From IMG/VR virus record IMGVR_UViG_3300026026_000014, positions 1 to 55,236 of that record: DNA of 55,236 nt; one strand, written 5' to 3'. This DNA comes from a virus (Duplodnaviria; Caudoviricetes). The notes beneath the pieces are model-generated. The model saw only the letters and a list, made by a program, of their open reading frames with translations, had not been told where the DNA came from and did not search any database. Positions within the stretch are counted from its first letter, which is position 1, and the number at the start of each line of letters is the position of its first letter. The translations under genes were made by a program, and so were the position numbers. Positions 1 through 55,236 of the stretch are shown one piece after another.

Positions 1-71
1 TTGATATTTGCCAACGCTTTTGGTTCAGTTGACTCAACTTGTGCTTCAGCTTTTACAGTAGATTTTTTCAT
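1..71 (-). CDS. partial hypothetical protein (MKKSTVKAEAQVESTEPKALANI...), runs off the left edge
   Basis: ATG at 71 with GGAGAA RBS and an upstream promoter at 146-174; frame open to the window edge. Confidence 0.6.
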   Translation of the reverse strand, partial: MKKSTVKAEAQVESTEPKALANI

Positions 72-145
72 AACAATTCTCCAATATCAATTAAGGGTTT
101 AAGTCTGAATAAATTTATTTGTTAATAACTTTATTCATTAAGATA

Positions 146-174
146 ATTATAATACACTTAGATCTCAATGTACA
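146..174 (-). promoter_or_regulatory. sigma70-like promoter
   Basis: TGTACA-17bp-TATAAT on the minus strand. Confidence 0.6.
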
Positions 175-328
175 CCACTATGATTCAATTATAATCTAAT
201 GATAGAAATCCAGAAATCCCGAGATTCCGAGAATATAGGTACTATTATATACATGCGCCCGGGTGTATATAATATAAACCCATATCAAAGTAAACAAAAA
301 GTTTTAATAAATTAAAAATAATTGATTG

Positions 329-357
329 TATACATTTGTTACAGGTTATATTATAAT
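329..357 (+). promoter_or_regulatory. sigma70-like promoter
   Basis: TATACA-17bp-TATAAT. Confidence 0.6.
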
Positions 358-406
358 TACCTTAATGATTAAGAATTATCTTAGTCATAATTTCGGAGAA
401 ACAATT

Positions 407-562
407 ATGCAACCCAACTATCTCAACCCAAACAATATTGTCGTTGAAATCCATGATGCATTTATAGATAAACTTCTTTTCGATGATCAAAACTTCGATG
501 TTGATTCTATAGATGATTCTGACTTTCCAGAAATCGATTTGGATTGCTTTGATGCTTTTTGA
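407..562 (+). CDS. small very acidic hypothetical protein (51 aa)
   Basis: GGAGA RBS before ATG 407; 14 D/E versus 1 K. Confidence 0.6.
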   Translation: MQPNYLNPNNIVVEIHDAFIDKLLFDDQNFDVDSIDDSDFPEIDLDCFDAF

Positions 563-658
563 AAACTGGTACACAATTGAAAAACTGTGGCGGTTGAGTT
601 CTGCAAATTCACTTGACCGCTCTATGTTATGGTTACAACTTATGTGTAAGGAGTTAGA

Positions 659-844
659 ATGATATTCGAAGTTGAACTTATAGAGATGGAGACTGAGTGG
701 GCGATGGTCCGTGAAAAGGAATCGCAACAAGTCTCTAAAATTTGGAATGAAGAGGTTATCGAGAACTCGCCATTACCTGGTTACACATGGTGGAAACTCG
801 AGATAACCGAGGAAAATGCGAGACGACTTGGTTGGATTCGCTAA
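659..844 (+). CDS. hypothetical protein
   Basis: AGGAG RBS, 61-aa ORF. Confidence 0.55.
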   Translation: MIFEVELIEMETEWAMVREKESQQVSKIWNEEVIENSPLPGYTWWKLEITEENARRLGWIR

Positions 845-933
845 CCAGCTAAATCGTCCTTATCCGGAGTCGATGGGAAAATCGAGGATGGGGGTGTGCT
901 TGATGACCGTGAAACGAACCAGCTTAATTGCGG

Positions 934-1347
934 TTAGCCGGAAAGTGCATCATTACCAGTTTGGAGAAGAGTCTGATCTTCAGAGAATTCTCCATCAATA
1001 ACGAAACCATCAGGATCATTTTCGATTTCGCGGTCAAGAATAATAAGCATGGGGGCTGACGGAACACCTTTGCCTGCGTTCTCGTCATATATCCAACCAC
1101 CTTTAATTTGGAGCCACCATTTAGTCATAGAAGGCTCTTCACCACTTTTCGCCAAATTAAAAGCAACTTCAGCAATAGTGGCTAAATCTTCTTCATCAGT
1201 GAAACCAAGTTCAAACGGGTAATGTTTCTCTAGATCTTCAAGACTTACTCTTAGAATCTCGGCAATACGAGAATTTATAACTCCAGCACGTTTAAATCTT
1301 TTTATACGCTGTGCGTCAGTAGCACATGGAAAGTATTCTGCTGGCAT
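934..1347 (-). CDS. terminase small subunit (putative)
   Basis: N-terminal HTH-like segment (IAEILRVSLEDLEKHY) and A-KSGE...WWLQIKGGW motif typical of TerS; GGAG RBS before ATG 1347; same strand as TerL. Confidence 0.65.
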   Translation of the reverse strand: MPAEYFPCATDAQRIKRFKRAGVINSRIAEILRVSLEDLEKHYPFELGFTDEEDLATIAEVAFNLAKSGEEPSMTKWWLQIKGGWIYDENAGKGVPSAPMLIILDREIENDPDGFVIDGEFSEDQTLLQTGNDALSG

Positions 1348-1371
1348 TAAATCTACTCCGAGGTTTGAAAA

Positions 1372-1400
1372 ATAATATATTAAACCTGGCCTTGTGTACA
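1372..1400 (-). promoter_or_regulatory. sigma70-like promoter for TerS
   Basis: TGTACA-17bp-TATTAT, with the AGGTTTAATA extension shared with other promoters. Confidence 0.55.
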
Positions 1401-1500
1401 TAAAAACAATCAAAAATATTTTTATTCAAAACTGTCCAGGAAATCCCGGTTTGCCGAGGTCCTATTCAAAAACTGCTGGTAACTATTTAATTCCACGATT

Positions 1501-1952
1501 AGTGTTATAATTATTATAATTTGGGCCCTTTTTTTCTAATATAAAGATTTTAACTAACGGGCCGCCGGTGTCACTTTTTTATAAATTTTTTTTCAAATAA
1601 ATAATATCAAATATTATAATAATTATAACACAATGAATGTAAAATTAAAACTTATTATAAAAATCAATAACTTGAGAGCTAGAAATGACATGAAAGGTGT
1701 TATAATTATTTAATTACAATAGTATAACAGGATTATAACACCAATATAATAAATTATAACACCGGGCACAAAATCACCTGGAGCAACATTCGGAGCACCT
1801 TGATTTAGAATCAAATACATGCAAAATCACTAACGAGACTGTTATAACTGTTATAATAGTTTGCCAGGTGTTATAATTTTATTAAAAGTGTTATACTAGT
1901 GTTATAACTTTTTAAAATAAAAATTATAACACTAATAATCTAAGGTGTTATA
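1501..1952. repeat. AT-rich intergenic region with about 13 copies of (GT)GTTATAA/TTATAAC(AC) in both orientations; candidate origin of replication
   Basis: copies near 1502, 1623, 1698, 1722, 1733, 1754, 1840, 1849, 1868, 1888, 1899, 1924 and 1944; largest non-coding gap; next to the primase. Confidence 0.7.
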
Positions 1953-2057
1953 ATTATTATAAAAGATAAAATATCCAACCTACACTAATAGCAACAGTCC
2001 AACACTCTCAATTATTTTTAAACACCTAAACACTCTCAATACAAATTTATTCTATTG

Positions 2058-2086
2058 TATACACCTTTAAAGGTTTAATATATAAT
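2058..2086 (+). promoter_or_regulatory. sigma70-like promoter for the primase operon
   Basis: TATACA-17bp-TATAAT. Confidence 0.65.
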
Positions 2087-2162
2087 AACCAAGATTAATA
2101 AAAGCGTATACCGAAGAGCCCTTTTGGATTCTTTGTCACAAATCTCGCTGCTATTAATCCTC

Positions 2163-2253
2163 ATGGTCGTGTGACTAATCACCGCACTTACTAAGAGTAG
2201 AGAGCTCCCGTTGCAAGGATGCTCTCTACTCCTCTGGTAACATCACCGACCAT
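2163..2253 (+). promoter_or_regulatory. long imperfect stem-loop in the primase leader
   Basis: GAGTAGAGAGC (2195-2205) pairs perfectly with GCTCTCTACTC (2221-2231); outer arms ATGGTCG/CGACCAT. Confidence 0.55.
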
Positions 2254-5200
2254 AAAGTATTATTGTTACGACCCGATTGCTACACATACCCAAGACCATG
2301 GAGTATATCATAAAGTGTCACAAAATTCAAATCCAATACCGGATTCAATAACTTTAACACTCGCAAAACCACAATATGGTTACAAGAATTTCGGTTACTT
2401 TAAAGTAGATTTTAAAGCACCAAAACATCTACCTAAAGTCCACTTTATAGAGTCACGTCAGGTTAAATTAGATCGTAAAGACCCTATAAAGAACTTACAC
2501 GAAGTTTTTCAGCGTATATCAACTACACCTATGTGGTCTTCTGCATGCCTCATTCGAAGATCGATAAAAACATTCGATCCTGATAATCCCAAGCCAGCGA
2601 GTTTGGGTCCAGTATTTAGACGCCAAGACAACTTTATAGATACACCAAACCAATACATACCATTTGACTTGGATGCTATTCCAGTGGATCCGCATATACC
2701 ACTGAATACTCCACAATTGATATATGAACAGGTGGATGCTTACGTAAAACGCTATCTTCCTAAGGCATTTCACGGTGTAAACTATGTTTGTCAATTGACA
2801 CCATCATTTAAACCACTGCGCAATCTCACTCATGAAGCAGAAAATGCTCGCGTATTTGAGAAACACAAGTTACACGTCAGACTATACTACTTATTAAGTA
2901 CACCTGTGTATACAGCACAATTATCTGCTTATCCATGGAATGACTTGTCAGAAGAGGATAAACTCTCAGTTGGACTGGAATCTGGCAAAATACACCCATG
3001 TATTGATCGCTCTATTTACAGACAGTGTCAGCCGATTTATATCGCAAATCCAGTTTTTGAAAAGGAGAAAGATCCTTTGGCTGAATGTCCAAAGATTCAG
3101 CGTTGGATGTACACTACGCACCATAAAGAAAATGCTGCGAAATTCGACGTTATGGACATACCGTTGGAAACTGCGGATGGTCAGAAGAACGAAATACGCT
3201 CTGTAATGAATTTACCTGGAGTTGAAGGTGCATTTAGTAGACAGGCGGTATGGTCGGATCTTTTATCACAGTTTGGTTATTATCAGGAATCTGGAAGTTT
3301 TGGTGAAGATCCTAGATGGATATCTCCGCATTCGACAACGAACTCAGCTGGAGTAGTAATTAATAGAGATGGTCGCTGTTGGTCGCATCATAGTCCAGAA
3401 CATTGTATGATTGCAAAATCAGGGCGTATGCTTACTGCATTCGATTTTATGCGAGAGTTTATATTCAACGGTAATTATAAAGCTGCGTTGGCATATGCAG
3501 CGCCTTTTGCCAAACGTGATAGACTCTTAGCAAAAGAACAAGAGGAAATAGCGAATAATACTATTAACATGATTCTGGACTTTATAGATATCCCGCAAAG
3601 TCGAGATGAAATGGCACTTATTGAATATGATTCTTTAATGTCATTAGATAACGCATACAGACTGATTATGGAAGAAGTAATACGCGGCTCATTTTATGAC
3701 CACTTACGTATTGACAAAGTAATACGTGTAATTGCTGAGAAATTAGGAGTAGACCAAGGTGATAAAAAGGAAAAATATCAAGAACTGAAAAACATAGGAA
3801 AACACTTATATGACGACGTTGCCAAAACAGAAGCAAAATCTGGAAAACTCGATTTCTTGCTCCAAGGAGTTAGCGATGAAACTAACGCTCTTGCCCTTAT
3901 TAACGCCTATGGAGGAAAAGACTCTCTCCTTGCTTACGATGAGAATTGCATCTATGCTTATGATTCAAAATTCTGGAATGAATACCACTCTCTTACGGCA
4001 CAGAAGGCAATTATTAGCAAATATTCAATTGACCATCCAACGCGATCAATATCACTCGATGATAATGAAAAGACTTCAATTACACGATCACTGCATACTG
4101 AAGTGCTCAGAAATACGTCAAGAAGATTTGCCTTTGAAGATCACTTCTCAATAAAGTCTAATATAATACCTACTCGTAATTGTGTTATTGATGTAAGTAA
4201 TTGGAAATCTCCAAAAGCCAACGATGGTAGACATAGACCTATTATTAGAGGATATCAACCTTTAGATCACGTTGTATATCCTATAAACTTCGAATATGAA
4301 GCGAATGCAGTATGTCCTAATTGGATTAACTTCTTAAAGTCGATTTATCCAGGACATCCAGAATTAATAGAACTCCAGCAAATGAAATTTGGATATGTTC
4401 TAACAACAGGTAATTCATTTCAAAAGATCTTTATGCAGAAAGGAGAACGTCGTTCTGGTAAAGGTACTCTCGATCGCATAATGAAAGAATTAGTGCCTAA
4501 AGGATATTTTGAACCTACTACATTTGAAAAGCTCTCTGGTCGCTTCGGTCAAACAGTTTTTAGAAGAGCAAAAATCGTAAACATACCAGATTACAAGAAA
4601 GGTACACTTACTGGTAAATCAAGAAATATGGTAGAGGAAGTCATAATCTCCTCATCAGGTGGTGATACAATTGCGATTGAAGAAAAACATGCAAGACAAG
4701 AAGGCATTAAACCTGTCGCCGTACTAACTATATCGTCTAATGAAATAATAGACATTACCAATATTGATGCGTTCTTTTCAAGGTTAATTGTTATACCTCA
4801 TATGATATCATTTGAAGGTAAAGAAGATTTCGATCTTGATAACAAATTACTTGCAGAACTTCCCGGTATTTTGAATTGGGCTATCGAAGGTATGTATAAA
4901 CTCGGTGCTCAAGGTCGCTTTATTGAACCTCCTATTTGCCAAGAGACTAAAAACGAAATGATAGAAGTTTCATCTCCCATGTCCTCATTTGTGCGTCACT
5001 ATTATTATGTGGATAAAACAGTAGCCCCTTCCTTATGTACAACAAAAGATGGCTTCCGTAACAGTTACAAGACCTGGTTGTCAAGACCAGAATCATCAAT
5101 ACCTCCAGAAACTATAATTGACATGTGTGATGAAAATACTATGAATGCGACTATTCGTAATATCATCGGCCAATTAGATTCTAAATTCAGGAGACAACCA

Positions 5201-5392
5201 AAACGTATGAATGGTATTTTAGTCCAATCGCAATATGCGTTAGTTGTAAAACCCCAATATCGCGAACTTGCAGACAGATTACGTAAAAAAGTTAAAAATG
5301 CTGATGACAAAATGAAGTACTGTTTAGATACAGATGATATCTCAATTATTTGGGATCCTAAATATTGCGAACACGACTTTGGAGAAAGCTAA
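2219..5392 (+). CDS. DNA primase/SF3 (D5-like) helicase
   Basis: N-terminal primase-like motifs (FDLDA, HVRLYY); D5_N-like region (NAVCPNWINFL); Walker A GERRSGKGT; true start may be GTG 2315. Confidence 0.85.
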   Translation: MLSTPLVTSPTIKYYCYDPIATHTQDHGVYHKVSQNSNPIPDSITLTLAKPQYGYKNFGYFKVDFKAPKHLPKVHFIESRQVKLDRKDPIKNLHEVFQRISTTPMWSSACLIRRSIKTFDPDNPKPASLGPVFRRQDNFIDTPNQYIPFDLDAIPVDPHIPLNTPQLIYEQVDAYVKRYLPKAFHGVNYVCQLTPSFKPLRNLTHEAENARVFEKHKLHVRLYYLLSTPVYTAQLSAYPWNDLSEEDKLSVGLESGKIHPCIDRSIYRQCQPIYIANPVFEKEKDPLAECPKIQRWMYTTHHKENAAKFDVMDIPLETADGQKNEIRSVMNLPGVEGAFSRQAVWSDLLSQFGYYQESGSFGEDPRWISPHSTTNSAGVVINRDGRCWSHHSPEHCMIAKSGRMLTAFDFMREFIFNGNYKAALAYAAPFAKRDRLLAKEQEEIANNTINMILDFIDIPQSRDEMALIEYDSLMSLDNAYRLIMEEVIRGSFYDHLRIDKVIRVIAEKLGVDQGDKKEKYQELKNIGKHLYDDVAKTEAKSGKLDFLLQGVSDETNALALINAYGGKDSLLAYDENCIYAYDSKFWNEYHSLTAQKAIISKYSIDHPTRSISLDDNEKTSITRSLHTEVLRNTSRRFAFEDHFSIKSNIIPTRNCVIDVSNWKSPKANDGRHRPIIRGYQPLDHVVYPINFEYEANAVCPNWINFLKSIYPGHPELIELQQMKFGYVLTTGNSFQKIFMQKGERRSGKGTLDRIMKELVPKGYFEPTTFEKLSGRFGQTVFRRAKIVNIPDYKKGTLTGKSRNMVEEVIISSSGGDTIAIEEKHARQEGIKPVAVLTISSNEIIDITNIDAFFSRLIVIPHMISFEGKEDFDLDNKLLAELPGILNWAIEGMYKLGAQGRFIEPPICQETKNEMIEVSSPMSSFVRHYYYVDKTVAPSLCTTKDGFRNSYKTWLSRPESSIPPETIIDMCDENTMNATIRNIIGQLDSKFRRQPKRMNGILVQSQYALVVKPQYRELADRLRKKVKNADDKMKYCLDTDDISIIWDPKYCEHDFGES

Positions 5393-5721
5393 TGCCAGAA
5401 GTTCTTAACATGAAAAGAGACCCAACTGTAGGTACAAGACCTAATACTCGCTATATAGGTCGTCCAACTCAATGGGGAAACCCTTTTGTAATAGGAATTG
5501 ATGGCACACGGAATACAGTTATTGATAAGTTTGAGAAAATGGTTCTTGAAAATCCCGAGTTTCAGAAACTAATTCAGAAAGAGTTAAAAGGTATGGATCT
5601 TATTTGCTATTGTAAACCTAAGAGATGCCATGGAGATATTCTATTAAAAATAGCGAATAGTCCTTTTACTGTAGCAGTTGCTAATTTACAAATTAAAGTA
5701 GACGAGGTGAAAAATGGGTAA
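5392..5721 (+). CDS. DUF4326-family protein
   Basis: YIGRPTQWGNPF...LKGMDLICYCKPKRCHGDIL signature. Confidence 0.85.
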   Translation: MPEVLNMKRDPTVGTRPNTRYIGRPTQWGNPFVIGIDGTRNTVIDKFEKMVLENPEFQKLIQKELKGMDLICYCKPKRCHGDILLKIANSPFTVAVANLQIKVDEVKNG

Positions 5722-5905
5722 AGATGTTGAAATAGAAATTGATTCAGTTAAACACGAAACTGATTTAGCAATACTTATATCTGTGGAAGATAAAGAATAT
5801 TGGATACCTAAAGCGATAATATCTGACGAATGCCGAGATGACGATGATGTACTTACAAGTATATTCATTCCAGAATGGTTAGCAACTGAAAAGGGGTTAG
5901 TGTGA
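5714..5905 (+). CDS. small acidic hypothetical protein
   Basis: ETDLAIL...WIPK...IPEWLATEKGL pattern common in phage proteins; GAGG RBS. Confidence 0.65.
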   Translation: MGKDVEIEIDSVKHETDLAILISVEDKEYWIPKAIISDECRDDDDVLTSIFIPEWLATEKGLV

Positions 5906-6169
5906 TGTTGCAAATACATATAAATATATACAGACCACAATGTACAAGATTTCATACTTTACAACAGTATCCATTTATAAATTTACCAAAACGCAAAATT
6001 GGTAAATATAATCACCAAGCTAAAACTAAAAGATCATTCATGAGAGCATTGCGAATAGAATCGAGAATATATCGTAAACCACACGAACCTATGAAAAATA
6101 AAATACATATTAATTTATGGGTAACAATTTGGACAATTTATAAATTTCAAGCATTTAAGAGGCCATATT

Positions 6170-6427
6170 ATGCAAAATCTAGAAGATAAAATGAAGGATT
6201 TACAGGAGTCAATATCTACTATACAGCTTCCTGTTAAGAAAGAACTTACTACACAGGAATTTAAAGAAACCTTTCTACCAAGAAAGAAATATACAGTTAC
6301 ATGTCCTGCTAAATGTGGCGGCCATGTAAAGTTTATGTTTAGACTCGGAGAACTTGAGAGTTCTGGACACAAATGCCATAAATGTTTTAAGACATTCACG
6401 TTTAAACGAGAAGTAAAGACTCATTAA
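6170..6427 (+). CDS. hypothetical Zn-ribbon protein
   Basis: CPAKC...CHKC; GAGG RBS. Confidence 0.55.
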   Translation: MQNLEDKMKDLQESISTIQLPVKKELTTQEFKETFLPRKKYTVTCPAKCGGHVKFMFRLGELESSGHKCHKCFKTFTFKREVKTH

Positions 6428-6460
6428 TCCCTTTAGTTTATTCTTCAAGTAAAACCTTTG

Positions 6461-6489
6461 TTTACAAGTTGATAGGTTTAATTTATAAT
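6461..6489 (+). promoter_or_regulatory. sigma70-like promoter
   Basis: TTTACA-17bp-TATAAT. Confidence 0.7.
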
Positions 6490-6516
6490 TACTTATAATT
6501 TAATTGAGTATTTCTG

Positions 6517-6807
6517 ATGTCATCTAAGTTCGAATTAGCATTTAAAGTTAATCTCTCTAAAGTTTCTGTAGAGAAGCTTTCAGAGATTAATGATTTGCTT
6601 AACAATACAACTTATATGAAACTCCAAACTTGGGATTTCAAAGTTGATAACCAAAAGAGTCTATTAATATATACGTTCACAGCGTATATAGAAGACTTAA
6701 CACAAGATGAACAGAACGATTTTACTAATATAATACGCCCTGAAATGCTTAAAATACTTGGAGTAGCAAATGTCAAATCTGAATCCCAACCAACCATCTC
6801 TCCATAA
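6517..6807 (+). CDS. hypothetical protein
   Basis: first ORF after the promoter; tightly packed with downstream ORFs. Confidence 0.55.
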   Translation: MSSKFELAFKVNLSKVSVEKLSEINDLLNNTTYMKLQTWDFKVDNQKSLLIYTFTAYIEDLTQDEQNDFTNIIRPEMLKILGVANVKSESQPTISP

Positions 6808-6982
6808 TGCTGGAAAGGAGACTGTTGAAGATCTTGAATATGTCGGATCTAAAATCAGCGAACTTGTGAACACGTTTAATGGTTTGAATTCTTCTAAAGG
6901 GTTCGAAATTATGTCAATAAAGCATAATTCTGTTGATGGTAAAATAGACGTAGATATGATGACAAGACATAGTAAACATTGA
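6770..6982 (+). CDS. hypothetical protein
   Basis: GGAG RBS; operon packing. Confidence 0.55.
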   Translation: MSNLNPNQPSLHNAGKETVEDLEYVGSKISELVNTFNGLNSSKGFEIMSIKHNSVDGKIDVDMMTRHSKH

Positions 6983-6983
6983 G

Positions 6984-7220
6984 GTGATTATGAATAGAAT
7001 GTTAAAAAGATCTCCACAATACGAAGAACCAAAAGTTAAGAAAATATGCGAATGGACTTTTGTAAATGAAGATGGATATTTACTATTAAAACGCGAAGAT
7101 GGTACTGAAAGACCAAGTAGTTATACGGAAATTTTATCTTGGAGACTTTTTGGGAATATACCCACTGATTATAAAGGTCTTGGTACTGGTCCAAGAACTC
7201 CTTGGGAATCATATGGTTGA
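6984..7220 (+). CDS. hypothetical protein
   Basis: GAGG RBS; operon packing. Confidence 0.5.
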   Translation: MIMNRMLKRSPQYEEPKVKKICEWTFVNEDGYLLLKREDGTERPSSYTEILSWRLFGNIPTDYKGLGTGPRTPWESYG

Positions 7221-7414
7221 AAATAATACTCTCCTTAAATTGAGATATGGTAGACTCTATTATCATGGAGGTAATTTCTATCAACCTCTCACTTTATGCG
7301 GAGATGAATATGGTAAAGTTAAAAGAGCAATAAGGGACTTTACAAAAGCAAATTCTGAACTTATTAAGTCAGATAGATTAGATCCAAATTACAGAAATTT
7401 ATTGGAGTTATGCG

Positions 7415-7660
7415 ATGAACAATTTCAACACAGTATCTGTTCAGTTTGAATCAGGTGATCAACCACGATATACATATAAAACTCTTGAGCAATATGCTCC
7501 AGGTGATATGGCTATTATCAAAACAAAATCTGGATTCTTCAAGTTTGTACACGTAGTTGAAGTACACTCTACTCCTCAAATTAAACCAGGAATTAACTAT
7601 ACTTGGTTAGTTCAAAAACTCGACACTACTGATTATGACAGACTCGTCTCATTGGATTGA
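7415..7660 (+). CDS. hypothetical protein, paralog of 7944-8408
   Basis: shared V.F..G...Y.YKT...Y..GD...FK.V.V.EVH..P.I...Y.W...K.D motif. Confidence 0.7.
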   Translation: MNNFNTVSVQFESGDQPRYTYKTLEQYAPGDMAIIKTKSGFFKFVHVVEVHSTPQIKPGINYTWLVQKLDTTDYDRLVSLD

Positions 7661-7663
7661 TGA

Positions 7664-7855
7664 ATGCGCAGAGATCTCTCCAAACCTCTTTCAATCCCTA
7701 AGGAACCGATCCCAGGAGGAACGCACTTACGTTTCTTTTGTCTCTACTGCCAGAAACCTAAATTGGTTGCTGGACGAAAATTATTTAGAGCTTCTAATGG
7801 TTCAACGCGGTATAAATGCGCAGGATGCATAGAACTATCAAATAAATCTAAGTAG
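7664..7855 (+). CDS. small Zn-finger-like hypothetical protein
   Basis: CLYC...CAGC. Confidence 0.5.
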   Translation: MRRDLSKPLSIPKEPIPGGTHLRFFCLYCQKPKLVAGRKLFRASNGSTRYKCAGCIELSNKSK

Positions 7856-7943
7856 TATCTTTTGTTATAAAGTTGTATTATAATAACCATAATGAATACT
7901 TTTATATTCATTGTTATTAATCAACTTATCGAGGATACTGCCT

Positions 7944-8408
7944 ATGAACAGACATTTATTATCAATGCTTCAAGAAGGATATACTACTATTGCCGTTCAT
8001 TTTATGACCGGTTCTCAAGGTCGTTATATCTATAAAACGCGCGACAAATACAACATCGGAGATCTTGCTGTTGTAAAAGTCGGTGATGAATTCAAAATTG
8101 TGAAAGTAATTGAAGTTCACAAAGAACCTGAAATTGATATCAATTTAACGCGTGATTACAAATGGGCTGTATGCAAAATTGATATGGATGGATATAACGA
8201 AGAAATGCAGCGTGAAGCAATCTTCAAAAAGCAAATGTTCAAAATTGAGCGAGACGCCCAAAAACGAACCTTGGCAACAAAAATCAAAGAGCATATGGAC
8301 GCAGAAAGTCAAGGACTTTTTGATAATGCTCTCAAAATCCTTAACAAAGAAGTACCTATCACGGAAGATATGCTTGTTCAAATAAAACAAAGTGATACAG
8401 GCTTCTAA
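7944..8408 (+). CDS. hypothetical protein (paralog of 7415-7660) with a coiled-coil extension and SDTGF C-terminus
   Basis: GAGGA RBS before ATG 7944; motif match to the paralog. Confidence 0.7.
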   Translation: MNRHLLSMLQEGYTTIAVHFMTGSQGRYIYKTRDKYNIGDLAVVKVGDEFKIVKVIEVHKEPEIDINLTRDYKWAVCKIDMDGYNEEMQREAIFKKQMFKIERDAQKRTLATKIKEHMDAESQGLFDNALKILNKEVPITEDMLVQIKQSDTGF

Positions 8409-8836
8409 TGCGCTCAATTATTGAGTTCATTGAAGAAGTCGCCGAAGAAGGACAAGGACGTTCCTTCAGAGGTGCTTATAGTGGACGTGGCATGTTTGGC
8501 CGCGAATGTGTAGGAGTTGTGTGTCCAAATCCTATTGACGTAGTTTTGGGTATTGCTGAAAATGTCGCTATTGAATTATTTGAAAATGCTTCTTTAGAAG
8601 GAGACGGTAACGCTGTTATACAAAATAATGCAGAACTTGAACGTCAACAAGCTGAAGAGATATTTTCATCTCTTAAAGAATGTCATATCGATACAATGGG
8701 CCATGATAAAATTATCTATTGGCCTGGCGTTCAATATACAAAAGCTTCTATACAATCTCCATCTAAGGGACTATGCTCTAATTATCCTGGATGCGGTTGC
8801 GCAGAAGAACTTGGAGAAGATTGTATTCCATTTTAA
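8408..8836 (+). CDS. hypothetical protein ending EDCIPF
   Basis: YSGRGMFGRECVG...DTMG...IIYWP conserved phage-type motif. Confidence 0.7.
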   Translation: MRSIIEFIEEVAEEGQGRSFRGAYSGRGMFGRECVGVVCPNPIDVVLGIAENVAIELFENASLEGDGNAVIQNNAELERQQAEEIFSSLKECHIDTMGHDKIIYWPGVQYTKASIQSPSKGLCSNYPGCGCAEELGEDCIPF

Positions 8837-8844
8837 GGTGATTT

Positions 8845-9086
8845 ATGATTGGCGACGTTGATATTTCAAAGATAAGAATCGGAGATAAAGTGCATTACCA
8901 ACCTGCTCATTACGAAAAGACAAGTGGGAAAATGGTATCGTTAAAGAAGTTCCTAATCAAGATAACGAAATAACTAAAGACAGTTTACGAGTGGTATATA
9001 ACTGTAATCGTGAATGGGAACGTTATCGAGATTATACGAGTGCTTTAACTCATAAACGCGATTTGAAAATTGGCTGGAGACATTAG
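8845..9086 (+). pseudogene. frameshifted hypothetical gene (needs -1 shift at GAAAAG 8914-8919)
   Basis: ATG 8845 with AAGGTG RBS reads MIGDVD...QPAHYE; the -1 frame continues KDKWENGIVKEV...VVYNC...DLKIGWRH to TAG 9086. Confidence 0.6.
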
Positions 9087-9126
9087 TTTTGATAATCCTT
9101 GAATTGATAGGTTAATCAAAGTTTTG

Positions 9127-9155
9127 TTTACTTGATAACTGGTCTATTATATAAT
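9127..9155 (+). promoter_or_regulatory. sigma70-like promoter for SSB
   Basis: TTTACT-17bp-TATAAT. Confidence 0.7.
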
Positions 9156-9227
9156 ATGACCAGATTATTAAAAGAGCAATTCTTTAGTAATCTATCAATC
9201 CAACTGTCAAAATGTGAGGTAGTCAAA

Positions 9228-9767
9228 ATGTCAAAAGTAATTACTCCAGAGTTCAGAGCTTCTTATGCAAACGTTTGGGAACCAGGTAAAACTCCATCTG
9301 GCGACATGAAGTACAGCGTAAGCATGATCTTCCCTAAAACTACTGATTTAACAGAAATCAGAAAAGCTATCAAAGCTTGTATTGTTGAAAAACACGGTGA
9401 AGATGAGAAGAAATGGCCTAAAGGATTAAAAAATCCTTTACGTGATGGTGATGCTGAACGCGATGGTAAAGAATATGCAGGTTCTTTCTTTATCAATGCA
9501 GGTAGCAAAAACCAACCTGGAATTGTTGATCAAAATGTTAAACCAATCACTGAACGTGATGAGTTCTATTCTGGTGTATATGCAAGAGCATCAGTATCGT
9601 TCTTTTACTTTGACAAAGCAGGTAACCGCGGAGTTGGAGTTGGTTTAAATAACCTTATGAAGACTAAAGACGGTGAAAGACTTGATGGCCGTGCAAGTGC
9701 AGAAAGTGAATTCGGTGAATTTGCTTCTCCAGCTGGCACAGAAGGCGCAAGTGACACAGGCTTTTAA
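9228..9767 (+). CDS. single-stranded DNA-binding protein (DUF2815 / gp2.5-like)
   Basis: RASYANVWEP, KYSV, NPLRDGD, FYSGVYARAS, GNRGVGVGLNN...KDGERL motifs; GAGG RBS before ATG 9228. Confidence 0.9.
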   Translation: MSKVITPEFRASYANVWEPGKTPSGDMKYSVSMIFPKTTDLTEIRKAIKACIVEKHGEDEKKWPKGLKNPLRDGDAERDGKEYAGSFFINAGSKNQPGIVDQNVKPITERDEFYSGVYARASVSFFYFDKAGNRGVGVGLNNLMKTKDGERLDGRASAESEFGEFASPAGTEGASDTGF

Positions 9768-9779
9768 TCTTTGACCCAT

Positions 9780-9816
9780 AATAGCCCTACTGTTAAGATG
9801 CAGTAGGGCTATTTTT
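9780..9816 (+). terminator. intrinsic terminator
   Basis: AATAGCCCTACTG / CAGTAGGGCTATT stem followed by a T-run. Confidence 0.8.
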
Positions 9817-9831
9817 AACTTTGGAGTTTAC

Positions 9832-11853
9832 ATGCACGAGTTAATAGAAACAATAACAGAAATAATTCCTAATAACTCTGGGTATGATCATGTATTTATT
9901 GACTTCGAAACTTATTCAGAATGTGATTTAATGAAATGTGGTGCATCAGTATATGCTGAACATCCTTCAACTGACATCATCTGTCTTTCGTATCGTTTTA
10001 TATCTGGCGATAACGAATTTGCACACATGTATCGCCCATATGAAGGAGATCAGGCTCCTCAAAAACTTTTTGATGCTATTAAAGCAGGAATTGTAATTAA
10101 AGCGCAAAATGTATTCTTCGAGAAATGTATTTGGAAATATGTCTGTCTTAAGCGTGGATGGCCTCAAGTACACTATTCTCAATGGCGTGATACTATGGCT
10201 AAATCAGCCATGCATGCCATATCATTATCATTAGAAGCCGCTGGTGTTGCTCTTGGATTAAACGAACAAAAGAGTGCAAGTGGTAAAGCTCTCATTAAAC
10301 TTTTATCTGTTCCACAAAAGAATGGCCGAAGAGTCACAAGAGATCAGAATCCAACAGCTTATGCTCAAATGTATGCTTATTGTGATCAAGATACTGCAGC
10401 AGAAAAAGCTATTGACGATAATCTTTTGAATCTTAAAGATCACGAACAAAGATTCTGGTTCATAAATCAAAGAATAAATGAACGTGGGATACCTATTGAT
10501 ATTCACTCATGTAAAATAATACAAAAGAAATTACTCGAAGAAATCCAGCATTTTGAAGACAAAGCTGTTCAATTATCTGGAGGTAGATTTACTACACTAA
10601 ACCAACGAGTTAAAATACTTGCATGGTTAAAAGACCAAAAACTTGAACTTCCTGATTATACTGCACAAACTGTTGAAGATGCACTTAATGGTAAGTTTGG
10701 TCCATTAAATGGTCCTGCATTAGAACTTCTTACTCTACGTCAAGCAGCAGGCAAATCATCTACTAAAAAGTTTGCTTCAATGATTGCTTGTGCAAATTCA
10801 GATGATCGAGTACGTGGATGCTTATTATATCATGGTGCTCATACTGGTAGAGACGCTGGACGATTAATACAACCTCATAATTTTGCTAAACCAACATTTG
10901 AAGTCGAAGAATTTGGTGGTTATGAATTATTAGTAGAACGTCTTATTACTATGGGACGTCGTGAAATAGAAACACATTATCCACAATCATTCATGAATTT
11001 AGCTTCTTCAGCTTTACGTTCGATGATAAAGCCAAAGAAAGGTAAAAAGTTATATGCAGCAGATTATAATGCAATTGAAGTACGAGTTTTGTTTTGGTTA
11101 GCAGGGTGTACAAGTGGTCTTGATATATACCGTAATAGAGGAGACATTTATGTTAGAATGGCTTCTAGTGTGTACAGAATACCTGAAAATCAAGTTACTA
11201 AAGATCAACGGTGGTATGGTAAGACAATTATTCTTGGAGCAGGATTTGGTTTAGGAGGTAAAGGATTTGTAAATACATGTGCTAACTTTGGAATTAAAGT
11301 AGACATGGAATTTGCAGATCTTGCAATTAAATCATATCGTAGTGATTATCCTGAAGTTGTAAAACTTTGGAATGGCATAGAGAAAGCTGCAATTGGCGCA
11401 GTTTTGTTAAATGTAGAAACTGAATATCGTTTAGTTAAATTTCGTAAAATAGGAAACTTCTTATACTGTAAACTTCCACAAGGTCGTTTAATCTCATATC
11501 CATTCCCAAAAATTGAAGATGTTAAAACTCCATGGGGTGAAGTTAAAAAGCAATTAACATATCGTACTATGCAAAATAATTTCTGGTGTAGAACTTCAAC
11601 TTATGGCGGAAAACTTGTAGAGAATATTGTACAAGCAACAGCTAGAGATTTTATGGCTAATGGCGTAATAAATCTTGAAGCTAACGGTTATCCAGTCATA
11701 CTTATGGTACACGATGAAATTATATCAGAAGTTGATGATAATTTCGGTTCTCTTGAAGAGTTTGAATCATTAATGTGTAAAGATGTTGCTTGGGGATTAG
11801 ATTGTCCAATTCTTGCAGAAGGAGCAATTTTGTCCAGATACCAGAAATTGTAA
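9832..11853 (+). CDS. family A DNA polymerase (SPO2/APSE-like) with 3'-5' exonuclease
   Basis: Exo I IDFETYS; YHGAHTGR; motif A ADYNAIEVRV; motif B RWYGK; ENIVQATARD; motif C VHDEI. Confidence 0.95.
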   Translation: MHELIETITEIIPNNSGYDHVFIDFETYSECDLMKCGASVYAEHPSTDIICLSYRFISGDNEFAHMYRPYEGDQAPQKLFDAIKAGIVIKAQNVFFEKCIWKYVCLKRGWPQVHYSQWRDTMAKSAMHAISLSLEAAGVALGLNEQKSASGKALIKLLSVPQKNGRRVTRDQNPTAYAQMYAYCDQDTAAEKAIDDNLLNLKDHEQRFWFINQRINERGIPIDIHSCKIIQKKLLEEIQHFEDKAVQLSGGRFTTLNQRVKILAWLKDQKLELPDYTAQTVEDALNGKFGPLNGPALELLTLRQAAGKSSTKKFASMIACANSDDRVRGCLLYHGAHTGRDAGRLIQPHNFAKPTFEVEEFGGYELLVERLITMGRREIETHYPQSFMNLASSALRSMIKPKKGKKLYAADYNAIEVRVLFWLAGCTSGLDIYRNRGDIYVRMASSVYRIPENQVTKDQRWYGKTIILGAGFGLGGKGFVNTCANFGIKVDMEFADLAIKSYRSDYPEVVKLWNGIEKAAIGAVLLNVETEYRLVKFRKIGNFLYCKLPQGRLISYPFPKIEDVKTPWGEVKKQLTYRTMQNNFWCRTSTYGGKLVENIVQATARDFMANGVINLEANGYPVILMVHDEIISEVDDNFGSLEEFESLMCKDVAWGLDCPILAEGAILSRYQKL

Positions 11854-11863
11854 AAACTTTAAG

Positions 11864-11892
11864 TATACATGAAGATATATTTGTATTATAAT
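11864..11892 (+). promoter_or_regulatory. sigma70-like promoter
   Basis: TATACA-17bp-TATAAT. Confidence 0.6.
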
Positions 11893-11919
11893 ATAACTTA
11901 GTATATTTAGGAATTACTT

Positions 11920-12240
11920 ATGGCTCACCAGAAACATATTTTAGACGATATACCATTTGATGAGGAAGTAATGCAAAAGGCTAAGAAGTACATGGTTCCA
12001 TACGAAGGTGTACCTATTGTTTGGTGGCTATTTTGGTTAATAGCTTGTATGCCAGTAGTAATACTTGTGTTAATGATACATATGGACAAATTATCATACG
12101 CTAAGAAACGTAATGATTATGCTTATTATTGTGTATATACAGGAAAACCATTTGTTGCTCCAACTAAAGAACCTTCTAAAGAATGGGGATTGCTCTTTGC
12201 AATTGCTCTTATCTGGTTTGGATACTATTTAACTCATTGA
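11920..12240 (+). CDS. hypothetical membrane protein
   Basis: two hydrophobic segments; AGGA RBS. Confidence 0.6.
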   Translation: MAHQKHILDDIPFDEEVMQKAKKYMVPYEGVPIVWWLFWLIACMPVVILVLMIHMDKLSYAKKRNDYAYYCVYTGKPFVAPTKEPSKEWGLLFAIALIWFGYYLTH

Positions 12241-12247
12241 GGTTATT

Positions 12248-12607
12248 ATGAAAGAATATACGCCAAAACAATTAACTGATATGGGTTATAGTGATTTTAT
12301 GGAAGTTATTAACCAAGCTGTTAAAAATTCCGGAAATGTGGATTCCAAATTAGTTCGCGAATTAAGACGTAGATCTGATAATTTCTACGGTCAAGTTATA
12401 AATGCTGAACAGATTATAAATGGAATTGCCTCTGAAGAATTAGAAGGCAGAGTAAGCAAAACGTTACAAGATCAAATTTTCCTTGAATGTTTTAAGAATG
12501 CTTCTAAAGAATACGATCGTCCAACTATGCAAGAATACGCTGCAGTAACAGAAGAAGCGTATCAAGCACAACAACTTATTATTAGCGAACTTCGGAGATA
12601 TAAATGA
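12248..12607 (+). CDS. hypothetical protein
   Basis: GAGG RBS; overlaps the next start. Confidence 0.6.
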   Translation: MKEYTPKQLTDMGYSDFMEVINQAVKNSGNVDSKLVRELRRRSDNFYGQVINAEQIINGIASEELEGRVSKTLQDQIFLECFKNASKEYDRPTMQEYAAVTEEAYQAQQLIISELRRYK

Positions 12608-13845
12608 CTCAGAACACACCAACCAAACATAGTTTATTTTCACCATCAGGTTCTGGTCGTTGGATGAAATGTCCAGGATCAATACCATTTGTACAATCTC
12701 TTAATCTGCCACACAGAGATAGTGAATTTGCTCTTGAAGGTACAGCTTGTCATGAATTAGCTGCTGAGTGCTTAATTAATGGGGATATCGACGCTTCTAG
12801 TTATATTGGTCGCGAATTTATCCCGCGATTCCCAGTAGATATGGAGATGGTGAATTCTACAAACACATATTTAGATTATGTACGTGGATTCATGACATTG
12901 AGTTCTGTAATGGAAGTAGAACAACGTATTGAAATGAATGATTTACATGAAGGTACTGGAGGAACTTCAGACGTTGTAATGTATTCTCCAAAAGAATTCC
13001 ATTGTTTTGACCTTAAGTATGGTCGCGGAGTTCCTGTTGATGTAGTTGAGAATTCTCAAATGATGCTATATACAGCTGGTAGAATCAGAGAACTACATCA
13101 AGCAGGAATCATCGATGCTAACCAACTTGAACGTATATCAATTCATATTGTTCAACCACGTTGTCCTCATCCAGATGGTCCATGTAGATCTTGGGATGTT
13201 CCTATTGAGAGACTGCGTGAACATTGGAGAAATGCTAAAATAGCGATTCAAGAAGCATTGTCAGATAATCCTCCATTTAATCCTGGCGAAAGTCAATGTA
13301 AATGGTGCGATGGAGCACCAGTTTGTCGTAAGTTAACGGAATTTAACCTTAAAACTGCTATGCACGATTTTGAAAGTGTAAAATCTCAAAAACTCGCGCT
13401 TATGGAAGCTAATAAAATGTCTAAGGAAGAGATTGCTGAGATCATGAAACACAGCGGAATATTTGAAACATGGATTAATTCTATTGTTGCGTATGCTCAG
13501 AATGAACTTGAACGAGGTAGAGGCTTTCCTGGATATAAACTTGTTCGTGGACGCTCTATTAGAGGTTGGGCTAATAACGCTCAACAGCATGTCATTAAAG
13601 TTATCACTGATTTAGGATTTTCTGAGAAAGAAGCATATTCAGAACCTAAATTCAGATCACCAAATCAGATAGAACAACTTATTGGTAAAAAGAATGCTGC
13701 TAAGTTGTCGGAATATGTAGTTAAACCATTAGGTAAAATTACAATAGCTCCAGAATCTGATAAACGTGATGCAGTAGATCCTAAAGCTTCAGCTGCATCT
13801 GATTTTGAATCATTCACTCCAGAAGGAGACTTAAACGATGAGTAA
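12604..13845 (+). CDS. DUF2800 Cas4-like PD-(D/E)xK exonuclease
   Basis: HSLFSPSGSGRWMKCPGS, EGTACHE, GTSD, DLKYGRG, QCKWC...C, GYKLVRGRS. Confidence 0.9.
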   Translation: MTQNTPTKHSLFSPSGSGRWMKCPGSIPFVQSLNLPHRDSEFALEGTACHELAAECLINGDIDASSYIGREFIPRFPVDMEMVNSTNTYLDYVRGFMTLSSVMEVEQRIEMNDLHEGTGGTSDVVMYSPKEFHCFDLKYGRGVPVDVVENSQMMLYTAGRIRELHQAGIIDANQLERISIHIVQPRCPHPDGPCRSWDVPIERLREHWRNAKIAIQEALSDNPPFNPGESQCKWCDGAPVCRKLTEFNLKTAMHDFESVKSQKLALMEANKMSKEEIAEIMKHSGIFETWINSIVAYAQNELERGRGFPGYKLVRGRSIRGWANNAQQHVIKVITDLGFSEKEAYSEPKFRSPNQIEQLIGKKNAAKLSEYVVKPLGKITIAPESDKRDAVDPKASAASDFESFTPEGDLNDE

Positions 13846-14149
13846 ATTTTGTTCAATTTGTAGTTTAGATGGTAGTGAAAACATACCAGCAGTTGCTCAA
13901 TATACCGACAACATGATGGTAAGTCACTATGTTTGCAAGAAACATCTTGAAGATGTTAAACAAGCGAATCTTGAGTATAAAGAATTCTCAGATGAGGAAA
14001 TTCAGAAAAGTGAAGAAGATTCAGAAACAGAAAACAAACCTTTCTATGATGCCGAATCGTGTGAAGAGTGTGGAGCTAGTGCCTCAAATCACACTTGGAA
14101 TATCGATCAACGCATTTGGGAATGTGATGATTGTGGAGCGGTGCAATAA
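13838..14149 (+). CDS. Cys-rich Zn-binding hypothetical protein
   Basis: CSIC, CKKH, CEEC, CDDC; GGAG RBS. Confidence 0.6.
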   Translation: MSKFCSICSLDGSENIPAVAQYTDNMMVSHYVCKKHLEDVKQANLEYKEFSDEEIQKSEEDSETENKPFYDAESCEECGASASNHTWNIDQRIWECDDCGAVQ

Positions 14150-14331
14150 TGGCAAATCTTAAAGAAGGTAACTTAGTTTACGTAACTGCCGCACAGAAAG
14201 ATGGGGATACTCATGCTGTAGCGTTTGGTCGTGTAATAAAAATCGAAGGAGATTTTATTACTGTGTCAATCGCAAAGTCAGATGTTGAAATAGTAACAGA
14301 GACTTTTGCTCCTCTTGAACAACTTGGTTAA
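14149..14331 (+). CDS. hypothetical protein
   Basis: ATG overlapping the upstream stop; GGAG RBS. Confidence 0.5.
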   Translation: MANLKEGNLVYVTAAQKDGDTHAVAFGRVIKIEGDFITVSIAKSDVEIVTETFAPLEQLG

Positions 14332-14333
14332 GT

Positions 14334-14446
14334 ATCATGTGCCTGGTTTAATCCTGGTTTAATAGTTTTATATATTTATATATCTATATTAAATATATAA
14401 GGTTTTATCAAACCGGGATATCCAGGCACACCAGGCTCATTGTTTT
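14334..14446. repeat. dispersed palindromic element, copy 1
   Basis: ATCATGTGCCTGGTTT...AT-rich core...GGTTTTATCAAACCGGGATATCCAGGCACACCAGGC. Confidence 0.9.
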
Positions 14447-14504
14447 ATATAATTTTATATTAAGATTTTTTATTAAACTAATTGTAACTTGTTTAAACTT
14501 TTTG

Positions 14505-14533
14505 TTTACTTGTTATAAGGTATTGTATATAAT
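14505..14533 (+). promoter_or_regulatory. sigma70-like promoter
   Basis: TTTACT-17bp-TATAAT. Confidence 0.7.
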
Positions 14534-14560
14534 TATTCTTTATTAAATCAGAGGTATTCA

Positions 14561-14815
14561 ATGAGCGAACAAGAAATGACAATGCGCGATAAACTCTCAT
14601 CTGCTATGGATGGTTGTAGCGAAGTAGAAGCGCTTATGTTAGATATAACTGATGCAATATCAACTTACCAATTAAACATAGATGATGCAGTCTCAAATGA
14701 TGAGATAACTGAATCTCCAGATGAAGATGATAAAGAACTTCTTGTAGATAAATTTACAAGAGCTATTGAGCACCTTAAATGTGCTATGTCAAAATTCACT
14801 AAAGATGAAAGATGA
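14561..14815 (+). CDS. acidic helical hypothetical protein
   Basis: GAGG RBS; first gene after the promoter. Confidence 0.6.
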   Translation: MSEQEMTMRDKLSSAMDGCSEVEALMLDITDAISTYQLNIDDAVSNDEITESPDEDDKELLVDKFTRAIEHLKCAMSKFTKDER

Positions 14816-15105
14816 AAGATGAATTAGAAATTGACATTGAAGAAGAGTTTGTTAAAAGAGCTCTTAAAGAATTTGGTTGTTGGTCAATCAAGTTTAAACA
14901 TATAGGTATAAAAGGTGCGCCTGATCGCATAGTGTTTTGTCCTGGTGGTCACGTATTTTTTATAGAGTTTAAGAGAGGAGATAATATACCATCTCCTCAT
15001 CAAGAAGAGTTTGCTAAGACTCTTAGTAAATTGAATTTTACTGTGTATTTTTGTTATACAGTTGCATCGGCCATAAGAGCACTTGAAATGGAGATTGCAA
15101 AATGA
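14812..15105 (+). CDS. VRR-NUC domain nuclease (Holliday junction resolvase-like)
   Basis: GAPDRIV...FFIEFKR...PSPHQ. Confidence 0.9.
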   Translation: MKDELEIDIEEEFVKRALKEFGCWSIKFKHIGIKGAPDRIVFCPGGHVFFIEFKRGDNIPSPHQEEFAKTLSKLNFTVYFCYTVASAIRALEMEIAK

Positions 15106-15323
15106 GCACATTTAAACGAGAAGTTAGATATGTAGTATTAAAACTTTCTCATATGTCTGTAGAACAACAAGAAGAGTTAAATACAGCAATTAAGAGAATA
15201 GGATTAGGAACTATTGATTGTGTAGTAGTAGAGAAAGACTGGCCAGAATACGAATCAACTTTTAAAGCTATAGAGAAAAGAGTATTAAGAAATAAAAGTG
15301 GTAGAGGCCACTTTCAACAATAG
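15102..15323 (+). CDS. hypothetical phage protein
   Basis: FKRE.RYVVLK...CVVVEKDWPEYE motif; GGAG RBS. Confidence 0.65.
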   Translation: MSTFKREVRYVVLKLSHMSVEQQEELNTAIKRIGLGTIDCVVVEKDWPEYESTFKAIEKRVLRNKSGRGHFQQ

Positions 15324-15331
15324 AGGTTAAT

Positions 15332-15592
15332 ATGAGTGAAATTGGCGAAACTTGGAAAGCAGTTAAAGAAGCTAGTAAAGTTAAGCGTGCTAGTAATCGT
15401 GAATATTCTACTAAACTTCTACAAGAGAAACAAATCAAATTCACTGAATATAATGGTGGAGCTCATTTACGAGTTGAAACTACTCAAGGTGTTATTGACT
15501 TCTGGCCAGGTACAGGATACTGGAAAACTGCTGGTGGCATAAAAGGACGTGGAGTTAATAACCTTCTTTCTATGATTTCAAAATTCAAATAA
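15332..15592 (+). CDS. hypothetical phage protein
   Basis: NGGAHL...IDFWPGTG.W...RGV motif; GAGG RBS. Confidence 0.7.
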   Translation: MSEIGETWKAVKEASKVKRASNREYSTKLLQEKQIKFTEYNGGAHLRVETTQGVIDFWPGTGYWKTAGGIKGRGVNNLLSMISKFK

Positions 15593-16992
15593 TGTCAAAA
15601 CTCTGGATACCACATAAATATCAGCAAGATACTGAAGATTTTGCTATTGATAAATCATATGCAGGTTTATTATTGGATCCAGGTTTAGGTAAGACTTCTA
15701 TATCTCTTAATATGCTTAACAAGTTAAAGAGAAAAACTCTTGTTATTGCTCCACTTCGTGTATGTCATTTAGTGTGGCCTAATGAAACTAAAAAGTGGAC
15801 CAACTTTAATAACATAAAAATTGCGGTAATGCACGGAGCAGAGAAAGAAAAACAATTTTTGCGTAATGATGTTGGAGTTTATGTAATAAATCCTGAAGGT
15901 ATAGATTGGCTCCATGATATGATCAAAAAACATAAAAGATTTCCTTGGGAAATTCTTATTGTTGATGAATCTACTAAATTTAAAGCACATAAAGCAAAAC
16001 GATTTAAAATTCTAAAGACTTTTCTACGAATGTTTAAGAAACGTTATATTCTTACTGGCAGTTTAGTAAGTGGTGGATTACTTGATCTTTGGGCACAAAT
16101 ATACATTCTTGATCTCGGTAAAGCATTAGGAGAAACTTTCTATGCTTATCGTAATAAATACTTTTTTCAATCTGATTATCAAGGATTTAAGTTCGAACCT
16201 CATCCGTGGGCAATGGAACAAATTTTAGATAAGATAAAACCTTTCTGTATACATTTAAGCGCGCGAGATCACCTTGATCTTCCTGAAATGATAGTAAATG
16301 ACATATATGTGGATTTACCAGAGAAGGTAATGAAACAATATAAACAGATGGAAGATAAGTTATTTTCTGAATTGTCATATGATGAAGAATCATTTAAAGT
16401 GGTTGCGAGTTCTGCTGGTGTAGCTTATGGTAAATGTCGTCAAATAATTCAAGGGTTTATGTTTGAACATTTAGACGAGTTAGAGAAAGCGAAAGGTAGA
16501 AAACCTAAATTTTATCACATACATGATGAAAAAGCTCAAGCATTGAAATCATTCACTGATTCACTTGACGGGAATCCTGCAATGATAGCTTTCCATTATA
16601 AACCTGATCTGTTAAAACTACAAGAGTTATATCCAGGAATGCCTTATATAGGTTCTGGAGTTACAATGGACCAAACGCGAATTATAGAACGTGAATGGAA
16701 TCAAGGTAAATACCCTATACTTGGTGGACATCCTATGAGTATGGGACATGGATTAAATCTACAAGAATCTGGTTACAACGTTATATGGTATTGCCTTACA
16801 GATTCATATGAATTATATGATCAATACAATTGCCGAGTTTTAAGACAAGGTGCAAAATCTGATCATGTAATGGTTACGCGAATAATTGCCCGTGGTACTA
16901 TAGATGAAGCTACAATTATAAATCTTCAAAATAAAGGTAAAACGCAGTCTGATATGTTAAATGCACTTAAACTTTACAGGAGAATGTTATGA
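15592..16992 (+). CDS. SNF2-family helicase
   Basis: PHKYQ, DPGLGKT, IVDES, LTG, GHGLNLQ, Q...RVLRQG. Confidence 0.92.
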   Translation: MSKLWIPHKYQQDTEDFAIDKSYAGLLLDPGLGKTSISLNMLNKLKRKTLVIAPLRVCHLVWPNETKKWTNFNNIKIAVMHGAEKEKQFLRNDVGVYVINPEGIDWLHDMIKKHKRFPWEILIVDESTKFKAHKAKRFKILKTFLRMFKKRYILTGSLVSGGLLDLWAQIYILDLGKALGETFYAYRNKYFFQSDYQGFKFEPHPWAMEQILDKIKPFCIHLSARDHLDLPEMIVNDIYVDLPEKVMKQYKQMEDKLFSELSYDEESFKVVASSAGVAYGKCRQIIQGFMFEHLDELEKAKGRKPKFYHIHDEKAQALKSFTDSLDGNPAMIAFHYKPDLLKLQELYPGMPYIGSGVTMDQTRIIEREWNQGKYPILGGHPMSMGHGLNLQESGYNVIWYCLTDSYELYDQYNCRVLRQGAKSDHVMVTRIIARGTIDEATIINLQNKGKTQSDMLNALKLYRRML

Positions 16993-17576
16993 GAGATTTA
17001 AGAAAATTGGAACTTAAAATCGCAATTGCATTAGTTATATTCTTTGCTTCAATAGTTGTATATTTTGTACCAAGTCCTATTAAAGCAAAACCTATTGCTG
17101 CTATAGACTCTGCGGGACAAACTGCATGGATAGCAAATGTTTTAGAGACTCGCTATAAAGTAAAGAAACCATATTCTATTATGATAACTACTATGATAGA
17201 ACAAGCTTCTGTAGAATACAACATAAGTCCTATGATAATAATGTCTGTGATTAAAGTAGAATCTGATTATGTATCACGTAATGGTAAGCATGGCGAAATA
17301 GGATTTATGCAATTAAAACCTAAATTCTGGACTAAACCTTGTAACAAGTATGATATACACGATAAATATGAAAATATACTTGTTGGAGCTTGCGCAATAC
17401 GTTATAATATGAATCTCACTGACAATATAAGCGACGCACTTACGGCTTATAATATAGGATTCACTAATTTTGATAAAGATGTAAATTTGTTAAATGGATT
17501 CACTTATAGAGACAAAGTTCTTGATGAAAATATGGATTTAATTGATCTTTCACTTTTACCGATAGATACAAACTGA
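16989..17576 (+). CDS. membrane-anchored lytic transglycosylase (SLT domain)
   Basis: N-terminal TM helix; VIKVES (catalytic Glu), GFMQL, NILVGA, ALTAYNIG. Confidence 0.8.
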   Translation: MRDLRKLELKIAIALVIFFASIVVYFVPSPIKAKPIAAIDSAGQTAWIANVLETRYKVKKPYSIMITTMIEQASVEYNISPMIIMSVIKVESDYVSRNGKHGEIGFMQLKPKFWTKPCNKYDIHDKYENILVGACAIRYNMNLTDNISDALTAYNIGFTNFDKDVNLLNGFTYRDKVLDENMDLIDLSLLPIDTN

Positions 17577-17577
17577 T

Positions 17578-18111
17578 ATGAGTTCAATGATAGGTTATAT
17601 AACTAGAGTAATGTCTGCGTTTAAACATACGGGTGCTTTTGGTGAAGAAGAGCTTCGTGAAATAGAATCTATTCTGTATGCAGTTGCACAACAGGAAACT
17701 CGTGATGTAGTTTTACACAAAGCAGATAGAAATACTATTGCCTCAAGTTTTTCTGCTATAGCTTTAGTTGGTCACCAATTTAAAGTTAAGGAAGGAGAAA
17801 AAGTAATAGTATATGAATTAATATGTACTGTTACCGCAAGAGATTTCACAAATGGAAAGATTCAAGTTATGAATCCGTTTTGGGGAATACAATGGGTACC
17901 AGAACAGTCTTGTATACGTATCCAAGAGTTATTTACTTTAGGTATGTTACGTGATGTTATTAAGACTGCTATGTCACCTAATTTCATAAAAGATTTCAAG
18001 AAGAGAATAGGTCGTGAAAAATCAATTGATTTAGATCATGATACTGAAGCTTCTGGATATCTTGAATATGAAAAGAATGAATCAAAAGAATTATCAAAAA
18101 TTGATAAATAA
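17578..18111 (+). CDS. hypothetical protein
   Basis: 177-aa ORF packed in the operon. Confidence 0.6.
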   Translation: MSSMIGYITRVMSAFKHTGAFGEEELREIESILYAVAQQETRDVVLHKADRNTIASSFSAIALVGHQFKVKEGEKVIVYELICTVTARDFTNGKIQVMNPFWGIQWVPEQSCIRIQELFTLGMLRDVIKTAMSPNFIKDFKKRIGREKSIDLDHDTEASGYLEYEKNESKELSKIDK

Positions 18112-18124
18112 TTTAAAGTTTTTG

Positions 18125-18153
18125 TTTACTTTTGATATATGTTGTTATATAAT
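18125..18153 (+). promoter_or_regulatory. sigma70-like promoter
   Basis: TTTACT-17bp-TATAAT. Confidence 0.7.
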
Positions 18154-18217
18154 ATACACTGATAATTAAGTTAAACACTAAATTATCTTTTACAACCCAC
18201 TTACTTAGGAGACACTT

Positions 18218-18583
18218 ATGTCTAAACAAGAAGCAGCACAAGAAGTTGTTGATACTGGCCCGAAAAAAGCAAAACGCGTAAATGGCATCACCAAAGAAGC
18301 CAAATTGACCGTTCTGACCCAAGTAAACCCCAAGCGTGAAGGTTCACAAGCGTTTGATCGTTTCGAAGGTTATTTCAAACTTGAAACTGGTGCTACAGTA
18401 CAAGACGCACTGGATGCAGGTTTGACCATCGGTGATGTGCGTTATGATGTTATCCACGGCAGCATTGCTGTTGAAGGTGCTACTGTTGAAGAGTATGAAG
18501 TTACTCCTCGCAGTGAGTCTGAAGATGCAGCTGCTGAAGCTGCTGGTGCAGACACAGCAAGCGCAACTGATAGCGGCTTTTAA
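18218..18583 (+). CDS. hypothetical protein, probably highly expressed, possibly DNA-binding; acidic tail ending TDSGF
   Basis: own promoter, AGGAG RBS and terminator; NPKREGS.A..RF..Y motif. Confidence 0.75.
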   Translation: MSKQEAAQEVVDTGPKKAKRVNGITKEAKLTVLTQVNPKREGSQAFDRFEGYFKLETGATVQDALDAGLTIGDVRYDVIHGSIAVEGATVEEYEVTPRSESEDAAAEAAGADTASATDSGF

Positions 18584-18601
18584 TCCAGGCTGACCCAATA
18601 G

Positions 18602-18635
18602 AAAAGGGACCTATTTAATTATAGGTCCCTTTTTT
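18602..18635 (+). terminator. intrinsic terminator
   Basis: AAAAGGGACCTAT / ATAGGTCCCTTTT stem plus a T-run. Confidence 0.85.
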
Positions 18636-18657
18636 ACATTTGGAGATCTCCAAGACC

Positions 18658-19323
18658 ATGAAAACCAACTTCGAAGACATAGTGGACTTTCATACGAAAT
18701 TTGGTATGGAAATGCCTACACAATTAATGAAATTGCCAAAAGATACCGTTGAATATCGCGGATGCTTTATGGTTGAAGAATTATCAGAATATGTAACCGC
18801 ATTCAAAGATAAAAACCATGAAGGTATGATAGATGCTCTTATAGATTTATCTTATGTAATTCAAGGCACCGCACTTATGCATGGTGAAAAGTGGGATGAT
18901 AACCATAAGAATTATTCAAAAGGTCCACGTAATCTTGAATATCTTGCACATACTATGATTTCTTCAGAGATCATAAAAGATGCTGCAAGTAGATTCGCTG
19001 CTCTCATTAAACTCTATTCAAAAGGAGTTATGTCTGAAAGTCCAATTGATCTTGAAGGAGGTATGGTATCATTGCATATAATGAATGCAATGGCTGTATC
19101 ACTCGCAGTAATTAGCGGATATAATTGGCAATTACATTGGGATGAAGTTCATAAATGTAATATGGCTAAAGAACGATCTAAAGGTGCAGATGATCCTCGT
19201 TCAAAAAGAGGTAGTGCACTTGATGTAGTTAAACCAGAAGGTTGGGTAGCTCCCAATCACACCCCCATAATTCAAGCAAAAGCTTTGCTTTTAACGGAGA
19301 AGTGCAATGTCAATAATCATTGA
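18658..19323 (+). CDS. all-alpha NTP pyrophosphohydrolase (MazG/PRA-PH-like; candidate dCTPase/dUTPase)
   Basis: FHTKFG, EELSE...DALIDLSYV..G, WDEVH..NMAK, KPEGW..P. Confidence 0.85.
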   Translation: MKTNFEDIVDFHTKFGMEMPTQLMKLPKDTVEYRGCFMVEELSEYVTAFKDKNHEGMIDALIDLSYVIQGTALMHGEKWDDNHKNYSKGPRNLEYLAHTMISSEIIKDAASRFAALIKLYSKGVMSESPIDLEGGMVSLHIMNAMAVSLAVISGYNWQLHWDEVHKCNMAKERSKGADDPRSKRGSALDVVKPEGWVAPNHTPIIQAKALLLTEKCNVNNH

Positions 19324-19879
19324 AGGTCCAGATTGTAGTGGTAAAAGCACATTGATTCTTGAGGAATTCAATGATTTATGCGTAATTCATAACGGAAGAT
19401 ATCCATCTCCTATGGAAGCATTTAAAGCATATTTAGGTCAATGTCCATCTCCACGATATAATTTCCATAATATTGTATGGGACCGTAATTATCCTTCTGA
19501 ACAAATTTATGGTAAAATTTATCGAAGTAAAAACATAGGTCAAGAACATATTGATGTCCTTGAGAAACATCTCGCAGATATTAAAACTGTCATTGTTTTA
19601 TGTTGTCCTCCAAAAGAAACAATCATTAACAATTGGCGTAAACTTAAACAAGAACGTAATGAATATATCGAAAATGAAAGTTATTTCGAAGATATAGTTA
19701 ATGAATATGACAAGTACTTTAATTTGTATGTTATGTTACCTGTAGTTCATTACGATTATACTGAAACTGCGTTCAACAAAGAAAATCCTATTAAAGTACG
19801 TATTGAACAAATGCGTACTATGTGGTATGATGGTTCTTTTAACAAAGGAATACCGAATTCAAGGGATATGAAACTATGA
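19307..19879 (+). CDS. deoxynucleoside monophosphate kinase (thymidylate kinase-like)
   Basis: IIIEGPDCSGKSTL P-loop; WDR...SE..YG. Confidence 0.85.
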   Translation: MSIIIEGPDCSGKSTLILEEFNDLCVIHNGRYPSPMEAFKAYLGQCPSPRYNFHNIVWDRNYPSEQIYGKIYRSKNIGQEHIDVLEKHLADIKTVIVLCCPPKETIINNWRKLKQERNEYIENESYFEDIVNEYDKYFNLYVMLPVVHYDYTETAFNKENPIKVRIEQMRTMWYDGSFNKGIPNSRDMKL

Positions 19880-20682
19880 TTAAGACATATCCTAATGCCA
19901 CAATGGCATGGCTCGATACATATAATGAAATACTTCTTAATGGCACACACGTCAGTCCAAGAGGTACAGAAACATTGGAATTGTTAAACAACAGTTTTGC
20001 ATTTGACATGAAGTATCCAATTTGCTATCACCAACATAGGAAATTAGCATATGGATTCTTGGCTGCAGAAGCTGACTGGATTACACGTGGGTCAAATCTC
20101 GTCGCAGATCTTACGCCTTATAATAAACGTATGGCAGATTTTAGTGATGATGGTGTTTATTTATCTGGTGCATATGGAATACCATATAATGAACAGTTTG
20201 ACTACGTACTTGCTGCTTTATGTAAAGATATTAACACACGTCAAGCAGTTATGACTATTTGGGGTAGAAATCCTAAAGATTCAAAAGACATCCCATGTAC
20301 TGTAGCTATGTCTTGGAATATACGTAATAATCGTTTAAACTGTCATGTCTTTATGCGCTCTAGCGATGCACATTTAGGATTACCTTATGACATGTTTAGT
20401 TTTACGATTATGACATTACGGTTATTATGCGCATATAATTGTAGGCAGTTCGATGGAAGTAAAATAATTCCAGGTAACATGTATATGAATTTGGCATCTA
20501 GTCACATCTATGAACAGCATTACAAAATTGCTCAAGAATGTTTAATGCTTCCACCAGACAAAATGACTAGTTCTATACCAGAATTCTGTTATGATAGTTG
20601 GGATAATGTGTATAGAGCTTTGAAATATTGTATGGATAAAGAAGTGACGTGTGAACCAATTTGGTACATTCGGCCATTATAA
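19876..20682 (+). CDS. thymidylate-synthase-superfamily enzyme, likely dCMP hydroxymethylase
   Basis: DIPC catalytic Cys; MRSSDAHLGLPYD with Asp at the Asn177-equivalent specificity site, as in T4 gp42; SHIYE. Confidence 0.8.
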   Translation: MIKTYPNATMAWLDTYNEILLNGTHVSPRGTETLELLNNSFAFDMKYPICYHQHRKLAYGFLAAEADWITRGSNLVADLTPYNKRMADFSDDGVYLSGAYGIPYNEQFDYVLAALCKDINTRQAVMTIWGRNPKDSKDIPCTVAMSWNIRNNRLNCHVFMRSSDAHLGLPYDMFSFTIMTLRLLCAYNCRQFDGSKIIPGNMYMNLASSHIYEQHYKIAQECLMLPPDKMTSSIPEFCYDSWDNVYRALKYCMDKEVTCEPIWYIRPL

Positions 20683-20691
20683 AAATTTTAG

Positions 20692-20720
20692 TTTACTTTG
20701 ATATAAACCGAGTATATAAT
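20692..20720 (+). promoter_or_regulatory. sigma70-like promoter upstream of the beta-glucosyltransferase operon
   Basis: TTTACT-17bp-TATAAT. Confidence 0.7.
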
Positions 20721-20760
20721 ACTCTTTTATTATATACTTAAATTTACTTTTAAACCAACC

Positions 20761-21027
20761 ATGAGGATATTTAAGATGTGGATTAACTTGCAAGGGAAGA
20801 GAATTTGTTTACTTGGATGTAATGCTATTGAACCAATTGAAGCAAAAGACGACAATAACGATCCTTTATATGGAATACGTTTTGATCACGAAGGTGTAGC
20901 TGTTAATGCTCTTACAAACGAGCATGCATTTAACTCAACTGCGGTATACTATCCAACTGAAAAGCAACGCGATGGTGTATTATCACAAATCGATGGTTTA
21001 CTTGAAAATCCAGCGGTATTAGTATGA
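20761..21027 (+). CDS. hypothetical protein
   Basis: ORF overlapping the bgt start; alternative start at 20776 with GAGGA RBS. Confidence 0.6.
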   Translation: MRIFKMWINLQGKRICLLGCNAIEPIEAKDDNNDPLYGIRFDHEGVAVNALTNEHAFNSTAVYYPTEKQRDGVLSQIDGLLENPAVLV

Positions 21028-22151
21028 AACTTGGTGTAATGAAGTTAGGTGCTTCTATTACGTGGTCTCAAGTCTCACGTACTGCTGCAAACTTCGATAT
21101 CCATTCAATAATTGGTTGTCTGCGATCTCCTGCTCAAATTACAGGAGACGTAGACATATCTATTATTACGCGCAATACGCGCAATACGTGGATACCTGAA
21201 GATATGCACTTTGTTGATATCATGAAAACTGATATTAACTCGCATGGATTTGATGCACTTGTTGTATTCAATGGTAATGTGAATTTCTTTGGAGGCGCAG
21301 AAGCTCCCGACCAAATTATGAATTATGTACATATGAACAGGTTTAATGGACCTATTATATATGTACAAACTGATGGTCAATTGCAACTTAAACAATTGTG
21401 GCCTGCTATTGAATGTAAAGATTGGGCTAAGAATTGGAAAGAGGAAGATATCGTAGTTAAACGTGATGATATTATTTACCTTTCACAAGCTCGCAGACCA
21501 GAACGAGTTTATGAACTTTGTCAAAAGAAAGGTAGTGTTCCTATTAAGAAGGAAAACATATATCACTTTCCAATTGAACAAGCTATTCTCGCTAAACGAG
21601 AGAATAGAATTGTACAGAAGCAGAAAGAATATGATCTTATCTACGGAGGTTCACTACGTGGAGGAGCTCGTAAGAAATTGCTTGAGAAGTATTACCTTGA
21701 TCAGTTTAATCTTAAGGTAGCGCTTTTTGGCAACGTAAAAAGAAAGGATTTTAAGGAATATAACAATATGCCTTCTTTCCTTTCTAAAGTAGAGCATCAC
21801 GCATTTATGAGTGCTCTTACAAGAGGTAAGTCTACTTGTATTATTGGTGATGAATGGTACTTTGATAATATGCATACATTGCGTATTTATGAGACTATTC
21901 GAGCTGATGTAGTATGCTTTGTGGCTACAGAGTTTGATCCGCGAAGAACAATCTTCAAAGATGATAAACTCAATGACTTTTTATATGTTTCATCGAAAGA
22001 GGAGCTTGCTGATAAAGCAAGAAGCTTAGATGCCAAAAAACTCTATTACATCACCGAATCACAAACATCATCAATCGATTTCAACAGAGATAGCTACGTT
22101 AATCGATTATATGCAAGATTTTCCGAAATACTCGGAGCGTATAAGCGTTGA
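21024..22151 (+). CDS. bgt: DNA beta-glucosyltransferase (T4 BGT homolog)
   Basis: collinear motifs with T4 BGT: NFFGG, TD (catalytic Asp100 position), Q.WP, FPIEQ, D.IYGGS.R.G.R, FGN, IIGD..Y.DN..TLR..ET, EFD, YV....EL. Confidence 0.9.
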   Translation: MKLGVMKLGASITWSQVSRTAANFDIHSIIGCLRSPAQITGDVDISIITRNTRNTWIPEDMHFVDIMKTDINSHGFDALVVFNGNVNFFGGAEAPDQIMNYVHMNRFNGPIIYVQTDGQLQLKQLWPAIECKDWAKNWKEEDIVVKRDDIIYLSQARRPERVYELCQKKGSVPIKKENIYHFPIEQAILAKRENRIVQKQKEYDLIYGGSLRGGARKKLLEKYYLDQFNLKVALFGNVKRKDFKEYNNMPSFLSKVEHHAFMSALTRGKSTCIIGDEWYFDNMHTLRIYETIRADVVCFVATEFDPRRTIFKDDKLNDFLYVSSKEELADKARSLDAKKLYYITESQTSSIDFNRDSYVNRLYARFSEILGAYKR

Positions 22152-22563
22152 TGAGTACTACATGGCAATGGCAATGTTGGCTGGATTAAGGTCAACTTGC
22201 TCAAGACGCCGTGTAGGATGTATATTAACTGACAAGACAAATAGAGTTTTGTCTGTCGGTTATAACGGTGTACCTAGAAAAGCTCCGCATTGCATAGATA
22301 ATCCATGTGCTGGTGCGGAGTCTCCTTCTGGACAAAATTTACAGAACTGTTACGCTACACATGCGGAGCAAAATGCACTGATATCTTGTAGAGACATACA
22401 AGCTATTCATACAGCATACGTTACAGCTTCGCCTTGTGATTCATGTGTAAAGTTGTTTGTAAATACCTCTTGTGAACGGATTGTTTTCTTAGATAAGTAT
22501 CCGTCTACAGGAGAAGAAATCTGGCATTTAACTGGTCGTAAATGGGAGCAATTGTATGGCTAA
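22111..22563 (+). CDS. dCMP deaminase
   Basis: RSTC.RR.VG, GYNG.P, HAEQNA and SPCDSC Zn motifs; start uncertain. Confidence 0.92.
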   Translation: MQDFPKYSERISVDEYYMAMAMLAGLRSTCSRRRVGCILTDKTNRVLSVGYNGVPRKAPHCIDNPCAGAESPSGQNLQNCYATHAEQNALISCRDIQAIHTAYVTASPCDSCVKLFVNTSCERIVFLDKYPSTGEEIWHLTGRKWEQLYG

Positions 22564-22891
22564 ACGTAAACCACCAAAGAAAGTAGTAAAGAAAAAAGTT
22601 GTAAAGAAAGTAGTACCAATTAGCGCAGAACAGTTTCTGTACGCAGGTGCAGATCATTTTGAAGCGCGCAAAAAGAAATATGATAAACCGGAAGGTGAAC
22701 GTTCTATGGCGAAAACTGTAGAGATGTTCAACACTCTGACTGGTCATAATTTGAATGAACAACAAGGTTGGAAATTCATGATCTTATTGAAGACTGTTCG
22801 TTCAGAACATGGACCTTTCCATGCAGATGACTATGAAGACTGTGCAGCTTATGCTGGTCTTGCTGGTGAAGCTGCTTCTAAAACTCGCTAA
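22556..22891 (+). CDS. DUF6378-like protein with a Lys-rich N-terminus
   Basis: ERSM...FN.LTG..L...QGW.FM.LLK.VR...FH.D.YED..AYAGLAGE. Confidence 0.7.
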   Translation: MAKRKPPKKVVKKKVVKKVVPISAEQFLYAGADHFEARKKKYDKPEGERSMAKTVEMFNTLTGHNLNEQQGWKFMILLKTVRSEHGPFHADDYEDCAAYAGLAGEAASKTR

Positions 22892-22905
22892 TTAAAGGTA
22901 TTCAT

Positions 22906-23988
22906 ATGATTACACCAAGACCGAATGAAAAGACATTATACCGTAATGCAAAACATGGTATTAGTAAATGGACTATTTATTCTATTGGTGCTATTATTCA
23001 TATGGAAAGCGAGTCTAAACTTGGAGATTCTCCTACTCGCTATACTGAGACTGTTAGTCATGGTAAAGCGGGTAGGAGTCTTGAGCAACAAATTAAAAGT
23101 CGTATAGATTCTCGTATAAATAGTAAGCGAGATCATGGATATGTAGACACAATGGAACAAGCAAAACTTCCATTGAAGAATATACTTGGCTTACATAAAC
23201 CTATGTTAGCCGTAAAATGGCGAGATGTAGCGAAGAAAACGAAAATAGAAACTTGCTATGTACAACCAAAACTTGACGGACACCGTTGTTTAATGACTAT
23301 GGAAGAAGGTAAAGTAGTCGCTTATTCAAGAGGTGGACGCTATATTAACACTGTAAAACATATCACATCTAAATTGAATATACCTGAAGGTGTTACATTA
23401 GATGGTGAAATTTACAAACACGGTATACCACTACAAGTTGTAAGTAGTTGGGCTAAGAGACAACAACCAGAGAGCGTGATACTCGACTACATAGTTTATG
23501 ATTTGGTTGAAACTCATCTTGATTATGAAGATCGCCATGAAATATTAAAAGAAATTGCTGCGTTAAATCCTCATATAACGATATGTCCTACTAAGTTTGT
23601 AGGTGATATTCCAAACTATAACTTAAAAGAACACTTAGTATCTACTATTAAGGGTGGATATGAGGGTTTAATGTTACGTCCTAAATACGGTTTATACGAA
23701 ATAGGTCGTAGATCAAAGTGTCTTATTAAAGTTAAAGCTCTTGAAGACGATGAGGCAAGAGTTACTGGAATAACAGCATCTAAAGATGGTTGGGCTGTGT
23801 TGCATTGTAAACATAGAAATGGACAGATCTTCAAACTATCTGCTCCAGGTACTATTGCTGATAAGACTCATGTGTTAAAGAATATTGAAAAGTATGTAAA
23901 CAAAGTAGTAACATATGAATACGCACAATTAACTGATGATGGAAAACCATTTCACGCAGTTGCATTGCGTTGGAGAGAAGACCTATGA
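22906..23988 (+). CDS. ATP-dependent DNA ligase
   Basis: motif I QPKLDGHR, LDGEIY, YDL, YEGLMLR, LIKVK, OB-fold C-terminus. Confidence 0.92.
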   Translation: MITPRPNEKTLYRNAKHGISKWTIYSIGAIIHMESESKLGDSPTRYTETVSHGKAGRSLEQQIKSRIDSRINSKRDHGYVDTMEQAKLPLKNILGLHKPMLAVKWRDVAKKTKIETCYVQPKLDGHRCLMTMEEGKVVAYSRGGRYINTVKHITSKLNIPEGVTLDGEIYKHGIPLQVVSSWAKRQQPESVILDYIVYDLVETHLDYEDRHEILKEIAALNPHITICPTKFVGDIPNYNLKEHLVSTIKGGYEGLMLRPKYGLYEIGRRSKCLIKVKALEDDEARVTGITASKDGWAVLHCKHRNGQIFKLSAPGTIADKTHVLKNIEKYVNKVVTYEYAQLTDDGKPFHAVALRWREDL

Positions 23989-24174
23989 TAAGTAAATTCA
24001 CAGAAGAACAATTAAAAGAATTGCGCACTGCTTGTAATAGGATGAAGATTACTCCTGAAGAAGCTATTGAACGTATTTATGGAGAGAAAGCTACATTGTA
24101 TTTGAATAAAACGAGTAATACTTTTCAAGTTAACTCTCTAAAGAAAATTATCTACGATTTAAAGGAACAAGTAA

Positions 24175-24438
24175 ATGAAGCATATGAGTCGTCAAAGAAC
24201 TACTAAATATGTGTTTACCACTGAAGAACGTCAATACATGGATTACTTGAGAAATATGTATCCAAAAGACGCCGATCCTAATTCAGTTTACAGACATGTA
24301 GCAAGAATATCATATCTTCAAGGATTACCAAAAGGTACTGAAGTTATATTACTTAATGTCACTACACCTAGTACATTTAAAGAAGTAATGTCTTTATGTA
24401 CTGTTCGCAATTATAATGTTAAATGCATAGGATGTTAA
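24175..24438 (+). CDS. hypothetical protein
   Basis: ORF packed in the operon. Confidence 0.45.
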   Translation: MKHMSRQRTTKYVFTTEERQYMDYLRNMYPKDADPNSVYRHVARISYLQGLPKGTEVILLNVTTPSTFKEVMSLCTVRNYNVKCIGC

Positions 24439-24440
24439 GT

Positions 24441-24540
24441 ATCATGTGCCTGGTTTATCCCTGGTTTTACATAAAATTTATTAATATAGATATATTAATT
24501 ATATTAGGTTTTATAAAACCTGTTAAACCAGGCACACCAG
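24441..24540. repeat. dispersed palindromic element, copy 2
   Basis: ATCATGTGCCTGGTTTATCCCTGGTTT...GGTTTTATAAAACC...AAACCAGGCACACCAG. Confidence 0.9.
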
Positions 24541-24579
24541 AGTATGTTCTAATATATAAATCTAGATTATATAAAAATG

Positions 24580-24608
24580 TTTACAAGCGGATAAATTTGA
24601 GATATAAT
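24580..24608 (+). promoter_or_regulatory. sigma70-like promoter for the accessory operon
   Basis: TTTACA-17bp-TATAAT. Confidence 0.7.
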
Positions 24609-25191
24609 ATACCTAATAAATAAAGAATTTACTTTGTTTATTACTTTGGAGAACATTATGATTACTGAACGAGATCACAAAGTATTTGTAAATATGATTG
24701 CTCCTTTTTGGGGAATGCAAATGCGTATACGCCGAGTTAAAGGTGTATGGCAATGTTTCTTAGGTGGTTAAGATGAATATGCCACCAGATAGTACAATAG
24801 ATGAGAATTTTGCAAAACTTGTTAAGCATCATTTGCAAAGATCTACATCTCGTAAAGTTGGACTCTATATGGGTGTACATGAAGATGTAGTACGCCATAT
24901 AGGTGGAATGTATGCCCATGAAAAGAGGTCAAAATCATGAAAACTTTTATACTATTTATGTGTTTCAATTCTTATACTCATGTATGCACTACTCAAGAAT
25001 TTAATAATAAAGAATTGTGTGAATCCGCAAGATGGTACTTATACAAAGAAAGAGATCGAGTTCATTATAATTTAGGTTCCGCTTTTTGTTTGGAGAAATA
25101 GAAATGAGTGATTGGTTAAGATACGCAATTATCTTTAGTCCTTTATTGTTATTAACTTTAGCGCTTTTTATACATACAATTCTTTTACTAC

Positions 25192-25548
25192 TTGGAATTT
25201 GTGAGGTTGACAATAGTGACTAAAGTATCTACTTATTTAACTTTTAACGATGTGACACAATTCATTATCGATAATCCATCAAGGATTAGTGAAATAATGG
25301 AGGTATGTAAAGAACACCGTCTTACAGATCGTGAACTTGCTATCTTAAAATATATTCACACATCATTTCAAGAGCATACTTCGCCTTCAATTGCTAAAAG
25401 ATTTGATCTTTCTATACAAGCATCAAGTAACTATCTTACTAATTTATTTAAAAGAGGTTACCTAATGCGTAGAGATGTAGGAGATCCATCTGGTGGTATT
25501 ATGTTTGAATATGAATTAACTCACAAAGGATTCAAATATGTTAAGTAA
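25192..25548 (+). CDS. winged-helix (MarR-like) DNA-binding protein
   Basis: LTDRELAILKYI...SIAKRFDLSIQASSNYLTNLFKRGYL.R...YELTHKG; start uncertain. Confidence 0.7.
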   Translation: MEFVRLTIVTKVSTYLTFNDVTQFIIDNPSRISEIMEVCKEHRLTDRELAILKYIHTSFQEHTSPSIAKRFDLSIQASSNYLTNLFKRGYLMRRDVGDPSGGIMFEYELTHKGFKYVK

Positions 25549-26116
25549 CAATCCTGTAATTGTATTAGGTATTCCACGATCTGGCACAAGTTATATCGCT
25601 AAAGTACTTCATGCTGATATGGGAATAGAAATGTGCAGAAGTGTAACTGCTCCTTATCCAGGTCGTGATGATTTTGATTGGGAAGATCTTGAATTGCAAA
25701 ATCAGTTAGTAGTGTCAATAAATATGGACGAAGTTTATTCTGCACACAAATTCAAAATCTATTTAAGCAAACGCAGAGAGGCAAAACGTGCTCATTACTG
25801 GGGCGTAAAGAGTCCATTATTATGTATGTATCCAAATGTAATACCTAAAGATGCTTTTGTAATACTTACAAAACGTAATTTACATGATTGTATAAGATCT
25901 GTAAATAAATTACCAATTAATGTAGAACAGAAAAAGAGAGTTCTTGCTATACAAGATACTTGCAGAAAATCTCTATTTGCAATTAAACCAAATTTAACTC
26001 TAGATGTAGATGTACTTTCCAAAAATGAAATTCGCAAAATAATGGAGGACAAGATCGATGAATACTATCACCCGAATACTACTCATATTCTTAGTGATTC
26101 TGATGGCTCAGAGTAA
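25538..26116 (+). CDS. sulfotransferase-family protein
   Basis: 5'-PSB motif VIVLGIPRSGTS; WED; WGVKSP; 3'-PB-like RNLHDCIRS. Confidence 0.75.
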   Translation: MLSNNPVIVLGIPRSGTSYIAKVLHADMGIEMCRSVTAPYPGRDDFDWEDLELQNQLVVSINMDEVYSAHKFKIYLSKRREAKRAHYWGVKSPLLCMYPNVIPKDAFVILTKRNLHDCIRSVNKLPINVEQKKRVLAIQDTCRKSLFAIKPNLTLDVDVLSKNEIRKIMEDKIDEYYHPNTTHILSDSDGSE

Positions 26117-26567
26117 TGCTGAGGAATTAAAATCTCAAGGTATGTATATTTCAGTCGCATATGTTGCTAAAGATGGTATACGCGATGCGTTTATACCTAT
26201 GGGATCTATGGACTGCCGAACTGGACAAATGTATTTTGATAGTTTAGTAAAAGCAGAACTTGCTAGGAAATTTGAGTTCCAAAATCCCAAAGATACGAAT
26301 ATGATTCCAAAAGACGCTTTCGTAAAATCTACAGCCACTGAATTTGGATATGGGTGCATAGAAGTATATGGACTCAAACCAGATCCTAGTTATAAGTTCC
26401 AACTAGGTAATTTGCCAACAGGATCCTATTTCTTACATAGGTTATCTTCTGGTAAATTTGAGATACGAGCTATAAATGAAGATGCTTGCGAAGTTCAAAA
26501 ACAGATTGGATTAAGAATCCAAGATTTTTATGAGTGCTTCAAAAGTGACCAGTTGTTTTATCAATAG
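26058..26567 (+). CDS. exported hypothetical protein
   Basis: signal peptide ending SNA; GGAGG RBS. Confidence 0.6.
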   Translation: MNTITRILLIFLVILMAQSNAEELKSQGMYISVAYVAKDGIRDAFIPMGSMDCRTGQMYFDSLVKAELARKFEFQNPKDTNMIPKDAFVKSTATEFGYGCIEVYGLKPDPSYKFQLGNLPTGSYFLHRLSSGKFEIRAINEDACEVQKQIGLRIQDFYECFKSDQLFYQ

Positions 26568-26576
26568 GAGAGTACT

Positions 26577-27041
26577 ATGAAAATGTTATTTGCAGTGTTA
26601 TTATTAATGGTATCAAGTTTTGCCTTTGCTGAAGCTTCAATCGATCCTTATGTAGGAGTATCACGAACTGATATCACTGCATATGGTATTGATGGAACTA
26701 CAAAAGGTGGTGTAGTAGGTTTCTGGATGGATGACCATGCAGCAATCGAACTAAATTATGAACAAGATACAAATCTTGATAAGTATCAATTTAACTTGAT
26801 TGGTAGTATTGTTCATATCTATAAACAAAGATTAACTTGGCAGTTTGGGTATAATTACACTGAATTATCTGTACCAGGTGTTGATATAACTAAATCGTTT
26901 CCAAGTATTGGTCTAGGCTATGAAATACAACCTTTTCAGGCTTTAACGTTACGCGCTGAGTATAATTACTATTATCTCAAAGACGATGATGTTACATCAC
27001 GACCAAATGGCGTATCATTAGCTTTATTGTATAACTTTTAA
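26577..27041 (+). CDS. outer-membrane beta-barrel protein (OmpA-N/Ail-Lom-like)
   Basis: signal peptide AFA; alternating amphipathic strands; LRAEY; C-terminal YNF beta-signal. Confidence 0.75.
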   Translation: MKMLFAVLLLMVSSFAFAEASIDPYVGVSRTDITAYGIDGTTKGGVVGFWMDDHAAIELNYEQDTNLDKYQFNLIGSIVHIYKQRLTWQFGYNYTELSVPGVDITKSFPSIGLGYEIQPFQALTLRAEYNYYYLKDDDVTSRPNGVSLALLYNF

Positions 27042-27053
27042 TAGGAGATAATT

Positions 27054-27845
27054 ATGAAAAAATTACTTTTGGTATTTTGTATTACATGTTTAGTCGGGTG
27101 TTATAGTAATACAACACCTCCAGGATTTGAATCTGTTGTAATTGAAAATCCTTTTATATTAGGTCATGGTGGTGTTCAAGATACTACGCAAAAACCTGGT
27201 TTATCTTGGTATTTCATGTCTACAAAAACTGTGGATGTGGCCCTCACACCAATAAAGTATGATGAACCATTGGAACATCTAACTACAGGTGATAACAACT
27301 TTATCAACTATAATAGTTATATAGTGTTACAATGGAAAGATCCTGCTTATATGGTTAAGACATTTGGATATTCTAAATGGTACGAAAACAATTTACAAGA
27401 ACAATATCGTACAATTGTCCGTGATGTAACCAAAGAATATTCAATGACTAAAATCATGACTGATCAACAAACTTTATTAGAAATTGAAAATAAAGTCGCT
27501 GAAAGGTTCCGTAAACATATTGAATCAACTGGTTTGCATGTTGATTTAATTAATGTTAATATGGGAAAAAGTCTTCCAAATGCGAGTGTAATATCTGAAA
27601 TGGATAATACAGCTGTTCAACAACAACGTATTAAAACTGAGAGTCAATGTAAACTTGCAGAAGACTCACGTATGGCAGCAGAACAGAGTAGGGCGAAGGC
27701 TGATAATGCATATCGTGAATCTATGCAATTGAATGCTTCTCAATTTGTGCAACTTGAATCTATTAAAAAGTATTCAGAAGCTTGTTCAATTTCTAAAAGT
27801 TGTATAATAGTGCAAGGTAACGCACCTGTACTTGTGGGACAATAA
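27054..27845 (+). CDS. SPFH/band-7 domain lipoprotein
   Basis: lipobox LVGC; PPG.E.V...P...GHGGV; C-terminal coiled coil AEQSRAKAD. Confidence 0.8.
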   Translation: MKKLLLVFCITCLVGCYSNTTPPGFESVVIENPFILGHGGVQDTTQKPGLSWYFMSTKTVDVALTPIKYDEPLEHLTTGDNNFINYNSYIVLQWKDPAYMVKTFGYSKWYENNLQEQYRTIVRDVTKEYSMTKIMTDQQTLLEIENKVAERFRKHIESTGLHVDLINVNMGKSLPNASVISEMDNTAVQQQRIKTESQCKLAEDSRMAAEQSRAKADNAYRESMQLNASQFVQLESIKKYSEACSISKSCIIVQGNAPVLVGQ

Positions 27846-27846
27846 T

Positions 27847-28548
27847 ATGAAACTTGAAGTTTTAGATCATGGATATGTAGAACTCATTGAGACATGGGGC
27901 AGTGAAGAGCGAATTGTAGAAGCTGCCCGTATGTCTACAGGTAAAGGTTTCAAAGGTTGGGGAACTCCTATTGAACCAGGTGATGAGAAACTTCTGGCGC
28001 ATTTATACAGAAATAATCATGCCACACCTTTTGAAATGGCGGGACTTATTATTGAAGTGAAAGCTCCAATAATGGTGTTCAGAGAATGGCATAGACACCG
28101 TACTCAAAGTTACAACGAAATGAGTGCACGTTATATTCCAATCCCTGATGAAAACTACATTCCATCTATAGAGCGACTTTTAGGATCAAATGCTGCTACA
28201 AGTAATAAACAAGCGCAGAATACTACAGGTCGCGAACTATTAGTTGGTGATGCAGTATGTTTTCAAGATGATCTTGAGAAAATATACCAAAGCGCTCAAC
28301 ATCTTTATGAAAGAGCTCTTTTAGATGGTATACCAAAAGAACTTGCTCGCTTATGTTTACCAGTCGGTAGATATTCACGTATGAGAGCATCTGCTAATTT
28401 ACGTAATTGGTTAGCGTTCTTAAAATTGCGTCAGACTCAGTTTGCTCAGTATGAAATTCGAGTTTATGCAGATGCAATAGGTAAAATCATTGAGAGTAAA
28501 TTTCCATATACGTGGGAATTATATCTTGAAGAGACCACTAAGTTTTGA
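27847..28548 (+). CDS. thyX: flavin-dependent thymidylate synthase
   Basis: H.TPFE, ThyX motif RHRTQSYNEMSAR, ELARLCLP, AQYEIR. Confidence 0.95.
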   Translation: MKLEVLDHGYVELIETWGSEERIVEAARMSTGKGFKGWGTPIEPGDEKLLAHLYRNNHATPFEMAGLIIEVKAPIMVFREWHRHRTQSYNEMSARYIPIPDENYIPSIERLLGSNAATSNKQAQNTTGRELLVGDAVCFQDDLEKIYQSAQHLYERALLDGIPKELARLCLPVGRYSRMRASANLRNWLAFLKLRQTQFAQYEIRVYADAIGKIIESKFPYTWELYLEETTKF

Positions 28549-28567
28549 CTCTCCCTCAGAGTCCTTT

Positions 28568-28593
28568 AAGGAGCCTTACGGCTCCTTCTTTTT
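28568..28593 (+). terminator. intrinsic terminator ending the + strand arm
   Basis: AAGGAGCC-TTAC-GGCTCCTT plus a T-run. Confidence 0.8.
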
Positions 28594-28608
28594 AATTGTG
28601 ACTTATGA

Positions 28609-28720
28609 ATCATGTGCCTGGTTTATCCCTGGTTTAACAATATTTTAATTTATATAGATATATTAATATAACTCGGTTTTATTAAACCTAATAAACCAGG
28701 CACACCAGGCTCATTGTTTT
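28609..28720. repeat. dispersed palindromic element, copy 3, at the convergence of the two transcription arms
   Basis: ATCATGTGCCTGGTTTATCCCTGGTTT...TAAACCAGGCACACCAGGCTCATTGTTTT. Confidence 0.9.
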
Positions 28721-28738
28721 AATATATTAAAAATAATC

Positions 28739-29200
28739 TTAATTTTTAATATACAAAGACCTTACCCAATCTTGTAGATCACTTAACTGCTTAATATAGC
28801 CATTACACATTAAATTGTTGTGTGTAGCCACTATTAAGGCGTCACGATCCGTTCTAATGGCACTGGAGTAACCATTAAGTTCGCAGGAGGTGTCTTCGGA
28901 GGCTGATATTGTAGAGCAGTCGTAGGACAGCAACCAGTCAGGAGACATATTCCCAGTAGCAACATACTCAATAACCTTTTTGATAATAACTTGCTGCTTT
29001 TTGTCTTGTAATTTTCTGTAATCTTCATGTTGAGCCTCTATAGTGTCTTGTTTAGTAATAATTACTTTGTTAGCTTCAGCAACTTTATTTTGAAGAGCTA
29101 ATACTTCTGAATCTCTTTTCCATGAACTGATATTATAACCAGCCAAGAAAACTGAGATCAAAATTGCGCCATAAATGTATAATTTGAATTGTTCAAACAT
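28739..29200 (-). CDS. i-spanin (Rz-like)
   Basis: N-terminal TM helix plus coiled coil; follows the endolysin; contains an embedded lipoprotein ORF. Confidence 0.8.
   Translation of the reverse strand: MFEQFKLYIYGAILISVFLAGYNISSWKRDSEVLALQNKVAEANKVIITKQDTIEAQHEDYRKLQDKKQQVIIKKVIEYVATGNMSPDWLLSYDCSTISASEDTSCELNGYSSAIRTDRDALIVATHNNLMCNGYIKQLSDLQDWVRSLYIKN
28834..29028 (-). CDS. o-spanin (Rz1-like lipoprotein) embedded in the i-spanin gene
   Basis: KRLLSMLLLGICLLTGC lipobox followed by Pro-rich QPPKTPPANLM; start uncertain. Confidence 0.75.
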   Translation of the reverse strand: MKITENYKTKSSKLLSKRLLSMLLLGICLLTGCCPTTALQYQPPKTPPANLMVTPVPLERIVTP

Positions 29201-29636
29201 TTTTAGGTATTAATTCAATTGCGTCAATGTTACGACAAGCAAAGTGTAACCAACTAATATCCACTTCCAAAGCGGTAATATATGGAAACTTGTCTTTGTT
29301 CTGAATAATATACTTGCGCATTTCTTCGGCTTTAACAGTCAAAGAGATTGCATCCAAAGCACGGCCATACTTGTGATCCGACCATTTAGTAGTTGGACAG
29401 TCAGGGTCATCAGATATAAATGGCCTTAATCCACTATACTTGCGCACTTGGCCACATGCTACTTGCAATTTCTTATCATGCCAAGTATTAATGAAAATAG
29501 GACCAAATTGTTCACGTACTTGATCTGCAGAAATAAGAATCCTATCATCTAAAAGCTTCCATGCGCTTTCACCACGTTCTGCATAAATTTCAGGTGGTAC
29601 CAGTTCTTGTAATTGGAAATGTTTACATCTGTACAT
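29193..29636 (-). CDS. endolysin, peptidase M15-like
   Basis: HF.L.EL, SGLR, SDHKYGRALD and WLH Zn-peptidase motifs. Confidence 0.8.
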   Translation of the reverse strand: MYRCKHFQLQELVPPEIYAERGESAWKLLDDRILISADQVREQFGPIFINTWHDKKLQVACGQVRKYSGLRPFISDDPDCPTTKWSDHKYGRALDAISLTVKAEEMRKYIIQNKDKFPYITALEVDISWLHFACRNIDAIELIPKNV

Positions 29637-29637
29637 A

Positions 29638-32600
29638 TCATAGTCCTATTGCTGTGAATATTGCTGCAATTGCTGCAGCTCCAATATCTGTATCATAAAT
29701 ACCTACAAGGCACATATCACCATTGAAGTAAGAAGATCCAGAATCATGTGATCTACCAATATAATTTGAAGCTCTAGTGACGTTAGCCAAGAACGTAGTT
29801 CCTGTATTTGAACTTACCAAAGAGCCATTGAGATAGTGGTATATTTTACCTGTGTTATCCTGGCGGACACAATACATTTTCCAGTCTCCATCCGTAATAG
29901 TAGATGTAGATGTATGAGTATTAGATACTGCTGCGGCAACATAAACTTGTGAATACATCGAAGTACCAGTACCTGAACGTCCAAATCTAAAGTTATCATT
30001 TGGCCAAGTGGTATTCTCTGCTAAGTCAATAAACTGTGCGTCATTAGCATTAGTTAAAGGTCTAGCAAGTACGAACATTGTAAAGCCAGAAGTGAAGTTC
30101 GCAAATCCAGTAGTAGGTAATGAGATGTAATCATTTGAACCATCGAATACTGCGCACTTAATGTTTTCGCGAATAACTCCCATGGTCATACCACCATTAA
30201 GAGTTCCATGTCTTACGTTACCAGATAGATCTGGAACAACTGTACCAGAAGGAGTTGTATTCATGCCATAAAGTGCGTATGGAGTATAGGACAACGCAGA
30301 TGTAATTGCCGCAGATAAGTCTATCTCAGGATTAACATCTGCTTGATAAATTGTAGAATCCCATGAATAGCAATCATCAATCATAGTATTAGAGAAAGGT
30401 TGATCACCAAAGTTTATTTGTATATGTGTAGTAGTTTGGTTACTGTTACATATACCTGGGTAATAAGTACCTGAAGGTAATACCATATCTTTTCTGCCTA
30501 AAGTAGGACTTATGAAAGTTATTTCTCCGATATCAAGATCTACACAAATCATTACCCATTCATTAGCAGGAACGGTGGCTAATGTTTTTATCAAAGTACC
30601 TACAGTGTAAACCTGTCCGTTACTTGGATATATAGCAGTTCCCATACCTGCTGCGCCAAGTAGAGAACCTGTTGCGGGATTTGTAGTAACTCCAAAGATT
30701 ATATTGGTGTCCATGTATGAAGCTCTAGCTTCAAAAGCCCAACGTCCAGAACTTTTTGGGGCATTAGCATAAACACCTTTATTACCAGAAGCAGTGTTAC
30801 CTTTAATTAATGTATCGTCCATCAATACATCTAATCCTGCAGCTTTAAGCGATAGTAGTAACTTGTTAGGATTATACACGAATCCACTACATAAATTACC
30901 ATCTACAGAAGTATATCTTGGAGGTATGCTATTTACAAAAGCTGTATCGCCTAAATTAAGGTGTAATTCTTCGTTATCATAAACCCAACCTGCTACGTAA
31001 TAGTCTGTGTCGGTGAACAATATATTTTGGTGTATAACTATAGGTACTTTATTATCGCGACGGCACAATAGTATCCCACCAGTAGTTGAATCAATAAAGT
31101 TAACTATGAATTGAAATACATCGCCTGGACTACCTGCTTGTATATGAGATCCGTAATTGACATTTGATCCGTTAGTATATCCTAAAGCATTAAACACAAA
31201 TCCAAAGTCATCATCGCGTTGTCCTACATATTGTGTTAAAGCATCTGCTTCCTTATATGAAGTAATACCAATACCTACTTGAGAATTAGTACCTTGAAAT
31301 GAAGCTTCAAATACATATCTGCCATAACGCGTCATAGGTATATAAGCCATAACACGTTTATAATATGAACCACTTACAGCTGTTGCGATAGTTTTAGCGG
31401 GATTAAAGGTTACATTTGAGTGACTCATAGCTGGTAACCAATTATATTCGTAATAGTTACCAATTTCGCTCCATGTGAATAAATCACGGATTGATTTAGG
31501 TGTAAAAGTAATTCCTTCAAATAAAGAAACTTGAGATAAACTTCCACCAAAACTATTTACTGAATTACCAGAATCATCAGGTCTTGAACCAATAAATAAT
31601 CTCGCGGCGTTAGATGCTACAGAGGTATCTGCAGTTACAGTTGTAAATTGATATATTTGATATATTGCACCATTTATGTAGAGTTCAACTATATTAGTTG
31701 TTGTATCTATGTTTACAGCGCAACTATGCCAACGTCCATCATTAATTACTTGTCTACCAACAGTTTTCTCCATAGTAGTTGTATAATTGCTAGAACGTCC
31801 AAAAACAAGTTTACCATTATCAAATCCGATACTAAATGGTATTTTATGTCCTGCAGAACCTACAGATTCTCTTAATTCCACTACAGTATTACCGCCGTAC
31901 CAATTTGCACCAGCGGTATTTCCTGTAAATTTAAAGAAGAATGAAATACAATACTTAGAAGACACAATACCTATATTTGTAAATGGATGTCCTCCTGCCA
32001 AATTGTCAACGACTCTTAAGTATTTTGCTGCGTTAGGAAAATCTATACCTCTATTAGAAGCTATGTATTGACTTGGACCTTCTACATCTAGTGTTGGTGA
32101 ACCTATAAATGTTCCGTTAGTAGCATATGAACCATAATCTACAGCGGTACTTCCAGAAAGTTCATCCATTTTATAAAACATATCAGCGCCATAACCAATA
32201 AATACATCGTCTAATTGAGTTACTGCCGTTGTACCCGCTGTATACAAATCGCTTATATTAGTTGAAGTCCACTCATTATTATCGATAGTTAATGCGGCGA
32301 TAAGACCTGTCATGAATTTAGTATTGTTGGTACTATCATAACCCCAACACAATCTATCTACTGCAGTACCAGCATATACTTTTCTAGTTGCACTTCCTAT
32401 TAATGAACCATTGATATATAAACGTCCACCATTCGCAGCAGATTCTGTATATGTAACAAAATATCTTGTATTAGCTACGACAGTAGGCCATGATATAGTC
32501 ATAAGAGATCCACCGCTCTTATCTACATATATCTTTCCGTTGTGTTCATAAATCTTTAACGAATATTCGTTAGTTGTACCTGCATGTTGCATAAACAATA

Positions 32601-35064
32601 TTTGATCAGTACCTGTGTTAACTGCGTCAAGTTTTATCCATAGAGATATCGTAAAACTTGAGGTATCTGAGAATATCTTTTCAGTAGTGTATGCGCCATC
32701 ATTACCTGAGAATTTAACTGTTGGTTGATTGGCACCATCTACTAATATAGCACTATCCCAAATAGGAGTACCATAGTATTTAGCATCATGTCCATTGTTA
32801 GACCAATCTATAACAGTTACAAGACCATATTCTGCCATCAAATAATATGCAACTGGTGTTAGAGTTTCTAGTAATAAACTGTATGGATCTTCTAAAGAAG
32901 GGAATAGTACTGTGAATGACATTATGTTTTTCTGCCAACTAGTTCTACCACCTAAAGATGTTTCCACTTCTAATCTGAGATTCTTAACTATAGAACCATT
33001 TATGTCTGTTAAATACTGACTCTTAGAATATGCGTATGCATGATCAGAAGGTATTGCGGAAGTTATAGAACGTATAAGAGCATTTGTGTCATCGTTATAA
33101 ATGTTAATAGTCATTGTAGTACCGGCTTCCATAGCAAAGTTACCAGCGTAAGAATCATCAAAAACTTGATCACCCATAACTAAACGACCACGTTCCATCC
33201 AACCTATGTTAAGGTTTAAATCGAAATATATTTCAGTATTGTCTGGATAATATAATCCTTCTACTGTTAAACGTGCGACATTATACGGACGTTTAATACG
33301 ATAGTTAGTTGTATATAGGTGGTATGTAGCCGCAGATTCGGCTAATACACCTACACCGGTAGAAGGTAAAAACTTGAAGTATACATTCTCTGGACTTGAG
33401 CGTACATTACTTTCGCCATCAGCTACTGTGAAATCAGTTATGTAACATACAGTATCTTTTGCGTGCGTACGAGGTCTTGTATCTAAACAACCGCGTTTTA
33501 TTACAGCAGTTAACAAAGTCACGTTAACTGAAGTTATTTGACACCATTCACTATCTATTAGAATGAATTGTAATGGAACTACTAAATCCATCATGTCATC
33601 ATCATAGAATGATATAGTAGTTTGGTATTCATTAATTGCTGCTAATAGTTTACAAGTAGGATTGAAATATGCAACTCCAGCCAAAGAGAAAGAAGACTCA
33701 CCAGGACCTTGAGCCATAATCTTATAACTTAAAGCGTCTGGAGCATTCTTCTTAACATATGAACCTACCATAGCATAACCTGGATCTGCAGATTCAGTGT
33801 TGATACCATTTGATAATGCCCAATATTGATAAGGGAATTCTTCTAATTTATAAGTTGTAACGTCTACCGGAGACGATACAGGAGTAGTCCAAGCTGTTGG
33901 AGGAGGTGGAGCATAAATAGTGTTTGCAATACTGAATACATCCTGTACGCAGGTTAACGTAATAGAACGGTCATCTGTACTTCCATAAGATATTTCAACA
34001 ATACGTAATACCATTTCCTGGATATCATATGCGTCCCAATGCCATACAATAGCATCACCTAATCCTAAGTTATAAGCATCTCTGTTAACATGTAATTCTA
34101 CGCGAGACAAAGGCGCTGACAATTGAGTTAACTGACGTTGCGCAATTTTGTTAGCAAGTGTAGCGTCTGTAATTGCAGGATATTCTACAGTGGAAGTTAC
34201 TGTATATCCTTGCTTAGAAATCAATGCAGAATCATGCACTTTAATGTTACGTGGAGTTTCGTCACTAGCATCCGTATATGTAAGCAAAACTTCATTTACT
34301 GTTTCACCTATAGACGGACGGTCATATTTCACTACTTCGATAATGTTGTCTTCGTTGAAAACTTTTAGCGCTCCAACAGTATAATCATTACGAATAAGTT
34401 TCATGGTCCATAAACCAGTGTATGGACTAATATATACGGATGCGCTTATGTGACGTACGATTTCTTGTAAAAATTGACTTACATCTTGTTCTTGAGACCA
34501 AACAAATGATAAACCAAATCCCTCAGTATATAAAGTATTTGCTGCATTAGTGAATGCTGTAAGGTCTAATTCACCAATATTATAACCTAAACCGAATTCA
34601 TTATTTGTTAACACTTCAACAATAACATGGGCAGGATTGTGATCATTACCAATTTTGGCCTTAGCAGAATACCATGAACTATGATAAGCTTCGCAAACAT
34701 AAGACCAGTATTTTATATACGGGCTTGTACCTACATAAACATGTTTCAATACTGTAGCAAATACACCTCTATATGCTGGTACTGTGGAACCTAATTTAGC
34801 GACTAAATATCCGTTTTGAGTTTGGTCACTTCTACCGAAACAAACACTTACATCGCCTTTAATACCGCCTTCACTATGGTATCCGCCAAAACAGTTCATG
34901 GCATCTATTGAGATATCTTGATTAGTAGTTACATTACCTGTCCAAACTTTTGAATCTCCAACTACTACTTCTCTAAGTGCAGTTATACTGTCATGTCCAA
35001 TTACATGATGCATACCTAAATAGTAAGCATGTGCAATTGTTTGTTTAGTCGATTTACTTCCCAT
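29638..35064 (-). CDS. tail tip / host-specificity protein with C-terminal LamG- and SPRY-like domains
   Basis: N-terminus YYLGMH...PAYRGV...NPAHVI typical of D3112/YuA/chi-like tail tips; repeated lectin motifs (FTISLWIK, DGRWH, LYING). Confidence 0.85.
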   Translation of the reverse strand: MGSKSTKQTIAHAYYLGMHHVIGHDSITALREVVVGDSKVWTGNVTTNQDISIDAMNCFGGYHSEGGIKGDVSVCFGRSDQTQNGYLVAKLGSTVPAYRGVFATVLKHVYVGTSPYIKYWSYVCEAYHSSWYSAKAKIGNDHNPAHVIVEVLTNNEFGLGYNIGELDLTAFTNAANTLYTEGFGLSFVWSQEQDVSQFLQEIVRHISASVYISPYTGLWTMKLIRNDYTVGALKVFNEDNIIEVVKYDRPSIGETVNEVLLTYTDASDETPRNIKVHDSALISKQGYTVTSTVEYPAITDATLANKIAQRQLTQLSAPLSRVELHVNRDAYNLGLGDAIVWHWDAYDIQEMVLRIVEISYGSTDDRSITLTCVQDVFSIANTIYAPPPPTAWTTPVSSPVDVTTYKLEEFPYQYWALSNGINTESADPGYAMVGSYVKKNAPDALSYKIMAQGPGESSFSLAGVAYFNPTCKLLAAINEYQTTISFYDDDMMDLVVPLQFILIDSEWCQITSVNVTLLTAVIKRGCLDTRPRTHAKDTVCYITDFTVADGESNVRSSPENVYFKFLPSTGVGVLAESAATYHLYTTNYRIKRPYNVARLTVEGLYYPDNTEIYFDLNLNIGWMERGRLVMGDQVFDDSYAGNFAMEAGTTMTINIYNDDTNALIRSITSAIPSDHAYAYSKSQYLTDINGSIVKNLRLEVETSLGGRTSWQKNIMSFTVLFPSLEDPYSLLLETLTPVAYYLMAEYGLVTVIDWSNNGHDAKYYGTPIWDSAILVDGANQPTVKFSGNDGAYTTEKIFSDTSSFTISLWIKLDAVNTGTDQILFMQHAGTTNEYSLKIYEHNGKIYVDKSGGSLMTISWPTVVANTRYFVTYTESAANGGRLYINGSLIGSATRKVYAGTAVDRLCWGYDSTNNTKFMTGLIAALTIDNNEWTSTNISDLYTAGTTAVTQLDDVFIGYGADMFYKMDELSGSTAVDYGSYATNGTFIGSPTLDVEGPSQYIASNRGIDFPNAAKYLRVVDNLAGGHPFTNIGIVSSKYCISFFFKFTGNTAGANWYGGNTVVELRESVGSAGHKIPFSIGFDNGKLVFGRSSNYTTTMEKTVGRQVINDGRWHSCAVNIDTTTNIVELYINGAIYQIYQFTTVTADTSVASNAARLFIGSRPDDSGNSVNSFGGSLSQVSLFEGITFTPKSIRDLFTWSEIGNYYEYNWLPAMSHSNVTFNPAKTIATAVSGSYYKRVMAYIPMTRYGRYVFEASFQGTNSQVGIGITSYKEADALTQYVGQRDDDFGFVFNALGYTNGSNVNYGSHIQAGSPGDVFQFIVNFIDSTTGGILLCRRDNKVPIVIHQNILFTDTDYYVAGWVYDNEELHLNLGDTAFVNSIPPRYTSVDGNLCSGFVYNPNKLLLSLKAAGLDVLMDDTLIKGNTASGNKGVYANAPKSSGRWAFEARASYMDTNIIFGVTTNPATGSLLGAAGMGTAIYPSNGQVYTVGTLIKTLATVPANEWVMICVDLDIGEITFISPTLGRKDMVLPSGTYYPGICNSNQTTTHIQINFGDQPFSNTMIDDCYSWDSTIYQADVNPEIDLSAAITSALSYTPYALYGMNTTPSGTVVPDLSGNVRHGTLNGGMTMGVIRENIKCAVFDGSNDYISLPTTGFANFTSGFTMFVLARPLTNANDAQFIDLAENTTWPNDNFRFGRSGTGTSMYSQVYVAAAVSNTHTSTSTITDGDWKMYCVRQDNTGKIYHYLNGSLVSSNTGTTFLANVTRASNYIGRSHDSGSSYFNGDMCLVGIYDTDIGAAAIAAIFTAIGL

Positions 35065-35245
35065 CGTTTTCTACCTTAGTTAGAAGTTTATCACAAAATC
35101 CACATGCTCTAAACTTTGATAGTTCTGCATAGGAAATCCCGCGTTTTACAAAATCGTCGAAGTTTAACTTATGCCTCTGGAACCATATTCTGATTCCATT
35201 AGAGCAATATAACTTTTCCATATCAGAAAGATATATTCTTTTCAT
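35054..35245 (-). CDS. small tail assembly protein
   Basis: YC..G.R.WF.RH.L...DF...GI motif; conserved position before the tail tip gene. Confidence 0.7.
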   Translation of the reverse strand: MKRIYLSDMEKLYCSNGIRIWFQRHKLNFDDFVKRGISYAELSKFRACGFCDKLLTKVENDGK

Positions 35246-35466
35246 TCACGTATAGCCACAGAAGTTAAATTACCGAACCAAACTACATTAGGACTTTTAA
35301 TGGCACGTTTACCAAAGAGAATAGGTATTACTCGATCTTCAGTTGCTGTAGGTATCGTAAAGTCTTTTAACGCTTTTGGTCCTGCACCTAAATCTTCTTG
35401 CTTAGGAGCCATCACATAAGATATCACTGATATTACAATACTAACAACAATTGCAACCCATGCCAT
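35242..35466 (-). CDS. small tail assembly protein
   Basis: PTA.E.R.IP.LFG...I.SPNVVWFG.L. Confidence 0.75.
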   Translation of the reverse strand: MAWVAIVVSIVISVISYVMAPKQEDLGAGPKALKDFTIPTATEDRVIPILFGKRAIKSPNVVWFGNLTSVAIRE

Positions 35467-35473
35467 ACATCAC

Positions 35474-36277
35474 CTATTGATTAATTGGACCATCTGTAAA
35501 AGGATTCTTAGTTGGAATATATGGAAATCCGCCATAATTCAAAAAATTATTGAACTTGTTCAAGCAAGTTTCTCTAGTGTGATCACATCCCGCGATTATC
35601 TGTGCATTCATACCAGAGGATATATTGTTGAAAGGACTAGTAATCTGCAATACTCCACCTACTTGACTTACAACCATTCTCATAGCATTATTCTCTAAAA
35701 CGAGGTTTCCTCCATTATAGAATCCATCTGCTTGAGTAATACCTAAAACTGAAATACTTGTAGGATTAACTACGTTAATAGTTATGTTCTCTTTAAGTTC
35801 TGATGCTTGACACCTATTATCATAGAGAGAATGCCTACACAATTTCTGGTACTTAGAACGCAATCCTAAACGTTTGGCGCTATTAGAAACTGGTTCACAA
35901 ATAAGTTTTGCATAATCACCTTCAAATTGGCAATTGCTTACGCGACCTTGCCAATTCAATAAGAATTCGCTGTCAACATCATTAGTGTGACGAACATATC
36001 GAGATAAGAAAAGTACATCGTCCGGTTGCCCAGTTCTAAAGATATATGTAATTTCATTTGATTTATCCACTATTAAATCAATAGGATTTTTGTTTATTTC
36101 ACTAGAGTTATTAGTCTCTTTACATGTAATTTGTCTTGGAGAATAAGTAACACCTAAAGGACCTAATTGTTCTTCAGTAGCACTCACTTGGTAATATATC
36201 TGAGCTCCGTACCTGAATTTATAAAACTCAATTGGAGACCCACCATAATCTGATGCTTCAATTACACTAAGCGTCAT
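35474..36277 (-). CDS. BR0599/DUF2163-family tail hub protein (Fe-S Cys motif)
   Basis: YQ..CRH.LYD..C and AGCDHT...C..KFNN..NYGGFPYIP. Confidence 0.85.
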   Translation of the reverse strand: MTLSVIEASDYGGSPIEFYKFRYGAQIYYQVSATEEQLGPLGVTYSPRQITCKETNNSSEINKNPIDLIVDKSNEITYIFRTGQPDDVLFLSRYVRHTNDVDSEFLLNWQGRVSNCQFEGDYAKLICEPVSNSAKRLGLRSKYQKLCRHSLYDNRCQASELKENITINVVNPTSISVLGITQADGFYNGGNLVLENNAMRMVVSQVGGVLQITSPFNNISSGMNAQIIAGCDHTRETCLNKFNNFLNYGGFPYIPTKNPFTDGPINQ

Positions 36278-37955
36278 AATCGATTCCTAATATATTTAAG
36301 GATACGTCTGAATATCCATAAGATGAATGCGTGATATCAACAGAATCTGAAGATAACCTAGCTACACACATAAGAGAACATCTCTTTATATCTGTAGGAT
36401 TAACTGAATGTCCAAAAGCTAAAGCGTTATCTAAAGTTAACTCTTCATATAAAGGATTGACGTTAGGTCCTTGATTAGTAATTTTCGAATATATAACTTG
36501 ACCATTGTTTAATTCTAAACGAATGTATCTAAAAATAGATTGAGGTCCGTATTTTACGAAATCTACATTACTAATAACTATTAACGTAGCGTTATTAGCA
36601 AATGTGGTAACAATGTTTAGATCATCTTCATACGTAGGTAAAAAGAATGGATATAGTTGACCTTTACAATAATGTAAGAATTTCCTAAAAGCCCAAAATT
36701 CAGAGGTTTTGAACCTAAAAGATACAGGTCTTGTATATTTAGATTTATCCCATTTAACAATAGTAGATATTGTCCCAGTGGCAGGATTATTAACTTCAAA
36801 ATTGTTAACGTAAGAATCTTTAATAGAATCCTGTCTTAATTGAACCTCTTCTAAAACTGGTAAGGTTCTAAAGGTAATATATGGTTGGGCGGTTGTAATG
36901 TTTACATTATCTTTGACAACAAATGTAGTATTAATAACATTCAATTTAGATTGATTAGGATAAACATCTTTTGAAGGACTTTTATCCATAATGCCTACTC
37001 GCATTGGTATTACATATGGATTTGTGAAATTCTTGGTTAATGGGAACGATAACACAAATTGAGATGACGTCATAGATTCAATTTGAGATACTTCAAAATG
37101 TGTAGAATCTTCTATGAATAATACTAATCCGCCCACCCTAAAATCTGATTTAGTCGTATCAATAACTATAGTATCTTGGGCGACACTTAGTGAAGTTCCT
37201 TTTAACCATGAACCTTCAAACCAAACTGGTATTCCCCAAGTCTGAGGAAACCAAGCAGATATAAGGAGATTAGATTTTTGCCGCTCTAAATCTCTTACAT
37301 TATAAATCATTGAAATACGCTGTTCTGGTCCTAATGGGCGTATACGTACACGTTGTTCTTTTCCACTATAAGACGTAAGTACGTTAGTTTTCCAGGATAA
37401 CTTCTCTGTTATAGCATCTACGGGTTGATATAAATACGGAACTACGCGAAGACCAGTTATAGGAACTAAAACCATTTCGCTAGTAAAATCTAATTCTAAG
37501 ACTGCATTAATAGTAGCAGGGCCATCAGAACTTGCTGTAAGGTCAAAATTAGTTTCTTGAAGGGGACCGAACGTATATGGAGTAGTTATAGCAATTGAAA
37601 GACCAGAATCACCAACTATATTTGCAGAAGCTAAAGTCTTATTTACGAAATATGCATTGAAAATGTTTAGAGATCTTATGGTGTTAGAAACTACATTACC
37701 TACATCAATTGCTGTAGGAGTAACTGTGATATTGTAATAGAATAAGTCTTTGTACGATTTTACTTTATATCCATCAACTGCTATACCTACGTTACCTAAT
37801 GGTTGATAATCAGTTTTGCTTCCACCTCCTTTTATTTTACCCTGTATAGAATAGTATGGGGTGTAAAAATCTGTAAAATCACGTACAGGAATATTGACGG
37901 ATACATTTGGATTTGTACCCTCAGGTATAATTAGCGAAGGAATTATCTGACTCAT
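36267..37955 (-). CDS. minor tail / distal tail protein
   Basis: E.L.W.T.V.....G.EQR motif, GQ...F..PT, ARL.SD; position in the tail module. Confidence 0.75.
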   Translation of the reverse strand: MSQIIPSLIIPEGTNPNVSVNIPVRDFTDFYTPYYSIQGKIKGGGSKTDYQPLGNVGIAVDGYKVKSYKDLFYYNITVTPTAIDVGNVVSNTIRSLNIFNAYFVNKTLASANIVGDSGLSIAITTPYTFGPLQETNFDLTASSDGPATINAVLELDFTSEMVLVPITGLRVVPYLYQPVDAITEKLSWKTNVLTSYSGKEQRVRIRPLGPEQRISMIYNVRDLERQKSNLLISAWFPQTWGIPVWFEGSWLKGTSLSVAQDTIVIDTTKSDFRVGGLVLFIEDSTHFEVSQIESMTSSQFVLSFPLTKNFTNPYVIPMRVGIMDKSPSKDVYPNQSKLNVINTTFVVKDNVNITTAQPYITFRTLPVLEEVQLRQDSIKDSYVNNFEVNNPATGTISTIVKWDKSKYTRPVSFRFKTSEFWAFRKFLHYCKGQLYPFFLPTYEDDLNIVTTFANNATLIVISNVDFVKYGPQSIFRYIRLELNNGQVIYSKITNQGPNVNPLYEELTLDNALAFGHSVNPTDIKRCSLMCVARLSSDSVDITHSSYGYSDVSLNILGIDYDA

Positions 37956-38905
37956 GGAATTTTCTTATATGCGTATCCAAACATTTGACTGTATTGAGTA
38001 GTATCCTTAGATCTCCAAGGAAATACAACCCACGTATCAGAACCGACTGTAACTTCTTGAGCTATGTCATAAAATGTCAATTTACATGCTGCAATGTCTG
38101 GTAATGTTGCTATAGCTTGTGGATTAGACAGGTTTGGCATAGCATGTACAGTCATTGGAACAAAAGAATTATGATTTGCAAAATGACCATCAGAATATAA
38201 CAAAGTTTTATAAGCAAAAACAGTAAACAAGTATGAATTTAGACCTCGTATTGCAGTAGAACCTGGAGTACCAAAGTTGTAACTTCCACAAGAAAACTTT
38301 GTTACAGATCCGTTATTATAAGCCATTTGTATGCCAGAATCATATGGAGAATTTTCTTGAGTACCTTGACCTAATTTAGCGTTATAGTAGTGGGTAGGAT
38401 CATGTTTAATAGAAGAATGTTCAGACCAATAAATAGAATAACAGTAATCCTTTACGGTGTTAGAAGTTATTTGATCTTGTGCTTGACCGAAACCAAAATG
38501 TACGTACATATTAGTACTTACTTCAACAACACAATGACAGTAATTTACGCCATCGCTAAAAAACTTGTATGAATTTACAGCGTCAGAAGCGAAAATAGCC
38601 GAGTAGTTATATAAGTTATTTGAGTCGCTTTGCGGTCTCCCAGATTGTAATTCTGAAGTACCTGCTCCACTATATCCTGTATGTAAATAGTTAATTACTC
38701 TGTGTATGGTTCCATTATGATAACCTAACAGAGTTTGATATACGCTACCTTTGTGTATAGTTAACCACCAACCTCCAGATTGTCCAAAAGTTGTCGCAGT
38801 TGCGTTTTTATCTATAGTCCAACTTGGCATATTGAGACCTATAAATGTAGCTAACTTATCTAGTAAGTTATTTACACCTGATGCTGTACCTGTTTCATAT
38901 GCCAT
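37952..38905 (-). CDS. virion structural (minor tail) protein
   Basis: MAYETGTAS N-terminus; Y.HFGFG; W.VFPW..K...GYAY. Confidence 0.75.
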   Translation of the reverse strand: MAYETGTASGVNNLLDKLATFIGLNMPSWTIDKNATATTFGQSGGWWLTIHKGSVYQTLLGYHNGTIHRVINYLHTGYSGAGTSELQSGRPQSDSNNLYNYSAIFASDAVNSYKFFSDGVNYCHCVVEVSTNMYVHFGFGQAQDQITSNTVKDYCYSIYWSEHSSIKHDPTHYYNAKLGQGTQENSPYDSGIQMAYNNGSVTKFSCGSYNFGTPGSTAIRGLNSYLFTVFAYKTLLYSDGHFANHNSFVPMTVHAMPNLSNPQAIATLPDIAACKLTFYDIAQEVTVGSDTWVVFPWRSKDTTQYSQMFGYAYKKIP

Positions 38906-38908
38906 ATA

Positions 38909-39790
38909 TTACTCCGCTATTTGAATGGCAGACCATTCACTTATTGAACTTCTGAATATATTCGGTATCACTAAATACTGTGCGCTACCGATAGTAATAA
39001 TGCTTTCTGCGGCTTGTCCTATACCAGGTACCCAAAAAACTCCATCTAATTCACCATACATTACTGAATCTACAGAACTACCTAAAATACAAGGATATAA
39101 AGGATATGTTGTTCCATCAATAGCGTAGTATGGAACTTGACTTGTCGCTACTATTGATCTCCAAGGATATACAGCATAAGTATCTTGGTGGCTATATATA
39201 CCTTTCCAAGATAAGGAAGCATCTAGCATAAACATATTAGCTTCACTACCAACAGGCATCCAACCTAAACTGTTGTTGTTCGAATTATCAGTATACTTTG
39301 TATTGTTGTTATTACATCCACCAAGTACATATGGATAAGGAAATAAAGACGGACGCACATAAGGGAGATATAAACCTATATACATTGCGCAATATCGTGT
39401 ATCAATCTTAGTTACTACTATTATACGGCGACCATTGGCTATAAACCAATATTTTATAGTATTATTCCGCAATCCCATACCTGCGTAATCTCCAGCATTA
39501 GGATGAGAAGCTGGAACATAAGGAGTTAGAGAATTATAACCAGTCATACCGTACATACGCCAGTTATAGATATCATTACCTACGTGCTCGTAATAATACT
39601 GTCCCCAATAAATCTCATCTGTACCTGTAAGTCCAGTGCCTTTAAATACTGCATGATCCGAATCTGAAGCAAGTACTGTCCATTGCTGTCCAGCACCCGT
39701 AAGAGTAGCATTTGTAGTAATGAACGTAATAAGTTTTGCTCTCAAATCACGGTGATCTGTGGCATTACCTGTCTCATATGGAATTGTCAT
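38909..39790 (-). CDS. virion structural (minor tail) protein
   Basis: YETG.A..H; YWF.ANGRRI; G...PY..P..FPYP; GELDGVFWV.G. Confidence 0.75.
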   Translation of the reverse strand: MTIPYETGNATDHRDLRAKLITFITTNATLTGAGQQWTVLASDSDHAVFKGTGLTGTDEIYWGQYYYEHVGNDIYNWRMYGMTGYNSLTPYVPASHPNAGDYAGMGLRNNTIKYWFIANGRRIIVVTKIDTRYCAMYIGLYLPYVRPSLFPYPYVLGGCNNNNTKYTDNSNNNSLGWMPVGSEANMFMLDASLSWKGIYSHQDTYAVYPWRSIVATSQVPYYAIDGTTYPLYPCILGSSVDSVMYGELDGVFWVPGIGQAAESIITIGSAQYLVIPNIFRSSISEWSAIQIAE

Positions 39791-42762
39791 CTTAATGCAC
39801 CTTTAACTGAACCAGCATCTTTAGTGATACGGTTTACAATAACTTTACCACCAGCGGCAGAATCCATAGTTTTTAATATGATTCCTTCTTCTATACCTAA
39901 ATTAATAGTTATAGTGCCACCTCCGCCTCCATCGTGATTAGCAATGCCTAAATCACCTTTAGCATTGCGTTTCAATGGCATAATTGCTTCTGGACCAGCT
40001 TCTCCCATAAGTCCCATTCTACCACCTGTCATAGCAAAGTTAGTAGGACTAGTGACGACTCCACCTTGGGCAAATGCCGTAACATTACCGTTTTGAAATA
40101 CATTACCTTGAGCAGAGAATAGAGATGCTACTTGCATTGCAACTCCTGCCCAACCACTTCCACCTGATGCTCCACCAGAAGATCCGGCTCCACTAATAGA
40201 AGACATCAAAGAACTAAGCATATTTCCTAAACCAGCAAAACTATCAGAGAAGATTTTAGAAAGTCCTCCGCCACCTTCAGAGAATGCGCCAGTAATTTCA
40301 GAATATACACTACTAGCACCACTCTTAAATGTATCCGCTATATTAGTACCCCAACCAACAACAGTTTCAGTAAGAGTTTTCTTAGCAGTAGTAGTACCAT
40401 CAGTTATACCTTTACCTAATATAGGAGCAGAAGCTGAAGTAGCTTTCTTAAATGTTTCGCTAAGCAATGCGCCATCTAAAACTGCATCGACGGCTTTAAT
40501 ACCAGTCTTATTTCCAATACCAGGAGCTCCTGCTTGAGCAGAAGTTTCAATGGGACGACCATTCTGTTTCTTAGGATCCGGAGTACCTAGTCCTAAACTT
40601 GTTTTAAGAAAATCTAATGCTTTGTTAGCTAAAGTTTCTGCTGCCATCTTCTTCATAGAATTTAAGAACGCAGTTTCTACACTCTTTATATTTGCATGAA
40701 ACGGATCAAAGAATACTTGCTCTAAAGCATCTTTAGTTCCTTCTAATCCCTGAGTTAAGAAGTCATTTACTGTAAGTGCCATTTCACCAGAAGCTTTCGC
40801 AGCTTTCTCGAACTCGCCTTTAGCATTACCAACTGCGCGATTATAAGTATCTTGAGAAATTGTACCAGCTTGTAATAAAGTATCGTATTCTTGTAAAGTC
40901 ATTAAATACTTTTCTTGAGCGGTTCGAGTTTCCATAAATACTCCAAGACTTTGTTCTTGGAGTTGTTTATAAGCTCGTTCAAATTCTGCAAGTTGTTTTT
41001 TAGTATAACCTAATTCTCTGTTAACAACTATTAATTCTTTCTTAGCAGCAGTTTCTTGTTTAGTAGAGAATACATTTGCTATGTTCGCATCACGTTCCTC
41101 TCTTGCTAAATCAATAGCTTTATTAACAACTGCTATGTGATCAACATATGCAACAGCGTTTTCATGAATAGCAGATACAGAATCGGCTAAAGCACTCTCT
41201 ACACGTTCTGCAGACTGTGCTTTAATTTGAGCAATCTTTTCTTTCAATTCTGCATATGCTGGAACTACATTACTACGTATTTCTGCTGCAGAAGCTCTTA
41301 AATTCGTAGCTAAATCAGTTTGTCCAATCTTGTCTGCACCTGCTGCAACAACACTAATAAGTCCTGCCCAAGTTTCTTTAAATATGTTAACTGTACCATT
41401 CCATATAGCTTCTAATTCAGCCATAATACCTTGTACAGGACCAACTAAAGCAGTAAATCCTACTTTAAGAGCACCAAACATTCCAAGAGCTGAAGTTCTA
41501 GCAGTAAACCAAAATGTTGACCAAATAATATCAATAGCTCCTAAAGTCATTACTAATCCATATTTGAAACTTAAGATTGCAACAGTTATATTGTTAATAA
41601 CATCTGCAGCAAATTCACCAAAAGATTTGAATTGTGCCTTAGCTTCTCCACCACTGAATAATCCAACTAATGCAGAACCCAATCTTGCAAGAGCTTGTCC
41701 TGCAGGTTCCATAGCATCGCCAATTTCTTGACCAAGTAGTTGAGCTTCAGTCTTTAATCTGCCGAAAGCTACTGAAGATCTTTGTAATGCTGCAGGTAAA
41801 CCTTCACCATAAGCATTGCGTAAAGCTTGTGGTAAATTTGTTAATAATTCAGCCGCAGTAATCTGACCTTTCTTCAACATTTTATCAAGTTCTGCGGTAG
41901 TAACACCCATAGCTTTAGCAGCTATATTAAATGCTCCAGGTAAATGTTCGCCTAATTGACCACGTAATTCTTCTGCTTGTACTTTACCTTTTGACATCAT
42001 TTGTGAAAGAGCTAAAAATGCTCCTTCAACTTGTTGCGTATTTAATCCTAAAACTGCTGCTGTTTCAGATACCGATGATAGAACATCTCTAATTTGTTTA
42101 CCGGCTAATCCTGAACCTTCAGCTGATGCTGTTAATTTTGAATATGCAGTTGCTAAGTTAGTAACATCTAATCCTAGGCGTAAAGCTTCAGATTTTACAA
42201 AACTCATTCCATCAGCAGCTTCTTTAGAACTTCCTGTAACAGCTCTTAAAGCATTCTGAGCTCCAAACAATGCGTTACTAACTTCATATGAAGAAGTCAC
42301 TAAACCTTTAAGTGCCATAGCAAAAACGGTGATTGCAGTTCCACCTGCTAAAGCAGTAAATAACCGATTCACTGCTTTTGTAGTTCCGTCTAATCCTGAT
42401 TCTAATCCGTTAAAAGAATTCTTAATAGAATTTGATGTAGAATTAGCTTGAGTGCTAATTCCTGAAAGAGTACTAGTAATTTGCGATTTTAATGAAGTGA
42501 ATGAAGATCCAAAACTAGATTTAACACTAGACGCAGCTGAATTTGCAGAAGCTGCGACTTGACTAAATCCGCTACCTGCTGCAGATCTAAATGCTTGAGC
42601 TTGTTGTTCTAAAGACGCAAATGTGCTCATGAATGCTGCACGAGTTGCCGCAGCTCCACTTTGAGCAGATGCACCAAGATTGGAGAGTGATGCTCCTATC
42701 TTATCTATCTGTGCTTTAGCTCCACCATCATTAATGGTTATATTAATAGGTACATTAGGCAT
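39787..42762 (-). CDS. tail tape measure protein
   Basis: Ala/Ser-rich helical protein; LSQMMSKGKVQAEELRGQLGE domain; C-terminal FAQGGVV...GEAGPEAIMPL. Confidence 0.92.
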   Translation of the reverse strand: MPNVPINITINDGGAKAQIDKIGASLSNLGASAQSGAAATRAAFMSTFASLEQQAQAFRSAAGSGFSQVAASANSAASSVKSSFGSSFTSLKSQITSTLSGISTQANSTSNSIKNSFNGLESGLDGTTKAVNRLFTALAGGTAITVFAMALKGLVTSSYEVSNALFGAQNALRAVTGSSKEAADGMSFVKSEALRLGLDVTNLATAYSKLTASAEGSGLAGKQIRDVLSSVSETAAVLGLNTQQVEGAFLALSQMMSKGKVQAEELRGQLGEHLPGAFNIAAKAMGVTTAELDKMLKKGQITAAELLTNLPQALRNAYGEGLPAALQRSSVAFGRLKTEAQLLGQEIGDAMEPAGQALARLGSALVGLFSGGEAKAQFKSFGEFAADVINNITVAILSFKYGLVMTLGAIDIIWSTFWFTARTSALGMFGALKVGFTALVGPVQGIMAELEAIWNGTVNIFKETWAGLISVVAAGADKIGQTDLATNLRASAAEIRSNVVPAYAELKEKIAQIKAQSAERVESALADSVSAIHENAVAYVDHIAVVNKAIDLAREERDANIANVFSTKQETAAKKELIVVNRELGYTKKQLAEFERAYKQLQEQSLGVFMETRTAQEKYLMTLQEYDTLLQAGTISQDTYNRAVGNAKGEFEKAAKASGEMALTVNDFLTQGLEGTKDALEQVFFDPFHANIKSVETAFLNSMKKMAAETLANKALDFLKTSLGLGTPDPKKQNGRPIETSAQAGAPGIGNKTGIKAVDAVLDGALLSETFKKATSASAPILGKGITDGTTTAKKTLTETVVGWGTNIADTFKSGASSVYSEITGAFSEGGGGLSKIFSDSFAGLGNMLSSLMSSISGAGSSGGASGGSGWAGVAMQVASLFSAQGNVFQNGNVTAFAQGGVVTSPTNFAMTGGRMGLMGEAGPEAIMPLKRNAKGDLGIANHDGGGGGTITINLGIEEGIILKTMDSAAGGKVIVNRITKDAGSVKGALR

Positions 42763-42778
42763 TTAACGCTCCTAATGA

Positions 42779-42880
42779 ATCATGTGCCTGGTTTAATCTG
42801 GTTTGAATAAATTTTTTATAATATATAGATATATTAACTATATAAGGTTTTATCAAACCGGGATAACCAGGCACACCAGG
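42779..42880. repeat. dispersed palindromic element, copy 4, inside the tail operon
   Basis: ATCATGTGCCTGGTTTAATCTGGTTTG...TCAAACCGGGATAACCAGGCACACCAGG. Confidence 0.9.
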
Positions 42881-42917
42881 TACTGTTGTTTTATATAAAT
42901 ATAGATTATATAAAAAA

Positions 42918-43307
42918 TTAACCTCGTGGACCAAATTTGCCTTTTTGAGGTTCTTCGTCAATCTTTTCTTCAGCTTTCCTTTTAGATTCGTGAATTTTTG
43001 ACATATATTTATATAACTCTTTGTCAATTTCTTGTATAATGTCGATTGTAATATCAAGTTCATACAAACTACCAAAAAGAGAGAAATAAGCAGCAAACTC
43101 CGAAATAGGAATGGGATTAAATCCTGCAACCTGTCTTGGAATTTTACTTTCATTTAATCTCCGATAAGCTGATATAAACCATCTTTCCTCTAGATCGAAA
43201 GCGGGAGCCTCATCCAAAGGATTAGGCTTCCCTTTTTCTCTCAATGACTCAAAGAATGGTATTTTGTCACTATAATCTTCTACCCAGATTATAGCTTTTA
43301 CGACTTT
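42918..43307 (-). CDS. tail assembly chaperone, post-frameshift (gpT-like) segment
   Basis: -1 frame open from GCA AAG (43309-43304) through KVVKAIIW...PLDEAP...W...AY..L; lies just before the TMP. Confidence 0.7.
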   Translation of the reverse strand, partial: KVVKAIIWVEDYSDKIPFFESLREKGKPNPLDEAPAFDLEERWFISAYRRLNESKIPRQVAGFNPIPISEFAAYFSLFGSLYELDITIDIIQEIDKELYKYMSKIHESKRKAEEKIDEEPQKGKFGPRG

Positions 43308-43702
43308 GCTACCGTATTCTCTTTGTCAGCAACAATAAAATTATTCAAGTCTTGTGCGAATTCTTGAACAAATTTACGGCAGTCTTCGTCATTCTTTAAT
43401 AAAGAGAATGCATTCTCTTTATTAAATTCAATTTCTTCATCATTAATGACGAAATTCTTCCAACCAACTAAAATACCATCAGCAAGAGCTTCACACATAA
43501 TGTCTGCAGCTATCTTGTTGTCAATGGTATCTTGTTGTATATCTTTGCGATGAGGACGAGAAAGACGCATAAAAGTCTTTGCAAATTTCTCATTACCAGC
43601 ACGAGCTATCTTCAAGTCAACTCCTCTGTATTTCGTCCAGGTGCCATCTCTGGCAGCCTGGGCGTCTACGGGAGTTATTTTAAGTGATTTTAAGTCTGTC
43701 AT
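43298..43702 (-). CDS. tail assembly chaperone (gpG-like)
   Basis: G.W....LKIARAGN..F...ILVGW motif; lies between tube and TMP. Confidence 0.8.
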   Translation of the reverse strand: MTDLKSLKITPVDAQAARDGTWTKYRGVDLKIARAGNEKFAKTFMRLSRPHRKDIQQDTIDNKIAADIMCEALADGILVGWKNFVINDEEIEFNKENAFSLLKNDEDCRKFVQEFAQDLNNFIVADKENTVAKS

Positions 43703-43735
43703 GGGTCAATATCCTAATTAAAGGTTAACTACTTA

Positions 43736-44905
43736 TTACGGTGCATCAAAGAATTCAAATTGAACTGTTGAATTCGTTACTGCATCACGTAACGCTCTTA
43801 AACTTCCATTCAACATCAGGAAGTGGTCTTTACCCTCGATTGGAGATTCGAGTTTTTCAAACTTACATTTTGGCATAGTAACGATAAGGATGTTGCCATC
43901 TCCATCTACCAAAGTGAAAGCCAGGTAAAATGATTCTGAATTCTTATAAAAGTTATAAGTATCCAGTGTATTAAAGTACATTGTAATATCAGCTGTGACA
44001 TTCAATGTAAATGATGTCATGTCAACTGCACCAAGTGTACCAATCGCTTTTGCACGATTAATATTGTTGTTGACAGTCAAGTTCAATGTAGAGAACTCAG
44101 TATCAGCAGGCAAACCTTCAAGATCAATTTGTGTAATTGAAGAAACTGAATTCATCAATGCGTATGAAGGAACATCTACTAAAGTCTGACCAGATTTTGC
44201 GGTGATTGTTGGTTCTTCTTCACGACCTACAATATCGAAAGAACCGTTCAAAATAGAACCGGTCTCAAACTTAAAGTTCATTTTTGAAATCATGCAACCT
44301 GCATAATAGAAATAAGCAGGATCATCTAAACCTTCAATAAATTTCATAAAGGTAAAAGTTTTTGGAGTTTCTGCACCATTACGGACCATAGTTGATTTCA
44401 TAGTGATACTTGGACCTGCGGCAACAATAACTAATGATGTACCTGTTACAGTCATTACACCTGCAGTTACTGCAGTAACTTTCTTAAATCCGTTATTTGC
44501 AGGGTTTGCAAAACCAGATACTAATACATTCATACCGACTTTTACACCAGCTGAGATGAATGCATTTGCACTTGAACCATAAGTATTTGTAGATAATACA
44601 CTTAAAGTTGCTGCTGTGAGGTTCAGTACAACTGGGGTGCTTTGCAAAAGGGCTTTCAAAATTGGTTTGTAAGGACCATAAGAAAGTTCATATTTAACTT
44701 CACCACCTACTTCAGCATCTACTACGATAAGATCATCAATTTGACGATCACGACGTAGTACTTCAGATACTTTTGTAGTGATATTACCAGATGGAGATCC
44801 GCCCGTTGTCGGTAACAACTGGAAAGCGGGACTAACAGGAGTAACACCAGGGGTGACTTCCTCAATATAGGATAAACTTGTGTAGTTTGTTGAAGTAAGT
44901 GACAT
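43736..44905 (-). CDS. major tail tube protein
   Basis: YIEEVTPGVTP...SE.LR.DRQ..D...VGG...YELSY; YF...Y..Y C-terminal motif. Confidence 0.85.
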   Translation of the reverse strand: MSLTSTNYTSLSYIEEVTPGVTPVSPAFQLLPTTGGSPSGNITTKVSEVLRRDRQIDDLIVVDAEVGGEVKYELSYGPYKPILKALLQSTPVVLNLTAATLSVLSTNTYGSSANAFISAGVKVGMNVLVSGFANPANNGFKKVTAVTAGVMTVTGTSLVIVAAGPSITMKSTMVRNGAETPKTFTFMKFIEGLDDPAYFYYAGCMISKMNFKFETGSILNGSFDIVGREEEPTITAKSGQTLVDVPSYALMNSVSSITQIDLEGLPADTEFSTLNLTVNNNINRAKAIGTLGAVDMTSFTLNVTADITMYFNTLDTYNFYKNSESFYLAFTLVDGDGNILIVTMPKCKFEKLESPIEGKDHFLMLNGSLRALRDAVTNSTVQFEFFDAP

Positions 44906-44916
44906 GGAGTCCTCCG

Positions 44917-45354
44917 TTAAGTTGCTTCAAATCGTGTTTTTACTACTAACTGATATTCACCGTATTCTATTTTGTTGATTTTACGGATAGCATCTCCGAT
45001 TACTTCAACAGAAGTAGCATAAGTGAAAATTCTGCCTATAGTTTTATTTTGGAGGACAGCTTTTATCTTGTCCGCCAAAACTGCAGCAGCTCCCGTTCCC
45101 GTATCTGGTTTAGTAAATACTTGAACGGAAATAAATCCAGGAGTTTTAGTCCTGTTACCACCTAAAGTCATATTGCTAGAGGTAGCAAAAACAATACTGA
45201 ATCTTACCCATTCATCTACTTCTTCTGAATTATCAAAAAGTACATTATCCCAAGCAATTGGGGTAATAGGAACTAATGGATCTGCATTAACATCGACAAC
45301 CCAATTATCTTCGAAGTATTCTTCCAAAGTTTTACGTATATCTTCAAAGTCCAT
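44917..45354 (-). CDS. tail terminator
   Basis: IAWDNV.F...WVRF...G...VQVF.....G; synteny. Confidence 0.7.
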   Translation of the reverse strand: MDFEDIRKTLEEYFEDNWVVDVNADPLVPITPIAWDNVLFDNSEEVDEWVRFSIVFATSSNMTLGGNRTKTPGFISVQVFTKPDTGTGAAAVLADKIKAVLQNKTIGRIFTYATSVEVIGDAIRKINKIEYGEYQLVVKTRFEAT

Positions 45355-45700
45355 TTACCCTCCCTACTGCATTTTCTACGGCAAGTTCTATGAACATAGA
45401 AGGCGCCTGTTGAGAGTGTCCATTGTTTAAGAAAACTATGTATTCAGCAGTGTTGTATATAAATACATTATCAGATTTAGGAACGTTTGGCATTTGTGGA
45501 TATGCATAATTACCAGGAGGTAATTCGCTCTCTGAGCCAGTATCATCCATATTCCAAGATGCTCGTGCGCGACCTGTATCTGAAGGAGTAGCGGCAACTA
45601 AATCAGAGAAAATAGTTCTGCAAAGTTTCTCTTTTAGAGTTCTCTCAGCTAAAATAATTTCATCGATTACTCCAGCAACTGGTATACTTATATTAATCAT
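45344..45700 (-). CDS. neck / tail completion protein (HK97 gp10-like)
   Basis: TPSDTGRARASW...N...YI..LNNGHSQQAP. Confidence 0.8.
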   Translation of the reverse strand: MINISIPVAGVIDEIILAERTLKEKLCRTIFSDLVAATPSDTGRARASWNMDDTGSESELPPGNYAYPQMPNVPKSDNVFIYNTAEYIVFLNNGHSQQAPSMFIELAVENAVGRVNGL

Positions 45701-46083
45701 GCTTTAGTACCTCTTGACTGACAAGAGTAAGCAACACCAGCAGGGTCAGTACTTACAGCGATAATTCTAAAAGTGCGTTCGTCTGAGGTACGAGTAATTA
45801 TATTTCCTATACGAGGACGTTCAGAAATTTCATTGCATAAAATAACTATTTTGCAATCATTAGGTTCTATAGAAGAATTAAAGATTTCTAATTCGCTATA
45901 TTGTGCAAATATAGCTCTTGATTCAATTGGTTCTACAGGAGTTATTGGAGGGGTAATACCACCTGAAGAAGTATCATATCCACCACGAGGATTATTTGTA
46001 AGAGTAATAGCAACAGCGGCATCTACTAAATCTGTATCAAAAGCTAATCCTACTTCTGTTTGAATCTCTTCACGCATTCCCAT
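45697..46083 (-). CDS. head closure protein
   Basis: MGMREEIQ start overlapping the upstream stop; DPAG...Y..Q.R; synteny. Confidence 0.7.
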   Translation of the reverse strand: MGMREEIQTEVGLAFDTDLVDAAVAITLTNNPRGGYDTSSGGITPPITPVEPIESRAIFAQYSELEIFNSSIEPNDCKIVILCNEISERPRIGNIITRTSDERTFRIIAVSTDPAGVAYSCQSRGTKA

Positions 46084-46514
46084 TAGGCACGCACCAAAGC
46101 ATTTGTTGAAATAGCACCACCAAATTGAATTGAACAACCTTCTTGATAAAGTAAAGCTGTAACATCAGGAAAAGGATCTTTCCAAGGAGACATTCCTTTA
46201 GAATTGTATCTTTTACGAACTGACACACCTTCTGCTTTAACTTCAGATTCTTCTAGAGGACCATTACCTGTTTGACGTGTGAATATATTTTGAGTTAGGT
46301 TATAATTAGCTAATATAGCATTAGCTTCTTTAACTATATCAGAAGGATCCTCTGAGTCAAAATCAGGACATTTATATATTTGATCGAAATAAATTTTTGC
46401 TTGTATTACAGCCGTTTCTTTGGCTGCATCATCAGTAGATGACTCCCATGGCTCAACACCGTCAAGAATAACGTCTGCTTCACCTTTTGTAACATATGGT
46501 GTTACTGCACTCAT
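46083..46514 (-). CDS. head-tail adaptor (DnaT-like family)
   Basis: YVT..EAD...W...K..A...A..Y.D; V.V.Y...P.V..LL; synteny. Confidence 0.7.
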   Translation of the reverse strand: MSAVTPYVTKGEADVILDGVEPWESSTDDAAKETAVIQAKIYFDQIYKCPDFDSEDPSDIVKEANAILANYNLTQNIFTRQTGNGPLEESEVKAEGVSVRKRYNSKGMSPWKDPFPDVTALLYQEGCSIQFGGAISTNALVRA

Positions 46515-46831
46515 TCTTTATCGCCTTTACCAATACCTTTAAACCAATTTGATATATTAGACATATGAGCATCTAACTGAGTTAGAATCTCATTTGCGCA
46601 ATAACCTGCAGCCATCAAATAACCATCTTTAAATCTCTCTGATCCTTCTATAAATTGTCCCATTAAACAACCTACAAAGAAAGCAATAGAAAGATGAATT
46701 AAAAATTTTACAAAATGAAAATCTTTGTCACCTTGAGTATGTTCACGCAAATAACGAATCATACCACCAAACATAGCAAGAACTCCAAATTGAAACCACT
46801 GTAAAAGTTTTATAAACCACTCTTCATTCAT
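46511..46831 (-). CDS. holin (putative)
   Basis: 2-3 TM segments, GG..RYL and charged C-terminus. Confidence 0.65.
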   Translation of the reverse strand: MNEEWFIKLLQWFQFGVLAMFGGMIRYLREHTQGDKDFHFVKFLIHLSIAFFVGCLMGQFIEGSERFKDGYLMAAGYCANEILTQLDAHMSNISNWFKGIGKGDKE

Positions 46832-47118
46832 TTTGAATTCTCCAATATATGACGAATACTTAAATTAAATAGTAACAACATAACACAGTCATAAACAGGA
46901 CGTAAATCTGATAAATAAACTATTGAAGGTTTATATATCAAAAATATGACATTAGCGAATACATACATAATTGTAAGTAATATCATATAAACTGAAAGCA
47001 CTTTCAATCTACCTTTTGTATGTGGCATTGAAAATACTTTTCTTGAATGTATCAAAACTGATAAGCATATAGCTAAATTCATATATGTAAATAAGTCAGA
47101 TATACTCATGGTATCCAC
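46828..47118 (-). CDS. 3-TM membrane protein (holin/antiholin candidate)
   Basis: three hydrophobic segments; coupled to the holin gene. Confidence 0.5.
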   Translation of the reverse strand: MDTMSISDLFTYMNLAICLSVLIHSRKVFSMPHTKGRLKVLSVYMILLTIMYVFANVIFLIYKPSIVYLSDLRPVYDCVMLLLFNLSIRHILENSK

Positions 47119-47119
47119 C

Positions 47120-47290
47120 TTATTCAGATAATGCTACGGCTTGAACAGTATCAAGTTTAATAGTTGTAATATCTGTAATAGAAGTTACGTTTTCGGCAAA
47201 TGCATTACAACCATATATATCTTTGCAAGCTAAAGTAGTTTTACCTTTAGCAGAATTGTGTACTTCGTATCCATTAAGAACTTCAGTCAT
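47120..47290 (-). CDS. hypothetical protein (56 aa, absent from the ORF track)
   Basis: AGGTG RBS; MTEVLNGYEVHNSAKG...VQAVALSE fills the gap exactly. Confidence 0.6.
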   Translation of the reverse strand: MTEVLNGYEVHNSAKGKTTLACKDIYGCNAFAENVTSITDITTIKLDTVQAVALSE

Positions 47291-47297
47291 ATATCAC

Positions 47298-47672
47298 CTA
47301 GGAAGTTAATAGAACAGATGAAATGTTACCATTTTGAATTACAAATCTTGTACCTTCATTCCAAGTTACAGGAGATTGGAATTCACCATAAATAGCAGGA
47401 GCGCCGCTTTCACTGTCATCCCATAATGACCAATGAGTTACAGGACCTAAGTTATCAGTGCCAATAGGGAATACTACGGCGTCTGAATTATAAATAACTT
47501 CGCCTTCGTCTGCGCTATCATGGTCTAAAGGACATGCTGTACGTTCATACCCACCACCTGATAATTCACCATTATCGCAACCAGGACCTGGATTCTCACT
47601 ATGAAGAGCTAAATAATATGTACCTCCTGAGAAGATACCACCTAAATATGCTGCTGTTGGACTTGAAAACAT
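47298..47672 (-). CDS. virion fiber/decoration-type protein, paralog 3
   Basis: YLALHS.NP....ELSGGGYER...N...V.FP....LG.VTHW.LWD; AGGAG RBS before ATG 47672. Confidence 0.7.
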   Translation of the reverse strand: MFSSPTAAYLGGIFSGGTYYLALHSENPGPGCDNGELSGGGYERTACPLDHDSADEGEVIYNSDAVVFPIGTDNLGPVTHWSLWDDSESGAPAIYGEFQSPVTWNEGTRFVIQNGNISSVLLTS

Positions 47673-47680
47673 ATAATCTC

Positions 47681-48067
47681 CTAAGCGAATAAGAATCTTA
47701 AAATTAAATCTCCGGCGGGTATTTTGACCTGTCCACCTTTTGACCAATATACAGGTGTATCTAATAGTCCGTAAAACAACAAACTATTTGAAGTACTATA
47801 AATTGCGTAATATAATACTTGACCTAAATCTTCAGTAGCTACTTCGAATAAAACATCTTCAGTATTAACAATTTGAGTACCGTTTTCTTCTGTAGTTGGT
47901 TCTCCCCAAATTATATCAGTGCGTGCATACGCGCCACCAAATAATTCTGTATCTTGCTGTGTATTACCAGGAATTTGTATATTTTTAGGAACTGTTTTAT
48001 ACAAAGCTAGTTTACAATCATTTGTAATAGCTGGACCGAAATATCCTGTTAATTGAGAGGTAAACAT
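47681..48067 (-). CDS. virion fiber/decoration-type protein, paralog 2
   Basis: LALY...P...ELFGGAYAR...N...V.F..AT.DLG.V. Confidence 0.7.
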   Translation of the reverse strand: MFTSQLTGYFGPAITNDCKLALYKTVPKNIQIPGNTQQDTELFGGAYARTDIIWGEPTTEENGTQIVNTEDVLFEVATEDLGQVLYYAIYSTSNSLLFYGLLDTPVYWSKGGQVKIPAGDLILRFLFA

Positions 48068-48453
48068 TATTCCACCGATAACTTAAATTTAAGAGCACCA
48101 ATAGGAATTCTAAGTACTTTTCCTTCTAACCATTCAACTTGTTCAGTAAATTCACCATGTATAAAAGGTGTTCCGTTTTTATGAATTACAAAGTGCGTAA
48201 CTAAACCTAAATCGTCAGTTCCTTCTTCGAATACTATTTCATTATTATTTTCGAATGTGGCTCCTGACATATCATGTGTTTTTGGATCTACACCATAATC
48301 AAATGAAAAATAACAATCTGTACGTGAATATCCACCACCTTCTAACTCATTTGCAGAACCATCAGGAGTAGGATCTCCTGAATGTAATGAAATTTCAGGA
48401 GATCCTCCTGTGGCTATATAAGCTAGATAAATAGATGCAGCAGAACCCCACAT
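48067..48453 (-). CDS. virion fiber/decoration-type protein, paralog 1
   Basis: ISLHSGDP....ELEGGGYSR...N...I.F...T.DLG.VTHF. Confidence 0.7.
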   Translation of the reverse strand: MWGSAASIYLAYIATGGSPEISLHSGDPTPDGSANELEGGGYSRTDCYFSFDYGVDPKTHDMSGATFENNNEIVFEEGTDDLGLVTHFVIHKNGTPFIHGEFTEQVEWLEGKVLRIPIGALKFKLSVE

Positions 48454-48457
48454 ACAG

Positions 48458-48769
48458 TTATTCCGGTATGATTATAGAAATTTCAGAATCAGCAGCGCTA
48501 ATTCGCAATACACTTATTGTAGTACCCCTTTCAATAAGCATTGTAGTTAATCCTGGTGGCAACATCATGGATGCTGCAGTAGCATCTGCACCTATTTCAC
48601 AACGGAAATAGTCAGAAGCACTTAAAATAACAATTTCGCTGTCTATTTGAGAAGATGTATTTTGAGTATCTTCAACAGCTAAAAGAATATGTTCTTTATA
48701 TTTGAAAGACCCCTGTACAGAATCACAAGAGTCTTTATATCTGACATTTTTCATAACAGGGGTTGACAT
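48458..48769 (-). CDS. hypothetical head-associated protein
   Basis: synteny after the capsid gene. Confidence 0.6.
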   Translation of the reverse strand: MSTPVMKNVRYKDSCDSVQGSFKYKEHILLAVEDTQNTSSQIDSEIVILSASDYFRCEIGADATAASMMLPPGLTTMLIERGTTISVLRISAADSEISIIIPE

Positions 48770-48780
48770 AGTCTTCTACC

Positions 48781-49050
48781 TTATGCTTGTGCTGCAGGAG
48801 CAGTTGTTTCAGGTACTGCAGGTGCAGTTGTTTCAGGTACTGCAGGTGCAGTTGTTTCAGGTGCTGTAGGCTTGTTACCACCTTGTGGTGCATGTTTGTT
48901 GCCACCTTGTGGTGCAGTAGACTTTTGTGGAACTTTAACTTCTTCTGCTGCTTTTACAGTTTTTGTGTATCCTGCAGTGATAAAAGCTTTTACTTGATCT
49001 TCTTCAACTTGCAGTGGAGCTTTTGTATCTGGGTGATAAAGTGTACGCAT
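48781..49050 (-). CDS. small low-complexity protein with tandem repeats
   Basis: APQGGNK x2 and PETTAPA x3 (24-nt tandem DNA repeat); AGGAA RBS. Confidence 0.7.
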   Translation of the reverse strand: MRTLYHPDTKAPLQVEEDQVKAFITAGYTKTVKAAEEVKVPQKSTAPQGGNKHAPQGGNKPTAPETTAPAVPETTAPAVPETTAPAAQA

Positions 49051-49124
49051 AAAATGTTCCTATTGTTTGAAAAAGAGCCTCGCAGTAAATAACGTTCCAC
49101 GAGGCTGACCCAATTCTATAAAAT

Positions 49125-49156
49125 ACCACCTATAGTACGTTAATACTATAGGTGGT
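49125..49156 (-). terminator. terminator after the major capsid gene (possibly bidirectional)
   Basis: ACCACCTATAGTA / TACTATAGGTGGT 13-bp stem flanked by A/T runs. Confidence 0.75.
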
Positions 49157-49163
49157 TTTTTAA

Positions 49164-50303
49164 TTAATAACCTGACAGTAAAGTTATACGACGTGGATCG
49201 ATAGCACCTGCGCCAATCATCAAGTCCATGGACATGGTTTCTTGTTTAGTGTCCATATCGTAACCTTGTACGATGCGGATACTATAACCATTTGAACTTA
49301 CGACTGAAGAAGGTTTGTCGCTTGGCTTGCCAAGTGGAGGCATTGCCAGACCGATTGAACGACTGTCAAAGATTGCACCTTTTAAGCTCAAAGATTCACC
49401 TGAACCAATAATAGATACTGCAGCATTATCAGGGATGATCTCGGTGATAGGATCTACTAAATCGATAGATGTAGCAGTCGCATTTGCTTGAGTTTTAACA
49501 ATCAGAGGACGGCGTACTCCAGCAATACGAATACGATCACCAACTTTGGCTGTACCTGATGTTGCATCAACAGTCAGTGTGCTCATACCGATAAGGTTGT
49601 TAGCACCCGCACCATTGTTAGTTTGAGAAGTACAAGTACCTGCAGTTGCATCCAACTCAGGAAAGTTGATAGAACTGAAGAAATCCATACCCAAAGTGCG
49701 AGCCATGAAACCTTCACGTAATGCAAGAGCATTATCATTACCACGAATGTTTGCTTGATAAAAGAAGTCTTGACCAAGCAATGCCGCTTCCAAATCAGTG
49801 TTCACTAAGCAAAAGCGACCACCTGGTTGCAGTTGCTGTAATGTTGCTGCTTTACGAGCAAGAGCAATATCACCCGGAGTTTCAAAAAGACTTGAAGAAG
49901 CATATTGACCTGCAGCTTCCAGAATTTTTGTGCCAATATAACGATCGCATTTTTCAGCGAGTCGATAAATAGCTGGACGAGCAACTTGTTCAGAAAAGCT
50001 ATCGATGTCCAAAGCTTTTTCTTTGGCAGTGATTTGAACCGTTACATCCAGAATCTTTTCAATTTTGAATGGACGGGTTGAATCGCGGATAGCTTGTTTT
50101 GTGGTTGGACCTGTGCCAGTAAATTCTTTGGCTTCAAAGTCAGGATTGGTACGAATACGGTAAGTATCACCGATTTGCATTTCTTGATTTGTGTATTGAC
50201 CAGTAACATCGCGTGCGCATAATGCTCCGATAACCAACGAATCTTCAAGATGCGTCAGAGCTTCTGCTGCGATGAGGTCTGGGTGGTTCCAGGCATTTGT
50301 CAT
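49164..50303 (-). CDS. major capsid protein (P22 coat family)
   Basis: IA.EAL..LE..LV, IGDT..IR, PAI..LA...D, YD........MD...G...ID; GGAG RBS before ATG 50303. Confidence 0.85.
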   Translation of the reverse strand: MTNAWNHPDLIAAEALTHLEDSLVIGALCARDVTGQYTNQEMQIGDTYRIRTNPDFEAKEFTGTGPTTKQAIRDSTRPFKIEKILDVTVQITAKEKALDIDSFSEQVARPAIYRLAEKCDRYIGTKILEAAGQYASSSLFETPGDIALARKAATLQQLQPGGRFCLVNTDLEAALLGQDFFYQANIRGNDNALALREGFMARTLGMDFFSSINFPELDATAGTCTSQTNNGAGANNLIGMSTLTVDATSGTAKVGDRIRIAGVRRPLIVKTQANATATSIDLVDPITEIIPDNAAVSIIGSGESLSLKGAIFDSRSIGLAMPPLGKPSDKPSSVVSSNGYSIRIVQGYDMDTKQETMSMDLMIGAGAIDPRRITLLSGY

Positions 50304-50433
50304 GTGATGACTCCAAGTAGGTTGAGTTTGCAGTAAATCTAATCTATCAATTGCCGCAACGAGGCCCAACCTACGTGTTTCATCTTTCCTGGAAAGATTG
50401 AATGACAATTGAAATTTCAATTAGTCAAGGGAT

Positions 50434-50462
50434 ATTATATATTAAAAATTAAATGTTGTAAA
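50434..50462 (-). promoter_or_regulatory. sigma70-like promoter for the capsid gene
   Basis: TTTACA-17bp-TATAAT. Confidence 0.7.
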
Positions 50463-50499
50463 TACTTTCATTAAAAATAATTAAAAAGATTTGAGATGA

Positions 50500-50592
50500 T
50501 ACCAGGCCCGGTCTGGTAAGGTTTTTTAATTTAATATATCTATATAGACTATATAAGGTTATGTAAAACCGGGATAACCAGGCACACCAGGC
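50500..50592. repeat. dispersed palindromic element, copy 5 (left arm diverged)
   Basis: TATATCTATAT core plus TAAGGTTATGTAAAACCGGGATAACCAGGCACACCAGGC. Confidence 0.8.
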
Positions 50593-50632
50593 TTAAGGTC
50601 TTATTATATTTATTATATAGATATAATATAAA

Positions 50633-50657
50633 CAAAAATGGACCCGAAGGTCCATTT
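50633..50657 (-). terminator. intrinsic terminator with a UUCG tetraloop
   Basis: minus strand AAATGGACC-TTCG-GGTCCATTT-TTGTT. Confidence 0.8.
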
Positions 50658-50679
50658 AATGTTATTTTGTAAGTAAAAT

Positions 50680-51003
50680 CTATGCTTTTATATCTAGATA
50701 TCCTATAGGAATAAGAATACCTTCTTCAACACTAGATGCATTCTCAATAAAAACATTAGGTTGCTTCTTCGTTTTAACCCCATTAGCTTTCTTAAGCGTT
50801 AATCGAGTCTTACCTGCTACACAAGGCATCGTTTCAGTACCTATATGTACACCTGGACGCAGTGATACACCAAGATATTGGACGCCTTTGTAAACTGTGG
50901 GACAAGCAATGTTTACTCGGTTATTTGCACCTGAAACTTTCTCAATTACAAATAAAAGTAAACTTACAAACAACATTAAAAAATGTACAAATAATGATTT
51001 CAT
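50680..51003 (-). CDS. hypothetical exported/membrane protein between scaffold and capsid genes
   Basis: AGGAG RBS; N-terminal hydrophobic signal. Confidence 0.55.
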   Translation of the reverse strand: MKSLFVHFLMLFVSLLLFVIEKVSGANNRVNIACPTVYKGVQYLGVSLRPGVHIGTETMPCVAGKTRLTLKKANGVKTKKQPNVFIENASSVEEGILIPIGYLDIKA

Positions 51004-51032
51004 ATATCTCTCCTAAATTGATTAAGGGTTAA

Positions 51033-51785
51033 CTACTCTTTATTCTTGCGATTTTCTGCTTGAATTTTACGTAGACGGCGATATTCAACCATATCATTAG
51101 CATCTGCTGCAGCTAACATCTTCTTGCTGATTGAATCTTCAGCACCGCCACCATCGTCTCCACCAAAACCAGCACCTTTTGAAGATCTCCAATAGTGTGG
51201 AGCTTTTGGTTTCAACTCTTCTACAAACAGTTCAGGAGTATAAGCTTTTCCATCTGCTGTTTTCATAATTTTACCAGTAGAATCGCGACGTACAATTGTA
51301 CCGTCGTCGTCTACACTGAAAGATCCTGCACCACGGAGAATTACATCATCAATTGCTTCTGGTACAACTTTTGCTTTTTCAGCTGCAGCACGTAAAGCTG
51401 TTTCTACTTTGCTACTTTGGTACTTATTCTTAAATAAGTCACGTTCTTCGGCAGCTTTTTTAGCTGATTCAGAAAGAGTAGTGATTTGAGTTTCTGAAGC
51501 AATGCGCATCTTTTCAAAGCGTTTGTTTATCACTTCGTCAACTTTACCAGCTGCAATAAGTTGAGCTTCTTCACTTGTTTCAAGGTGTTTTTGAAGATTT
51601 TTAATGGATGTTACGTCTAAACCATCAAAAGCTTTCAATTTATCAGCTGCCTCTTTCTTTTCACGAATGAGTTCAGCGTTCTTTTCTTTCAAACCGCTTA
51701 AATCACCTACAGCTGCTGCTACAGCGTCTTGTGTTAACTTTGTAACTGCTGCTTTGGTGTCTGGATCGTTTATATCAAATGGCAT
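51033..51785 (-). CDS. head scaffolding protein
   Basis: GLKEKN.EL, coiled coil, APH.W..S.G.G; lies between portal and capsid genes. Confidence 0.8.
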   Translation of the reverse strand: MPFDINDPDTKAAVTKLTQDAVAAAVGDLSGLKEKNAELIREKKEAADKLKAFDGLDVTSIKNLQKHLETSEEAQLIAAGKVDEVINKRFEKMRIASETQITTLSESAKKAAEERDLFKNKYQSSKVETALRAAAEKAKVVPEAIDDVILRGAGSFSVDDDGTIVRRDSTGKIMKTADGKAYTPELFVEELKPKAPHYWRSSKGAGFGGDDGGGAEDSISKKMLAAADANDMVEYRRLRKIQAENRKNKE

Positions 51786-52030
51786 GGGTGGCTCCTATTA
51801 CGATTGGGTCAAATCCTGCTAAGCAGGGCTCTATTTTACGAGTGGTAATGTCATTGATATTTCTAAAAATGTCATCATCACTTTTTCCATGTACCCATCC
51901 TATTCGGATGGTTTTGTCAACTATATCCATATAATTGGCATAGAGGTCGAACCTCATTTGCTCAGTAAAAAATCTTTCGCTATGTAGATAATAATTAGCT
52001 ACATGTATATCTACCTGTTCTGCAGACATT
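51775..52030 (-). CDS. hypothetical protein (short, in the minor-head-protein position)
   Basis: likely start MSAEQV just after the portal stop. Confidence 0.45.
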
Positions 52031-52039
52031 CGCTTAATT

Positions 52040-53692
52040 TCAAGCGGTTGGTTTCGCAGCAGGGCTAGTTTTATCTCCTGGTTTAGTAGGGGTATTTGCA
52101 TTTGGGGCACCGGATGCAGGTTGTTGAGCTTGTTGAACAGCTTTCATATTATCTAACAATTTCTGTTGACGAATTTTACCTTCTGCTTCAACTTTTGTTT
52201 TTTCTTCTTCAATGCTAGAACCATTTTTCAATATTCCAGCGCTATAGAAGTTCTCTAAAACAGTATCGTGTGATATGGCACCAGCTACCCATGAAGCAAT
52301 AAGAGCAGTTTGTTCTGATGCATTCATAGTTGGAGACATGAAATCAGTTTCTGGAGTTACTTTTACTGTAGCAGGATCTGCTCCTATCCATTCAGCAATT
52401 ATTTTCAATTGCTTTTCCATAGCTTTTGCAGAGTTCATAACTACAGCTACTAATGTAGCGCCAGAAGAAGCTTGTTTTAGACGTGTAGTTTCTGCTGATT
52501 CTGCTGCTTTCTTAGAAGAATCAAGTAGTTGAGCGCCTTGATAAATTGCTTGTTCATAAATGGTTTCAATATGTTTAAGAACATGTGCAAGAGCAGACGT
52601 ATCTGTTATTGGATAATAAACTTTTGCTTCAGGATTTCCTATCTTTATTACTACTGTAGCACCAATCGCTTGAGGATTTTGGTTATCATCAACCCCAGTC
52701 ATTACCAATGTAGGATTACATGACATAAACTCAGAATTAGATAAATCTGCATTCTTCATATAAATCTGAACAGCAGAGGAGGCTATAGAACCAAGTGGTG
52801 ATGGGTCTACACCAAAACTATTAACTACTGAACCTACACAAACTGAAGGTATATAATCTAATGTTTCCCCTTTATAAGTAGGTACAATAGTTTCTTCAAA
52901 TTTACCATCAATATATACGTCAACTTGATATGTACCCTCTCTTAAAACTTGTACGCGATGTAATATCGACTCTGGTTGAGCAAATATGCTTTGTCTGTTA
53001 CTTTGTATACGCTCTTGAAAAACTGCAAGTTTTACTTCGCTCTTATTAGAGTTAGTAGCGCGTATGGTTTGCCAGTTTATAAGTGACTCTGCTGCATAAG
53101 GAACTAGTATTGGTAAGTCTAACAATTCGTCTATATCCACTACGGTTGTCAAACGACCCGTAATCAAAACTTCGATGATTGTATATAAGTATAAATCATG
53201 TAAAGTCATTCCGCCAGGAGTAGCCTTTGTCTCCAAATACTTCATTTGAGGTGGTAATTCAATAGTCGCCGCTGTCGCGCCAACTAAACCGACAAGACCC
53301 CTTAAAATAAACTGAGTCATCTCTGGAAATTGTGCTCGTGATTTGTAAGCAGCATATGCGGCGATCGGATGATAATTCGGATCCCACTGTCTATTTAAGA
53401 TAGTATTGTCATCCTGTTGATTTATCGCCTTTTGTACAGAAGGAGGAGTCGGTAAAGCTTGCATCGCATATGGCATAGGCAAATATACATCATTCTTTGC
53501 TTTAATAACAGGTTCACCTGCTACCGCGTCACGAGTGCGCTGCCATGTAAATGCATTTTTTGTATAATCTTTATGATATGCTACCTCTAGTTTCGAACGT
53601 GTTTGGGATTGTTGTTTATCTACAGGATTAGGAGCAGGTCCAGTACCTACATCTACAGATATAGGTGCACGTTCTGGTTTGTTCTTAGCCAT
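52040..53692 (-). CDS. portal protein (DUF4055 family)
   Basis: W...RDA..GE..IK....YLP, Y..Y..RA.F, AESAET..L, W..GAIS..T. Confidence 0.88.
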   Translation of the reverse strand: MAKNKPERAPISVDVGTGPAPNPVDKQQSQTRSKLEVAYHKDYTKNAFTWQRTRDAVAGEPVIKAKNDVYLPMPYAMQALPTPPSVQKAINQQDDNTILNRQWDPNYHPIAAYAAYKSRAQFPEMTQFILRGLVGLVGATAATIELPPQMKYLETKATPGGMTLHDLYLYTIIEVLITGRLTTVVDIDELLDLPILVPYAAESLINWQTIRATNSNKSEVKLAVFQERIQSNRQSIFAQPESILHRVQVLREGTYQVDVYIDGKFEETIVPTYKGETLDYIPSVCVGSVVNSFGVDPSPLGSIASSAVQIYMKNADLSNSEFMSCNPTLVMTGVDDNQNPQAIGATVVIKIGNPEAKVYYPITDTSALAHVLKHIETIYEQAIYQGAQLLDSSKKAAESAETTRLKQASSGATLVAVVMNSAKAMEKQLKIIAEWIGADPATVKVTPETDFMSPTMNASEQTALIASWVAGAISHDTVLENFYSAGILKNGSSIEEEKTKVEAEGKIRQQKLLDNMKAVQQAQQPASGAPNANTPTKPGDKTSPAAKPTA

Positions 53693-53700
53693 ATAATCTC

Positions 53701-55011
53701 CTAAAAATGATTCGATGATTCAACTGAAAAATCTTTTCGTACGATCGGAAATTCGTAGTGTATATAGTATCCACCTGCGTCATTCAAATCGTCTACGTTA
53801 TCTCCTTTGTTCTTTTCAGGCATTCCATTCTCATCATAAACCTGTTGTTCAAGTGCCATTACATATTCTGGGCATTTATCGACATTAACGCGATAGCGTA
53901 TTTCACCCTTAGAATTTCTAAACATTCCATTCATACTGTTTACACGATCTTTAATATTCGGGTTCTTACTGCGCGCACGTATAGTAAAACCTGCATCACG
54001 TAACAATTTAATATCTGACTTCGATGCATCCAAAGATTTAGCATTCTTACCACTAGCATCTGGGTAAATAAGAATCGGATGGTGGCGACCTTCTGATCTG
54101 TACCTGAAGTTCAAAATGTCAATCATATCCGGAGTATCTTTCGCTCTGGTTATTTCAGCAACTGCAACCGGGTTGCCTTCGCGAAGTACATGTATAATTG
54201 CATTCATATTCAAAACATTGAAGTCCATACCAACATACAGTACATCATCGTTTCTGATCTCAGTTTTCGAGTCATTCAAAGTTCTATCGAAATTTGAATA
54301 CACTGATTTATTTTTCATGTTCACAAAATCGCCTTCAATATATGCATTTACTAAGGCAGCAGTGTATGAAACTCTTAAATCTTCTACATATCCAGGAGGT
54401 AAAAACTTGTTTGAATACGATGGTGCTTTGATCAAACGATAGCGAGAACGATTAGTATCATCAATAAGTTTAACCCAACGTTGATAAACAAATGAAAAAC
54501 CTTCAGGTGTAGTTGCTACGAAGATCTGATTCTCAGCCTCTGGTTTATCCGGATCTACTTGGCGACAACGTGCTATAATTTTATTCCAAACCTCTTCCGC
54601 GGCGCTGGTGCGCATTGTATCAAGTTCGTCAAGGTAAGCTCTAAAAACTTGGAAGCCGATTAAACGTTCTGGTCGTTCAAGTGTACGGAAAATTATCTTT
54701 CCATAATTCTCAATACGTAATATCTGTTCTGCTTTATTTAACTGATACGGCATATGCATAGATTCAAGCATATTTTCTAGTCTGTCATACGCGATGTCTC
54801 TGATCAAACTATATGTGGGTGCGCCGTACATGAGGTCGACTTTAGGGTGAGCAAACTTGTCAGACAACATTTTGGTAAACAGTGCATGAGATTTGCCGCT
54901 GCCGAAGCCGCCGCAGAAGCAAGTGTATCTAGCTTTAGAAGTAAAGAAGCGACTCTGAGGAAGTGTCAAAGTTATAGAGTCTGCTTGCTTAAGTTGTTGA
55001 ATAGCGCCCAT
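53701..55011 (-). CDS. terminase large subunit
   Basis: Walker A GGFGSGKS, Walker B YLDE, ATTPEG, nuclease GMDFN, YPDASG, D..DA.GY; likely start ATG 55011. Confidence 0.95.
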   Translation of the reverse strand: MGAIQQLKQADSITLTLPQSRFFTSKARYTCFCGGFGSGKSHALFTKMLSDKFAHPKVDLMYGAPTYSLIRDIAYDRLENMLESMHMPYQLNKAEQILRIENYGKIIFRTLERPERLIGFQVFRAYLDELDTMRTSAAEEVWNKIIARCRQVDPDKPEAENQIFVATTPEGFSFVYQRWVKLIDDTNRSRYRLIKAPSYSNKFLPPGYVEDLRVSYTAALVNAYIEGDFVNMKNKSVYSNFDRTLNDSKTEIRNDDVLYVGMDFNVLNMNAIIHVLREGNPVAVAEITRAKDTPDMIDILNFRYRSEGRHHPILIYPDASGKNAKSLDASKSDIKLLRDAGFTIRARSKNPNIKDRVNSMNGMFRNSKGEIRYRVNVDKCPEYVMALEQQVYDENGMPEKNKGDNVDDLNDAGGYYIHYEFPIVRKDFSVESSNHF

Positions 55012-55047
55012 GCGCGAATGATTCCTGAAGCTATACCTGTAAGCTAT

Positions 55048-55076
55048 ATTATATATTAAACCTCTACAGGTGTATA
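55048..55076 (-). promoter_or_regulatory. sigma70-like promoter for TerL
   Basis: TATACA-17bp-TATAAT with the AGGTTTAATATATAAT extension. Confidence 0.65.
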
Positions 55077-55117
55077 TAGTTTCAATCAAATTTATTTTTA
55101 TATGGAATGTTGCTAGG

Positions 55118-55215
55118 TTAGTTCCACGGATATAAGACCTCCCCCTAAAAATTTAGTTCCACGGATACATTTACCCCCTGAATCCTCAACACATGTGTCC
55201 ACTCTTCCCCCTGAA
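55118..55215. repeat. short periodic direct repeats at the right end
   Basis: TTAGTTCCACGGATA at 55118 and 55153; CCCCCT(A/G)AA at 55141, 55174 and 55207. Confidence 0.7.
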
Positions 55216-55236
55216 CCCCATGCAACCGTGGCCGTC

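What the first reader, a model, noticed from the sequence alone, without database searches (positions are those of the whole stretch)
18658..22891. Complete T4-style glucosyl-hydroxymethylcytosine pathway in a 55-kb siphovirus with a family-A polymerase
Seen: adjacent genes for an all-alpha NTP pyrophosphatase, a dNMP kinase, a TS-family enzyme whose specificity site reads GLPYD, a full-length T4 BGT homolog and a dCMP deaminase. The BGT retains the TD, GGS.R.G.R and LR..E motifs. Known: Asn at that TS position selects dUMP, while Asp selects dCMP as in T4 gp42. T4 uses gp56, gp1, gp42, BGT and cd to make glc-hmC DNA. Inference: this small phage replaces C with beta-glucosyl-hmC, using non-orthologous substitutes for gp56 and gp1. 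That would require a PolA-type enzyme to incorporate hm-dCTP and copy glucosylated templates. This chemistry is classically tied to large T-even myoviruses with a B-family polymerase.
Basis: partly seen in the sequence, partly recalled or inferred. Interest (0 to 1): 0.82.

Follow-up and report, generated by a model that had tools for sequence, protein, structure and literature searches.

The report
Sugar-modified cytosine pathway in small phage
An uncultured tailed phage carries a gene set predicted to replace the cytosine in its DNA with sugar-coated hydroxymethylcytosine, as phage T4 does, but built partly from different enzyme families; related cassettes turn out to be widespread, so it is an interesting variant and not a new kind of system.

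Summary
Window 18640-22891 encodes, in order, a MazG-type NTP pyrophosphatase, a P-loop dNMP kinase, a ThyA-family enzyme, an 88-aa ORF, a T4 beta-glucosyltransferase (BGT) homolog, a dCMP deaminase and a DUF6378 protein. The phage has a family-A polymerase and a siphovirus-type tail module. The ThyA homolog reads D/C/D/D at the four positions (E. coli L143/C146/D169/N177) that a 2026 NAR paper uses to separate product classes. That matches T4 gp42 (5hm-dCMP), not RB69 gp48 (5-hydroxy-dCMP) and not true TS. The BGT homolog folds confidently onto T4 BGT and keeps the catalytic Asp. A 44.9-kb metagenomic relative keeps the whole cassette. Glycosyl-5hmC DNA is the best reading, at about 0.68. The novelty was overstated. 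BGT homologs paired with D/C/D/D enzymes occur on many non-T-even contigs and in 85-kb enterococcal siphoviruses. The MazG-kinase-TS-deaminase module occurs in PolA siphovirus AXL3, whose DNA resists restriction. CheckV rates the contig 66% complete. The sugar, the extent of replacement and all activities are untested.

The parts
18125..18153 (+). Promoter-like site TTTACT-17-TATAAT upstream of the cassette region; one member of a repeated extended motif
   Evidence: (family D4). There are 9 matches at <=1 mismatch against 1.87 expected, and 0 of 100 shuffles reach 9. The exact copies are at 9127, 14505, 18125 and 20692, all on the + strand.
18218..18583 (+). 121-aa ORF of unknown function with an acidic C-terminus, lying between the promoter-like site and a strong hairpin
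   Evidence: No Pfam, PHROG or NCBIfam hit. 82% identical to the L044 counterpart.
18599..18636 (+). Terminator-like hairpin followed by a U-run, between the 121-aa ORF and the NTP-PPase gene
   Evidence: -22.6 kcal/mol, z -7.0, 0 of 200 shuffles fold as well. Sequence. The consensus scan did not list it. The cassette would need read-through or an unrecognised promoter.
18640..19323 (+). MazG / all-alpha NTP pyrophosphatase, the inferred dCTPase step (ATG at 18658 is the likely start)
   Evidence: PF01503, E 1.2e-6, above cut-off; phrog_671, E 9e-20. 52% identical to the L044 counterpart. 27-39% identical to the NTP-PPases of PW916 and AXL3. Homologs lie near the BGT in 12 of 40 IMG/VR loci. 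No PDB relative by sequence. Substrate is inferred, not shown.
19307..19879 (+). P-loop dNMP kinase (GPDCSGKST), the inferred hm-dCMP/dTMP kinase step
   Evidence: phrog_761, E 2.9e-14. Pfam dNK and TIGR00041 hits are below cut-off. 72% identical to the L044 counterpart. 27-31% identical to the PW916, AXL3 and HTVC119P neighbours of the TS homolog. No match in T4.
19876..20682 (+). ThyA-family enzyme with the dCMP hydroxymethylase (5hm-dCMP synthase) signature: D138, C141, D164, D172
   Evidence: PF00303, E 1.5e-21. Fails all seven NCBIfam TS equivalog cut-offs matched (22-49 bits against 108-427). Signature D/C/D/D matches T4 gp42, with RB69 gp48 = E/C/N/D and td = L/C/D/N as controls. 70% identical to the L044 counterpart.
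20692..20720 (+). Second promoter-like site of the same type, directly before orf88-BGT
   Evidence: The -10 region and downstream sequence are conserved in L044.
20761..21027 (+). 88-aa ORF of unknown function; its stop overlaps the BGT start codon (ATGA)
   Evidence: No family hit. L044 has an 84-aa ORF in the same position with the same MWI start and the same overlap. No homolog at E < 1e-4 in the 40 IMG/VR BGT loci.
21024..22151 (+). T4 BGT-family DNA glycosyltransferase (GT-B fold), with catalytic Asp117 and UDP-site residues R212, R216, R287 and E290
   Evidence: PF09198, 62.6 bits against 27; phrog_7922, E 1e-49. T4 BGT is the only PDB family hit by sequence, E 3e-32. AF2 model pLDDT 93.1, pTM 0.90. 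The Foldseek top six are T4 BGT, E 2e-27 to 5e-23, TM 0.71-0.83; the next hit is E 2e-8, TM ~0.5. The key residues are invariant in 30 homologs.
22030..22563 (+). dCMP deaminase (HAE and PCxxC zinc motifs). The start is uncertain: ATG at 22030, 22111 or 22162. The ORF overlaps the BGT 3' end
   Evidence: PF00383, E 9.1e-17; phrog_174, E 2.2e-33. 87% identical to the L044 counterpart. 42-45% identical to the deaminases next to the TS homolog in MW202621, PW916 and AXL3. Start codons read.
22556..22891 (+). DUF6378 protein, function unknown; the most conserved gene of the cassette
   Evidence: PF19905, E 8e-11. phrog_474, E 1.3e-26, is labelled 'phosphofructokinase', a label I do not trust. 92% identical to the L044 counterpart. 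The Atlas returns only DUF6378 clusters.
27832..28548 (+).
   Evidence: PF02511, E 7.4e-41. TIGR02170, 150.3 bits against an equivalog cut-off of 87.9. phrog_85, E 3.9e-52. Sequence.
9832..11853 (+). Family-A DNA polymerase, which must incorporate the modified dNTP and copy modified templates
   Evidence: PF00476, E 1.4e-21; phrog_17, E 2.8e-93. 78% identical over the 309 aa held in L044.

Best explanation
The phage makes DNA in which cytosine is replaced by a glycosylated 5-hydroxymethylcytosine, using a T4-like logic assembled partly from different protein families.

Inferred route:
1. The MazG-type NTP-PPase hydrolyses dCTP (and probably dUTP) to the monophosphate. This keeps plain dC out of phage DNA and supplies dCMP.
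2. The ThyA-family enzyme hydroxymethylates dCMP to 5hm-dCMP with methylene-tetrahydrofolate. Water attacks the exocyclic methylene because an Asp replaces the water-excluding Leu143.
3. The P-loop kinase makes 5hm-dCDP, and also dTDP. Host NDP kinase completes the triphosphate.
4. The family-A polymerase incorporates 5hm-dCTP.
5. After replication, the BGT homolog flips out 5hmC and transfers a hexose, most likely glucose from UDP-glucose, with Asp117 as catalytic base.
6. In parallel, the dCMP deaminase and ThyX route part of the dCMP to dTMP.

Shown here: family membership, diagnostic residues, fold, gene order and conservation. Inferred: every substrate, the sugar and its anomer, and the extent of replacement.
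For: TS homolog. It reads D138/C141/D164/D172 at E. coli L143/C146/D169/N177. T4 gp42 reads the same. The proven 5-hydroxy-dCMP synthase RB69 gp48 reads E/C/N/D and a T-even td reads L/C/D/N. The residue code comes from sections 24 and 28 of PMC13326640. The homolog fails all seven NCBIfam thymidylate-synthase equivalog cut-offs it matched. The phage has its own ThyX, which passes its equivalog cut-off, so dTMP synthesis is already covered.

BGT homolog. T4 BGT is the only PDB family hit by sequence (E 3e-32). The model has pLDDT 93.1. T4 BGT entries fill Foldseek ranks 1-6 with TM 0.71-0.83, against ~0.5 for the next GT-B enzymes. D117 aligns with the residue that differs between the wild-type and D100A entries. 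D117, R212, R216, R287 and E290 are invariant in 30 of 30 homologs.

Association. In 29 of 40 IMG/VR loci with a BGT homolog, a TS homolog lies within 10 kb, and 29 of 29 read D/C/D/D. About 23 remain distinct after collapsing loci that look duplicated.

Conservation. Relative L044 keeps MazG (52%), kinase (72%), TS (70%), the small ORF, BGT (74%), deaminase (87%) and DUF6378 (92%) in the same order.

Phenotype of the nearest isolate. AXL3 has homologous MazG, kinase, D/C/D/D TS and deaminase and a PolA. Its DNA resisted the 35 of 37 enzymes that have G/C in their sites (passages of PMC7504290).
Against: - No activity has been measured. The virus is uncultured, so virion DNA has not been analysed.
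- The residue code was derived mainly from Straboviridae and a few other enzymes. No member of this TS clade (21% identical to gp42) has a proven product that I could find. The AXL3 authors read their enzyme as an ordinary TS.
- 11 of the 40 BGT loci show no TS homolog within the flank held, some because the contig ends. The GT family is therefore not strictly tied to such an enzyme.
- The kinase falls below curated Pfam and NCBIfam cut-offs.
- MazG substrate specificity cannot be read from sequence, and it has no relative in the PDB by sequence.
- A strong hairpin with a U-run sits just upstream of the MazG gene, so how the first half of the cassette is transcribed is unclear.
- The contig may be incomplete. 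Further modification genes could lie off-contig.
Confidence: 0.68

Rival explanations
1. 5hmC is made and incorporated as above, but the GT does not add beta-glucose. It may use another NDP-sugar or anomer, glycosylate only a fraction of sites, or be followed by further decoration.
For: The GT is only 29-30% identical to T4 BGT and has two insertions in the acceptor-side N-terminal domain. Viral DNA GTs are reported to install diverse glycans (abstract start and passages of bioRxiv 10.1101/2023.12.21.572611). A conserved small ORF appears translationally coupled to the GT. A weak sulfotransferase-like gene lies 3.4 kb downstream (PF13469, E 7.6e-5, below cut-off).
Against: The catalytic Asp and the residues that align with T4's UDP-site residues are invariant. 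No NDP-sugar biosynthesis genes were found in the window ORFs scanned, which favours a universal donor such as UDP-glucose. The sulfotransferase hit is below cut-off.
Confidence: 0.17
2. The ThyA homolog makes something other than 5hm-dCMP (5-methyl-dCMP as in XP12, 5-hydroxy-dCMP as in RB69, or 5hm-dUMP as in SPO1), and the GT acts on that base or on another acceptor.
For: The enzyme is closer in sequence to canonical TS (27.8% to a T-even td; PDB TS hits at E 1e-11) than to gp42 (21.3%). PW916's homolog is annotated as a dUMP hydroxymethyltransferase. No product has been proven for this clade.
Against: - Asp at N177 argues against dUMP as substrate.
- Asp at L143 argues against a methyl product.
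- Asp kept at D169 argues against the 5-hydroxy class, all tested members of which carry Asn.
- A methyl product would offer no hydroxyl for a GT.
- A phage replacing T by hmU would not be expected to keep a ThyX and a dCMP deaminase.
- All 150 of the 150 nearest representatives carry C146, D169 and N177D.
Confidence: 0.08
3. The cassette is ordinary nucleotide salvage (dTMP supply). The BGT homolog glycosylates a non-DNA target or is inactive, and the virion DNA is unmodified.
For: The AXL3 authors gave this reading for the homologous genes. MazG, kinase, deaminase and TS-like genes are common auxiliary genes of phages.
Against: - ThyX already supplies dTMP, and the ThyA homolog fails the TS equivalog cut-offs and lacks Asn177.
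- The GT matches only the DNA-modifying T4 BGT at high TM.
- In every locus where the two co-occur, the TS homolog has the D/C/D/D signature.
- AXL3 DNA is in fact restriction-resistant at G/C-containing sites.
Confidence: 0.05

Closest known systems
Bacteriophage T4 glucosyl-hydroxymethylcytosine pathway (gp56 dCTPase, gp42 dCMP hydroxymethylase, gp1 dNMP kinase, beta-GT, cd, td)
   Same: Same predicted step order. The TS-family enzyme has the same four diagnostic residues as gp42. The GT belongs to the T4 BGT family and keeps the catalytic Asp. A separate dTMP synthase and a dCMP deaminase are present. As in T4, the hydroxymethylase and BGT genes lie close together.
   Different: The TS homolog is only 21-25% identical to gp42 and belongs to another clade. 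The dCTPase role falls to a MazG-type enzyme and the kinase to a TMK-like P-loop protein, neither with a match in T4. dTMP comes from ThyX, not a ThyA-type td. The replicase is family A, not B. No alpha-GT was found. The virion is siphovirus-type with a contig of 55 kb, against T4's 169 kb.
Stenotrophomonas phage AXL3 / Pseudoxanthomonas phage PW916 / Siphoviridae sp. ctUtU524 (MW202621) module
   Same: Homologous MazG (27-39%), kinase (27-31%), D/C/D/D TS homolog (43-49%) and dCMP deaminase (42-45%) in the same order. These are small siphoviruses of 47.5-55.7 kb; DNA polymerase I and ThyX are documented for AXL3. AXL3 DNA resists G/C-site restriction enzymes.
   Different: None of them has a BGT homolog or the 88-aa ORF. 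AXL3 and PW916 carry a methyltransferase gene upstream that the window lacks. Genome-wide they are only distant relatives; 8 window ORFs match MW202621.
Enterococcus siphoviruses of Andrewesvirinae (nattely, vipetofem, vB_EfaS_140; ~85 kb)
   Same: A non-T-even, non-contractile-tailed phage with a P-loop protein, an Asp-type D/C/D/D TS homolog and a BGT homolog side by side. A T4-like BGT and restriction-refractory DNA were reported for vB_EfaS_140 (passages of PMC7820071).
   Different: The dCTPase candidate is dUTPase-fold, as in T4 gp56, not MazG. No family-A polymerase was detected in nattely. The BGT is only 29-33% identical to the window's. The host is Gram-positive.
RB69 / DLP3 arabinosyl-5-hydroxycytosine pathway
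   Same: A TS-superfamily enzyme acts on dCMP (N177D), followed by a kinase, incorporation and post-replicative glycosylation.
   Different: Those synthases carry D169N and use a flavin and O2. The window enzyme keeps Asp169. No NDP-arabinose biosynthesis genes are present here.
Metagenomic 5hmC tailoring cassettes (MetaGPA 5hmC carbamoyltransferase; GT-B genes next to ThyS genes)
   Same: A TS homolog is paired with a tailoring enzyme on uncultured phage contigs (section 12 of PMC8670742). GT-B-like genes are reported as associated with thymidylate-synthase genes in about 28% of pathways (passage of bioRxiv 10.1101/2023.12.21.572611).
   Different: Those reports are surveys, or concern a different tailoring group (carbamoyl). 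In the text I could read, this particular lineage and its AXL3-type module are not described.

Membership tests
[quoted passage not shown] | Thymidylate-synthase fold or domain | tested here: met
   PF00303, E 1.5e-21, 77.2 bits against 24.3. 123 PDB TS-family sequences match at E <= 1e-3.
[quoted passage not shown] | Catalytic Cys (E. coli C146) | tested here: met
   C141 aligns with C146 and with T4 gp42's Cys.
[quoted passage not shown] | Asp in place of Asn177 (dCMP rather than dUMP) | tested here: met
   D172 in GLPYD. The td control reads N. The rule is stated.
[quoted passage not shown] | Acidic residue in place of Leu143 (admits water; hydroxymethyl rather than methyl product) | tested here: met
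   D138, three residues before the Cys, as in gp42. HMMER's pairwise alignment to E. coli TS puts a one-residue gap here, so the assignment rests on spacing from the Cys and on the gp42 alignment.
[quoted passage not shown] | Asp169 retained (Asn marks 5-hydroxy-dCMP synthases) | tested here: met
   D164. The RB69 gp48 control reads N.
[quoted passage not shown] | Conversion of dCMP to 5hm-dCMP | not testable with these tools
   Needs an enzyme or in vivo nucleoside assay.
T4 gp42 orthologous group | Close sequence kinship with gp42 | tested here: not met
   21-25% identity. gp42 is not among the best 60 PDB hits, while canonical TS entries are. The nearest relatives form a separate clade of 428 clusters at E <= 1e-30. 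It works like gp42 by residue code but is not a gp42 ortholog.
T4 DNA beta-glucosyltransferase family (PF09198) | Family HMM above the curated cut-off | tested here: met
   62.6 bits against 27; phrog_7922, E 1e-49.
T4 DNA beta-glucosyltransferase family (PF09198) | Two-domain GT-B fold closest to T4 BGT | tested here: met
   Model pLDDT 93.1. T4 BGT entries take ranks 1-6, TM 0.71-0.83. T4 alpha-GT scores only E 1.7e-7, TM ~0.55.
T4 DNA beta-glucosyltransferase family (PF09198) | Catalytic base Asp100 | tested here: met
   D117 aligns with the position that differs between the wild-type and D100A PDB entries. It is invariant in 30 of 30 homologs.
T4 DNA beta-glucosyltransferase family (PF09198) | UDP-binding Arg191, Arg195, Arg269 and Glu272 (the roles of these residues are recalled, not taken from a call) | tested here: met
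   R212, R216, R287 and E290 align with them and are invariant.
T4 DNA beta-glucosyltransferase family (PF09198) | Transfer of beta-glucose from UDP-glucose to 5hmC in duplex DNA | not testable with these tools
   Donor, anomer and acceptor all need biochemistry.
MazG / all-alpha NTP pyrophosphohydrolase | Family HMM above cut-off, and acidic metal-binding motifs (the EExxE ... ExxD pattern is recalled) | tested here: met
   PF01503, 29.3 bits against 21.3; phrog_671, E 9e-20. The sequence shows VEELSE and EGMIDALID.
MazG / all-alpha NTP pyrophosphohydrolase | dCTP-specific hydrolysis (the functional analogue of T4 gp56) | not testable with these tools
   Supported only by association: it lies beside the TS homolog in AXL3, PW916, MW202621 and L044 and near the BGT in 12 of 40 loci.
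dNMP / thymidylate kinase (P-loop) | Walker A motif plus a kinase family HMM | tested here: inconclusive
   GPDCSGKST is present and phrog_761 scores E 2.9e-14. PF01712 (17.4 against 27) and TIGR00041 (23.8 against 83.25) are below cut-off.
dCMP deaminase | Family HMM above cut-off with HAE and PCxxC zinc motifs | tested here: met
   PF00383, 61.3 bits against 25. HAEQNA and PCDSC are in the translation.
ThyX (flavin-dependent thymidylate synthase) | Equivalog HMM above cut-off and the RHRxxS motif (motif recalled) | tested here: met
   TIGR02170, 150.3 bits against 87.9. RHRTQS is in the translation.

The most novel reading that the evidence does not exclude
The window's ThyA homolog belongs to a large, biochemically uncharacterised clade: 428 clusters at 50% identity with E <= 1e-30, and 143 of the 150 best carry the full D/C/D/D signature. 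This clade is closer in sequence to canonical ThyA than to T4 gp42, and it occurs in small PolA phages of soil and sea, including pelagiphages and AXL3. If the clade is a separate branch of dCMP hydroxymethylases, then 5hmC-based DNA is common among small phages rather than a T-even speciality. This lineage would then be the first seen to have joined that module to a BGT-type glycosyltransferase, acquired together with its own promoter and a small, apparently translationally coupled partner protein (orf88) that might modulate the transferase.
Probability: 0.35. Interest if true: 0.6.

Novelty: new variant of a known kind. Interest (0 to 1): 0.42.

Why it matters
If confirmed, this shows the T4 strategy (exclude dC, build 5hmC at the nucleotide level, then sugar-coat it on the DNA) rebuilt from a MazG-type pyrophosphatase, a TMK-like kinase, a different TS-family clade, ThyX and a family-A replicase in a small siphovirus. 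That would extend the range of phages expected to resist restriction enzymes and CRISPR nucleases, and to be targets of type IV (modification-dependent) restriction. It would also offer compact new enzymes: a diverged BGT for 5hmC labelling, and a PolA that tolerates modified cytosine. More broadly, the size and uniformity of the TS clade suggest that 'thymidylate synthase' annotations in many small phages, such as AXL3, PW916 and the pelagiphages, may hide cytosine-modifying enzymes. That matters for metagenomic library bias and for choosing phages for therapy.

Tried and rejected
- Megablast of 18000-24000 against 50,697 phage records found no match. A single-protein scan of IMG/VR with the BGT found 3 pattern matches but no relatives. 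I then built a 30-sequence alignment, which retrieved 40 loci.
- The MazG protein had only two chance-level hits against PDB sequences, E 0.34 and 0.43, so I make no structural claim about its specificity.
- DUF6378 in the ESM Atlas returned only DUF6378 clusters; function stays unknown. I do not adopt the PHROG label 'phosphofructokinase'.
- Rfam found no family in the window, and ARAGORN found no tRNA.
- I tested MW202621 (circular, 55.7 kb) as a genome-wide relative to judge completeness. Only 8 window ORFs matched, terminase and portal at 23-25%, and PolA not at all. I draw no inference about completeness from it.
- A small terminase among the two left-end ORFs was not detected. No terminal direct repeat was found.
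- PolA in other mid-sized BGT-bearing records: 0 of 5 (nattely plus four IMG/VR contigs rated 12-30% complete). Among what I examined, the PolA-plus-BGT pairing is therefore seen only in the window and L044.
- T4 searched with the window's kinase and MazG gave nothing at E <= 1. The tool notes that an empty answer alone shows nothing.
- In one search the td control read 'Q' in the L143 column because of an alignment gap. I replaced the column rule with 'third residue before the catalytic Cys', which gives L for td.
- Considered and rejected, for the reasons given under rivals: hmU or base-J-like chemistry, 5mC, and 5-hydroxycytosine.
- Literature. 'hydroxymethylcytosine' plus 'Andrewesvirinae' returned 0 papers. 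Four papers mention nattely, vipetofem or vB_EfaS_140. In the pelagiphage/hydroxymethyl search, 109 papers held at least 2 of the 4 terms and 10 were listed, none pairing pelagiphages with hydroxymethyl terms. One search was swamped by mammalian epigenetics.
The supplements and Figure 6A of PMC13326640, and Tables S4-S5 of the 2023 preprint, may list tested TS homologs or GT-bearing genomes that bear on novelty.
- Not used: complex prediction (I make no binding claim for orf88-BGT), the look-up of sequencing runs, read laying, the second structure job, and the genome-contig scan.

Full report
WHAT THE WINDOW IS

The window is a complete IMG/VR virus record of 55,236 bp. It is classed linear, and CheckV estimates it at 66% complete. 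It has no near relative among 50,697 deposited phage genomes. Its coat protein reaches only 23-31% identity to coat proteins of Dinoroseobacter, Vibrio, Thalassomonas and Shewanella phages.

The genes form two arms that converge at about 28.6 kb.
- The + strand arm (about 2.2-28.5 kb) carries a primase, a Gp2.5-like SSB, a family-A polymerase, an exonuclease, a SNF2 helicase, the cassette in question, an ATP-dependent ligase and a ThyX.
- The - strand arm (55.1 to 28.7 kb) carries the large terminase, portal, scaffold, coat, adaptor, neck, tail terminator, tail assembly chaperone, a 991-aa tape measure, distal tail proteins, a 1808-aa tail protein, an endolysin and a spanin.

None of the 20 large and structural-arm ORFs scanned matched a sheath family, so 'siphovirus-type' is reasonable. 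All functional modules are present. I found no terminal repeat and no small terminase, so '55 kb' is a contig length and not an established genome size.

THE OBSERVATION

The quoted motifs are there: GLPYD in the TS homolog, and T116-D117, GGSLRGGAR and LRIYE in the BGT homolog.

THE TS HOMOLOG

A 2026 NAR paper, of which I read the abstract and sections 24, 28 and 29, changes how an 'Asp-type' TS homolog has to be read. RB69's supposed dCMP hydroxymethylase actually makes 5-hydroxy-dCMP with a flavin and O2. The paper gives a residue code in E. coli ThyA numbering:
- C146 is the catalytic residue.
- N177D selects dCMP.
- L143D/E goes with a hydroxymethyl rather than a methyl product.
- D169N marks the 5-hydroxy-dCMP synthases.

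The window enzyme reads D138/C141/D164/D172. T4 gp42 reads D/C/D/D, RB69 gp48 reads E/C/N/D and a T-even td reads L/C/D/N. In one search the td Leu was displaced by an alignment gap. Counting three residues back from the Cys resolves it.

The enzyme scores 22-49 bits against NCBIfam thymidylate-synthase equivalog cut-offs of 108-427, so it fails all of them.

It passes its equivalog cut-off (150.3 against 87.9) and carries RHRTQS. With ThyX making dTMP from the dUMP supplied by the dCMP deaminase, the ThyA-type enzyme has no evident role except cytosine modification. T4 has the same arrangement (td beside gp42), and so does AXL3 (gp50 beside gp28).

THE GLYCOSYLTRANSFERASE

By sequence it matches T4 BGT and nothing else in the PDB (E 3e-32). 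An AlphaFold model built on 30 homologs is confident (pLDDT 93.1, pTM 0.90). Foldseek places six T4 BGT entries first (E 2e-27 to 5e-23, TM 0.71-0.83). Other GT-B enzymes, including T4 alpha-GT, follow at E around 1e-7 to 1e-8 and TM about 0.5.

D117 aligns with the one residue that differs between the wild-type and D100A entries. D117, R212, R216, R287 and E290 are invariant in 30 of 30 homologs and in the four-way alignment with T4, nattely and L044. The N-terminal, acceptor-side domain has two insertions relative to T4. The sugar and its anomer cannot be read from this evidence.

COMPARATIVE SUPPORT

(a) A 44.9-kb metagenome contig (L044) is a syntenic relative. It keeps, in the same order, PolA (78%), exonuclease (68%), helicase (75%), MazG (52%), kinase (72%), TS homolog (70%), a small ORF, BGT (74%), deaminase (87%), DUF6378 (92%) and ligase (72%). 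The cassette is therefore maintained across substantial divergence.

(b) An alignment-based scan of IMG/VR returned 40 loci with BGT homologs, on contigs of 4.5-429 kb. In 29 of the 40, a TS homolog lies within the flank held, and all 29 read D/C/D/D. Several loci look like duplicates, which leaves about 23 distinct. In the other 11, none was found, in some cases because the contig ends. A MazG homolog lies near the BGT in 12 of the 40, and a dUTPase-fold gene in 7 of the 40.

(c) The nearest TS homologs in deposited phages (40-49% identity) belong to small phages: MW202621 (circular, 55.7 kb), PW916 (47.8 kb), AXL3 (47.5 kb) and the pelagiphages HTVC119P and HTVC200P. The four I fetched (all but HTVC200P) read D/C/D/D. 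Their neighbouring NTP-PPase, kinase and deaminase genes are true homologs of the window's. None of them has a BGT.

(d) For AXL3, the passages I read report that 35 of 37 restriction enzymes failed to cut, and all 35 have G/C in their sites. Only the two A/T-only enzymes cut. The phage encodes DNA polymerase I and a ThyX. The authors interpreted gp28 as an ordinary TS. The residue code suggests otherwise.

(e) An exhaustive search of 1.84 billion representatives found 428 clusters at E <= 1e-30. Of the best 150, all 150 carry C146, D169 and N177D, and 143 also have Asp three residues before the Cys. Five of the seven exceptions are long proteins that match in two stretches.

HOW NEW IS IT

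Enterococcus siphovirus nattely (Andrewesvirinae, 85.7 kb) has a P-loop protein, a D/C/D/D TS homolog, a dUTPase-fold enzyme and a BGT side by side. For its relative vB_EfaS_140, a T4-like BGT and restriction-refractory DNA were noted in 2021, with that result given as 'data not shown' (passages).

A 2023 preprint reports that GT-B-like viral DNA glycosyltransferases are associated with thymidylate-synthase genes in about 28% of metagenomic pathways (passage). The MetaGPA study validated a 5hmC carbamoyltransferase from a contig that pairs it with a TS homolog (section 12).

Family-A polymerases that replicate T-modified genomes are in print; I saw only the search listings and abstract starts. 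The PolA is therefore not a conceptual obstacle.

What does seem particular to this lineage is the combination: the AXL3-type MazG-kinase-TS-deaminase module, ThyX and PolA joined to a BGT. Among the records I checked, PolA and BGT co-occur only in the window and L044, and 0 of 5 other BGT-bearing records had a PolA.

The BGT and its small upstream ORF sit behind their own promoter-like site. This site belongs to a motif family that is over-represented in the window: 9 matches against 1.87 expected, and 0 of 100 shuffles reach 9. It is conserved in L044. That pattern fits an insertion of orf88-BGT into an older module, but I did not test the order of events.

UNCERTAINTIES

- No activity, substrate or product has been measured.
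- The residue code has not been validated in this clade, which is 21% identical to gp42 and 28% to td.
- The kinase sits below curated cut-offs.
- MazG specificity is inferred by association only.
- A strong hairpin with a U-run (z -7.0) lies just before the MazG gene, so how the first half of the cassette is transcribed is unclear.
- The contig may be incomplete.

VERDICT

The pathway inference is well supported computationally, and I put about 0.68 on glycosylated 5hmC DNA. The novelty is moderate: a new variant of a known kind of system.

Noticed in passing
window 14334-14435, 24440-24541, 28608-28709, 42779-42880, 50490-50591: Five copies of a ~105-nt element with inverted termini (GTGCCTGGTT ... 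AACCAGGCAC) around an AT-rich palindromic core. They lie mostly between genes; one sits exactly where the two arms converge. There is no Rfam match. A copy seems to sit at the equivalent site in L044 (about 3428-3589). It could be a bidirectional terminator or regulatory hairpin family, or a miniature mobile element.
   Followed up: partly
window 6461, 9127, 14505, 18125, 20692, 24580 (+ strand); 24147, 50434 (- strand): An extended promoter-like motif, (G)TTTACT-N17-TATAAT, occurs 9 times at <=1 mismatch against 1.87 expected (0 of 100 shuffles reach 9). The four exact copies are all on the + strand of the early arm. They are probably the phage's host-RNAP early or middle promoters.
   Followed up: partly
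window 18218-18636: A 121-aa ORF of unknown function (82% identical to the L044 counterpart) is bracketed by a promoter-like site and a very stable terminator-like hairpin (-22.6 kcal/mol, z -7.0). This suggests a separately and strongly expressed small early protein just upstream of the modification cassette.
   Followed up: partly
window 25538-26116: A 192-aa protein with weak sulfotransferase similarity (PF13469, E 7.6e-5, 23.5 bits, below the cut-off of 27) and a GIPRSGTS loop. It is conserved at 39% in L044. Its function is open, and any link to DNA or sugar decoration is pure speculation.
   Followed up: no
window 26577-27845 and 16989-17576: Envelope-related genes in the early arm: an OMP beta-barrel domain protein (PF13505), an SPFH/Band 7 protein (PF01145, E 1.2e-13) and an SLT transglycosylase (PF01464). 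Together with the spanin they point to a Gram-negative host.
   Followed up: no
L048 (AXL3 gp28), L047 (PW916), L049 (HTVC119P gp16), L046 (MW202621): Deposited annotations ('thymidylate synthase', 'deoxyuridylate hydroxymethyltransferase') disagree with the residue signature D/C/D/D, which predicts dCMP hydroxymethylases. AXL3's G/C-site restriction resistance fits the latter.
   Followed up: partly
proteins P0048, P0049, P0110, P0131, P0151: Five members of the TS clade are 495-623 aa long and match the query in two stretches. For four of them (P0048, P0049, P0110, P0151) the listed stretch ends at about query residue 142, right at the catalytic Cys; for P0131 it ends at 188. That would fit an intein or other insertion at the active site. 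Their odd 'L143' residues may be an artefact of this.
   Followed up: no
L003 7027-9894 (Enterococcus phage nattely): An unannotated ('hypothetical protein') T4-like cassette: a P-loop protein, a D/C/D/D TS homolog, a dUTPase-fold enzyme (like T4 gp56) and a BGT (PF09198, E 2e-61), with RNase H and thymidine kinase nearby. No family-A polymerase was detected in the genome.
   Followed up: partly
window 5365-5721: A DUF4326 protein (PF14216, E 2.8e-21) lies directly after the primase gene; function unknown.
   Followed up: no

Follow-up and report, generated by a model that had tools for sequence, protein, structure and literature searches.

A Probable Core-Only Sulfotransferase Encoded Beside Envelope-Type Genes in a Phage That Also Carries a DNA Glucosylation Module

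The Locus and Its Gene Neighborhood

The window analyzed here, which is the whole 55,236-nucleotide stretch of IMG/VR record IMGVR_UViG_3300026026_000014, contains a 192-aa ORF encoding a sulfotransferase-type protein, and the following features lie within or around it.

19876–20682, plus strand: candidate pyrimidine hydroxymethylase of the thymidylate synthase family (PF00303, E 1.5e-21)
21024–22151, plus strand: homologue of T4-type DNA beta-glucosyltransferase, BGT (PF09198, E 4.8e-17; phrog_7922, E 1e-49)
24580–24608, plus strand: best sigma-70-like promoter match, TTTACA-17-TATAAT (11/12), a consensus match only
25192–25548, plus strand: 118-aa winged-helix protein (DnaD_N at E 1.1e-5, HTH_45, and MarR, all under the curated cut-offs; phrog_3502, phrog_4221)
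25538–26116, plus strand: minimal sulfotransferase-type ORF, 192 aa, with an ATG start in the ORF list
25568–25591, plus strand: phosphate loop GIPRSGTS (residues 11–18, including G11, R14, G16, and S18), which follows strand 1
25679–25687, plus strand: WED (W48, E49, D50), with E49 being the sole acidic residue of the protein that is invariant in the family
25799–25816, plus strand: WGVKSP (residues 88–93, from W88 to P93), which follows strand 2 and contains the invariant K91
25874–25900, plus strand: RNLHDCIRS (residues 113–121), with 3'-phosphate-type spacing, R113 being followed by S121 at +8
26058–26567, plus strand: 169-aa protein with a signal-peptide-like N-terminus and a GGAGG word upstream
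26577–27041, plus strand: 154-aa outer-membrane beta-barrel-type protein (PF13505, OMP_b-brl, E 8.8e-7; 29.7 bits against a cut-off of 28.7)
27054–27845, plus strand: 263-aa SPFH/Band 7 protein (PF01145, E 1.2e-13; phrog_200 "lipoprotein," E 2e-20)
27832–28548, plus strand: ThyX, the final gene of the plus-strand arm (PF02511, E 7.4e-41)
28568–28597, plus strand: intrinsic-terminator-like hairpin (8 pairs, 5 of them G-C) with a T-run, 20 bases past ThyX

The sulfotransferase-type ORF is real at these positions, and all four of the motifs quoted for it in the initial annotation were found. A Shine-Dalgarno-like AAGGA lies 8 nt 5' of its ATG, which shares bases with the stop codon of the preceding winged-helix ORF, and its 3' end is overlapped by 59 bases by the ORF of the 169-aa protein, for which no match was found in Pfam, PHROG, or NCBIfam. 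The adjacency to envelope genes described previously was borne out, as this exported-type protein is followed by the OMP_b-brl and Band_7 proteins, and the LVGC at the N-terminus of the latter may be read as a lipobox. The candidate promoter, a match in a region where sigma-70-like sites are in no excess (28 vs. 30.1 in shuffles), and the terminator-like hairpin bracket the sulfotransferase and envelope genes and leave the hydroxymethylase/BGT module outside; together with the genes for ThyX and three exported envelope proteins, the sulfotransferase gene appears to form a unit distinct from that module.

The BGT gene lies about 3.4 kb upstream, as had been reported, with 3387 bases and about a dozen ORFs between its end and the sulfotransferase-type ORF, including dCMP deaminase, DUF6378, a ligase, and several small ORFs. 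Together with the candidate hydroxymethylase it forms a T4-like module. The BGT homologue has relatives in 122 GenBank phages, some of them annotated as b-gt or beta glucosyl transferase, and no close relative in the viral contigs searched. The best phage relatives of the candidate hydroxymethylase are annotated "pyrimidine hmase," and the protein has Asp at the position of the dUMP-specifying Asn of ThyA ("lglpyD" aligned to "lgvpfN"); dNMP-kinase-like, MazG-like, and dCMP deaminase genes are found around it. The sulfotransferase gene is outside of this modification cluster, and the candidate promoter at 24580 falls between the two. The BGT homologue is the sole glycosyltransferase found in the window, in which no envelope-glycan genes were found. 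The window was also said to have no gene for PAPS synthesis, and this stands, with profiles of the APS_kinase and PAPS_reduct/CysD types giving no match in the 55,236-base record (controls matched in 12/14 and 14/14 known genomes); the record is rated ∼66% complete, so this absence holds for the window only.

Conserved Motifs and Family Membership

Judged by its residues, the phosphate loop is of the 5'-phosphosulfate-binding type rather than a Walker A, with position 14 being R or K in all 73 aligned relatives and position 17 being T (68) or S (5), which accords with the sulfotransferase pattern [KR]-[ST]-G-T-[TS]. In the PAPS 3'-phosphate-binding motif an Arg that ends a strand is canonically followed by a Ser eight residues on, and R113 and S121 are eight residues apart. 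The two PAPS-binding-type motifs that had been claimed for the ORF are therefore both present, and they are kept across the family: G16, E49, G89, K91, and R113 are invariant in all 73 relatives, R14 and S121 are each retained in 72, and D50 in 65. Given this conservation, the four motifs are not due to chance, and the invariance of E49 makes this residue a candidate catalytic base.

The relatives are proteins of about 190 aa, of which 78 were matched at E ≤ 1e-3. The alignment and profile (A1) comprise 73 of these, with P0010, P0060, P0024, P0063, and P0073 left out. P0060 was dropped as a fused form of 402 aa. P0010 (5507 aa, E 7.4e-9) was rejected as an artefact, having 14 repeat copies that scored 0–2.4 bits each and no match to the family HMM. 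The six closest relatives (P0002–P0007) share 31–45% identity with the query, and the clade that they form with the window's protein (P0001–P0007) has an SH-aLRT of 97 in the quick-search tree.

When searched as a single sequence against Pfam, the protein matched Sulfotransfer_3 (PF13469) at E 7.6e-5, with a score of 23.5 bits that is under the curated gathering cut-off of 27, and Sulfotransfer_4 and Sulfotransfer_1 more weakly. Among the 73 relatives, PF13469 was matched by 47 (counted at E ≤ 1e-3), PF00685 by 11, PF17784 by three, and Stf0 by one. Searching the family profile against the PDB placed sulfotransferases in the best nine rows, headed by Stf1 (2zq5) at E 1.9e-10 and including TPST1 at E 3.9e-9, with the first unrelated protein at E 0.007 and the best kinase at E 0.92. 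The matches of the relatives to PF13469 and the profile match at E 1.9e-10 mean that kinship with the superfamily stands, although membership of the lone sequence in the curated family does not. The identification as a sulfotransferase made initially is thus supported by the profile comparison with solved PAPS sulfotransferases and by the motif census, and it is very likely that the ORF encodes a genuine sulfotransferase-type enzyme, which adds one more member to an enzyme kind that is already known.

The family is poorly represented in annotated sequences. No match to the protein was found in PHROG or NCBIfam, the best match of the single sequence in a phmmer search of the PDB was a ribosomal protein at E 0.28, and a word-indexed protein search returned the query protein alone. 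Megablast and tblastn against GenBank phages found no relative of the window's gene, nor did tblastn with three family members find any among 50,697 GenBank phages. Searches of viral contigs with P0002, P0003, P0005, P0006, and P0007 found no encoding locus, and the same search with P0004 matched one stretch. In the ESM Atlas, most of the nearest clusters are assigned to Uroviricota, and PF13469 is found on 23–70% of their members where a family is assigned. No cellular copies were found in the genome contigs scanned with patterns A3 and A5, which is weak evidence of absence. The family is so far known almost only from uncultured tailed-phage sequences.

Predicted Structure and Comparison With Solved Enzymes

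The AlphaFold2 model of the 192-aa protein has a confident alpha/beta core (pLDDT 94.1, pTM 0.88). Its N-terminus is formed by strand 1 (residues 7–11) followed by the phosphate loop, in agreement with the earlier claim that a signal peptide is lacking, and the location of the protein is cytoplasmic. In VIA-align the model matched Stf1 over 171 residues at Z 11.7 and Stf9 over 173 residues at Z 11.1, with TPST1 in between at Z 11.3; the sulfotransferase matches span 158–173 residues, and the TPSTs as a group lie at Z 11.1–11.3. Small kinases rank first both in VIA-align (Z 11.8–12.3, with dephospho-CoA kinase at 12.3 and guanylate kinase at 12.2) and in Foldseek against the PDB and BFVD, where dephospho-CoA kinase was the top match (E 6e-5, TM 0.53) and a TPST ranked 48th. 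On the predicted model, fold searches alone do not separate the product of this ORF from small P-loop kinases.

These rankings raise the question of whether the protein is a sulfotransferase at all, or is instead a P-loop kinase-like user of NTP (with a nucleotide or hydroxymethyl-pyrimidine DNA among its conceivable substrates) or a binder of PAPS or PAP with no catalytic role. Dephospho-CoA, guanylate, adenylate, and shikimate kinases are the top structural matches, a length of ∼190 aa is that of a small kinase, and the C-terminal third of classical sulfotransferases is missing, the aligned chains of which have 276–414 aa. The kinase and sulfotransferase Z-scores are, however, tied within 1 unit (12.3 vs. 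11.7), and so the fold gives the kinases no advantage. A Lys after the loop Gly (G16), as in a Walker A (G-x4-G-K-[ST]), is found in none of the 73 family members, all of which carry the sulfotransferase-like R or K three residues earlier, and the R113/S121 pair is conserved. On the grounds of the missing Walker lysine and of the profile search favoring sulfotransferases, the P-loop kinase reading was rejected, and any role other than that of a sulfotransferase is considered highly improbable.

A phage precedent for a kinase of this shape does exist: phages that hypermodify thymidine encode a 5-hydroxymethyluracil DNA kinase, which is small, has a P-loop fold, and forms an ester at a hydroxyl group of the modified DNA. 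That enzyme uses ATP and has a Walker A lysine. The sulfotransferase-type protein matches it in fold class and differs from it in the absence of that lysine from 73 of 73 family members, and no downstream substitution enzymes were seen in the window.

The closest solved relatives are the mycobacterial Stf1 (2zq5) and Stf9 (2z6v), which match the phage family profile at E 1.9e-10 and 8.2e-8, respectively. The alignment shows three elements that they have in common with the phage family: the R-[ST]-G-T-T loop, the K-x-P element, and the R...S pair. Their chains are 384–414 aa long, with long insertions between the core elements, whereas the phage protein consists of the core alone. TPST1 and TPST2 (5wri, 5wrj, 3ap1–3), with chains of 276–355 aa, are matched by the profile over nearly the full length (E 3.9e-9). 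The TPST1 loop GVPRSGTT aligns to the phage GIPRSGTS and its N-K-D-P to the phage G-V-K-S-P, and the R...S segments of both TPST1 and Stf1 align to R113...S121. The two families differ at the Glu of the TPST "CGEE," which we take to be the catalytic residue: this position is not conserved in the phage family, in which the invariant E49 instead sits in a loop that is absent from TPST.

Taken at the level of sequence, these comparisons suggest that the ORF product is a PAPS-dependent O-sulfotransferase that is probably active and is reduced to a core of ∼180 residues. The protein belongs to the family and keeps the cofactor motifs; its enzymatic activity we infer, as we do the role of E49 and the acceptor.

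Genomic Contexts of the Relatives

Evidence for the type of acceptor comes from the relatives. Glycosyltransferase domains (GT2, GT1, or Anp1) are present in 12 of the 20 longer relatives matched at E ≤ 1e-5, and no nucleic-acid-related domains were recognized among the 20. These metagenomic glycosyltransferase-sulfotransferase fusions (P0079, P0081, P0083–P0089, P0091, P0093, and P0098) have sulfotransferase domains that match the family profile at E 2.7e-40 to 7.9e-6, and are the best hint that the family is directed at sugars. To judge from the loop of P0060, these fused forms look like members of the opposite half of the tree. The window's protein stands alone.

The genes immediately beside family members agree with this, with GT1, GT1, and GT2 at L010, GT2 at L007, RGP at L014, a DegT aminotransferase at L015, and an SDR/epimerase at L003. 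A survey of 73 ORFs within 5 kb of family members in nine loci recovered Epimerase (three times), RmlD, GT1, and GT2 (twice each), and also NeuB, CTP_transf_3, Polysacc_synt_2, and GT11. All of these glycan-cluster contexts come from the half of the quick-search tree opposite to the window's clade. The sole context locus in the window's own half, L002, has internal-virion-protein-like and acetyltransferase-like neighbors and no glycosyltransferase. Taken family-wide, the evidence points to sugar acceptors, and most of it is drawn from the half of the tree to which the window's clade does not belong.

A Possible Acceptor in the Host Envelope

If the enzyme works as its motifs suggest, PAPS made by the host, the supply of which is assumed, would be held by the loop R14-S-G-T-S18 at its 5'-phosphosulfate and by R113 and S121 at its 3'-phosphate. 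The invariant E49 would deprotonate the acceptor hydroxyl, which would then take the sulfuryl group while K91 and R14 stabilize the leaving sulfate, and PAP would be left. The acceptor might tentatively be placed on a non-DNA glycoconjugate, as a sugar hydroxyl at the cytoplasmic face of a host envelope pathway, with LPS, capsule, or another lipid-linked precursor as candidates. The gene may be part of a surface-remodeling or exclusion cassette, apparently co-transcribed with those of a secreted protein, an outer-membrane barrel, and an SPFH lipoprotein. This placement is suggested because the gene overlaps the signal-peptide-like ORF by several tens of bases and is followed by the barrel and lipoprotein genes, and because the candidate promoter and terminator bracket the envelope genes to the exclusion of the hydroxymethylase and BGT. 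Host surface glycans had been put forward initially as an alternative to the glucose on hydroxymethylcytosine (hmC), and are at least as well supported as the latter.

The same translational overlap with a gene whose product looks to be exported could also be explained by a protein or peptide sulfotransferase of the TPST/RaxST kind, which would modify a tyrosine or other hydroxyl on the co-encoded protein before its export, or act on a host protein. Such an enzyme would be consistent with the profile matches to TPST1 and TPST2, which are full-length (query residues 3–184; E 3.9e-9 to 1.4e-6), with the Z-scores of these two, and with the location of the L002 homologue among virion-protein-like genes without glycosyltransferases. 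The TPST/RaxST type is defined by a catalytic Glu ∼21 residues past the loop Arg. Position 34, which aligns to the TPST Glu, is Arg in the window's protein and E in no more than 16 of the 73 members, and the best PDB match is Stf1 rather than a TPST. Additionally, the fusions in the family are to glycosyltransferases, and no obvious acidic tyrosine cluster could be found by eye in the downstream 169-aa protein. Sulfation of a protein is therefore thought unlikely, and the envelope glycan remains the preferred acceptor.

Proposed Sulfation of Glucosylated DNA

The initial annotation had proposed that the enzyme sulfates the glucose on hmC. In this reading the glucose of glucosyl-5-hydroxymethylcytosine, or another hydroxyl on the modified base, would be sulfated in phage DNA after replication. 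The sugar-directed look of the family speaks for it, and since family members adjoin phage-encoded glycosyltransferases elsewhere, they may act on the product of the phage's own transferase. In the window the sole transferase found is the BGT homologue, and by analogy this would favor DNA over the envelope as the site of the acceptor. The candidate hydroxymethylase with its Asp, the nucleotide-metabolism genes around it, and the cytoplasmic location of the sulfotransferase-type protein also fit, and six of the seven members of the window's clade are basic (pI 8.3–9.3 vs. a family median of 6.7), which is a weak hint.

The placement of the gene, on the other hand, does not fit well, as it lies past the ligase at some distance from BGT and apparently in another unit. 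Co-occurrence with BGT and hydroxymethylase genes, which had been named as a check, was not supported in the nine other viral records with family members: among these records, which are 15–85% complete and encode distant relatives of the window's protein, PF09198 was matched in none (the window matched as a control) and PF00303 in one, by a lone match of 394 bits that is at the level of an ordinary ThyA. C5 DNA methylase (PF00145) was matched in none of the nine, or of all 10 (controls 9/14), and Tet_JBP in none of the 10 sulfotransferase-bearing records, although this last result is uninformative as no control matched either. All 122 records that hold a relative of BGT are among the 50,697 GenBank phages in which tblastn found no family member, and no fusion to a nucleic-acid-related domain was recognized among the longer relatives. 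Stoichiometric sulfation of each modified cytosine would presumably need much PAPS, for which the window has no synthesis genes; APS kinase was likewise found in none of the nine other viral records, in a search that covered the set without L014.

Second layers of sugar on phage DNA have been described. Pyle et al. (bioRxiv 10.1101/2023.12.21.572611) report gene clusters for 5hmC glycans that are mono-, di-, or tri-saccharides, and PMC13326640 reports polyarabinosylated 5-hydroxycytosine. Both share with the present proposal the concept of a group added onto a sugar, for which the window has the first-layer genes. Pyle et al. (2023) do not use the string "sulf" in their main text, and PMC13326640 has it once, where it belongs to SDS. 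The literature searches gave no paper on a characterized phage sulfotransferase or on sulfated DNA, although sulfotransferase-like genes might be listed in the supplementary cluster tables of Pyle et al.

The evidence assembled here leans away from sulfated DNA, with nothing found that ties this sulfotransferase to the phage's sugar-modified DNA and with no support for the proposal from co-occurrence, from GenBank phages, or from gene placement, and we regard DNA as an improbable acceptor. Were it nevertheless true, a DNA modification carrying sulfate would be described for the first time, and it would give an anionic second layer against modification-dependent (type IV) nucleases that recognize glucosyl-hmC. 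Among the cases found here, only the window's phage unites the sulfotransferase family with a DNA glucosylation pathway, which makes it the natural test case for sulfated DNA.

Implications for the Family

Sulfation is seldom encountered in phage biology. The compact and largely virus-restricted family described here escapes current annotation: the window's protein has no PHROG or NCBIfam match and scores under the Pfam cut-off, and no relative was found in the GenBank phages searched. If its members are active, phages would sulfate glycans, whether on the host surface, on virions, or on DNA, and charge, receptor recognition, or nuclease recognition would be altered as a result. A sulfotransferase reduced to its core would also offer enzymologists a useful minimal scaffold.

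The fused form P0060 has the loop GTGRSGTS and the motif NPQGDWED. The match between its N-terminal half and the GT2-like neighbor at L010 was not significant (BLASTP E 0.084), and a phmmer search of the PDB with P0060 found nothing. Its Atlas search led to small viral clusters of GT-A-like type in which 19–35% of members carry PF00535, and this is no more than a lead.

Genomic setting of the sulfotransferase gene

The window (linear IMG/VR virus record; 55,236 bases; rated about 66% complete; G+C content 35.6%) encodes a short sulfotransferase-type protein. An AAGGA word lies 8 nt 5' of its ATG, which overlaps the stop of a preceding winged-helix ORF. At its 3' end, 59 bases are shared with the following ORF, which is preceded by a GGAGG word of its own and whose product has a signal-peptide-like N-terminus. 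All four motifs quoted in the initial annotation are present, and the T4-type DNA beta-glucosyltransferase (BGT) homologue, placed there about 3.4 kb upstream, ends 3387 bases before the gene.

Features of the window and motifs of the protein
Within 18640-22563: MazG-like pyrophosphatase
Within 18640-22563: thymidylate-kinase-like protein (phrog_761)
Within 18640-22563: thymidylate-synthase-family enzyme, best phage relatives annotated 'pyrimidine hmase'
21024-22151, +: BGT homologue (PF09198, 4.8e-17; phrog_7922, 1e-49; relatives in 122 GenBank phages)
22030-22563: dCMP deaminase
24580-24608, +: best promoter-like site (consensus match only, 11 of 12)
25538-26116, +: sulfotransferase-type ORF, ATG start, 192 aa
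Residues 11-18: GIPRSGTS
Residues 48-50: WED
Residues 88-93: WGVKSP
Residues 113-121: RNLHDCIRS
Within 26058-27845: secreted protein without family, 169 aa
Within 26058-27845: OMP beta-barrel, 154 aa
Within 26058-27845: SPFH/Band 7 lipoprotein, 263 aa (phrog_200)
27832-28548: ThyX, closing the arm
28568-28597: strong terminator-like hairpin at 28568-28587 (consensus match only; 8 pairs, 5 of them G-C) with a T-run

The stretch between the promoter-like site and the hairpin holds small ORFs and the genes for the winged-helix protein, the sulfotransferase, the three exported proteins and ThyX. The sulfotransferase gene, which is outside the DNA-modification cluster of the window, appears to be transcribed together with the envelope cassette. 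The hairpin marks the point where the convergent + (early) and - (lysis/structural) arms meet. The three exported-protein genes at 26058-27845, in the early/middle arm, may have a role in superinfection exclusion or in remodelling of the envelope.

Enzyme class

As a single sequence, the protein matched Sulfotransfer_3 in Pfam at E 7.6e-5 and 23.5 bits, under the 27-bit cut-off, with weaker matches to Sulfotransfer_4 and Sulfotransfer_1, and gave no match in PHROGs or NCBIfam, in the PDB by phmmer, or in 50,697 GenBank phages by tblastn. An exhaustive HMMER search of 1.84 billion representatives recovered 78 proteins at E<=1e-3, nearly all of 160-230 aa, with seven (the query itself counted) at E<=1e-10 and a best relative, P0002, at E 1.2e-26 and 40% identity. 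The family alignment holds 73 of the 78, omitting P0010 (repeat artefact), P0060 (fused), P0024, P0063 and P0073. The E-value of P0010 (7.4e-9; 5507 aa, 76-residue tandem repeats) results from adding up 14 insignificant repeat matches, and summed-repeat artefacts of this kind are a pitfall in phmmer lists.

Residues G16, E49, G89, K91 and R113 are invariant in the alignment, whose members match PF13469 (47), PF00685 (11), PF17784 (3) and Stf0 (1) in Pfam. When the alignment profile was compared with the PDB, solved sulfotransferases filled the nine best rows (Stf1 2zq5, 1.9e-10; TPST1, 3.9e-9; Stf9, 8.2e-8; TPST2, ~1e-6), CurM and cytosolic SULTs ranked next, and the first unrelated protein appeared at E 0.007. 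Stf1/Stf9 and TPST1/2, the closest solved relatives, are 1.5-2 times longer, whereas the phage protein comprises the core only.

Sulfotransferases and P-loop kinases have a common core, and the AlphaFold2 model built from the 73-row alignment (pLDDT 94.1, pTM 0.88; four core strands with flanking helices, only the last ~15 residues uncertain) resembles both. Foldseek placed dephospho-CoA, guanylate and shikimate kinases on top (E ~1e-4, TM ~0.5) with TPST at rank 48, and the BFVD matches were viral kinases; in VIA-align (48,161 chains), kinases (Z 11.8-12.3) were tied within one unit with Stf1 (11.7, 171 aligned), TPST1 (11.3) and Stf9 (11.1). Fold comparison thus leaves kinase versus sulfotransferase unsettled, and the phosphate loop is the discriminating feature. 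The loop aligns to PRSGTT of TPST1, the sulfotransferase pattern; the loop glycine is followed by T in 68 rows and by S in five, never by Lys, and R or K stands three residues before that T or S in all 73. R113 and S121, spaced by eight, are kept in 73 and 72 rows, respectively. Because the loop lacks Lys throughout, carries the earlier R/K and is accompanied by the R113...S121 pair, the ORF very probably encodes a core-only sulfotransferase of the PAPS type. A kinase-like enzyme or non-catalytic binder, despite the fold matches, is very improbable given this loop and a first kinase only at E 0.92 in the profile search.

Motif, profile and fold agree with the class first assigned, with the curated Pfam threshold missed by the single sequence, and the ORF belongs to an unannotated, largely viral sulfotransferase subfamily. 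The position of the TPST 'CGEE' glutamate is E in only 16 of 73 rows and Arg in the phage protein, whereas E49 is invariant, and for this reason E49 is proposed as the putative catalytic base.

Distribution of the family

For three of the four feature sets listed, viral (Uroviricota) sequences make up 81-100% of the nearest ESM Atlas clusters, and in pattern scans family members turned up in 10 IMG/VR records and 8 metagenome contigs. With the patterns used, 185,579 species-representative prokaryote genomes yielded no member. Searches by tblastn with three different family members likewise gave no match among GenBank phages, a collection that contains the 122 records carrying a BGT relative. 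The family is therefore, so far, one of uncultured viruses. A quick maximum-likelihood tree (84 rows) divides it into two halves (SH-aLRT 95); the clade of the window (P0001-P0007, support 97) lies in one, and all loci within glycan gene clusters lie in the other.

DNA as a candidate acceptor

The DNA-modification context claimed initially is borne out by the genes at 18640-22563. The thymidylate-synthase-family enzyme has Asp in place of the ThyA Asn ('lgvpfN' segment), a substitution that marks cytosine-specific enzymes. The modified base is putatively 5hmC, with 5hmU or 5-hydroxy-C also candidates; according to PMC13326640, such homologues are also able to make 5-hydroxy-dCMP. This T4-like nucleotide scheme (18640-22563, 27832-28548) sits in a 55-kb record whose tail genes look non-contractile. 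The listed dCMP deaminase ORF overlaps the BGT ORF by 122 bases and its Pfam match begins only at residue 40; the probable true start is therefore an internal Met downstream of the listed one.

The enzyme had been proposed to sulfate the glucose on phage DNA. Relatives do partner with phage-encoded glycosyltransferases, and BGT, which acts on DNA, is the only one found among the larger ORFs of the window. However, among nine other viral records with family members (fragments, 15-85% complete, carrying distant relatives; the six closest, P0002-P0007, were placed in no contig), PF09198 occurred in none, with the window positive as control, and PF00303 in one, a 394-bit ThyA-level match. C5 DNA methylase was likewise found in none of the nine, and Tet_JBP gave no match in family-bearing records and no control positive either. 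Neither APS kinase nor a PAPS_reduct/CysD-type gene (PF01507) was found in the 55,236-base window, in line with the initial annotation, which saw no PAPS-synthesis gene, and the other nine records held no APS kinase. Full-text literature searches returned neither a characterised phage sulfotransferase nor a sulfated DNA base, and the main texts of two DNA-glycan papers (bioRxiv 10.1101/2023.12.21.572611; PMC13326640) do not mention sulfation.

The co-occurrence counts, the empty tblastn searches of GenBank phages, placement of the gene in an apparently separate unit, and the absence of PAPS-synthesis genes from the window speak against a dedicated DNA role. The initial interpretation thus holds for enzyme class and context, but its DNA acceptor is unsupported and we consider it unlikely.

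Neighbours, fusions and a proposed acceptor

Immediate neighbours of family members in other contigs
L010: two GT1 and a GT2
L007: GT2
L009: GT2, by similarity
L014: reversibly-glycosylated-polypeptide-type transferase
L015: DegT aminotransferase
L003: SDR/epimerase
L005: ATP-grasp
L002, L004, L008: none recognisable

Across 73 ORFs within 5 kb at nine loci, Methyltransf_23 (4), Epimerase (3), RmlD (2), GT1 (2) and GT2 (2) recurred, with single matches to DegT, Polysacc_synt_2, NeuB, CTP_transf_3, GT11 and RGP, and tail proteins beside them. Among 20 longer proteins that match the profile of the family (E<=1e-5), 12 carry glycosyltransferase domains and three carry TPR with phosphodiesterase or sulfatase domains; no recognised nucleic-acid-related domain was found in the 20. 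These fusions and neighbours are good evidence for sugar-directed activity in the family as a whole, although, as the glycan loci lie in the other half of the tree, support for extending this to the window protein is moderate at best.

Our best explanation, held tentatively, is an active core sulfotransferase that would draw on host PAPS as sulfate donor and modify a non-DNA sugar tied to the envelope cassette with which it is apparently co-transcribed. A protein or peptide acceptor seems improbable, and acceptors of some other kind take up the remaining probability.

L002, the single locus with context on the window's side of the tree, places its member (L002:267-12055) between an internal-virion-protein-like gene, an acetyltransferase-like gene and three large ORFs without annotation (390, 715 and 1421 aa), and enzymes of this type might be virion-associated. 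Fusion partners of the sulfotransferase domain in P0060 (402 aa) and P0079-P0098 are small GT-A-like domains of viral type, large GT2/GT1 domains, or TPR with phosphodiesterase/sulfatase domains; the ~200-aa viral GT-A-like domain forms large, mostly unannotated Uroviricota clusters.

The viral contig locus L006:5340-11408 (L011 is near-identical) holds a DUF1501 protein and three sulfotransferase-type genes, matching Sulfotransfer_4 (E 3e-13), Sulfotransfer_1 (E 5.8e-5) and, weakly, the family of the window ORF. Genes for endonuclease VII, an Ogg-HhH-type glycosylase and a homologue of the window's DNA ligase are interspersed among them. They constitute a sulfation cluster within a DNA-metabolism region, and the ligase-then-sulfotransferase order resembles that of the window.

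Other observations

A 1808-aa ORF (29638-35064, -), flanked by tail-assembly-like genes and by two small ORFs without annotation, presumably encodes a tail fibre or central fibre. An SLT-domain lytic transglycosylase (16989-17576, +; E 5.2e-10) directly follows the SNF2 helicase in the replication arm, at a distance from the lysis region.
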